Source of the DNA: Pocillopora damicornis
Taxonomy: Eukaryota
Direction: 5' to 3'
NCBI RefSeq assembly: GCF_003704095.1
Contig: NW_020846063.1
Coordinates: 558,001 to 622,000, forward strand
Length of the DNA stretch: 64,000 nucleotides
The position numbers were made by a program, and so were the translations under genes. Shown in pieces: positions 1 through 64,000 of this stretch (its first letter is position 1; each line of letters starts with the position of its first letter). The notes beneath the pieces are model-generated. The model worked only from the letters and a program-made list of their open reading frames with translations. It was not told where the DNA came from and did no database searches.

Positions 1-1350
1 AGCCTGGAGGCAGACCTTAGAGATAATGGTAAATTTAAAGATTTATACCAGTTCACATTCAACTTCGCCAAAAATCCAGGCCAGAAGAGTTTAGGTAAGT
101 TTACAGGTATTAACCAAGTGTTGATTTGGAAGAGTTTTAATTCTGTGATTTTAGTTTTGTTAGGGAAAACATACCCACATTCTTAAGCCTCTAATATATC
201 TCATTTCAAGGCTTTCATTTGGCCTCTTTACTCTATTTCTCAAGTGTGTTGTCAATTTTTCTCTTTTTCTTGCCTCAGTTAACAGAAGTTTGTAAACAGC
301 ATTTTTCTGCTGCATGTTTTTATCAACCTTTTTTTGCCCCTAGATTTAGACATGTCCATAGCATATTGGAATATAATTCTGAATGGAAGATTTAAATTCC
401 TTGATATCTGGTGTGAGTTTCTTTTGGTAAGTAAAACCATTCTTGGCTTTTTAAGTTGTATAGACCCTTTGCAGTTGCAGATCACCTTCGCACCAAAAAT
501 TATGCACACATCTTTATTGGCTCTTACCTATGATCTATTTGAGGACAGATGCATTGATGATGTGGTGTCACTGGCAACATGGAGTCTATTTGTTGTTCTA
601 ATCACAATCTAATCATTTATTTTTCTTGATAGTTACATCACAAAAAGGCGATATCTAAGGACACATGGAACCTCTTGTTAGACTTCAGTAACATGATTGA
701 GGATGATATGGGCAACTATGATGAAGAGGGTTTGTGTTACAAGGATTATTTCAATATTTGAATATCTCTATGACTTACTGGAAAAATGGTAGTTGACACT
801 TACCTAAATTGCTTTAACTTATATAAAAGAGGCATATCATCAGACAGGCTAAATTTTTAATAACAGAATATATTGTTTATTTAGGGTTCCTTGTGTTTTG
901 ATACAAAGATCTTGTACCTTTGTATTTTGTGACTTTACTTCTACTGGCAAAATATTGTAATGAAACAAGTGTGATGACAATGCTTTGATGGTCAGGGTTG
1001 TAAACTTACTTCTAGGCTGGTAGGGTAGAGATCTTAAGGGAAATTATCTTTTTGTTAGCTTGTAATTCTGAAAATAATACTAAATTTACCAATCACACCC
1101 CCATATCTCTCAACTTTGATTCCTTTGTTTTCACTTTCATTCTCAGCAAGGTTTTAAGTTTTTAAGCCATGTTAGTGAGTTGTCTTCTCAAAGGTGAAAA
1201 CAGTTTTTTATAAGTAATCTGTCTTTTTAATATCATAAATTTTAATGATTGTGTATTGTTTATTTTTTTGCAGGAGCTTGGCCAGTTTTAATTGATGAAT
1301 TTGTAGAGTATGCAAAACCTAGAATTACTGGAAAGCAGACAACTGTATGA
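1..1350 (+). CDS. DCUN1D1: DCN1-like protein 1 (neddylation co-E3), 3' part; exons 1-94, 344-426, 633-729, 1274-1350
   Basis: The spliced translation is [116 protein letters not shown]. This matches the PONY/cullin-binding C-terminus of DCUN1D1/2, and the GT-AG boundaries keep frame. Confidence 0.95.
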
Positions 1351-1909
1351 TAAGATCTTAACTTGCATAAGTAGTACTTCATAATGGGCTTCCTGTAATC
1401 ATATTTTTACATGAAACTGGAAAATTGTTCGTTTTTCATGAAAGTTCCAGAGCTGACCACTTGAAATGTAAGCTAAACTACAGAGGCAAATACCTCCACT
1501 TTGGGACTCTCCTCAAGTTTCACTTGCTAGACAACTGTCAAGGCAGTGATATGTACTCAGGGTGTATATAATGGTGACCAGACTAATATTTTCATACCAA
1601 TTTTCTTGTTATGATATTGTTAAGTAGTTGGATGGCATATCTTCCTATATTAAACAAACCCTTTCTCTTTATCCCATATTCTACAAACAAGAGGTAAAAA
1701 TGTAGAGTGTAAATTTTTAGCAAAATCAATGCTTTTAGTTAATAATCTCTTTTCGCAATGTAAACTAAAATATTATTATCTCTGTGAATACTGTGAAAAA
1801 GTATTGTGGTTGTGAATGGAAGTAAACCAACATTTTCTATCACTTTTGTCTGTTTCATGATTTCTACACACTAAATAAATAACATACACACTGAATAAAA
1901 TTAATTCTT

Positions 1910-2120
1910 TTAACCCCTAAACTCCTAGAGGTGATAAATGAGTAACTTCTCCCTACAATATACATACATTATTCTGCAAAATGGTAATGAGAATACTCAA
2001 ATTTGTTGAGTAGAAGTTATCTTGAACTAACACAAATTCTTGTATCCAGTTTACCAGGGCATGTACAACAGCTAGAGGTGGGAATTAACAGTTAGATTCT
2101 AGGTGTTGAAGGGTTGTTAA
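1910..2120. mobile_element. ~200-bp MITE, TTAA-CCC(T) termini (piggyBac-like non-autonomous), degenerate
   Basis: Ends ttaacccctaaactcc ... gtgttgaagggtt; homologous to the copies at 3464, 7265, 7955 and 9409. Confidence 0.6.
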
Positions 2121-3259
2121 CAGTAATATTCCCTACACTCCACTGAACATTTTTTTTTTACCCCTAAATTCCCAGTATAGTTCTGTAATATTTTCTGTAA
2201 GGGAGAAAATCCTTCAAACATTTCTTACACCAAGTAAGAGAGAACTCTGAGGAATCATGCAACTTATCTGAAGCAGACACATAACAGCAACATATAGAAA
2301 GCTTTAGTGATAAACTGTATACTTCTGTAAACATTTTACTGCATCAAAGTTTCCAACTAATTTAAGGCAGAGAGATTTCGTACAGTTAATTTCATTGAAG
2401 GTAAAAAAGACTTACAAAGGTGATGGAGGAGAAGTATGGGAGTTAGCCACCTGGTGAAAATGAGATGATAACAATGGATGCCATGCCACGGAAAATTCAC
2501 CTTAAGCCTCATTTACACCACCACAAGTTTTTTTAACTTTTTCCACCCTCTTGCTCAAAGCCTTGGCACTACTTGCTTTATTTAGGAGAGAATTATGGTG
2601 GGTTATTGAGCAAGGCAAATGTGCAATGTTCTGAGACTGGAAATCTTCTGATAATGAGAAACTTTCTCAAGTAGAAATGACAATTCTTTGTAATAAGTTT
2701 CCTCTACATACTGCAATCTCCATACACTGAGTAAAATTAAAGTTTATCTTTTCAATGATTCATCATCTAGTTAGATCATAAGGAATTCGTAAAGGGTTTC
2801 TGTCCTTACATCTAGGCAGTTTAGAAAGCCACAAAACTCAAGAACAAAAATTTATCTTCCAAAGTGGCACTCTTAATCCCTGCGGTATCAATGAACACTT
2901 TTCATTCAAATAATTTATTCTTGTTTTCTCGTCACCACATCCCTACTGATAGCTTAGCTGCATTTTTTGTATATAAACTCACACACAACCCACAATTCCT
3001 CCAATTACTCTGATGAAAGGCTAATGCTTGAAACTTCAGCCTTCTAAATCCTCATGATGGCCAATTTACATATTCAACCAAGTTGATAACACTAAATTAC
3101 CCTAAGGAATTCAGACATTGTTAACACAATTTGATGACCAAGAAAACGCAATTTTGTTAAAAAGCAGACTAGCATTCTTCCAATGCTGAATTCAGTTTTA
3201 AAAAAATTGTCCAAGAAGTCTCTTTAATCAATATTCCTGCTGTTTACATTGCTTTGATG

Positions 3260-4223
3260 TTATCTGCCAATTCTTTGGACAATCCACTCTTGCTGACAGA
3301 GTGGACATCTGTTATTTTGCACTACCCAGAGTGACATACAGCAGTTATGAAATGAGTGATTGCACTCTCCCCACACAACTGAAACAAGAGAAACTTTAAT
3401 GTTAACACTGCTTCAAAGACATGGAACAATATTCAATTTTTTTATGAAAAAGTGATATGTCTCTAACCCTTAACTCCCATTCATGACTAAGACAGAGTTT
3501 ATCAACACAATATCAATGCAATTTCAGGCTGACAAGAGGTGGGAATAAAAAAATAATCAATTAGGGGAATATTTATTAATCCAGTAGTAAATACTCCAAA
3601 CTAATAGCATGAGAATTGTATGGCAGACAGTAAGGAGAATTTATAATGAGATCTTGGGAGTGAAAGGGTTACAACCATACCAATATAATTCTCCTTGGAC
3701 CTATTTTTCCTCTTCTTCGACTATTTGAATAAGTAGTTTAGGTGTGGATAAATAATCAGAAATACCAGAGATCTGTTAGTGGTGAGCTCAAGAACATAAT
3801 GTTAGTTTCATAGTTTAGTTAGCAAGTCCCAAGCGGTTAGAGTGCTCAACGACATAAACTGTCTTACCAACGCATTCTTCTTGTTTGTTGTCAGACTGGC
3901 ATCGGAGGCAAGCATCTACACATGTGGAATACAAAGAATTCGATGAAAAAATAATATAATTTTTTTGCAAAAAATTGGGAAAAAAAGAAACAAACAAACG
4001 ACTGCTGAACTTCAGAAACAGACTAAAAATTACATGATCTAAACTCACCCATCACTTGCACGCGACAAATGGCACACGTATCGCATTCTACATCCCAAGA
4101 CCACATGGCTACGGCATTCCATTTTTTGAGAGTAAACATTTTCTGTACTCCTTGATCTTTAGACGGCGTGTTTTCCTCCATTGTCACGTCCTGTGGCTCC
4201 TCGACCGAAGTTTCGGCAGCCAT
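3260..4223 (-). CDS. RNF7: RING-box protein 2 (RBX2/SAG/ROC2); exons 4223-4049, 3915-3868, 3378-3260
   Basis: MAAETSVEEPQDVTMEENTPSKDQGVQKMFTLKKWNAVAMWSWDVECDTCAICRVQVMDACLRCQSDNKQEECVVVWGECNHSFHNCCMSLWVVQNNRCPLCQQEWIVQRIGR*. It has a RING-H2 finger with RBX2-type motifs (WSWDVECDTCAICRVQVMDACLRCQ) and canonical splice sites. Confidence 0.96.
3464..3671. mobile_element. Same MITE family, in RNF7 intron 2
   Basis: Inverted termini taacccttaactccc ... gggagtgaaagggtta. Confidence 0.65.
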
Positions 4224-4560
4224 CTTCTTCAGCCCACAAGCCACTTCGCGCAACTTGCCGTTGACAAAACAACACTCCCAAGGGACTCTACCCGAGTAAC
4301 TTAGTCACGATTGGGGAAAAAAAAGGAACAGCGGGCCCTGTGCGGTTGAAAATTTAGTTTTTGAATTTAAAACGAAATTAATTCATGTTTCATTCATCCT
4401 CCACATTCTGAATTGAATAGGCATGGCAGGAAGTGAGTGTTTTTTTTTTAAAGCGCTGATCCTCACTCCCTAGGATAGGGTAAGGTGCGTACATTTGTTT
4501 ACAGTGACCAGAGGAGTGTCATGGGAATGTTTCCAGCCGTTTAAGCGCTTTTGTAACATC
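4224..4560. promoter_or_regulatory. Probable bidirectional promoter of RNF7 and the scramblase
   Basis: The divergent ATGs are only ~340 bp apart (4223 on -, 4561 on +), and the region sits in a local CpG-rich island. Confidence 0.65.
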
Positions 4561-7500
4561 ATGGCACAGCCAGGTTACGGGTACCCACCGCCTGTGGAAA
4601 GTAACCCTCAACTTCAAGGAGGTTATCAACCACCTCAAGGAGGTTATCCACCGCTTCAAGGTGGTTATCCACCACCTCAAGGTGGTTATCCCCCACCACA
4701 AGCAGGTTATCCACCGCCGGCGCAACCTGGATATGCTCCTACTCAACCTGGCTATGCACCGCCTGTTAGCCAACAACCTGGTAAAAAAATTAAGTTTTTG
4801 ACGGCTTTTTGAATTGCTTTCAATCAGGGCTGTCACTCTTTAACATCAGTTTTCAGGTCATTAACTATTGCTTGCGATCAAATTCAGAAAAAAGTTCTTC
4901 ACCCCGCCATACGTGATAACGAAATTTGTTCGTCGATGACTCGAAACTACACCGTGCTTAAAACAGGAAAATACCTTCTAGATTACTAAACCTAGTTTAA
5001 TTTAATTTTATTAGAAAATAGTGCGAAGAAACTCGATCAAAATATAGAATACACTTCGTAAGGTTTTCCAATGTACTGTCAAAGAGATTCATGGAGAATC
5101 ACCTCGGAATTGTGTCGCCTAAAAAGCACTTGTTTGTTGTTTTAGTAATGTAATGTGAGCAGAAGCTCTCATATAGAGTGTTAAAACTACAAAACTACAA
5201 ACTTATTTTATTTTGCCGAAGGATTTGCAGCCCCAGCTCCTGCAGGTTATGGACAAATGCAATGGATGCCTCCTCCCCCAGTTCCAGCGAACTGTCCTCC
5301 AGGACTGGAATATCTAACCCAAATAGATCAACTTTTAATAAAACAGCAAGTCGAACTCCTAGAAGGTAAATGTTTAGAACTCGGCTGTTTATTCCGTTGG
5401 TTTTTTCTTTGAATACATGGTTACAAGTAATCTTTTCAGACTTATGTGCATGCAAATATATATTTATTTGTTTGGATACTTTTACAGCTTTCACTGGCTT
5501 TGAAACCAACAACAAATACAAGATTTTGAACAGCATGGGACAGCAGGTGTTTTTCGCAGCGGAAGGTGAGTACATTTAGTTGTCACGTATAATACAATTT
5601 TGCAGTAATATTTTGCGGCTTCATATATTAAAACAGAATTCCACTAACGAATTGAACGCACACCTTATTAATTCAGAAAGATGTTTGCAGTTCTCATTAA
5701 TTTTTAAAAAACTGAAGGGATACTTAGCGGTACATGCTAATTCATGTTTCAACGGAACTCTTTTTTTCCATCATTATTCGTGTTCGCGGTTTCCGTTTTT
5801 TATAATGAGCATGCGAAAACATTTCCGCATTCTTTAATAGCAAATCATAAGAAATATGCGTGTTAGGCTGGATTTTACTTTTTACATTTTTTCGTTATTT
5901 GTTCGGTGAAGTTCGAGACAGAGAGCTAACTTAATTAAAATTATGATCTGGAATAAGGCGCATGAAAATTTGAAATTTTGTTCTATTTTGATACGCTTTG
6001 GTTGATATGTACAGTGTAATTTCATATTAAAGTTTCTTAATTAGTTTTAAATCATAATTTAGTGGCTGGATTTTTTAGGGAAATTAGCTTGAAATTTTCC
6101 CTAATGAATCACGGAGGCTTGTTAATATTTATACAAGCTTATGTAAGTAGAGTGGAGCAATAATTATATTTCGGTAGATCATGGTTTATATTCCTTTAAC
6201 TCAATTTTTCATGGTTAAATATTAAAAAAAAAATTTTAACTATACTATTTACATGGATGGCCTTCGTTTCCCAGCATCTCTTTGCCCTTTTCCCTGACTC
6301 CACCTCTTTCTGAGAATTCAGATCTAATAAATTCTGATTATAAGATTATAAATGATACATTTTTCTGTTGGTGTGTTTTAGATACTGATTGCTGTACACG
6401 ACAGTGTTGTGGCCCAGGAAGACCTTTTGAAATGAAAATCCTGGACAATCATGAGCAGGAAATTGTGCATTTGACTCGTCCTCTGCGTTGTCAGTCTTGC
6501 TTATTTCCTTGTTGTCTTCAAGAGATTGAAGTGCAATCACCACCTGGGACAGTCCTTGGCTACTGTGCTCAGGAGTAAGAAACTTATTGCTTACTCACAA
6601 AGAGAGGGCATTTTGATTGAGAATTATCATGGGACCAAAACCTCAGTAATCACAACAGCCAATCAACCCATAATGAAAATTAGCAAAATGCAGGAAGTAT
6701 GGGAAAACTCATGTGAACTAGTCACAACTGGGTTTTTTCTAATCTGATTGGTGAAAAGGCTGGAATAAGTCTTCTGAACCAATCTTGGAGGAAATCAAGC
6801 TAAATCAAAACAATCCCATATTACTTTTGACACTGTTGAAAAAAGCTCTATGTGGGTCTTTGCTTAACTCATTATGGGAAATAAGTGCATCTTGAGATAA
6901 AAATAAATCTGATAGTTAGAGGTTATGACAGCCTTTCTTTCAATTTTAAGTATGTCTGTATCTTTGACATCATGAAAATATCACCAGCAAGAATTAGCCA
7001 CAAGCTTTTAGCAAACTAGAATTAAGGTGTACACACAAATATTATTTTATCTTTAGATGGTCAATATGCATTCCTAAGTTTACAATCCAGAATGCTGACA
7101 GAGAAACAATCCTGAGAATTGAAGGACCCTTCTGCCAGTGCAGTCTCTGTGGAGATGTTGACTTTCAGGTAACAGCTTGCAACATTGTGGTAGAATTTTT
7201 GATTGTTTGCATTTTAGTTGGCTATATTTACGAATCTGTTTGCATTCAACACACCGTATTTGACTTAACCCTTTAACTTCCAAGACCTGATTGTCAATTC
7301 TTCCCTCTGGCTGCTGCACATTTCCTTGTAAATTAGTTATGGGAACTTGGTGCTAGATTAAGATAGCAGCTTCTATCTGATGAGTTTGAATATTCTCATA
7401 ACCTGTTTGCTAACTAATGTGTGGATATTATAGGGAGAAGTTTCATGTTAATCACTTCTGGGAGTTAAAGGGTTAAGATTGATTAAAATAAGGTTACATT

Positions 7501-9792
7501 GAACCACTGAAGCCTCTTATATGGTTCCTTCCCTATCTGCTTTAAAATTACTTCATCTCAATCGGCCATGCTTTACTAGGAATGGTTTTCTACTGTCACA
7601 CAATGTAATAGCCCCTTGGATGTGAATAGTGACATTCCAACAGAATGCTGCTAGTTTTCTCTATGCAACAAGAGTGACTGGTTGTTGAGGTGGACCTCTT
7701 TGCTTGAGGAATACTTGATGATACTTCATCACTTGTGTTAACTGGTAATGTTATGTTTTCTTTGTGAATGAAACAGGTGCTCTCTGCAGATGGCCAGAAT
7801 CAGGTTGGAAGAATTTCTAAACAGTGGACTGGTTTGGTAAAGGAGGCGTTTACTGACGCAGACAACTTTGGTATCACATGTAAGTTATTATCTTAACTAT
7901 TTGAGAGAAATTACTGCCAGCAGTGATCTCTGACTTCCTCTCTCACATGTTAACTTAACCCTATAACCCCTGAGAGTGACTGGCATCTAATTTTCTCCTT
8001 ACATTATCACCCCTGAATCACGCGTGAAAGTCATGAGAGAATAAAGGAAATGATCTCTAACCAAAGAAGCTCTTGATTGTTAAACAAATTATCCCGGTCA
8101 GCACCTCAGGAGATGAGAAGGGAACATTATAGAGAATATTCATACTGATGTTAGGGTTTACAGGGTTAAAGTGGTTTGGTTGCACAGTTTTGACTCTCAA
8201 TGGTAGTGCACCCCCAGCTCGGCACTTTCAACTCTGTTTACTTCCTATTATATGGATTATATGAGATGCACCTCCCAAAAAGCCTAGGGATACATTTTCA
8301 GGTGAAGCAGTATATCAAAGGGTAGGGAATTCATTATCTAAGATATAGGAAAAAGAAAGAAATGGTTTTCATTTAATTGTGTTTGAAAGGGCCCATAGGT
8401 TGATCTCTAGATGCTTTTTAAAGCTTCCTTGAAAATAAGAGTTTTTCATCACTAAGTTAAGTGCTTTTATTTTACTTTTGTGTTTCGACTGTTACAGGGC
8501 AGAAAAGGAATGTCGTGTTTTATTTCTATATGAATAAAAGTGATCTTTTTTCTTTTTGGCAAAAGAGGTACATAGAACAGATTATGTCTATTTATAGATT
8601 AGTGGCTAGCATTTTATTAAGGATTTTTTTTTTTAAATTGGCAGTTCCTATGGACCTTGATGTGAAAATGAAGGCTGTTGTACTTGGTGCTTGTTTTCTC
8701 ATTGTAAGTACACTTGCTGGTCACTTTCTGTATGAACTATACCTAGTAGAGGATAGCTAAGGGGAGTGGGGTCCTGATCTTGTTTTACACACATTTATGG
8801 AAAATTAATTCGTTGTGTTTATGAGAGGAAAACTTCAAATCTCTCATCTTGTGTGAAAGAGAAAATTTCTGGAGGCAAATACATGTCAGGCTGGTTCTTA
8901 AATTCACAAATCCTGCTCACCTCACTGTAAAATTCACACATTACATGTTAATTTTGTCCTTAGTCACACAACACCACTTGTGGTTGGTGTCCCCAGCATG
9001 ACTCAGTGTCCAACCACTTGTGGTTGGTACCCCAAGCTAGGCTCAGTGTCTAGCCACCTCAGTGGTGTTCTCCACATGACTCAGTTTCCAGCCACCTTAG
9101 TTGTGTCCTCAACACAACTTGGTGTTAGGCCACTCATGGGTTTGATCCCAAGTATGATTTCATGTCCAGTTACTCATGGGCAGTGTTCCCAGCAGGACTC
9201 AATGTCCAGCCACTTCCCCATGCTAGAGGTTATTAGACACATCACTTGGATGTTGGCTTGAAGTTGTGAATGAGGAATTGGAGGTGGGAGAATTCTCCAG
9301 CTACTGTGCCAAATTCTCTACCTACATTCTGATTACCTGAGCTATTTTTATTCAACTAATAGATTTTTCTTCTGCTTCCACTGTACACGATTCTCCTGAT
9401 GCTACAGTTTAACCCCTAAGTGTGACTAGCATCTAATTTCTCCTTACAAAATTACCCAGTAAGGTTATGAGAATAAAGGAGATGATCACTACCTAAAGAG
9501 GGTCTTGATAGTTGAACAAATTCTCTTTGTCAGAACCCAAGGAAATGTGTAGGAGTAGTATGGAGAAGATGCATACTGATGTTAGGGATTAAAGGGTTCA
9601 TGAAAACAATGCTACTTATGAGAGAACTTACCTTTCTTCAAGTTAAAAATGAATGTATGTAGTGTTTGTGTATACCTCTGTAACTCAATTATATATCTTG
9701 CTATTTTTGTTCCTGAAATCCGTTATTTTCCCTCTTCATAGGATTTCATGTTCTTTGAGCAAGCACAGAACCAGGATAATAGCAGTTATTAA
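4561..9792 (+). CDS. PLSCR: Phospholipid scramblase (PLSCR1/2-like); exons 4561-4780, 5222(or 5231)-5365, 5488-5565, 6382-6574, 7057-7168, 7777-7879, 8645-8703, 9742-9792
   Basis: The N-terminus has Pro/Gln/Gly-rich GGYPPPQ repeats. It is followed by [37 protein letters not shown], the Cys-rich [14 protein letters not shown] and [24 protein letters not shown], then [50 protein letters not shown]. All exons join in frame. Confidence 0.96.
7265..7476. mobile_element. Same MITE family, in a scramblase intron
   Basis: ttaaccctttaacttcc ... gggagttaaagggttaa; near-perfect TIRs with TTAA at both ends. Confidence 0.75.
7955..8169. mobile_element. Same MITE family, in a scramblase intron
   Basis: ttaaccctataacccct ... 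agggtttacagggttaa. Confidence 0.7.
8972..9220. repeat. Degenerate ~38-40 bp minisatellite (about 6 units) in scramblase intron 7
   Basis: Units resemble ccacttgtggttggtgtccccagcatgactcagtgtcca and diverge progressively. Confidence 0.7.
9409..9600. mobile_element. Same MITE family, in a scramblase intron
   Basis: ttaacccctaag ... gggattaaagggttca; the internal sequence aligns with the 7955 copy. Confidence 0.65.
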
Positions 9793-10465
9793 TCAGTACC
9801 ACCAGAAAAGTTTATCAAGTTTAGCAGGGAAGGAACCAGAAAAGAGCATGTATACGTAATGTTTTGCAGGAGTGCAGAGAAATTTATTGCTATATAGAGA
9901 TTGTCAATGACATGGGCAATCCAGCCTTTCACTGAAGCTGTGTACCTTTTTTTTTCTTTTTTTTTTAACGAACGGTTTCAACAACCGTTTTGTCGCACAA
10001 GGCTGTTTCCTTGGGGTGGTGTGATATCACGCAAGTGTCATAGATAGGCATCATATCACGCTCTTCGTAAAATCCCGACGAGATCAATATTTCAGTTTTT
10101 TTTGTTTTTGTTTACAAGGTTATAGTCGTTCGTGGTTGACACTCATTGATTTTGATGTTTTCATTTGACTAAGTTTTTTAACAACCCGGAGAAGTAATTG
10201 AAAGAAAGGGCTGTCTTGAAACTGAAAGACTGCCTCGAGACTGCCGTTTCGGACAGTTGCTAATGGAAATTTGACCCCCTAAAGATATGTGCATGTCTGA
10301 AAACATAATGATTGTGATTACCGCTGATCGTTGACAAAACATAGTTTGTTGCTGGAGTAAAGTATTCTCAGGTATAAATTTTTATCGTTCTCCTTTGAGG
10401 CCGTTCATCGGCAAGTTGCATTATTCTTCCTTTAAAACAGGCGCGGTGTTTACGTTGCGTGACTT

Positions 10466-10618
10466 CCTGGGCTCAGTTGCGTTAAGGGCGGATAACGCCA
10501 TCCAACGAATAAATCGCTATCCAGCGGATAAGTGATAGAAAAACGTATATCGTTATTCACCGGATAGAGATTTATCCAGTGGATAGCGTTATCCGATCTT
10601 CGAACAACCGGGGCCTGG
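10466..10618. mobile_element. Palindromic MITE-like element with internal (g)gatagcg/tatcc repeats
   Basis: cctgggctcagttg...ggataacgccatcc ... ggatagcgttatcc...gaacaaccggggcctgg forms an imperfect full-length hairpin. Confidence 0.65.
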
Positions 10619-11907
10619 AGAACGGATGCTAAGGAGATTATCGTCATTAGGATGCAGACGCCGCTTTTACCTAACGTTTCTCAAGTACCATATCAAGTAA
10701 GCTAGGTCAACACAGTTTGCGTTATTTTTTATATCGTACGAATGTATGTTTAACTTGATAAACAATGTTAAACATTAGTCCAGTGAGCTGGAAAAAGGAT
10801 GAGGGACTGATAAGCCAATTATGAACAAGGCTCCTTAAAGATTGGAAAGATATAAACGGGATGCCAGAAGACGCTCTTGATAAACTTGGCCTTCGTATTT
10901 TATGATACTCAGCATGCGATTTTTCTCACTTTATTTGGATACATTTAATTTGAAATTGAAATAAAGTTTATGAGGTTAATTACTTTTATCGGCTTCTGTT
11001 TTTGCTGCTTTGGTGTGTTCCCTCTTCAAATTTCTTGGTACTCCGTTTATGGTGGTGCTTCATGATTCTTGGTTTTCGTGACTTGTGAGCGGAGCATTCC
11101 CCCCCCCCCTCCCCTTCTCCGACATTCCCTAATGAAGCAGGCCGTAAGGTGTCATTACATCAGAAGCAAAGGAATCTTCCCAAGTCCTCTACGCTCTCGG
11201 ATATTCCCTTCCATTGAGAATCATTGCGGCTGCGAGACTTCATAGCCTTCTATGTTTTAAAGATAAAGTATACTCCTGCATCAAGGTGTGAGCATGATTT
11301 CCCAGCAAAGAGGAGAGATCCCATACTAGCGTCTTGTGGCATTTCGAAGCATGTCAGGTTGTTTTATAAATGATTATTACTGTCATTAAAAACCGTCACT
11401 TTATTTTGGCACAGAGGAGAAACAAGCATTATTNNNNNNNNNNCCCCCATCACTTTCAAAGTAGCGCTCGTGCTCTACTGACCAGCCCTGTTATCTAACC
11501 AATAATTCCTCTATACATCACCTTTCAGCAACTTGGTTTGACGGGTTTGAAAAAGTATTCATAATACTCCGAACATTTATAATCGATTTGTATATCTGAG
11601 CTTCCCTCAACATTACTTTCCATCTGGCTTAGGAAATTTCCCAACCTCTGCGTGGTATTTTGTCGGATTTCTTCCCAACCTTTTAGGCAGCAAAACCAAC
11701 GCAAGGAGCACAATGCAGACAAATAAACAGACAAGAAGGTCACGTGATCCAATTTTACTCCTGGTGCGTAAATTCTAAGAACTCAACTAATGACCTCGCT
11801 GACAGGAAGTTGTCTGACCACCCCGCTACAGCTCCAGTCAGCCCTGACGCCGTGAGCCATGTCGATTTCAACTCGGCCGCATTGAGTCAGCGCGGAACTC
11901 ATCAGCA

Positions 11908-14900
11908 ATGGCGGAAAAAGCGAAAACAAGTTCGCTTCGGCTTCTTGTAGCGCTAGCTCTGGTGTTGTTACTCGTGTATTGCGTGTCACTGAGTGCCTTC
12001 GTCGTTTATTTGATGCGAGATTACAACGAGTTGAGACATTACGTCCAAGATTTGCGGGGTAGAGTTGTTTTATTGGAGAAGGGAACAGTTAACGCTTCTA
12101 AGACGACTGTGCCGCCCTCAAGCACCCAAGACCAGCGTGAAAACAAGGACAAAAGACCTCAGGTAATACAACAAGTCCAAAATAATCGACGATTACGTCC
12201 TACGCAATCAGATATTTTAATTCATGTCATCGATAATACTTAGTGCGCGACGAGATGTCTCTTTCCACAAAACCAGCCTTGTTGACAACTGATGCAAATT
12301 TGGAACAAAAGGTCATCCTTGATTGCGTGTTGAAGATAAATCTGCATACATCCATTACTCCTGATCGTTATCTGTCACGTTACCAAAATAAAACCTCCCT
12401 CTAGAGTAAGATGTCACTTTCTGCCGCCTGATAGAAATGATCATTCGAATTCTCCACAATTATCAGTTAAAACGGGGTCATCAATTATCTCCACGCGAAG
12501 GAAAAACGGATATCATGTTGCTCATTGTTGTCTAATACGGAGCTTTACTTTCCTTCCGGATTTTCATGCCAGACAGCATGAAGCTAAAATTCTCGGAAAG
12601 GAAGAGACTTTCACTGCTAATTCATCTTTAAATGCAAATGTATAGTAACACCGACATCATTAGTTAGCCTCCTGTGGCTGGTATTGTGTACAAACACCGC
12701 AAAGTTGATATTTAATCGCTGTTAATGACCCCGGTCTTCAGCAAGTTCAATGATGTTGAGCCAATTTTATCTCCCTGTGTCGGGTTCTTTGTCCATTTTT
12801 CATATAGAAGTTTTCAATCGTGAAAAAAAAAAAAAAAAACTGCTGCATTCCAACTGGAAACATATACGACTCACTCATTCATTCCCATTTCCGTTTTCTC
12901 GTTTTTCTCAGTCATCTTTCTTTTCCCCTTCTTTCGGCTGTTAATTTCGCAGTCAAGAGCATTCTCCTCGCAATTCTATCGCAGCAACCAGTTCTTTTTT
13001 GACCCAAAGAGCAAATCGTTAAAGCTTGCCACACATTCTAGGGTTAGTCTTGGTCAAAGTAGTCACTTTAGAACATCTTAATGAACCACAATTTTAACGA
13101 GATGGTTGTGTTTGACGCTACAAGTAGCTCATGTATCTTCTTATCATTATTAGGGCTCCCGGCTGTCTGTGATTCCACCTGGACAAACAAGAGAGTAGAT
13201 AGATAAATAAACAGGAAAACTTCGCTTTACCTGATAGTTTTATAGCGTTAATTTGTAAAGTGAAATCACAAATTGATCGCTGCTACATCAGGAACCCAAA
13301 TATGTTGGCCGAGATCTTATCCTGCACTGGCCTGTGTCGCTCTACCAGAATACGAGAAACACGCACGCGGGGGAGCCCACCCGCCTGTCATTCTAAATCA
13401 CTTACGGCTAATGAAGCATGTTTATGACGAGCTAAAGGCTCAATAACATCGAACTTTTTAACTTTGTACAGATGACTGAAATTGTTGACATCAAGAACGT
13501 TTTCCATGAGAGGCGCAAAAGAAACTCTCCAAGCGCTTGTGGGAAGGTTATGTGTCCTAGCGGACCCCCCGGCCCTCCAGGACCGTCAGGTAAGGCATCA
13601 TCCAGGTCCAGCTTTTGTCTTTGACCGTATTCTGGAATATAAAACTGGGAATAAACGATCCAAAAGTTCACGCAAAAACATTTGACCGTTCTTTCAGTAT
13701 TATTGATCAATTAGGAAATCTTAATAAGACCGAAAAAAAAAGGAAAACAATATTTTTACATGGTTATATAGGCAAATACCAATTGTAGTGCATCCGTTTA
13801 ATTTTAGCTGTCATTTACTTTTTCGACAAGGATTCCTGCCTGGATATTCTAAAACTAAAACAACCATGATGGTGAAAGATAATGTTTATAAGATAGCGTT
13901 CGGTTCAATTCTATGTCTACGAGGTCTTCAATTTCTTGCCATGAAATTCCAACGGATGGTCAGATTAACTTGTCTGTCTGTGTTTCATTATCAGGTGCCA
14001 AGGGAAGAAGAGGAAAAAAAGGACAACAAGGTTATTTTGTGCCTCAGGCACCGATAATTGTAAATGCTAATATGGGGCACACTTGTAAATGCCAAGGGAG
14101 GGGGGATAAGGAGAGGAATAAGTTTAAATGCGAAGGAGGGGAGGGGGGGATAATTGTTAATACGAAAGAGGGATAATCGTATGATTTATAACAAATTTGC
14201 ACCACACGAAGCTCAAAATCCATCAACTCACGTTCATTTTAAAATTAAAGAATTTCAAGCTTTTGCTCAGTGCCAACATTTGACTGGTTCAGTCGAGAAA
14301 ATAAAGAGTGCGAAATCAAAAATCGCAAAAATCTGATTGTTCGTGTTGTTTTAGATTTCTGTTTTCATTGGCTAAGAAAAAGATACGATTGAGAGCAAAA
14401 ACTGGAGCGACTTTTAAATAACTGTCCTTGTTGGAAGCCAATCAGGATTACTATTGATATCCAGTTGTACGTAATAAAAAAACCTAATCTATTTTCATTT
14501 CAATTTGAAGGTCCCATCGGTCAAAAAGGACCAGCAGGTCCACAGGGTTCCCAGGGACCCTACGGGCCACCAGGTCCTTCAGGCGAAGTAGGTCCACCTG
14601 GGCCAAAGGGAGACCCAGGAGAATTGGGTAAGTCACACTTCGTACATGATACAAGCTCAGACATTAGGGACGGCTGTACAAGCAAATTACATGAGTGCAG
14701 GCTCACCCTATTACTTTTTTTGTGTGTGTAGGAGAGAGAGGACCCCCAGGACTCATGGTAGGAATCTTGCTCAAATTTTTGTTTGTTGTAAACCTTGCAT
14801 CAACAGCATTCTGTTCAAATTAATTCGATTCAAAATATATGTCAAAGTGAGACTCGTTTTTGACTTTTCTTTTGAGTTTCTCGTAACTCGTGTTTTTTTT

Positions 14901-16205
14901 TTTTTTTTTTTCCCTTTTCTTCTGTTTTTCTCACAAGTTGAACTGTAACAACACCATCATCAACATGTTTCTCTCTTTTCCAGATGCGAGAGAGTGCTCA
15001 CTTGGTTGGCGACGGAAAAAGAGTACATCATGCTGGTTAGTTAAGTCTCGTGACCGTGGGTCAATTTTCTCCTTGATCTCCGCAAGCGAAATACAGTTTG
15101 AAACTGCTAAACGCGCTCCGCACTCATGCAGCGAATAAGTATTATTGTTGTAATAATCTGCTTCGTATGGCACAGTATGACGTTAGTAATTTTGCTATAC
15201 CTGGTGTGCCATACACTCATTCCAGCGCGTGCGCCTCAAGCTCACCCTGCTCAGCCAGCTTCCGCGCTGGCTCAGCTAATAAAAAAGGCCTATGGGAGGG
15301 TCTCAATGGGGTGATGGCTTTTACGGCTATCGGTTAAAATTTTGGCCAATTTCCGGCTAACGGTTAACACCTCTCCATTGTTTCCACCAGACATATTTTT
15401 TACGGTTAACTTTTTTTACGACTAACGGTTAAAATTTGTCAATTTTTACGTCTAACGGCTAAATATTTTGGCCGTTTTACGGCTAACGGTTAACCCCATT
15501 GAGACCCTCCTATGGCCATCGATGGTCTGGCTCACAATAGAGCTCTATGTATAGCTCAGTGTTAAGCATCGGAGGGCGTCATCTAAAGATCAGGGGGTCG
15601 ATTTCTCGTGGATGACCCAGATTTTCCGTTATCCAACGCTCGTGACAATACGAATAATATTCGTTTTATATCAGGAACAGTTGTTATGAGAAATGCCATT
15701 TTGATAACACACCACTACCCGGTCAGGGTTCGAATTCGTACCTCTCGATTTGATGCCCTCGACGTATTAACTCTTAGGCCACCATGCACGTCTCTACACA
15801 ATCAAAATTTAACTTGTGGATTGTTTATAAATGTGTTAACTTTGTTGGGTAGGCACCGTTCATCGTTGGAAGGAAGGCCACGTCAATGGAAGTATCTTGT
15901 TCAGACGACATGTGGGTCACCTGGTGATCGGTCGTTCTGGAATGTACTATGTTTACAGCCAGATGTATTACTACGATTGCACCAGCTACTCAATGAACCA
16001 CTACACTGTTCTAAATGACCACAAAATCCTCGGGAGCGTCTCAAGCACAGTGAATTGCTCGAGAAAGTACAACACCAACTTCCAGGGAGGCGTTTTTCAT
16101 CTGAATCGAGGCGACATTCTTAAAGTGGAAGTGTACAGGAGTAAGATTTACTTCATGGCGGCTCCTTATAGTTACTTTGGAATGTTCATGTTGTATCCTG
16201 ACTAA
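11908..16205 (+). CDS. TNF-superfamily ligand 1, EDA-like (type II TM, coiled coil, furin site, collagen, THD); exons 11908-12162, 13472-13589, 13995-14030, 14511-14627, 14732-14757, 14984-15035, 15853-16205
   Basis: [26 protein letters not shown]; furin site ERRKR; CGKVMC; Gly-X-Y exons including basic [10 protein letters not shown]; strand [10 protein letters not shown]; THD motifs [40 protein letters not shown] and SYFGMFML. All exons splice in frame. Confidence 0.9.
15296..15509. mobile_element. MITE with 16-bp perfect TIRs and a 6-bp target-site duplication (CTATGG)
   Basis: TIRs are gagggtctcaatgggg and ccccattgagaccctc; ctatgg flanks at 15290-15295 and 15510-15515; internal tttacggctaacggttaa repeats. 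Confidence 0.8.
15550..15665 (+). mobile_element. Degenerate tRNA-derived SINE-like fragment
   Basis: A-box-like tagctcagtgttaagcatcgg and B-box-like ggtcgatttc, followed by a cgctcgtgacaa tail; no intact cloverleaf. Confidence 0.45.
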
Positions 16206-17938
16206 GGCATTGAGCCTTTCATCCTCATGCATTTTTTTTTTGAAAGAAGTGGTCAGTCCTTTTTTTTTCGATTTTATACATTTCATACTTAACCTGTTAG
16301 CCTCTCGTTAGTGGAAAGACAAGTTCGTTGCACTCGCTTTAAGTATATTTACACCATGGGTAAAATTTAAACGAAAAGGAAATCAGAACGAAAGCCACGC
16401 GCATGACCGGTGCAAGTTAACTTTGGGACTGATCATTATTTATCGCCTAGGGNNNNNNNNNNNNNNNNNNNNNNNNNNNNNNNNNNNNNNNNNNNNNNNN
16501 NNNNNNNNNNNNNNNNNNNNNNNNNNNNNNNNNNNNNNNNNNNNNNNNNNNNNNNNNNNNNNNNNNNNNNNNNNNNNNNNNNNNNNNNNNNNNNNNNNNN
16601 NNNNNNNNNNNNNNNNNNNNNNNNNNNNNNNNNNNNNNNNNNNNNNNNNNNNNNNNNNNNNNNNNNNNNNNNNNNNNNNNNNNNNNNNNNNNNNNNNNNN
16701 NNNNNNNNNNNNNNNNNNNNNNNNNNNNNNNNNNNNNNNNNNNNNNNNNNNNNNNNNNNNNNNGATAATTTCAGTCATTTTCACAATTTTTTGGTAATGT
16801 TTATCATGTTAACTAGATATAGAAATCCAAATTTTGATCCTGTGAACAGTTACCCTTCCTGTAGACGTTAGCGTACAGACAAATTGTAAATCGTTAAAAT
16901 GTTAGCCTTCTCGGCCAAAGAGACCTCATAAATTAGAGTGTTCTTCGAAATTGTATCAGTCTTAGTCTTAGTCATCATTTATGGATTTAATTATAGTAAA
17001 AGAAAGGCGACTTTATTTTCGGTATCCGAATAGTGCTTAAATGATTTTTCGGTAAATCAGGCTCAAATCATGTGGAAAGTAGTTTGACGCATAATTGTTT
17101 CCATTTTGGCTAGTTTAAATCAAATAGTTAGTCAAGTTAACCACAGTAAGTCATCAAACGCGCTTTACTTTGCTTTTTATACTGTTTTTGTGTATGGAGT
17201 TGTAAAAATTCATATTTCTAATAAAAATAGATCTGCCTACCAATGTTTGGCGTTTGACAGAGTCAGCTTGGCATTTACTCTTTTTGTTTGTTTTTGTTTT
17301 TCCAAGTTTTTGTTTGTTTGTTCCAATTCATCTTGCAACGAAGGTAATAACGAGGAGTTAAATCAAGACTTGGAGAACTGTACAGTAGTTTTTCATGAAA
17401 ACAGCCTGTTTTGACCATGTGCCCATTGTTTACAGGTAGCAGTTACGCCTTGAGAGACAAAGTTTGACTCACAGCAGCGAAGAAATGCTAGATTTGCATC
17501 CTGAAGTAGTTTAATTTCTGAGCATCACCGATGAATATCCACATAGCTTTAACAAATTTAGGCAAGACCCCTTTCTACAGCCACTTTCCAAGGCGCCCGT
17601 AAAAACACGGTGTTCGAGATCGCATTCATTATTCCTTATGCAAACATTCCAAATCAGCAAAAATTAGCTACGATCATGAAACCACAGATTTATTTAACTC
17701 ATAGACGAATGATGACCCTCCCAAATTTATTCACTAAGGTAGACGACCCTCCTAAGGAAACGGAATGCACGAGCACGTGTTTAAATGGCTGTTTCCTTTC
17801 CGAGAAACTTCTAAGACAAATGCTAAGCGAAGCGTGAGACAATAATAAATCAAACAGTTCTGAGAAATTAGCGCCCCCTCTCAGAAACAAGAGACACAGC
17901 TCGGAGCTTCGACACAGCGTTGAAACTACCTGGCGGAT

Positions 17939-20900
17939 ATGGAGAAACGCGATAGCTCGCGTGCTCGTCGTAGCATTCTGACTTTGTTTGTGGTTCTCAT
18001 CCTGGCGATTTTTGTCATCCTTGTTACGGTTGTTATTGCGACTCTGTACCGCGTTACGCTATTGCAATCTGAGAGAATTCAATCGCTAGAAGTAGTTATT
18101 GTCAAACTGACTACTCGTATTCACAAGTTGGAGGCAAGTTTCGCCGCCCGGAAGATAGATGACAAATTTTTGGGCGAAACTAACGCGGAGACAGAGGAAA
18201 CGACGGAGAAGGAGAAACGTCCGGGTAATAAGGTCTGTTTGAATCTTACAAAGTACTTTGTAGCTCGTTGTCCAAATTTATGCATATCCAATTGTGTGGG
18301 TGAACATAAGTTGTTTAAACGTTCTTATCCGCGTCGTTGTTTTCCTTTGCAGCAAATGAGCTCCCATCTTCCTCAAACAAGAGGCAGACGACAATTTTAC
18401 GGTTATGAAGTAAAAAACGACGGTAGGTGTCGAAGATACTCGCATAATTATGCTTAGGGTTAGTCGTTCATTGTTTTTTACAATGTGTAATGAATGTTGA
18501 AAGCCATATTACATTCGACTATGAATAAACATTGCACACTAAACTGCACCGGACTCAAAATGATTACTTACGCAAAGTAAAACAAAAAGATTTCTGAGAT
18601 GCTTGTCTTTTTTGGGGAGCGTTTCGACCCTCGCCTAAAACTCTACCCCCAGTTCACTGAAAAACGACCAATAACGATTTATGAACAAAAAGGGCATCAT
18701 GTTTTAAGACAAAATTAACAAACAAAATTAGAAGAGGAACTGACTGCCATGAAATCGAAAAAAGATAATGATAATAATAAAGCAGAGCTTATTCACTCCT
18801 TTGAGAACAACACTGGGAGGTAAAAGTCTTGAAAATATCTTTTGTCATGTTAATCATCAAATCTGGGCTGATATCAATTCATTGAACTTTGCCCAGCTTC
18901 ACTTCCGCATGTTTTCTTCACTGATTGGTTTTCCCATGTAAGTTTTGCATCAGATGATTATCCTTTTGGCTATACAATGACTTCGTCTCCATTTTTTTTG
19001 CGTTAGTTCTTAATCTTCCTCATTCATTAATAATAAAACAAAATCAGCAAGCCTAATACTGCGAACATGCTTTTATTCTAAGTTGACTTATCGGCCAACA
19101 GTTGGAAAAGCAATATGGGAGACAAAAGGAAGGGATGTCGAATCCGGTCAAAGAAAGTCTAATTGAGCTGAAAATTTTAGAGGACCAACGCGGCTCAGTA
19201 TCATCGTAGTTATTTAACCGATTCATTTTACTGTTCTGAGTGTGAAATTTCCATGCAGTTAAATTGGACTTGCTCTGAAAAACTTGGGATACGTGACATA
19301 AACGAAAACACACCAAACGAAATTTGGCGATCATTTACAAACAAAAATGAATATAAGTCCTTTTATCATGTTTTAAATTTTCAAAACTTTAAGGTAAACT
19401 CAATCGCAGAGGTTGATTTCACTTGATGAGCCTAAATCTGTCGCTTGGTTTTTTTTCCTCAGGTATTAAATGTAAAAAAGGTAAGTGTGCAACGTTATCG
19501 ATATATCGATGTTCCTTGGTCTTACGACTCAAGAAATCATACCCTATTCATGTGCTATAAAACTATGATTGAAAAATTATTTTGTCTTCTTTATAGGCTG
19601 CAAAGGCAAGAAAGGTAAGCTGCAATTATGTCATTTTACCTTTAATTAAAATACTCAACTAGCCTTGTGCAAAAACGTTTGGTTTGGTGTGTCGTACTTT
19701 GTTTAGAGATGTTTTTTAGTCCACATTCATCAAGTAGTCGGTGAACATCGTCAAAAGTAATTTTTCCCGTAACGATCTAAATCACTTACCCTCCATGGGT
19801 TATTTATCCGACACCAAATGGAGGTAAAACCTGAATACAATTAGGAACATTTACATCCAAATACCACGATTAGGCAAAAACCTGATTTACGTATGATCCT
19901 TTTAGGAGAAAAGGGCGACCCGGGCCCTCCCGGACCGACTGGGACGAATGGAACCAATGGCGGAACAGGTTATTTTATCTCTTGTTCTACCGTTAAAACC
20001 TCAAATTCGTTTCATCAACTTTTTTCCTGTACCCCTGACATTATCCTAATTATTCACAAATTTTTATTTCTTTTAAAGTGGTTCTTCGTAATTAACATAG
20101 TAGGTTTCTAAAATTGGTGTTGTTCCACTCACCTAATGAAACAAAAATCCGGAGTCATCTTTAAAAGCCTTGACACTATGCACGTGCTACAAACAAAAAC
20201 AAAATTGAATCAGTTACCTTTTTTTTTTTTTCGGGCAGGTCCCCAGGGCCCACGCGGAGCAAACGGTCTTAAGGGTGACATGGGACCTAAAGGAGAGCAA
20301 GGTCCGCCAGGTATGTTTGGATTCAGCTGCGTATCCAGTGTTTAGAACTGTTTTTCGCCCATTCTGAAAGTTACCTCGAGTACTACCTTGATGAAATTGA
20401 TATTTTGCCAGTTTACTCCATCTCTTGTCTCACTATCCGTGCGAAATCTGGGATGAAGTTTCGGGAAATAGACGAGTCACATCTCACATCATTGGATTCA
20501 ATTCATTAATAAGTGATTATAGCAATGGTGAGAAAAAGGTGAATTTTTACGCAGCAAAGAATACAAACAGATAGGAAAAAATGCCTTTGGAGACACGATA
20601 TTTAGCACCATAAAATAAACTAGACTGAAATGAATCTGCATTATCTTTCCTTAGGACCTCCCGGCCCACCCGGAGTAATGGTAAGTGTGCAAACTAGTTA
20701 CCAGGTTCTGTCTTCTTCCCGCTTCCTGGAGGAAGAGAGGGGGAAGGAAAAGAGAGACCCTGGGAGCTAGGTTGGCAAGCGAGACCGTTTTTTGCTTTGT
20801 AGCCTCGCTTCCAGGGATTGTAAATACTGGAAGATGATGCTCTACAAATGTTCTGGGTAATCTGCTTTTCCCTCGTCCTACAATTTCGACAAGCATAACA

Positions 20901-21106
20901 GAAGCATAAACTGTAGCTTCCTTTCTACCTATGAAGTTAATAAGGAGAGAATAGGCTCATGTCCTTACAGATACTTGCATTCGTGATAAAAAACCAACGA
21001 TGATCAATAAATGATAAGCATGTATATCTTGACAGTGACAATGGGTCAATACTAGAATCATTTACTTTCCTAATTTAAGGCAGGAGAAAGCATCCACCTG
21101 GTTGGA
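17939..21106 (+). CDS. TNF-superfamily ligand 2, collagen-containing; terminal THD exon not visible (gap); exons 17939-18224, 19463-19480, 19597-19614, 19906-19968, 20239-20310, 20655-20680, 21080->21106
   Basis: TM ILTLFVVLILAIFVILVTVVIATLY plus coiled coil; 18-nt exons GIKCKK and GCKGKK; collagen exons; 26-nt GPPGPPGVM exon; THD strand A AGESIHLVG runs into the N gap. Confidence 0.82.
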
Positions 21107-22712
21107 NNNNNNNNNNNNNNNNNNNNNNNNNNNNNNNNNNNNNNNNNNNNNNNNNNNNNNNNNNNNNNNNNNNNNNNNNNNNNNNNNNNNNNNNNNNNNN
21201 NNNNNNAGGTGGATCACAATTGTCTAGTACAAAGGACAATACCTATTACACAAATGTGCTTAACTTTCGTCGAGCGTCGGCGAGTGAGTGTCAAAACAAT
21301 TGGGCACTCCTTTTACCAGTCGAGTTTTTGAGTTGTTTTGTATCATTGTTGAATATTTAGTAGAAAACATACACCACAGTTTTCTTACAATTTTATCCAA
21401 GTCGCAGGCAATAAATTGCACAACCACGAAGTATATACTGAGTAGAGTTTGAGGCTATCAGAATATTCCACTTACATAGTGAAAGTCGCTTTACACATTA
21501 CAATTACAACCTCATTTGCAATCTTGAATTCCTCACAAGGTTTGAGTGCTCATGTTTGACGTCCTGCCCACCGATATACTCACTGTAAATACATTACGGT
21601 AAATAGTGAATAAAGTCTCTACCTTTTTCTCTTTATTGACTATCAAATGTGATTTTTATATTTTTTTCTCGGGGGTGGGGGTGGGGGATTCACGAAGAGG
21701 AGAATTTACCTACGCAAGAGTTATACTACGACGCGACATGATTGATTGGAGTCAGTTGAAATTTGTTTTTATTGTAATTGATTGCTTTCGGATCAAGTAC
21801 CTTAGATAAATGTGAGCTATTTTAGAGGCCTTTTTTGGGTTTCTAATTTGTTTTGTCGCGTCGTACATCAACAATAATTGTTTCGGAAGTGGCTGAAACG
21901 CACTTTAGATACTGAAGCTGTATGTTTCCAATAATAAACATATCAGTTGCGTTATTAGCCGATTGTTGCCGTTTCGTTCACAAGTTGATAGGAATGTTCA
22001 GTTGGAAACCTAGCGAGAACTAAGATATTTGGCTTTGGTTCACAATTGTTATGTCTCTTGACCGTTACTACCACATGAGCGTGAATAACAGAGGTTTCTG
22101 CAGTCCTAAGTTGGGTGGTGAAAGCTTTTGTAGACTTTGGCCACAGTCCTGTCCTAATCCTATTGCAAATATAATACTGGCATTTTGTCAAATGCAATAA
22201 GAATAAAATTGATGAATCAACTGGCAATCAAGCTTGAAATTCAACGCCATATCAACAGGCAAACAAAGGCTTTGCACTTGCATTTGAAACTGACAGAAGC
22301 ATTTTCAGCGGGAAGTTGTAGCTGCGTTGATTATTTTACTAGTTTACATAATCTCATAATTCCTAGAATTGGACTCGAATACAAAGGATCTAGGTTCAAA
22401 TAGACACGTTTTTTGCTACTCTCTCCTAAAGCAAGGATTAAGTTTCAGTATTATTAGGCTATTGTAATAGTTTTGCGAAGTTGGTTGACAGAGCAACGTG
22501 CGGACTTTGAAAGTTACCCCAAAAGTTTCAGTATTTTTAGTGCTGTCAATCACTTTCAACACATGCGCAATATTGCTTTGATTTTCCCAGAAATTTAGAT
22601 TAAGCTCAACCAAGCGTAGAAAGACAGAGTTCAGCTCTTCACGGATTGTGCATCGCTGAAACAAAATCCCGAGCCGAGCACTTGAATTTGCTTGGCAAAT
22701 GCACGTTCCATC

Positions 22713-25700
22713 ATGGACCAACAGAAAAAATCAAATGCGCGTCGCGTTTTCCTCAACATTGCGATTGTTTTAGCAGTGTTATACATCATAATTGTGACTT
22801 TTTTTGTGGTTCATCAACACCAGTTGGCAGTCCTGCAATCCGACATCGTGCGGCGACTTGAAGCTCGTGTTGAAAAGTTGGAAAACAGCGGCTTCACAGC
22901 TCAGAAAACGGACAGAAATTCTGTGGGTGAGGCCGATCGTGTTATGGAGGGGAAATCTGCGCGTTTAAAAACGAAGGTTAGAGAGCCGGCTTGACGGTGC
23001 GCAATTAGTAAAGTCTAAAGCGTATTGTTTACTTAAATGTTGGCGTGAATTGTGATGTTGCTCATCGCTGTTCTGAGAATTGATACATTCGTGAAGCCAA
23101 ATGAAACAGAATGACTTTTCGTTGTTACAGCTTGCCGTTCCTGATTTTCCTCGTGGTAGAGACAAAAGGCAGTTTGAGGGCTACTGCCCGTGTTTGCAAG
23201 GTAATCTTTGAGTGCTAGAAATACATATTTTACATATTTAGCTATGATTACACAAAGAGGCGCATTTAGAACAACGATTGGTCTGAAAAATACAAGGAGA
23301 TTCACGCAAAGAACAGTTTCGTCGTGCCTGTTTATGAAAGAATTCCAAAATTTCCGCAGAACAATGAAGGATAAAGAAATCGACCACAGTTTGATCTCTA
23401 GACTTTGTTTACTTCCGCGTTCAGTGCCTGAAAGTCGCTTGGTCATGAACTAATTAGCTTTTACGAGCCCCCACAAAAAAAATACACTTTCTTAGTATTT
23501 AAGCATGTTGAAATTGGACTCTTGGTGACGAGAAAAACAACTGTTTATAAGCATTCTATATCGGTAACCTACTTGTGGTAAACTTCAATTTTGTGACCTT
23601 TTGATCCTAAATCAGGCGTGAAACTATGTCGTTGATAGATTTCAGCATCAAAGTTTTCCCTGGGAAATTTTGTTTGGTGGAAATGTTTTGTTGCTGAAGC
23701 AATTTAAATGATTTGCTCAAATTTAAGAACCTCACAGCCGGCAGGGCTTCATCTCAATCAAGACGTTGGCGTGACAATTGCCTCTTGAAGTTTTGGCAAA
23801 CTTCCACCAAAATAACATGTCTCGTCAAGTATGTCTGAGAAGGTGATAACGCGAGCGAATGAATTACAAACGAGTTTTTAAAAATGTCATCAATGACAGC
23901 TCAACAAACTAGGAAACATTATGTTCAATTGACCTTTAAAGCATCATTTTACATTTCTCGGTGTAAAACCCGGAGAAAATATTGACTCACCGGCGATAAT
24001 AGTGCGTCAAAGATAACAAAAGACCTTACAATTTAATTTACATTTTATACAATTTGCATACATTGATAATTTGACCTTGAGAATTGTTCAGGTTCGGCTC
24101 AACAGGACACATCACATTGTTTTCAATTCATCACCTCTTCCAATTCAATGGACTATCCTAAAAAGTCAGAAATAAGTTTTCAACCCCTATTCCATCGTGA
24201 TAGACATGTGCCAGACAAATGCCAATTGTTTTCGTGACTGATGGATGACCCTGCCGATTCCTAATGAAATATTGTATGAGACAAGGGACTCTGGCAAAAT
24301 GGGAGCGTCGGAAGATGAGAATATCATTCCACAGTGACTTCAATATTTTTGCCCTTTAAGTTTGAAGCAGTTTTTGAAAACAAGCGATAATTACCGAGCA
24401 GAGTTAGTTTTTCTGAATAAAGATTAGGAATAAACGACATATTGCCGGGACAAATCACATGTAAAGAAAATAGCTCATGGTTTTAAATGAAGTGGAGTTT
24501 CGACCAAATTCAGAGTGTACCATTTTCTATATTGTGATTTTATAATGCACACAAAAAGATAAACTTAGAAAAAGTAGGAGCACCTAAACATTCTACAATT
24601 GGCACATGCTTGTCCTGTAGTTTTTTTGCAATATTATTTTCCCTTTTTCAGGCCCTAAAGGAGATGCTGGACCTCCAGGTAAGAGCTGCATCACATCCCT
24701 TTTTCTCTCCCGTCATTAAAAAAAAAAAACGCTTGAAACGTTGCGGCTTAATTTGTTACACCGTATTTGTTTCTAGCTCTTCCCGTTAATGTGTAGGTAA
24801 TAACATGAACCCGCAGGGCAAGGGCAATGTGTAGTCTTTGAAAAATTCATCAGTGCTTAGTACACCAAATTGCAAGCGAAATAATGTTATTACTTTTTAA
24901 TAATGTAAATGAAAAAAACAACACACACATTGATCATATAGTTCATGATCATGTTTTAACTGTTCCATGATAGAAATAGATTTTTGCCCTTGTCTGTATT
25001 TTGTCATCATTACCTGAGAAAACCGATCCGTTTGGTCTCGTTATTGAATACCCAAACAAAGAACATTTCCGTATAGTGTTTTAAATGTACGCTATTAATT
25101 TTATCATTTGCCGACAGTGATTTTTTTCAACATAGTCTGAGAAACGTGTTGAGAATTTCCCTTCTCAAGATCATTGTTAAACGATAGTACAATAATGCAA
25201 TTATTTTTGTCAAGTATGATAGTTTCTTCAACTGAATAAATCGACAGTTAACTTTTTTTCTCGTTTATCATAGGTCGGCGAGGAAAGAAAGGTAAAAAAG
25301 GTTAGTTTAGTGAAAAGTGATGACGATCAAGTAAAAGTTGCCTCAGTTGTCATCCCAGCATCCTCCCCTCTTCCCCTATGAAATGATTCACGTGCAATGC
25401 ATTACCGAGTAACAGAAGTGCGGTGCGGTTAACCGATTGGGTAATCACCAAACGGCACCTTTTTCGTAGGGCACAAGGGAGACCAAGGACCAGCTGGTCC
25501 CGTGGGTCCTAAGGGAGAACCAGGAACAAATGGGGAGCCTACTAAGGGGCAGCAAGGTGAGTCTGTCGTAAAAGTTCAAGAAAATTATGATAACGATACA
25601 GTTTGATGGAAATAAACAGACTGGCTGATGCAAGACTAACTTCATACACTTAGTGCATCACAGGAGTCAGGAGATGGTCAGAGGGTAAAGAGAAAAATAC

Positions 25701-28464
25701 ATCACCGATGGAATACGTCAAAACTTTGCTATATGTTTAGGTAACAGTATGCAAAATGCAATTGGCAAAATGGCATTTCCCTTAATGAAGTTTCTAAACA
25801 TATTTTGGGACATACTATTGTACGTATTTGAGTGATTGAGCCAAAAGTACCAAATCAATTATCTGAATAAGTTAATCAAATATGTATTTTTTTTTACTAA
25901 ATTTACTCAATGCGACCTAGTCTAAATGGTTGCTTTTTAGGAACAATCAGAGGTTTACTTACTGCGATTGCACTTCTTTCATTTATTTATGCTTTTCCAC
26001 TTTAATTCACATTCCATCCACTGGTGATGCAGTTAGGACACCATCTAACTGTCACCATCTGTCCCTCTTGAGCCTGAAACACAAGTTTGAAACATTACAT
26101 TGTCAAGAACATGTTTCATATATTATTTCATACCACAGGTGACCCAGGGCCCAGAGGTCCCAAAGGATTGAATGGAATGAATGGTACCCAAGGTCCAGCG
26201 GGTCTTCCTGGTACCCCTGGAGTTAAAGGAGACAGGGGAGAAGTAGGCATTCGAGGGCCTAAAGGGGACCCAGGTTGGTACTGTAGTGAACTGTTTCTTC
26301 AATTGTAGGTTACAGGATTTGTGCCGTTTTGTGGATTGCCTCTTTGAAACTAACACACTGGCTCAATGGGGCTACGTAATGACGAGGTAGGACATTAGAA
26401 GACCTTGTTCCAGCCCTGCAAGGCGTCCCTGATTGTGTTCACGGTTGTGACATTTTACATTCAAAGTTTTCTTTTTCAACCCAAAAGTGTAAATAAACAC
26501 TAGCAAACTGCTAGGGAAACGTAACGAAATATTTAGGAGTGACCTGTGGTGGATCTGCATTTATTCAGGAAGAGAAGCAATATTTCACGTTACTTCACGC
26601 TATAAAAATCAGAATGCACCTCAGCTACGTGGGCCTTCTGGTGCTGTTGTGAATAGTCTCCGTGAATGTAGTGCATTAGTTTTCTCCCTTCATCCGGGGT
26701 CTAATCGGTGGTGGGTGGAGAGGAAACATGTATTTCTTTATCTAAGGCATTCAGAGTTTTTTCTTTTTTCTGTTTCTAACAGGACCACCAGGAGCTTCGG
26801 TGAGTGTGCTGAGGATTTCAAGGAGCTACGTCATTGTATTTTGAGTAATTTTAGACATAGTGAATTTTCTCAAAGTACAGTTCAATTTTAAATAAATAGT
26901 TTGCCAAGGAAGAAAAACACTAAAGTGAGGTAAAAAATCAGCCAAAAACAGCTATTTGTATTTTGATTTGAATATTTTCTATTTGACTTTCTTAATAACC
27001 TCGCAACAATGAATAAATACTTCGTTATGTTGGATACTTGAAAATTGAACACTCTTCGGATTGGGGAGGACAAGTGGAGAACCCAACCAACCACGTCGTC
27101 AAAGAACGGTGAAATATACTGGTAGATCCCCNNNNNNNNNNNNNNNNNNNNNNNNNNNNNNNNNNNNNNNNNNNNNNNNNNNNNNNNNNNNNNNNNNNNN
27201 NNNNNNNNNNNNNNNNNNNNNNNNNNNNNNNAATCTACCATTCCGTAGCACTTGAGTCTGTTTGTGACTTGGTAGGCGACTTAGGCCCTTCGTTCTTTCA
27301 GACTGAGATTTCCCTTTTGAGTAAAAAAAGTCTGAAGAAGGGACCGTACTCATTTATGGTAGAATTTTATCATTTACCAGATAGCAAAAGGGTTTACATG
27401 AACTTTACGTAGATCGCTTCAAGTCACGCTTTTTTTAAAGATTTGTTTGAAGTTTAGGCCGATACACACGAGGAAATTACCCTGTATTTGATATCTTTCC
27501 ACGGAATGCAAATTTAGTTTTTTGTAGCTGTCTGATAGGCCTCAATGCAGAGATACTTTTCCGTGTTCCAGGCTTAAAGTTGAACATGTTTTGTCCACTT
27601 GTCACGTGGTCTTGATGCCGCCGGATCTGTGCCTCTTGCTGGTTCCTCAGACACGCCTTTTTCAACTTTGCAAGATTTGTATTGAACTTGTTCCCAAAGG
27701 CAAAAGGACATTGTATTTATCCAGGTTACTATTAGAACAATACCACGTGATCAAATGTTACACAGTAGTATGGGACAGAGAGAATACATAACCATTGACA
27801 GATACGTTCATTGATCAAATATATGACTAACTGATACAAGTTTCGTAGTACGCGATTCGTTTAAAAATCGTGATACCGATTCAGTTATTACAATGGTATT
27901 TAGGGAGGCCTTTCAAAGCATGTAAGAGGGAGTAAATTACACATCAATCGATAATGAGTGAAAATTTTCTACTGAAGTAACATAGTAGTGAAAATTATCA
28001 TCCCAATTGGTTTACTGGTTTCTCGAACATTCATGATCTCAATTTCTGATCACAAAATTTAGCAGTAATTTTTCCATCAAGATTGCGTTTATTTCATTTC
28101 AGTAACAAGACGCACGGTGAGGAACTGGCAATTGAAATACAGATCAGGCAGACTTCAGTTCGATCAAGGCTTCATTCGAATACAAATTGCTGGATTTTAT
28201 TTCGTGTACTCGCAGATGTTTTACCACGACGGTTTACCATACCAAGTCAGCCATCAATTGTTCGTCAACTCGGAAAAATTCATGGAAAGCACATCTGCCG
28301 TTATTAGCGAGGACCGAAAATATAACACAAACTACAACGGCGGTGTGGTGTTTCTAAACAGCACTGACACCGTTTCAATCCAAACTCCCTTTTCAAATCA
28401 CTATTTCATGAATCCCAGTTCGAGTTATTTTGGCGCATTTTTACTCCATGCTACTGTTCCTTGA
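22713..28464 (+). CDS. TNF-superfamily ligand 3, collagen-containing; exons 22713-22926 (or -22976), 24652-24678, 25274-25300, 25470-25556, 26139-26273, 26783-26799, [strand-A exon not found, probably in the gap at 27132-27230], 28103-28464
   Basis: [24 protein letters not shown] plus coiled coil; collagen exons including GRRGKKGKK; THD exon [35 protein letters not shown]...[20 protein letters not shown]...SSYFGAFLL. The exon 1 donor and the linkage across the gap are uncertain. Confidence 0.8.
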
Positions 28465-30585
28465 CCCACGGATAATGTTTTCTCGGTACAGACAGCTACA
28501 ATTCCATCATGTTTGGGCAGCGTCAATACCCTTATAGGCAACATTTATATCTTTCTGAAATTTTCTGTGACGAGAAACGTAGAAAGTTTGAAGAAACTGT
28601 CTACATTCAGCTGGTCACGACTCAGTGTGGTTTTCGCTAATTTTGATTGATCTTTTTGTAACCTATCTGCGAGATATCGTAGTTACACCTAAAGGAGAAA
28701 CTTCACGTGTATAATACTAAAGATTCAAGATTAAAGACCACTCGTCTATAACTGTAACACTGTTCCTTGTCATGTCAAATCCATAGAATTTTTAGGAAAT
28801 TTGTTGGTGTGTAGCTGTTTTTCAACCGGTGCAAACGTTATTCCTTTTAAGGCTTGATTGCTGCGTTCTCTAACGCAGAAATTGTCTTAGTTAATAGTTC
28901 ATTCCTGAATTTTTCGTTAACACAACACTTAACGGCCTATTACGAATGTTTCGTGGACTCGCCTTGTCTCAAAAGATGGTGTAAGTTAGGTTCTTGTCAG
29001 TATAGCTTACATAAAGTCCTTTGATATTCAAAGGTATTTGTATTATATTGCTTGCATTTTAGTATCACTTATTTTTTTTCAAGGAAGGAAATTGACTGCT
29101 ATGCAAGTTCACTTTTGATATTGTTGATTGGACGACTATACCCAGTATTGTTTCGGTACCTTTGATTTGGCTCGTTGGATTTTTAGAACTTATGGAGGTG
29201 TGCCAATCTCTCAATAGTGCTAGGTGCGATACCATGTTTTACATCATTTTGCTTAATACGTTTCTTAAACGGAAGAAAGCCCAGCCTATAGTTTTAAACT
29301 GATAAGCGAAAGTAAGAAAAGGATGAACATCACCAAAAGGAATGCAAATGGTAAAGTTTCAAGAACATGAACCCAGTTTATAACTAACAAAAATGAAACT
29401 TAGGCAAATTCAGTCAAGATGCGCAAGTATCTTACATGAATTTCACCTTACCATTGTGTTAAAATACTGAGTCAAATATTTTTTAAGTTTTTCGGTAATC
29501 ATTGTTTTGGTTATATGTTTTTATTAAATATTTGCTGGAATCGAAATAAAGTAAGCTTTTACTTACGTTCTGCCTACATGAATTTATAACATATACCCCT
29601 TCCACCTTCTTGCATACAATAAACTAAGCTCATGCGCTTCAAATTCAAGTTATATAAATCCTAGGAGAGATGCAAAATAGTGCGATGTATATCTCTGTGG
29701 TACTGCCGTGTGTGTACATTTTTTTTAATTTTGTAGTTTCAGTTGATGAAACAATTATCACGCGCCTTTTCAAAGTTCATTATATTTATTTCAAGAGAGG
29801 GATTTCCCCCGAGAAGTAGTGCTTAAGGCTGGTGTCTGATTGGCACTTGAGGCCAGACCAGTTGACTCCCAAAATCTAAGCATAAATTCTCCAAACTGTG
29901 TGCCATACATTTCCCACAATCTTAGATCTGAGAGTTTGGAGCTAAATCTGGCAATATCCCCTTGTTGCCATCTTTCTTTTTCTCTCAATACCTTTCTGTA
30001 CGAAAGTATCGATATCGTAAGGAGAAATCAATTTTCGATCATTCCAGGAACACAAAATAAGACTAGCGTCTCCTGTCTTCACTTTCTAATTTGGAGTTAA
30101 GAAGAAAACCAGCAGCTATTTGCATTTTCTTCGTAATCTTTCGAGTTTAACCATCATCGATAACAGAATGTGTCACATAATCATTTATTTTCCTTTTGCT
30201 TATATATATGTGCGTTTTCTGTTTTTTTTATCACAAGTTTCCCATGAGTGACCTATGTTTAACGCGATATTCTTGCCAAGATAAACTTTGTATATTCCAA
30301 TTATGTTTTGGTCAGCCTGAAGCAAAGTAACATTTCATTGAGAGAAAATTTGTAACTAATCCAGCAGAACTGGAGACATATTCGTTGTTACCTGATAATT
30401 ATTTCAAGTTTTGCTACCGCAAGGAATAAGGTTTCTTCTTTTTGCATAAAAATTTTAACCATCTGTTGACGTTCTACAAACTAGCGGAGTAAGGGAACAA
30501 AGAGAAGAGCGGGAAGAGGGAGGGGAGACACAGTAGACTTGTGACGTCATTGTGCCAAAATTTACTGTGATTGTTTTTTACACAG

Positions 30586-30947
30586 CAAGTATTCTTATAA
30601 CCAACTGGGTTGTACGTAATAAGTTGGGCTATATTCACTACGACAGAGGCTTCATTACAGTCGTCAAAGCCGGACATTACTTCATATACAGCCAAATGTA
30701 TTATCACGATGCTCGGACTAATGTGATGGCTCACCACACATACATCAACGATGAAAGGGTTTTGGAAAGTGTGGGGAGCGCTCTTACCGACAAGACGAAG
30801 TTTAGTACCAAATACCACGGTGGAATGTTTCTGCTCAAAGCCAACGACACCATCTCTGTTCGTATACCGTACGTTCGACATTACAGCATGAAATCTGGTG
30901 CCAGTTTCTTTGGAGCGTTCTTGTTGTATTCTGGTGAATCGAACTGA
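30586..30947 (+). CDS. Orphan terminal TNF-homology-domain exon (intact)
   Basis: Acceptor ttttttacacag, phase 1; ITNWVVRNKLGYIHYDRGFITVVKAGHYFIYSQMYY...FSTKYHGGMFLLKANDTISVRIP...ASFFGAFLL*. No TM or collagen exons were found in the gap-free interval 28465-30585. Confidence 0.85.
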
Positions 30948-32933
30948 TTTAACTGAAGGATAGGATGTCCCGAATGACGATAGACTTCCTCAAAGCTTTC
31001 ATTACTTTATCATACAGATATTAACATTGCTGCTGATCTGTGGGCATTTTCACTTATTATGTGTTTAGTGTCTTGTCTTTGTATTTGCTAGTGTCCAGAT
31101 TGGTGGAAAATGGATTAAAATTTGTGTTCTCAGTCAAATAATTGGAATGTATATCACAATACAGTCACAAACTACCATAATACTTAAAAATTCCGTCCAA
31201 CCTGCCACTAATCCTACTTCAAATCAGCTCTTTATTTAAAAGCTTACCATGTTCCGTGTTATACAACAATTCCTTTTGTGGATTTTCTGACCATTTCCTA
31301 AAAAAAAATATTTTTAAAAAACCTGCTTTCAATACAGTATCAACGTGTGAGTGAGGTAAAATAACTGAAACTACTAGATAAGTCTACGGTCTAATTTCTG
31401 CTTTCAGCGGTCCATTGGTATCTAAGCTTGGAATACTCGATTTCATTCACCAATCGTACATATAGCTGTTACAAAGGCGTCGTGCACAAAAATGACTAGG
31501 CCTCATTTGGTCGAAAGTTTAGGTCAGGGGCCTAAGCGCAGAATGAACTATTTGATATTGTTGTTGTTGAAGCTCTCATTCGAGAACGTAGCGAATTTTG
31601 TGTATGATTCAGGTGTAGGAGGTCACTCTATGTCACGCCCGTATCAATATTGTGTGACTTATGTCACAATCTTCCCATTGGCTTATCAGCAATGCGTTCA
31701 TCCTGTTTTATCGCCGGCTCTTATACATTCTTGTATACATTATTCGATTTTTTTCTTTATTGTCATTATTTTTGTATTTTGCGGTATTCCGGCTTGTTCA
31801 GGTCTTCCTGCCTGTTTCAGTGTTCCTACTGGTTTTGGTTTTCAGGCTTGTCTGGGTCTTCTGTCGTGTTCCGGTATTCCGGCGTGATTTTGAAACACTC
31901 ATATCTCATGAGGGATTTTGTATTTGTTTGCTAGCTAATTGTTGTTACAACAACAACGTCAAACACAAGAGTGCTGTGTTCTTATCGACCAATTGCTGTC
32001 CTTGTGGAATGATGGTGCAAAATTGAGCCTGAAAATTTGATCGTGGAAACTTTTCAGCGCGCGAAACAAACCGTTTTCAAAGGGCTTACCGTGGAATGCG
32101 GATGTTTTAATTTTGCAGTGAATTCATGAACAAATAAATTCCCTCATCTTCTGTAACATTAGCAAAACTCTCTCTCCTAACTTGAATCAACTTTAAAAGA
32201 AGACTTCCACCGTATTGGAAGCACCGCCATTCCCCAGTTCTAGCAGATAATATTCGGTTCTAAACCAATAGCGCCCGAGCGAAAATATTTGATAGATTTT
32301 AAGACTCAAGATTATGCGATCGTAAACTTTTCTCATAAACTTCTAATCTTTTAGATTAGGTTTTCTGAGATTTTGACCGATATTGAAAAGCTTTCAGCGT
32401 AAATCACGCAAAAATCATTCACACTAAGACTTTGCTTATAATACCCCTATTTCATCTGAAACATGTCCTGATCGATGGGACTACCCATATTTGGCCAGAG
32501 GGGCAAATGTTGACGGAAATAGTAATGCGTTTCATATACAATTGGGGACACCGATGTGTCAGGCTCATTTTGAGAGCAGCCTGGGTTATGGTAAATAAAA
32601 GTAAGTTAACGTTGACACAATGAGAATCTATTTCGATGGCACAAACGGACATTCTTCCAGGTTTTAAAGGACCCATGTTATCATCACCACACCCAGCCAT
32701 CATAAGTCAATCCTTCCTTCCTTCTTTTGTGAACCGACACTGAAATAGAACTCTTAAAAAAATTGATATTAATCCTCCAAGCGAGGAAGACGAACAAATT
32801 TCCTTATCTGTGGAATACGATATGGCCTTTCATTGAAACTATCTATGGAAACAGCAGGGTATATAACTTGTGTAGTACGGCTACCGCTCATTCACTTCAT
32901 CTACCCGCCCTGGTCAGATTATCGCAGCTCAGA

Positions 32934-34605
32934 ATGGAGAATCCACAGAATACGAAGAGGGGCTCTTCTCGTCAGACACCAGCTCGGTTGATTTATTTCT
33001 GTGTTTTCTTGTCAATCGTTGTTTGTCTTTCTTTTGCATTAAGTTTCTACTCTTTTAAGCGCGTGTTGTCGCTCGATAAAGAATTCCATTCGATAAACGA
33101 GCTGAAAGTCACGGGAGAAGACCACTATTCCAGCTCGGATAGTAAGGTGACTGAGGGAAAGGTAAGTGAATTGTTGATAAGAGCTTGAAACCAAAAATTC
33201 CTCAATTCACTGATCTGAGGGTTTCCTAAAAGAAAATAAGTTTGGAAAAACTGTACGCAGTATCTGAAGTCTGGACGATCACAAGTATGAGAGAGAACAT
33301 GAAGGTGATAAAATTAGATTTGTAGAGAACTGCGTCTTAAAAGTTGCTACGTGTTGGTAATAAAGGGATTTGTCGGAGGCCAAGATATACAGGGGAAACT
33401 GTTGAAATTATTACCAAAGAATTATCGTCGAGTTTTATTTCCTGTTCTAGATGGGTTTTAATTTTTTATCTGAATTGTTTCACGATGATTTTGCGATTGT
33501 CCTCAATATAAGAGACATAACATAATTTTAGTTCAACAAGATAAATCACACATAAACAAGGAAAACCAATCAGACTGCACAAGGATGGTTACGGTTACAG
33601 AATTGAGATGAGGTGGACATGTAAATGAATGATTATCGAGCTTCCTATCGTAATGAAGCAATTTTTATCATATCTACAGAAGAAAATCATGTAGTTATTC
33701 CCATTCAAGTCTACTATGAACTTATTGTTTGTGTCGAAACGCAGTTTCTTCTCCATGCCTACTGAGTCTTTGCTCTTTTTGATATCTTTGTCAGGAGGTG
33801 AATAAACACGGTAGCAGGAAACGTCGCAACTCTACCTCTTACAAGGTAAACGATTTAAATCCAAATTTCGCTTAAAAATAGTTTTGTTCATCATTTCTGT
33901 GGCAAGATATGTTTGTTTTCTTTTCGTAGACTCCCGATAACATCCTGCTCTATGGCAATGGAGATACAAGTATCCTGCCAGGTAAGTTATGTCAAATAAA
34001 CTATATCTCGATAAATATTGTTAGGTGTACTCAACTTTTAGTCAAGAAAAGGGGAAAATTCATGCTAATATATGGTAAAGACAAACCAGCCTTTCCCCAA
34101 ATGTTACTAGGAAACCTTACGAATAGGAAATCCTTCTTAATTCCCTTAATGATTTGTGCCTGTCTCAAAAGGATTTATCACATTCAGGTTTAATCATGAA
34201 GACAGCAATAGAGACTACTATCATACCCATTACGTAATTTTTTTTGTAATTCAAGAAACGCATGCCATCACGAAATGGACCGAGGCAAACAAAAATGGAC
34301 GCAACATAGTTTATCATTCCAGTGTAGGCCTCGTCGAGGTGATGAGAGATGGACTGTACTTCATTTACAGCCAAATGTGCTTTTCTGGAAACAGAAATCA
34401 GGACATGGCCGGCCATCGCACTTTTATCAACTTCGAAGAAAAGATGACAACCGTGATTGACCGACAAAACACAACAGTGGCCTGTCGCTATCATGGCGGC
34501 GCTTTTTATCTGAATGCGAATGACAAAATCGCCGTGAAGCCAACAGCGACTGGTCAATACTACATGTCAGAAAAGGGCTCATTTCTCGGAGTCTTCCTTA
34601 TCTAG
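32934..34605 (+). CDS. TNF-superfamily ligand 4 (no collagen); exons 32934-33161, 33795-33845, 33930-33981, 34256-34605
   Basis: MENPQNTKRG...TM LIYFCVFLSIVVCLSFALSFYSF; furin site SRKRR; 52-nt strand-A exon TPDNILLYGNG; THD GLVEVMRDGLYFIYSQMCF...RYHGGAFYLNANDKIAV...GSFLGVFLI*. Confidence 0.88.
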
Positions 34606-35005
34606 AACCACCCGAAAACGTCAGGTTATTTTTCTCTACTGAGAACTGTCCCAGATTTTGTTGTTTGAAAACTCGTTAACGCGCGTTAAAACCTTAACAA
34701 CGATAAGCATTTCAGATGTCATTAGTGCAACACAGTATTAAAAAGAGCAGAAAATAAGCCTGTAGTTCTTTCTTGCGGTCACTTCTTTCTGTTAGACACC
34801 ATGATGTGATATTCTACTTCTAATGCAATAGCACCATAAGCAGAATAAAAACATGTATAACCAAACGACCGGTAATACATTTAGGAGGAGTTTAATTTCC
34901 TTACGACTCGACCGAACTCTTCTATTTACATGTCATTGCCAGTAGTTTCTTAATAAAGTATTACGAACAAGATACATTAAGAACGAAACAACTAATTACA
35001 AGATT

Positions 35006-35155
35006 GGAAATAACAAAGGAAATACGAATAACAGGAAATACGAATAACAGGGAATACGAATAACAGGGAATACGAATAACAGGAAATACGAATAACAGGG
35101 AATACGAATAACAGGATATACGAATAACAGGAAATACTAGTAACGAAATAAATAC
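35006..35155. repeat. 17-bp tandem repeat (gaatacgaataacagg[g/a]), about 7 copies
   Basis: Directly visible. It produces the spurious repetitive ORFs at 34961-35209. Confidence 0.9.
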
Positions 35156-36361
35156 GAGACACTCGACGACAGGGCAATTTACGGGACGATTTTGGAATAT
35201 AGCTGGCATAAGAACGTACTCGCCATTAAATTTGAACTCGCACTCACACCTTTTATTTGCATGATCCGCGCGAAAGTCAATCTCATGATGAATAGCCGCG
35301 CGGACTGGGGCTAGGAGGGGATTGGTTTCTACGAAATGTGTACATTTTGCTCAAGTTTATCTTTGGTTCTAAGCAAAATTACAAACAAGACGACATTAAG
35401 AAATATTTAGAGGAATTTGAGCATGCGCCCCTGCCGTCAAAGAAGACTGAGGAAAGTTGCCATAAAGTGATACTCCACACGTGTTAGCTTGTAAAGAGCA
35501 GAATGTTGAGTGCTTACCTTCAACGGCGGATTCAACCCGCTCAGTTGCGTCCCAGATTTTTTAAACATGTTTCACTCAAGCTTTTACCACTTTCTCACCA
35601 AATCTGTAATGAATAAAGATGCATGGCACTTTCAGTTAAGTTAAATCGTAGTGAGCTAAATTCTTATTTTTCAAAACTATACTAGTCACCATCTTCCACA
35701 GTTCAACGTCAAATCTGTTAGTTTTAGTTAGTATTCAAAGTGGAATTATAGATCATTTACGGATGTTTTGAAATAAGAGACTCTAATATTGGGGGCTCTT
35801 AACGATAAAATGACCTTTCCCATTTCCTCTAAATTCCCTGCGATAAACAAACACAGGAACTCTGGTAACTCAGGGGAGGAAATATGCAAATGTCTAATTC
35901 AGGGACATGCCGGCTAAGTTCGACTACGCCAGAAACCTGAAATTTTTTATATGGTCTCTGATGCACAGCAGGCCATGTGTTGGGCCGAAATGGAAATGAA
36001 AAAACAAAATTCGGGACTGTATGGGTCATCCGACTTTTACGCTTGTCGAGTTTGACCAGAATTCCGGCCGTTTGAAAAGTAAATGTGTTTTTACTTCCCA
36101 TTGATAACTGTCCCTGAATTGCTCAGAAACTGAAAGAGGAATATCTATCGAAAAGCGCCCTTTGCCTTCGTTCAAAACTTCCGAAATTGGCAGCCAGCCC
36201 TTTCTTTCACTTTTTTATTCAGTGGTTTTGATTCCTTTTAATAGAACATACTGTAATACTCTAGAAATAATAATGCGTATCATGAGCTTTTTATTGTATT
36301 TTGTATTTCACATTATTAATTCAATTGATGAAACCAGTTTATTGTGTAATATCCCCATCGA

Positions 36362-36396
<35 letters not shown>

Positions 36397-37053
36397 GAAA
36401 TATTTGGGTTGATTCCCGGCACTGTTACTTTATTTGAGGTCTGATAAGATGCTATTTCAAATCCAATTAAGATATTTTGATTTTTCCCTGCAAAGGCCAA
36501 AAGTGTAAGACAGGTTTTCGTTTCAGACGGAAAAAGTGGAAATAATTATAAATAAACCTCGTTTTAATCATCAATGCATTACTCACTGGGGACTCCGACT
36601 CATTTTGAAAGTATAACAGAGTATAGTAGAGAGATAAAATCAACAATTTTATGGTGAGAATCGATTTTGATCGCACATATCAACATTCTTTTAGATTTCA
36701 AAAGACTTGTCTTATTAACGCCGCAACCATTCTACCGTGATAATCTTTCCTTCCTTACTACATAGTTTCTACACAGTGGAAACTGATATTACCGGTAATT
36801 ATTGAATGGAACGATTAGAGAACAGAAACTCAGGAAGACACGAAAAAAAAAGTTCCCTAAAGCTGTTTCCCTCTGAATCGAAATCGTTCATCTATTTATC
36901 TATTTTTGTCACTTATGGTTTGACAAAGGAAAGCGATAATAGCCTTTAATTGAAACTGTCTGGGGAAACAGCAGGGTATATAACTAGTACAGTGCGACGG
37001 CTACCGCTCATTCACTTCATCCACCCGCCCTGGTCAGATTATCGCAGTTCAGA

Positions 37054-39794
37054 ATGGAGAATCCACAGAATACGAAGAGGGGCTCTTCTCCTCAGACACC
37101 AGCTCGGTTGATCTATTTCTGCGTTTTCTTGTCAATCGTTGTTTGTCTATCTTTTGTATTAAGCGTGTACTCTTTCAAGCGCGTGTTGTCGCTTGATAAA
37201 GAATTTCACTCAAGAACTGAGTTGAAAGCTAAAGAAGAAGAACAAGTCGCCAGTTCAGATAGAAACGTGGCTGAAGGAAAGGTTAGTAAATAGTTTGCCT
37301 TGTCAAAACTGAGTCAATTTCTTCTTAAGTGGCCACCGTAAGATTTTTAAATCAAAGAATCGCTTTAACTTCCTGATCTAAGAGTTTCCAGAGATTTAAA
37401 CGAAATGGGAAAAAAATCTGAATGCAGTTGTTAAAAATCTCGACGACCACGAGCATGTAAAAGAATACCTAAGTGCAAAGTTAGATTTTTAGAGAACTGC
37501 CTCTAAACTGTTACCACGTGTTTGTAAGAATCTCAGTGTAAGACGTTTAAAAATACAAACGCAAACTTGTTGAAATTATCTTTAAAAAATCATCGTAGCA
37601 TACTTTTTCCTCTTATGAATTGGGTTCAATTTTTTTTAACTGAACCAAGGCAAGATAAATATGATTTCCCTCAAAAATAAAGAAATTACTCAATGTTAGT
37701 TCTCCAACCGGAAGGAACACACCCAAATTAGTAGAACATACTAAATTGAAAAAAACAAGGTTGAAGTTGGAAAAGATGAAAAGGAAATGTAAATGGTCAG
37801 TTGCAAGCTTCCTTCGTACTAAAATAAATATATTTTTGTCAAATCTATTGAAGAAAATCGCAATAGTTCTTCTAAATTAAGCCGTTTATTAACTTGTGTA
37901 GAAAACGCGATTTGCTCGCATAGCTAAAAGAATCTTTGCTCTTAATATTTTTGTCGTCAGGAGGTGGATAAATACGGCAGCAGGAAACATCGCTCTCGTA
38001 AGTCAAAACCTATATAATACATGTTTCATAGCTGCAGTTTTTCGAGCATCTTAACGTTCTCTGTTTAGTTTCACTTCCTGTTCTATTATTGATTTTTTAA
38101 GGTAGGAATCTTCGATTCGCCTAGTTTTGTTGAGCTTTTTCGCATGAATTACTGTCCTTGACAGTACTCTTGACTGTATATAATTGCGCAATACTGATTT
38201 TTTCAATGTTCACCATCCTTACTTACACAGAACTCCCAGGCGAACGACAATCCTTGGTAAGCACGAAAGCTTAGTGCATGCAGTTCATTCCTTTGGATGA
38301 ATTGGGAAGCCCGAAATGATTAGATAAAACATTAGTTAACAAAGTGTTGATATTACAGTCTAATATTTTTACTTTAAACATGATTTAGTCACCTTAACGG
38401 TTGTTGTTTGGCCCTGGAACTCAACGCGTCCTAGGGATTAATCAAAGGCGGCTGAGGGGGCTGGTGACTGATCAAGCCAAGTCGGATCGAGTATCGTAGC
38501 GGAATTTGGCCAGCTCTGCTTTTTTACGTAATTGTGTTTTCTTTTCAAATGCCAGAGGTGAAGGTGTTATTGAAATTAACAGGGTAATTAAGTAATATTA
38601 ACTGAGTTGATAACGTAAATAGAAGAAACTAGGAGCTAGTTTTAGAGGCTAACGCTCGAAACGTCAGCTTTTAAACTCTTTACGGTGGCCAATTTACGTG
38701 ATCAACTCAGTTGATATTACTTAATCACCCTGTCAATTTCAATAACACCTTCACCTCTGTTATACTCTCCCACCAACGCAGCACCACAGTATCTATAGAA
38801 ACTTACCCCCTCTATTCATTTGTTATTGAAATTCGATCAATGACGATAAATGTAAATTCCTTTCACAAGGAAAAAAAACAAAGGTTTACAAGCCTGCCTT
38901 TCACAGTACAAACGATTTGGTAGAGTTTTAGATCTCACAGTACTTAAGGAAATTTCAATCCAACTTTTATTTATATCATTCTGTGTCGTTTTTAACGTCT
39001 CTTTGTTTTGTTTTTGTAGATTCCTGAAAGCATACTTCTTTATGGCAATGGAAAAAGATATGCACTGCAGAGTAAGTAATCTCTGAAATATTTGTTTGAC
39101 GGAAAATCGTTAAAGACATACCGAAGAACGGATGCTAAGTAGGTTGGTAAATTTATCCTGTAAATGCCGCACAACCGTACCTCGAAAAAGAAGAAGTTGG
39201 GCAAACGAGGGTTACTGGATTCAAGTGACTGACTCTCTTGTCGGAAAAAAAAAAAGATAATTCATATAAATATTAATACTTCCCCCTTGCTTACCCTTAA
39301 TAATAAAAGATCCTAGCCATTTCCATTCAAGAATTGTATCTGCGCATACCTCAGAAAGGAATTGTGACAGTTAAATTTGCCTGCGTGTAAAAGATTAAGG
39401 ACCAGTGTCATACTGACTGTGTGACTTTCTTTCTGTAATTTAAGAAACGGATGTCGTCACGCAATGGACCAAGGCAAACAAAAATGGAAACAAGATTGCT
39501 TATCGTTCCAGTGTAGGCCGCGTCGAGGTGATGAGAGATGGGCTGTACTTCATTTACAGCCAAATGTGCTTTTCTGGAAACAGAAATCAGGACACGGCTG
39601 GCCATCGCATTTTTATAAACCACGAAGAAAAGATGACAACCGTGATTGGCCGACAAGACACAACAGTGGCCTGTCGCTATCATGGCGGCGCCTTTTATCT
39701 GCGTGCGCACGACACAATCGCCGTGAAGCCAACAGCGACTGGTCAATACTACATGTCAGCGAAGGGCTCGTTTTTGGGGGTCTTCCTCATCTAG
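37054..39794 (+). CDS. TNF-superfamily ligand 5, recent paralog of ligand 4; exons 37054-37281, 37961-37997, 38231-38256, 39020-39071, 39445-39794
   Basis: Exon 1, the promoter and the last exon are nearly identical to ligand 4. It has SRKHR, an extra 26-nt exon QLPGERQSL, the 52-nt strand-A exon IPESILLYGNG and an intact THD. Confidence 0.88.
38646..38812 (+). repeat. Interspersed repeat (Penelope/hammerhead-associated type), 5'-truncated; related copies at ~2995-3105 and ~36320-36395
   Basis: ggctaacgctcgaaacgtcagct...ggtggccaatttac...caactcagttgata...cgcagcaccacagt..tagaaacttacccc is shared among the three loci. Confidence 0.55.
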
Positions 39795-42700
39795 AGTACC
39801 GCGAAAATCATCTAGTCTCTTTTCTCTAATTAGAGTTTACGTTTGCCTTGATTTTAGCAAGTGTTAAAATATTAAGAACGACTAGCATGTAAGGTGTTAT
39901 ATATGTAGTTCTTAATTGCGGTCACTTCTTTCCCAAAGCTGTTAAACACCATGTTATCATTAGCAACTTCTAATGCAATAGCACAATAAGAAAATAAAAA
40001 CATTTGAAGGTTTTGTGGAAGTTCACCTGTGCCTCATGCCAATTTACTAATTAGACAACATTACAAATGAAGTATTTATGGTGATTTTAGCGAGCGTCCC
40101 TACCATTGAAAAATGCAAGGAAAGTTTGCAGGTAACGACACTCTAGGATTACTAACTAGACAACCCAAACCGAAGTTAATTTCGGACTTTCATCAAATTT
40201 CTCAGCCGGGAATAACATGTGTAAACGACCCCATCTGTTACATGTGGGTCAGATCAGGGTTATTCTATTTTAGTTTATCTCCAAAGCTAGCAGAATGCGA
40301 TTCCATAAGTGACCCCTCCGAAGGTGAAAACTGATCGAACCTTTTTGATTATCAAACGTCGCAACTATAAAATATTCTGTCTTTTAATCAATACAGTACT
40401 CTCCCTAAACAAAGTTTAACATTCTTGGATTTAAAAGATTTTAAAATAATCGTTATTTCTCGCCTTCATGTCATTCCTACTGTCCATTTCCTTACTTGTT
40501 TTCCAACTTTCTTAGCTAATATCAGCCTGACAAGGGATTTCTTTCCCACACTAGTAGTTTGAATATCTAAAGTCCAGCCGACCTAGGACAGTAAGCTCAG
40601 ACCATTGTTTGTAACAGCAAGAATGTTGAATATTTACCTCCAACAGTGACTTTAAACCGCTCTATTGCCTTCCATCACCACAACAACTTTACAACCGCGT
40701 GTCGTCCAAGCCACTAAGACTTTGTCATAAAACCTGCAGAAATAAAGACGCATGGCGCATTAAGGTTTAAGCGTCGTAAACCAAATTTTGTAAGTTTTCT
40801 AATCAAACAGGTCACCACCATTCCTTAGCTTAACATCAAATCTGTCAATTAAATTTGTATTCAAAGTAGAATAAAAGACCATTTTTATTCAGCTGGCTAT
40901 TACGGGATTTTCAATTAAATAAAAACGTTTTAACATAGGAGCCATTGATGGAGGCTCCTGACGATGTTCTGACCTCTCCTACTCTCCTATGTCCCTTTAT
41001 TTCCACGCAATAAACAAACATAAGAACTGGTAAACGCAAGGAGTTTGGAAATTATCTTATTTGTCGTTAGATTTTATTCTTGGTAGAAACCTTAAATTAA
41101 ATTTTCGCATTTCTCAAGGCATTTTGTCACAATGAGCGTCAAAATGTCAATGCGGGAATCGGCCCATAATGAAATAATGTACCCCCCCCCCCCCCCCCCA
41201 TCTATGCCCTTCCTATGACCTTTCTCTATTGCTTTAATTTTCACACGATAAACAAACATAGGAACTTGCAAACGTAGCCAATTTGGACATTATCTTTTTT
41301 CGCCGTAGCTTTTTCTTTTTTAGTTGAGAGGGGACCTCAAAATGCTACTACGTGTAAACTGTCTAAAGGACATATACAACCTGTTCTTGAGGGCAGAATA
41401 ACTTGTTTTTATGTGTCGAGTCAAGTTTTAGCTATGAAGGTATGATCAAAATTTTGGAAAAATGCGGCGAGACAAATAGAGTAGTCGGTTCTCCCTATCA
41501 AACCTTCGGCTTCCGATTTCGCAGCCGAATTTTCAAAGAACTGGGTATCAGTGAACTTGTTACTGACTAAGCTGAGCCACTGTACAGAAATCAACATGAA
41601 TCTTAAAATAAGGGCAAGTAAGGGATTTATGATGAAATCATCGCGAGATTATTTACACTGCAAATGATAAAAAGATAAACAATGGTTCTTATTATATTGG
41701 ACTACGTCTTATCGTGAAGTCATCCTTCTTCGTAATTAAACATCTTTTCACAACAGAATGAAAATTTACCAATATTTAGCCATAAATTGTAGTTTACGTA
41801 GAAACATCTATCTCCATGTCAATTTCACGACCACAATAAGAAAAAGGTGATCGAAATTCTTCCTGTAAGATAAGACCACTAAAAGGAATAAGAAATGATC
41901 AACTGGCTTATTTTTTACTGAACGGCTTATGCTAATATATTATTTCCATTCATTTTTAACATTCAAATAAGTCAAAAAACACCTATAATGAAAATTCTTG
42001 CTCGATACCAATTTTGTCTTTTAACAATATGCTTATGAAAACTTCACAAGTCTATATGGTAATAAATATTTTCTGCAATAGAATGCTTTCTGAAATAGAG
42101 CTTACGACTGTAATTTGATTCTACAAATTACTTTGTACGTTGTTCACACGCAGTTTGTTCTGTGTCTGTTATTAATGAAGACACCCTTATTTTAAGAGTT
42201 CGGGCATGCTGAGTGAGTGACCCCTAGTAACGAAAAAATTCCTTCAAGGTCTTTGCAACAGTCTCGTAAGGGGAACTCAAGTTGTAGAACTTGAAAGAGC
42301 TAAAATGAGTGAGAGGACCCATATATGGGTATCATTCTTTTTAAGAAAATAAATCGATTTTGAGGGAAATTACTGAACTCCGCTTATTTTCCGAAGGGCA
42401 ACGGTCGGTAGGGAGCAGACCAGAAAAAACATATTAAATATTCTGCTTTCTGGTAATGAAGGCAGAAATGTAATAACTTCTCTAATTATTTGGCTACGCA
42501 TTTTATGGTTATCGCGTTATCGGTTTCGCTTCAAAGCTTTTTATGACTAAGAGAGTTTTTGTATATAGAGCTGCCTTCAGATTCATTTTACAGTTAAGTC
42601 ACCTCTGTAATTTTTCACTGTTGTATGAAAACACCACTCTTTACAGACACGTTTATTTCTTTCCAGAAATATTTCTTGCATNNNNNNNNNNNNNNNNNNN

Positions 42701-44216
42701 NNNNNNNNNNNNNNNNNNNNNNNNNNNNNNNNNNNNNNNNNNNNNNNNNNNNNNNNNNNNNNNNNNNNNNNNNNNNNNNNNTTACGAGACTATTGCAAAG
42801 GCCTTGAAGGACTTATTTCTTCGGGTTTTTTATTATGTGGTGTGAAGCTGTGTCAAGTCATGTCAAATCTTGTCAAGTTATGTTAATTTATGTTGAGTTA
42901 CATAACCTTAGTGGCCCTTTAATAGAACGCTTGTCAATTTTTTAATGAACTGATTTTCACACAAGTAAGTCATATTTCATCAGCGGAAAATGTGACACAA
43001 GGAATTAACATTTTGACACTTATTGTGACGAAATGCTGTGAAAAATGCGAAAAAGCCACTAAAGAAAATGAACAACCCGCGTGGCATTATGTAAATTATG
43101 TGTAAGATATTTCATCCGTTTTTCGGTCGTTTGCTTGGGTAAGCAAGATTTAGTTCATATAAGAATTAAAACTGCATGGAATATTGCTCGTGTTCAAATA
43201 GACATCTCAGTCGTTCGCTGCGCTCACTCGCGTGCTATCGAGTTGAACACTCAGAGAGAAGTTCTGTATTGATCTCTATTTCTGTTCTGCTCTTGAAAGA
43301 ATAAGCTACTTTCTTTGTTTTGCCGTATTTTTTCAAAATTTGGAGCATCCTTTTGTAGCATCCTTTTGTAGCTTCAACTCCACTTGATATAACAAACAAG
43401 ACATATTCTGCCCTCAAGAACAGGTTATTTATCTCCTTTTGACATTTTAAACGTAGTAGAATTTTGAGGTCCCCACTCAACTAAAAAAAAACCTTCCGCG
43501 AAGAAAGATAACACCCAAATTCCCTACGTTTGCAAGTTCCTATGTTTGTCTGTCGTGTGCAAATGAAAGGACTAGAGAAAGGTCACAGCATTGACAGAAG
43601 CCCCAGTGTCCCTTAATTTGAACGTTCACATCATTAAAATACCCGTGAGGGGCCACTTAGAATAAGAAATGATTGTTATTTGCTTTGAGTACTATCCAAA
43701 ACTAACAAGATTTGATATTAAGTTGTGGAATGATAGTGACTGGTATGATTAGAGAGTCTACGAAATTTGGTGTGGTAACAGCAGCATTCGACTCCAAGTT
43801 AGAGTTCTTTTCTAGTTGTAGCCCAAAACCAAAATAATCTAAACAAGTAATCAGAATAAGTGAAAAGGTGTCAAGGAGCGAACGCGAAATGATAATAAAA
43901 ACAAGAAAAGAGCGGGAAACAGGAGGACAAAGTCACGATTGGATTTAGTTTTGCATCTGATTTGAGCAAATTGTCTGACAAATCAAAGAAGGAAATTAAT
44001 CAAAATTAATGTGATCACGGACTACTCTCAATATACAATTGAAAATAAAACGTTTCCCACTAGAGTAGGACAAAGAGAAACTCTATATATTCATAAATTC
44101 ATCTGCACAGCAGACTTGAATTTAATGGCCAGTGATTTCCTTTAAGGTTTATATTTCTAGCCCAGTGTCATATATAATGAGAGGCTAAATTCAGATAAGG
44201 TGCATAGTGTTGCGTT

Positions 44217-44357
44217 TTATTCGGTTTATAAGTGATATTAGTTTCTATGCACGATATTAGACTTGAGAGGAAAGACTTTCCAAAGAATTAGGTGTCACCT
44301 GGCCAGTGTTCATCGGAAGACCTTTGTTGTCAAATCCCAAAATCCTCCTCTTGTCAA
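44217..44357 (-). repeat. Tandem partial duplicate of the last exon's 3' end
   Basis: Near-copy of ~44467-44606; encodes DKRRILGFDNKGLPMNTGQVTPNSLESLSSQV* with no clear splice acceptor of its own. Confidence 0.75.
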
Positions 44358-44506
44358 CTGGAACGAAACAGCAGTTTTCCAGCGATGAAAACAAGACATA
44401 CTCAACCAAGAGACGCATTTGCTTAGTTTCATTCTGTTTTTATTTTTGATCACAGTATTTCTACATGTCTTCGGTTTATGAGTGATATTAGTTTCTATGC
44501 ACGATA

Positions 44507-46326
44507 TTAGACTTCAGAGAAAAGGCTTTCCAAAGAATTAGGTGTCACCTGTCCAGTGTTCATCGGAAGACCTTTGCTGTCAAATCCCAAAATCCTCCTC
44601 TTGTCACTAAGGTATGACTTAAAATAAAAGAGGCTACTCCCAGTTTCTCTGGGTACTTGTTTAAACAGAATTTCAGGATAAAGTTTTTTCACTTTATCCA
44701 AGTTTGTAAGACTGCGCAGAGATGTCGACAGAGTCTAGTGGGGAAAAAACACTCAATTAATTATCAAATCAGACAGAGTTATTAAGCTAGAAAGTCTCTT
44801 GGAAGCATTTGACTTCACAAATTGTATTCAGTAAGTAATTTCCAGCATCCATAAATGAATTTAAGCCGGTTATGTGTCAGCGTCCTACCATTTCCAAATG
44901 TGTCGAAAACTGAGAAAAACGAAATCATTTGGGCAGCTATGAACAGGAATTGAAGGTTCTAAACCGAGTGGATTTGGTGCTTGGATATTCATGAAACTTG
45001 AACAATTCTCCCCAGAGGATGGACTACCAAATGAGTGATCGGAGGGGAAGGAGGAAAGGGTGGAAGCGGGGGGGAGGATGGGGAAATGAGGGCTCCAAGC
45101 GATGCATGAATGCTTTGTTTGTTTGTTTTTTTTTTTTTTGGCTGGGTGGTTTTTTTTGTGTACACCTAGATTGAAATCTTTTTTGTTGTTGTTTTTCCTT
45201 AATCCATATTTTGACTTGTTTTACTCAGTAATTAGGTTGAACTTTCCCCACCCCCTCCCTCAAAGTTCCATCCCCGTGGGTGGTCATACCTTTACAAAGA
45301 CGGTGTCATCTCCCTTGTTCACAGCCACTGCGGTTCCACCTGTGCTACTCTCCAAAATAACAATTTGCTCAACCGTTTGACCAACAAAGTCTAGAATACT
45401 ATGTAACTTGAATTTAGCTGTAAAAAATAACGCAACTTAACATCAATGGAAAGGCAGTAAAATGATCGATTTGGATTTGCTTTGTTTTGTTTTGCTCTGC
45501 TTTTTTCGTGTTTTAGGCAAGACTAGTGGAAAGCGTTTCATGACATCACTCACATTTTTACAAAATCAGCGCCTTCTGTTTGGTCAGAGTATGAATTGGT
45601 ATATCTTATGACAGGGTTTATATTCGAGAGGAACTAAAAAAAAACGATTGATAAGCGGAGGCAGATCCGGAATATTTCTTAAGAAGAGGTCTATCAGGAA
45701 TGACGTAACTGATGGGTGACGTAAACAAATGTTTTGCAAAATTCTAGCTACATAAGAAAGCGACAGATCATCTCAGGAGGGGAGAAACTTCACACTGCGC
45801 CTCTAGACCCGGTCCTGGGGACGAGTTTGAAATTGCAAAGTTTGGACAATTGGTTAATACTGATTGGTTCCCAAGAACTGGAATTGTTCCAATAAAAACA
45901 ATTTACAGAACGTAGATTTTCTGTTTCATAGAAAGGTGGAAACTCAAGAATGCACGGCATGAAGACCAAGCTTGTTGCAAGCCAATTCTTGGTACCTTTC
46001 CTCAAAGGGGCTAATTTGCAAATTGCATTAATAAAAACTATGAAGGGCGAAAAGTGTGAATATCAGGCCTGCCTGTTGATAGATTTCTGAAGAGATTGTA
46101 AAGTGAATCGTTATTCTTAGTAACGGTCATTGTTAGATTTGCCTCATCCGAAGACTGTTGCATTTGATTCACATTGAATTTTGGTTTTTTTGGTCATATA
46201 TCTCGATCCTTTCGACAATAAAGCTTTGAACAAGTGGCCAAACTTGAATATATACTTACTTTTTGGATCTTTGCTTGTGGCATACGTAACAACAGATGTT
46301 CCATCAATTTTCAGGTAGTGACCCAT
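44507..46326 (-). pseudogene. Beta-trefoil (FGF-like) family copy 1, 5'-truncated or probable pseudogene; exons 46326-46260, 45417-45290, 44734-44507
   Basis: MGHYLKIDGTSVVTYATSKDPK|TKFKLHSILDFVGQTVEQIVILESSTGGTAVAVNKGDDTVFVK|TLSTSLRSLTNLDKVKKLYPEILFKQVPRETGSSLFYFKSYLSDKRRILGFDSKGLPMNTGQVTPNSLESLFSEV*. The 5' half of the first core exon is deleted relative to copies 2 and 3, and the upstream exon 46910-46818 has an in-frame TAA. Confidence 0.6.
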
Positions 46327-48651
46327 GATAGGACCGTTGGGGGTGTTTGATTACATATCATAACAAAGTTGCCTTCCAGGAGCTATAAAAAACACACAAG
46401 CCATTTAGTTACAGTGGTTTAGGACCGTGTGATGTTTTCCATAAACCTCAAAAGAAAATGGTAAATCCGCAGGATACAAATAATTTACTAGGCTTCACGT
46501 TCTAAAAATCTTGAGCTCTCCTTTTCTCTATTTTTGTTTCCTTTTATGGACGTTTTATTTTTCCGGCTTGTTTTGCGTGACAAGGGTTGTGTATTATGAT
46601 TGCATTTGACATTTTGCGCGGGAAATCGGCGCACAGCAGACCAAATTGACTCCCTTACGCATGCCCGACGTTTGACAGCCATGTTTCTGCCGTGTCGGAA
46701 AATTTTGAAGTGAGTAGTAGCTCGTCAGAAGATAAACACATAGCCGGCCCAGATGAAAAGGAAATAAAGTGAAGAACTCTCGAATCTCTGAAAAGTACTG
46801 TAAGATTTTAAGTTTACCGTTCCTCGTCTCTCAAGTTAAGGTGAACTAGTGCTTGGAAAATAATGCAAACTTGCTGCCTTCAAGGGAGGCTTTGCGACCT
46901 TTGTACTATTCTACGGAAATTCATGCATCCTTTGCTCATAAGAGAAACCTTATATGAAAAATAGGCATTTTTGTCCCGCTTCAGTTTACCGATAGTTTTC
47001 GGGTGGCTTTAGATTTTCAAATTGAGGTTAATCCAAGAAATTTGCGTGTTAACTTCAAACTCGATCCGCAGCTGTGGCAAAACTTAATTTGACTGTGTTT
47101 GATCTTTATTTCTTAGTAGTATTCTTATACACTTGTATCACCTTTAAGTTTTATATCTCCGTTGTTTTTATATGACTATGTCTTAGAGGCAGGAAATCTG
47201 TGAAATGTGTCAAAAACTTTCGAGTTATGCAAAGGTAGGTGAAACACTCCTCTCACAGCACAGAGGAAATCACCCATCAACATACGGGCCCTTACGATTT
47301 GAGAAGCTTAGTGGAGAAAGTTTCTCACTCACCTTTGCTGATCTGTCGTGTACATCGGGGTGTCCTGTGTGAAGTATATGGTCAGAAGTAGAATCATAAT
47401 TGATATTTTGCGNNNNNNNNNNNNNNNNNNNNNNNNNNNNNNNNNNNNNNNNNNNNNNNNNNNNNNNNNNNNNNNNNNNNNNNNNNNNNNNNNNNNNNNN
47501 NNNNNNNNNNNNGATTCTCTCTTTGCTGTGAGAGGAGTGTTTCACCTACCTTTGCATAACTCGAAAGTTTAGGACACAGAAAGGGCAAATACCATGTATA
47601 ATAGATAATTTTTAGATCTTCTTCTTCTAAAGCAAGGTCATATAAAGGCAACGGAGATATAAAACTAAAAGGTGATACATGTGTATAAGAATGCTACTCA
47701 GAAATCAAGATCAAACACAGTCGAATTTAGTTTTGCTCTCGGACAAACACGGTTGTGGATCGAGTTTGAGAGTTAACATGCAAATTTCTTGGATTAACCT
47801 TAAATTTGAAAATCGGTGAACTGAAGCAGGACAAAAATGCTTATTTTTCATATAAGGTTTCTCTTATGAACAAAGGGTGTATAAGTTTCCGTAGAATAGT
47901 CCAAAGGTCGCAAAGCCTTCCTTGAAGGCGGCAAGTTTGCTTTATTTTCCAAGTACCCGCGCAAAATGTCAAATGCAACCATAATACACAACCCTTGTCA
48001 CGCAAAATGAGCCGGAAAAATAAAACGTCCATAAAAGGAAACAAAAGTAGAGAAAAGGAGAGCTCAAAATTCTTGGAATGTAAAGTCTAGTAAATTATGT
48101 GTATTCTGCTGATTTTCCATTTCCTTTTGAGGTTTATGGAAAACATTAGACGGTTCTAAACCACTGTAACTAAATGACTTGTGTGGTTTTTATAGCTCCT
48201 GGAAGACAACTTTGTTATGCTATGTAATCAACAACCCACAACGCAGCTTATCGCGCATACTAAAGAGTTGCAGTCACGTCACGACCATTTTTTTTTAGGC
48301 TGGATAGGTTAACAAACAGCACACGCTGTGAGTTCTCCTTAACTAAAAGCATTTTATTCTTGATTTCCGAACAGATACTTAATGCACACTTGGCTTAAAC
48401 GAAACACATGAAATTAGTCTACAGTCATATATTCGATGTTCCTGTTATTTTCTAAATAATTCCTTCTAATTATTGCTTTGTCCAGGATGGTGCAAAGTTC
48501 ATCCAATGATATTTTAAATTTCATCTTATTTAAACGTTTATGAGGTCATATCTGTGATCAGTAAGGGATATATTTCGAAAAAATATCTGATGGATTGGCT
48601 AAATGAAGGATTATTGATGATGGTTAGATAACATCATTGGTAATGTTTTAG

Positions 48652-50478
48652 GAAAGCATTGAGGAAATCACTAAGCCGATGAACGACCAGTGGTACCGCA
48701 GAAACAATGAGCAGTTCGTGTCCCTAAACCAAGAAGGTCCTATCTTTGGTCACTACCTGAAAATTGACGGAAAATCTGTTGTTACATATGCCCTAGAGAC
48801 AGATCCAAAAAGTAAGTATACATTCCAGTTTGGCCACATATTCACAGCTTTATTCGTGAAAAGATCGAGGTACATGGACAAGAAACAAAATTCAATGTAA
48901 ATCAAATGCAGCAGTCTTCGGATGAGGCAAATCTAACCATGGCCGTAACTAAGAACAAAAATTTACCATACAATCTTTACAGACATCTACAGACCGGCCT
49001 GATATTCACACTTTTCGCTTTCCATAGTTTTTTATCAATTCAGTTTTTGCGAATCAGCGCTTTTAAAGAATAGTATTAAGACCTTGCAACAAAGCCTTGT
49101 CTTCACGCCTGGCATTCTTGAGTTTCAAACTACCCCAGGATATGCTTTTAACATGTAAAGATACTAAATCTATGAAACAGAAAATATACGGCCTTTAGAT
49201 TGTTCTTATTAGCAAAATTCCATTTCTTGGGAATCAACCAGTATAAACCAACCTGTCGGTACTTTATAATTTTAAACTCTGGTGTTGAGTGCGTCCTCCG
49301 TCTGAACCGAGTCCAATCATGTTCATGATTACCCCTTCCTAAGGGCGGATCTAGGGGCGCAGTGTGCACTTCCCCCTTCCCCTGAGATGACCTGTCGCTT
49401 TCTAATGTAGCTAGAATTTTGCAAAATATTGGTTTACGTCCCCCATCAGTTACTTCATTCCTCAGTGATACACCCTTCTTAAGAAATATTCTTGATCTGC
49501 CTCAGCTTTTCAATCTTTTTTTTAGTTCCTCTTGAATATAAACCCTCCAATAAGACATAATAATTCATACTTTGACCAAATAGAAGGCGCTGATTTTGTA
49601 AAAGTGTGAGTGATGTAATGAAACGCTTTCGACCAGCCACAAAACAGCAAATCCAAATCGATCGTTTACTGTCTTTCCAGTGATATCAAGTTGCGTTATT
49701 TTTGACAGCTCAATTAAAGATCCATTCAATTTTGAGCAGAAGCCAAAATGCAGCACGAAAATACGAGGAAATTTGTATTTTGGAGAGTAGCACTGGTGGA
49801 ACCGCAGTGGCCGTAAACAAAAGAGATGACACCATCTTTGTAAAGGTATCGTCACCAACGGGAATCGAACGTTAAGGGAAGAAGGGGGAGGGAGGGGGGT
49901 TGGAGAAAGTTCAAGTTAATTACTAAATATAACAAGTTTAAATATGGATCAAGAAGAAACAAAAGAAAAAAGATTTCAACCTATATGAATATATAAGCTC
50001 CAAATCCGCTTGGTTTAGAACCTTCAATTCCTGTTCATAACTACCAAAATGATTTAGTTTTTCTTAGTTTAGGACACATTTGGAAATGGAAGGAGATAAT
50101 GCTGACACATAAGCGGCTTAAATTGATAAAAGAAAGCTGGAAATTACTAACTGAATACAATGTGTGAAGTTAAATGCTTCCTAGAGACTTTCTAACAATA
50201 ATCTAACCCTATCTGGTTTAAGAATTAATCCAGTGTTTTTTCTCCATTAGACTCTGTCGACACCTTTGCGCAGTCTTAACAACTTGGATAAAGTGAAACG
50301 TCTTTATCCTGAAATTCTGTTTAAAAAAGTACCTAGAGAAGTTGGGAGTGACTACTTCTATTTTCAGTCAAACCTTAAAGATAAGAGGCGGGTTTTGGGA
50401 TTTGATAAATATGGTCTTCCAATGAACACCGGCCAGGTGACGCCCAATTCTGAGGAAAGTCTTTTCACTCGAGGCTAA
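48652..50478 (+). CDS. Beta-trefoil (divergent FGF-like) family copy 2, complete core; exons 48652-48811, 49709-49845, 50251-50478
   Basis: ESIEEITKPMNDQWYRRNNEQFVSLNQEGPIFGHYLKIDGKSVVTYALETDPK|TQLKIHSILSRSQNAARKYEEICILESSTGGTAVAVNKRDDTIFVK|TLSTPLRSLNNLDKVKRLYPEILFKKVPREVGSDYFYFQSNLKDKRRVLGFDKYGLPMNTGQVTPNSEESLFTRG*. Introns are phase 1 then phase 0, with FGF-like motifs. Confidence 0.75.
49342..49505. mobile_element. MITE with agggcggatct-type termini in intron 1 of the core; inverted homologous copy at ~45655-45812
   Basis: agggcggatctagggg ... cttgatctgcctc. It lies at the same intronic position in copies 1 and 2, so the insertion predates their duplication. Confidence 0.5.
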
Positions 50479-61980: not shown

Positions 61981-62307
61981 GCGTATGCTACCGTTACCAA
62001 AAGCGTTACCGTTATCTTATCGTGTGACACAGTTAGCCGTGATTTCTCGGAAGCTTGTAAACTCTCGAAACCAAGCTAAACTTTACTATCCCGACCCTTG
62101 TTATAACGAACTGGCAGCCTGTCCAGTGAGCGCATTGAACATGAATAATAAAATTAAACGAATCAGCTGTTGAATTTGAGAACAATAGGCCATTGATTGA
62201 ATCACTGTCACGTGACAAGGTGGACTTTGCTAGAAAAATTCTTCAATCAATGTTGACGTCCCAGTTGGTGTTTCTAGGAAATCACTGATACCTCACAGAC
62301 GACAAAC

Positions 62308-62574
62308 ATGCAGAAATCCCAAACGCGGGCCATTGTTTTGCCTTTTTGGACGTTTGCTGTCCTTGTAACGGCACTAGTTGGCCTATTCCCAGCGTTACTG
62401 TATTGTATTGGTGAGATTGTAGTGCTGAAATCACGCTTTGAGCAACAACAGCAGACAATCGAGTACTTAGAAAACGTCACAGCGCATATTCAACGCAGAA
62501 CTGTGGAAAACGATTTCTCGAGCGGCGAAACGCAAGAGGCTTACCAGAGTTCCAGGCTTACCATGAAATGGAAG
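62308..62574 (+). CDS. First exon of a type II membrane protein with coiled coil, possibly another TNF/collagen-type ligand that continues beyond the window
   Basis: MQKSQTRAIVLPFWTFAVLVTALVGLFPALLYCIGEIVVLKSRFEQQQQTIEYLENVTAHIQRR...WK followed by a gt donor in phase 0. Size and layout match exon 1 of ligands 1-5; no THD is in the window. Confidence 0.55.
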
Positions 62575-64000
62575 GTTTGACGTTTTTACGTTTCCTTGGT
62601 TGACAATTTTTATTTTGAACGACCTCGAGGTCTTAGAAACCGGTCGCTCAATTATACACACAATTGTCAAAGCTTGGCAGCTACTTAGGAACGCAAAGCA
62701 CAATTACTCATTCTTTATCGGGTTTACACAAGACCTTAACGTTAATTGAAATCGTTTCTACACTAACTCAGAGTTAGTCCACGTAGGTATCTACAAGAAA
62801 ACCAAGCTAGATATTTATTTGTGGAAAACTAAACGTCATTTCCGCATTGTACATTGTTTAGGAAAGCGAAATACGACTGATGAGACAGAGGAGGGACACT
62901 GGTTCACGAAAAAATGATTCATGCCGCTGCAGGCGAGGTAGATATATCACTGAGATTTTCATCCAGTTTATACAAAACTACAAAATATAACAAAAAGAAT
63001 GGGACTAGGCGCAAGTCAATATCGGCTTGGGGTGTTATTTAGCAGCCTTAGATAGAGGGCTAGTGCATCGAGTTTATAAAATCCCCTCTCCCCCCCTTTC
63101 CCTGCCCAACACCCTTCCCCTTTTGTAAAGAGTCTGGGGCGCGAGAAAGTAGCAATGTTCATTCTGAATGAGAAGACAAGCAGCCAAATAAGCGGTCCAA
63201 AAAGCCCAGGGTTCGTGATAAAATGATAAAAAATTGGCCATACATATTTTTGCTTAAAACACTGTTTCTCGGCAATGAGGCATCCTAGAGGCACACACAA
63301 ATTATGCTTTTCCCTGGGAACAGACATTTCNNNNNNNNNNNNNNNNNNNNNNNNNNNNNNNNNNNNCCCCCCCCCCCAACGACCTTCGGCTCCAGTTCAA
63401 TTGCATTCCTAGCAGTTTATTCCTTACTCTAGCGTTTCACTTTTTCCGTCTAAATACACAGCCTACAAGAAGAGATTTGTAAAATGAGGCACTTCTTCAA
63501 TTGTTCGCATAATGATTATTTTGCCTTTACTCGAGCTGTTGGCTGAAGTCCATGAAAAGCTTATTTCTCGGAAGTCCTCTCTTACATCAAAAATCGCTTT
63601 TTGAACGAGGTGTGAAATTCAATCCTGCGACAGCCCTAAAATAAGAAAGCTGTTCGTTTTGCAATTAATTCTAAAAGAAAGGAAAAAAAAAGGTTTTACT
63701 TGCGACCTAATTTGCTTTTTATAACTTTCTCTGGATGATTCAAATTTTGTTGTTATGATATACAGTTACATAACTTGAGGTCAGGTATTGGGTCACTTTG
63801 GATAGTGGTTTATTTTGAAACTATATATATCGAAACAAAGCTTTATTAGCTTACCAAGGATATTGTTCCTGTAAGACAATACAGTTCAGATGTGGTCTGG
63901 CACGTTCTTGACCTTGGAGTCTCAATTCTAAACAATGTCTAGAAGCAATATCAATTTGCCTTGCAAAATTAAAATTCTGTTTTGAAAGCAGCTCTTTTTG

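What the first reader, a model, noticed from the sequence alone, without database searches (positions are those of the whole stretch)
17939..30947. Two TNF 'heads' followed by two TNF 'tails': alternative or nested THD exons
The order is head 2 (TM-collagen-strand A, ending in a gap), head 3 (TM-collagen), THD exon 28103-28464, THD exon 30586-30947. Both THD exons are intact, clearly divergent and have phase-1 acceptors. No TM or collagen exons were found in the gap-free 2.1 kb between them. Possible explanations: mutually exclusive terminal exons giving one gene two receptor-binding domains; gene 3 nested in the last intron of gene 2; or combinatorial head-tail splicing. Any of these would be unusual for TNF ligands, since EDA-A1/A2 switch receptor through only a 2-aa splice difference.
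Basis: partly seen in the sequence, partly recalled or inferred. Interest (0 to 1): 0.7.

Follow-up and report, generated by a model that had tools for sequence, protein, structure and literature searches.

The report
Coral TNF gene with swappable tail
The odd 'two heads, two tails' order in this coral TNF cytokine cluster comes mostly from two assembly gaps and a likely deletion, but behind it one gene carries a second, long-conserved receptor-binding exon that is likely spliced in as an alternative ending in some corals and would give one gene two different ligands.

Summary
This is a Pocillopora-type tandem cluster of ectodysplasin-like TNF ligands. Gene 2 has its own THD exon, placed in gap 21107-21206 by orthologues and RNA contigs. 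Gene 3's strand-A exon and its main THD exon (T3) lie in gap 27132-27231. Exon 30586 belongs to neither gene: RNA contigs join it to its own strand-A exon, and in other corals it ends a separate two-THD ligand (gene X). That gene's front part is missing here, most likely through a deletion starting at 30351/30352. What remains interesting is exon 28103 (TA). It lies after T3 with no head of its own in 8 of 11 TA-bearing loci of other corals, is only 43% identical to T3, has dN/dS 0.09-0.25, and ends gene-3 models in Orbicella and Porites. It is likely an alternative last exon that swaps almost the whole receptor-binding domain. Against that: two Pocillopora RNA runs show TA only inside T3's long 3' UTR, with no splice junction, and its stop codon is polymorphic, so use in this genus is unproven.

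The parts
17939..21106 (+). Gene 2 head: exons 17939-18232 (TM), 18353-18422 (RGRR furin-like site), 19463-19480, 19597-19614, 19906-19968, 20239-20310, 20655-20680 (collagen), 21080-21106 (strand-A exon, cut by the gap)
   Evidence: GT/AG ends, open frame, 195 of 196 residues identical to XP_058958311; first junctions in RNA contigs
21107..21206 (.). Assembly gap; inferred to hold the rest of gene 2's strand-A exon and its own THD exon (T2)
   Evidence: Head-2 orthologues P0014, P0042, P0011, P0008 end in T2; RNA contigs carry 543 and 521 letters before 21207 (table 8); T2 precedes head 3 in gap-free loci L009, L011, L012, L016, L025
21207..21620 (+). Likely 3' UTR of gene 2, with AATAAA at 21609
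   Evidence: RNA contig X15 record 4 ends at 21620; signal position
22713..26799 (+). Gene 3 head: exons 22713-22976 (TM), 23131-23200 (RDKR furin-like site), 24652-24678, 25274-25300, 25470-25556, 26139-26273, 26783-26799 (collagen)
   Evidence: 207 of 209 residues identical to P0015; six GT..AG joints in RNA contigs (table 5)
27132..27231 (.). Assembly gap; inferred to hold gene 3's strand-A exon and its main THD exon T3
   Evidence: RNA contig X16 goes on behind 26799 into strand-A codons and 255 or more off-window letters (table 7); P0015, P0059, P0061-63, P0065-69 = head 3 + strand A + T3; order strand A, T3, TA in P0058 and L012
27232..29565 (+). Long unspliced RNA contig, read as the 3' UTR of the T3 message, running over exon TA; AATAAA at 29545
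   Evidence: X15 27232-29565, X16 27232-29484, X18 27232-29556
28103..28464 (+). THD exon TA (all strands after strand A); likely alternative last exon of gene 3
   Evidence: Pfam TNF; clade 100/99 and dN/dS 0.09-0.25; ends XP_020603222.1, CAH3195754.1 and XP_073256505.1 after the gene-3 strand-A exon; no junction contig in X15 or X16
29757..30149 (.). 393-nt insertion polymorphism (absent from one RNA contig)
   Evidence: Joint 29756 to 30150 in X16
30351..30352 (.). Left breakpoint of a likely deletion that removes the head, collagen, first THD, linker and strand-A' exons of gene X
   Evidence: DNA run X7 leaves the window at 30351 with 154 unlike letters; X1 spans it in one contig with 0 differences; X17 record 19 also stops matching at 30351 with 150 letters left over
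30586..30947 (+). THD exon TB: last exon (second THD) of gene X, orphaned in this haplotype; RNA contigs run on to about 31276
   Evidence: Junction contigs in X15 and X16 join it to an upstream exon ending GDNTILRNP; Stylophora XP_022792743, XP_022792748, PFX34031 and spliced locus L004 read THD-X, linker, strand A', TB in frame

Best explanation
The stretch holds three ectodysplasin-like TNF ligand genes in tandem: gene 2 with its own THD exon likely in the first gap, gene 3 whose single strand-A exon is followed by two THD exons (T3, likely in the second gap, and TA at 28103) that are likely used as alternative last exons, and the last exon (30586) of a separate two-THD gene whose front is likely deleted in this haplotype. 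Mechanism for gene 3: the THD is split by a phase-1 intron after strand A. By default the strand-A donor splices to the near acceptor (T3), and the message runs through TA as 3' UTR to the poly(A) signal at 29545 (shown by RNA contigs). Skipping to the far acceptor at 28103 keeps the TM, furin site, collagen stalk and strand A and swaps about 120 residues of THD for a version 43% identical to T3 (shown as gene models in Orbicella and Porites; inferred for Pocillopora). The two products are predicted to bind different TNF receptors or to form mixed trimers (inferred from how far they differ; untested).
For: Gene 2: orthologues end in T2; T2 is absent from the sequenced window; RNA contigs come out of the gap with 543 and 521 letters; 5 loci show T2 just before head 3. 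Gene 3: T3 follows strand A in RNA-derived and RefSeq proteins. 8 of the 11 TA-bearing loci among 50 hold T3 upstream with no head, collagen or strand-A hit between; the other 3 have only 94-932 nt upstream. The 7 intervals measured are 692-1173 nt and N-free. The phase-1 acceptor sits at the same codon in all TA copies printed. TA forms one clade (100/99, 8 rows) with dN/dS 0.086-0.252 in 8 pairs, close to T3 (0.07-0.14, 3 pairs). Strand A + TA ends XP_020603222.1 (isoform X3), XP_073256505.1 (isoform X2) and CAH3195754.1. The Orbicella form is predicted to fold as a full THD, top match EDA-A1 at E 9.7e-12. Exon 30586: own upstream exon in 2 of 2 deep RNA runs; THD-X ends in a splice donor, not a stop (L038, L024); linker and strand-A' exons precede TB (L002, L042, L043); L004 has them joined in frame; breakpoint at 30351 in X7 and X17, spanned by X1.
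Against: No contig joins strand A to 28103 in X15 or X16. The long contigs of all four RNA runs cross 28103 unbroken, and hid 13 joints and 123 loose ends, so X17 and X18 are not fully read. No pocilloporid full-length protein ending in TA came up; all Stylophora isoforms X1-X3 and the P. verrucosa model end in T3. In 19 of 26 anchored TA open frames from pocilloporid-type contigs the stop codon is lost, and E57V and D88A recur (30 entries of two clusters examined, 4 without anchor, biased towards long frames): TA may be relaxing in this genus. The RNA support behind the Orbicella and Porites models was not seen. None of the 11 TA loci is a spliced form. The loci are few species, not 11 independent cases. 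Cross-genus dS is above 0.9, so those dN/dS values are rough. Neither gap was read through directly. The 154 unlike letters of X7 were not shown to be gene X, and X1 may be the source of the window. T3 copies do not form one supported clade.
Confidence: 0.74

Rival explanations
1. Same anatomy, but in Pocillopora TA is a fading duplicate that rides along in the 3' UTR of the T3 message and is rarely or never spliced in; the switch works only in other coral families.
For: No junction in two deep RNA runs; no pocilloporid full-length TA protein; stop-loss in 19 of 26 anchored frames and recurring substitutions; longer end branch for the window's TA (0.25).
Against: The window's TA is intact with a good acceptor and dN/dS 0.12-0.14 against other genera; contigs drop rare variants, so absence is weak.
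Confidence: 0.4
2. The join between 30351 and 30586 is an assembly error, not a deletion: gene X is intact in this individual and was collapsed or placed elsewhere.
For: The window has 13 gaps; T3 and THD-X are 79% identical and trouble assemblers; other samples express TB from its own upstream exon.
Against: X1 spans the join in one 6403-nt contig with 0 differences and no second path. The join is not at the T3/THD-X repeat, and two other studies leave at the same base.
Confidence: 0.1
3. One reading: 28103 and 30586 are mutually exclusive tails of one gene, or gene 3 is nested in gene 2's last intron, or heads and tails combine freely.
For: Both exons have phase-1 acceptors compatible with any strand-A donor. 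In the deletion haplotype TB lies about 3 kb behind gene 3's donor, so rare read-through splicing is possible.
Against: Gene 2 ends at about 21620 with its own THD. TB is joined to a third strand-A exon, unlike those of genes 2 and 3. The poly(A) signal at 29545 ends the gene-3 message.
Confidence: 0.04
4. TA is the tail of its own small gene with an unrecognised promoter and short first exon between T3 and TA.
For: An AATAAA or ATTAAA lies between T3 and TA in 7 of 7 foreign intervals checked, so T3 can end before TA there.
Against: No strand-A, collagen or head hit in those intervals; models in two genera give TA the gene-3 head; no AATAAA in window 27232-28102.
Confidence: 0.04

Closest known systems
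Ectodysplasin A (EDA, splice forms EDA-A1 / EDA-A2)
   Same: Type II TM, basic furin-like site, collagen stalk and C-terminal THD (definition from passages of PMC9779463); best structural match of the head-3+TA model; one gene, splice forms that differ in the THD.
   Different: EDA-A1/A2 differ by two residues (Glu308, Val309) and bind EDAR versus XEDAR (PMC9779463 passages). Here nearly the whole THD is exchanged through a duplicated last exon, 43% identical. No receptor is known, and orthology to EDA was not tested.
TWE-PRIL (TNFSF12-TNFSF13 read-through)
   Same: One TM head joined to a different receptor-binding THD by splicing within a tandem TNF cluster (passages of PMC6862657).
   Different: APRIL is a full gene with its own head. 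TA has no head of its own in any locus seen, and the swap falls inside the THD, after strand A.
Cnidarian collagen-bearing TNF ligands (HyTNF of Hydra; EDA-like ligands of Acropora and Nematostella)
   Same: TM, collagen and THD architecture in cnidarians (passages of bioRxiv 10.1101/2019.12.13.875351).
   Different: That paper has no occurrence of 'splic'; no alternative THD exon is described in the passages seen.
In-frame multi-THD invertebrate TNF ligands (Hydra A0A8B7E873 and others; Darwinula A0A7R9A6L1)
   Same: Gene X, to which 30586 belongs, carries two THDs in one chain (passages of bioRxiv 10.1101/2024.07.27.603686).
   Different: Gene X has two THDs with a short linker, and here only its last exon remains. 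That preprint has no occurrence of 'isoform' or 'splic'.

Membership tests
TNF ligand superfamily | C-terminal TNF homology domain | tested here: met
   Pfam PF00229 above cut-off for both exons; model matches EDA, APRIL, BAFF, TRAIL
TNF ligand superfamily | Type II topology: one N-terminal transmembrane helix | tested here: met
   Hydrophobic stretch in the first exons of heads 2 and 3 read from sequence; helix 5-73 in the Orbicella model; no dedicated TM predictor was run
TNF ligand superfamily | Trimer formation and binding to a cysteine-rich TNF receptor | not tested
   No complex prediction was run; no receptor partner is known
EDA-like ligands | Collagen repeats between TM and THD | tested here: met
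   Gly-X-Y exons in both heads; longest runs 18-20 triplets in P0015 and P0042
EDA-like ligands | Furin-type site in the stalk | tested here: met
   RGRR (gene 2) and RDKR (gene 3); cleavage itself is inferred
EDA-like ligands | Orthology to vertebrate EDA and signalling through EDAR/XEDAR-type receptors | tested here: inconclusive
   EDA is the top fold match, but APRIL is close (E 1e-10) and leads by sequence; no tree with vertebrate ligands was built
Alternative last exons from exon duplication | Two homologous terminal exons behind one shared donor, same phase, no separate head | tested here: met
   T3 and TA, 43% identical; 8 of 11 TA loci
Alternative last exons from exon duplication | Both junctions present in RNA | tested here: inconclusive
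   Strand A to T3 in Logan-derived proteins; strand A to TA only in NCBI models of Orbicella and Porites, not in X15 or X16
Nested same-strand gene (gene 3 inside gene 2) | Outer gene's last exon lies beyond the inner gene | tested here: not met
   Gene 2 ends at about 21620 with its own THD; 30586 is joined to a different strand-A exon
Read-through fusion of the TWE-PRIL kind | Head of one complete gene spliced to the THD of the next complete gene | tested here: not met
   TA has no head of its own; no head-2 or head-3 junction to 30586 seen

The most novel reading that the evidence does not exclude
Stony corals have kept, across both major lineages, a TNF ligand gene that switches its whole receptor-binding domain by alternative last exons (two in gene 3, three in locus L028), so one promoter, anchor and collagen stalk deliver ligands for different receptors or mixed trimers; Pocillopora in addition segregates a null allele of the neighbouring two-THD ligand.
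Probability: 0.45. Interest if true: 0.7.

Novelty: new variant of a known kind. Interest (0 to 1): 0.5.

Why it matters
Corals have many more TNF receptors than counted ligands. A passage of bioRxiv 10.1101/2024.07.27.603686 finds only one canonical ligand among nine in P. damicornis against 15 or more receptors, and broken models such as XP_027048803 show why counts are unreliable. A conserved whole-domain splice switch would add ligands without adding genes, extend the EDA-A1/A2 principle to a far larger scale, and give a natural pair with the same stalk for mapping ligand-receptor choice in an early-branching animal. The deletion allele would be a natural knock-out of a two-THD ligand. If TA is not spliced in, the finding is mostly a lesson on gaps and a deletion.

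Tried and rejected
No whole genome is held for this window, so the gaps could not be searched elsewhere in the assembly. None of the 50 metagenome loci is the window's species (no blastn hit at 85% or more over 100 nt), so the gaps were not filled directly. tblastn with T2, T3, gene-3 strand A, head X, THD-X and the linker found none of them in the sequenced window. A strand-A scan of 27232-28102 and 28465-30585 scored at shuffle level. A head-3 protein search gave only 3 proteins, all T3-type. The 50%-cluster search found no further full-length TA form. Lack of a junction contig into 28103 is weak evidence, since contigs drop rare variants. The joint 27730-30902 in X17 was set aside as a T3/TB look-alike. 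Joints 20186-25963 and 26072-31247 (CT..AC) were set aside as repeats and not followed up. Nesting and combinatorial splicing were rejected as above. Literature: no paper held 4 of 'TNF superfamily / mutually exclusive / exon duplication / TNF homology domain / invertebrate' or all of 'alternative last exon / tumor necrosis factor / ligand / duplicated exon'; the listings showed no title on coral TNF splicing. The library lacks most subscription papers, and bioRxiv supplements were closed and may list these isoforms. Earlier scan notes held nothing. No complex prediction was run.
Full report
Verdict. One part of the idea survives: gene 3 likely has two alternative THD last exons, but the pair is T3 (in the gap) and 28103, not 28103 and 30586.

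What the window shows. The window holds a tandem cluster of TNF ligand genes on the plus strand. Five THD exons in the sequenced part hit Pfam TNF above its cut-off. Head 2 translates without a stop over 8 exons and is 195 of 196 residues identical to a Pocillopora verrucosa RefSeq protein (one search had one exon start off by one base and gave 179). Head 3 is 207 of 209 identical to P0015 and 209 of 209 to a P. damicornis model that ends by reading into the intron at 26800. The organism is therefore Pocillopora-type (inferred). The two THD exons (TA 28103-28464, TB 30586-30947) are intact, phase 1, and 38% identical. Each lacks strand A, which in these genes sits on a small separate exon. No collagen, strand-A or head exon lies between them.

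Gene 2 is complete. Every full-length head-2 orthologue retrieved (Pocillopora P0014, P0042, P0043; Stylophora P0011; Oculina P0008; Logan P0013) ends in a THD, T2, that is 42% identical to TA and 51% to TB. T2 is not in the sequenced window. RNA contigs come out of gap 21107-21206 carrying 543 and 521 letters and end by 21620, next to an AATAAA at 21609. In five loci of other corals T2 lies just before head 3. This removes the need for nesting.

Gene 3 has a hidden main tail. An RNA contig continues behind 26799 into strand-A codons and 255 or more letters not in the window. Nine full-length Logan proteins listed in its cluster and the P. verrucosa model read head 3, strand A, T3. A merged P. 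meandrina model gives the genomic order T1, T2, head 3, strand A, T3, TA, head X, strand A, THD-X. RNA contigs of three runs from two studies cover 27232 to about 29500-29565 unspliced, over TA, up to an AATAAA at 29545. I read this as the long 3' UTR of the T3 message. By arithmetic, the X1 contig reaches about 676 letters into the gap if collinear, so the gap is larger than its 100 N.

TA as an alternative last exon. Of 50 loci from coral metagenomes, 11 hold TA. Eight of these hold T3 upstream with no head, collagen or strand-A hit between; the other three have under 1 kb upstream. The seven intervals measured are 692-1173 nt without N. L012 shows the whole run gap-free: T2, head 3, collagen, strand A, T3, TA. 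These loci fall into a few groups closest to Orbicella and to Porites proteins, so they are not 11 independent cases. TA copies form one clade (100/99) with dN/dS of 0.086-0.252 over 8 pairs, near T3 and TB; cross-genus dS exceeds 0.9, so those values are rough. Three NCBI models join the gene-3 strand-A exon directly to TA: Orbicella XP_020603222.1 (isoform X3), Porites lutea XP_073256505.1 (isoform X2) and Porites evermanni CAH3195754.1. That RefSeq isoforms usually rest on RNA-seq junctions is recalled, not checked. That Porites and Orbicella belong to the two major stony-coral lineages is also recalled. The Orbicella form is predicted to fold into a complete THD, with the first strand (223-228) from the shared exon; the best match is EDA-A1 (E 9.7e-12, TM 0.81 on the target). 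L028, from another anthozoan-like source, has one strand-A exon followed by three THD exons.

Evidence against use in Pocillopora. Laid narrowly, the two deepest RNA runs show a junction contig at 30586 but none at 28103. No pocilloporid full-length TA protein was found, and Stylophora isoforms X1-X3 all end in T3. Among 30 entries of two clusters of pocilloporid-type TA frames, 26 could be anchored: 19 have lost the stop codon and 7 keep it, and E57V and D88A recur (these clusters favour long frames). TA may be a minor, conditional or fading exon in this genus.

TB belongs to another gene. In X15 and X16 the exon upstream of 30586 ends in GDNTILRNP. This is neither gene 3's strand A (GDGQKIQNP) nor gene 2's, but matches the Stylophora exon before TB (GDGTSLSNP). 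Stylophora models read head X, THD-X, short linker, strand A', TB. In other corals THD-X ends in a splice donor instead of a stop (L038, L024), linker and strand-A' exons precede TB (L002, L042, L043), and L004 has them joined in frame. Gene X is thus a two-THD ligand. Head X follows TA in L034, L035 and P. meandrina but is absent from the window. DNA run X7 matches to 30351 and then carries 154 unlike letters; X17 stops matching at the same base with 150 letters left; X1 spans the join in one contig with no difference. A deletion allele from 30352 into the last intron of gene X explains this best. X1 may be the window's source, and X7's letters were not shown to be gene X, so misassembly is not fully excluded.

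How it likely works. Shown: exon structures, head junctions, the long unspliced contig over TA, the junction into TB from its own exon in other individuals, conservation of T3 followed by TA. Inferred: content of both gaps; competition of two acceptors for one donor in gene 3; furin release of a collagen-THD trimer as in EDA; different receptor choice of the T3 and TA forms; loss of gene X function in this haplotype.

Comparison. EDA has the same architecture, and its two forms differ by two residues and bind different receptors (PMC9779463, passages). TWE-PRIL joins one TNF head to another gene's THD (PMC6862657, passages). Collagen-bearing TNF ligands are known in cnidarians (bioRxiv 10.1101/2019.12.13.875351, passages), and in-frame multi-THD ligands in Hydra and an arthropod (bioRxiv 10.1101/2024.07.27.603686, passages). 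Passages of PMC7674686 and PMC12843592 hold nothing on isoforms. I found no description of alternative THD last exons in five searches; the library is incomplete and bioRxiv supplements were not visible. Rating: new variant of a known kind, interest 0.5.

Noticed in passing
window 30351-30586: Likely deletion allele that removes most of a two-THD TNF ligand gene (gene X); a natural null if real.
   Followed up: partly
L004 2-541; L038 360-725; L042 508-3262; Stylophora P0007, P0021, P0022: Gene X encodes two THDs in one chain, joined by a short linker; seen in pocilloporids and at least one other group.
   Followed up: partly
L028 154-5900: One strand-A exon followed by three divergent THD exons and no other strand-A motif: a larger array of possible alternative tails.
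   Followed up: partly
T3 acceptor (gap 27132-27231; L012 about 10612-10620): Tandem AG acceptors give one-residue variants at the start of T3 (Stylophora X1 versus X2; P. verrucosa model versus Logan proteins), a small-scale switch reminiscent of EDA-A1/A2.
   Followed up: no
window 28462-28464: The stop codon of TA is lost in many pocilloporid-type alleles, giving C-terminal extensions.
   Followed up: partly
window 29757-30149: 393-nt insertion polymorphism, absent from one RNA contig of X16; possibly a small mobile element.
   Followed up: no
window 32934-34605 and 37054-39794: Two further TNF ligand genes, near-identical to each other in their first and THD exons and without collagen runs: a recent duplicate pair.
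   Followed up: no
P0026, P0064: Open frames that start like THD-X and end like T3: assembly chimeras or gene conversion between the two 79%-identical exons.
   Followed up: no
window 11908-16205: Gene 1 of the cluster, complete, with the same split between strand-A exon and THD exon; the order gene 1, gene 2, gene 3 recurs in L025.
   Followed up: partly
window 4026-4304 (-) and 4474-8757 (+): Exons resembling a RING-box protein and a phospholipid scramblase flank the cluster (labels recalled, not tested).
   Followed up: no
window 44510-44734, 50251-50475, 59165-59389, 59779-60003; 62278-62577: Four similar short frames in both orientations (a repeated gene family), and a TM-bearing first exon at 62278 like the N-terminus of TNF protein P0078.
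   Followed up: no
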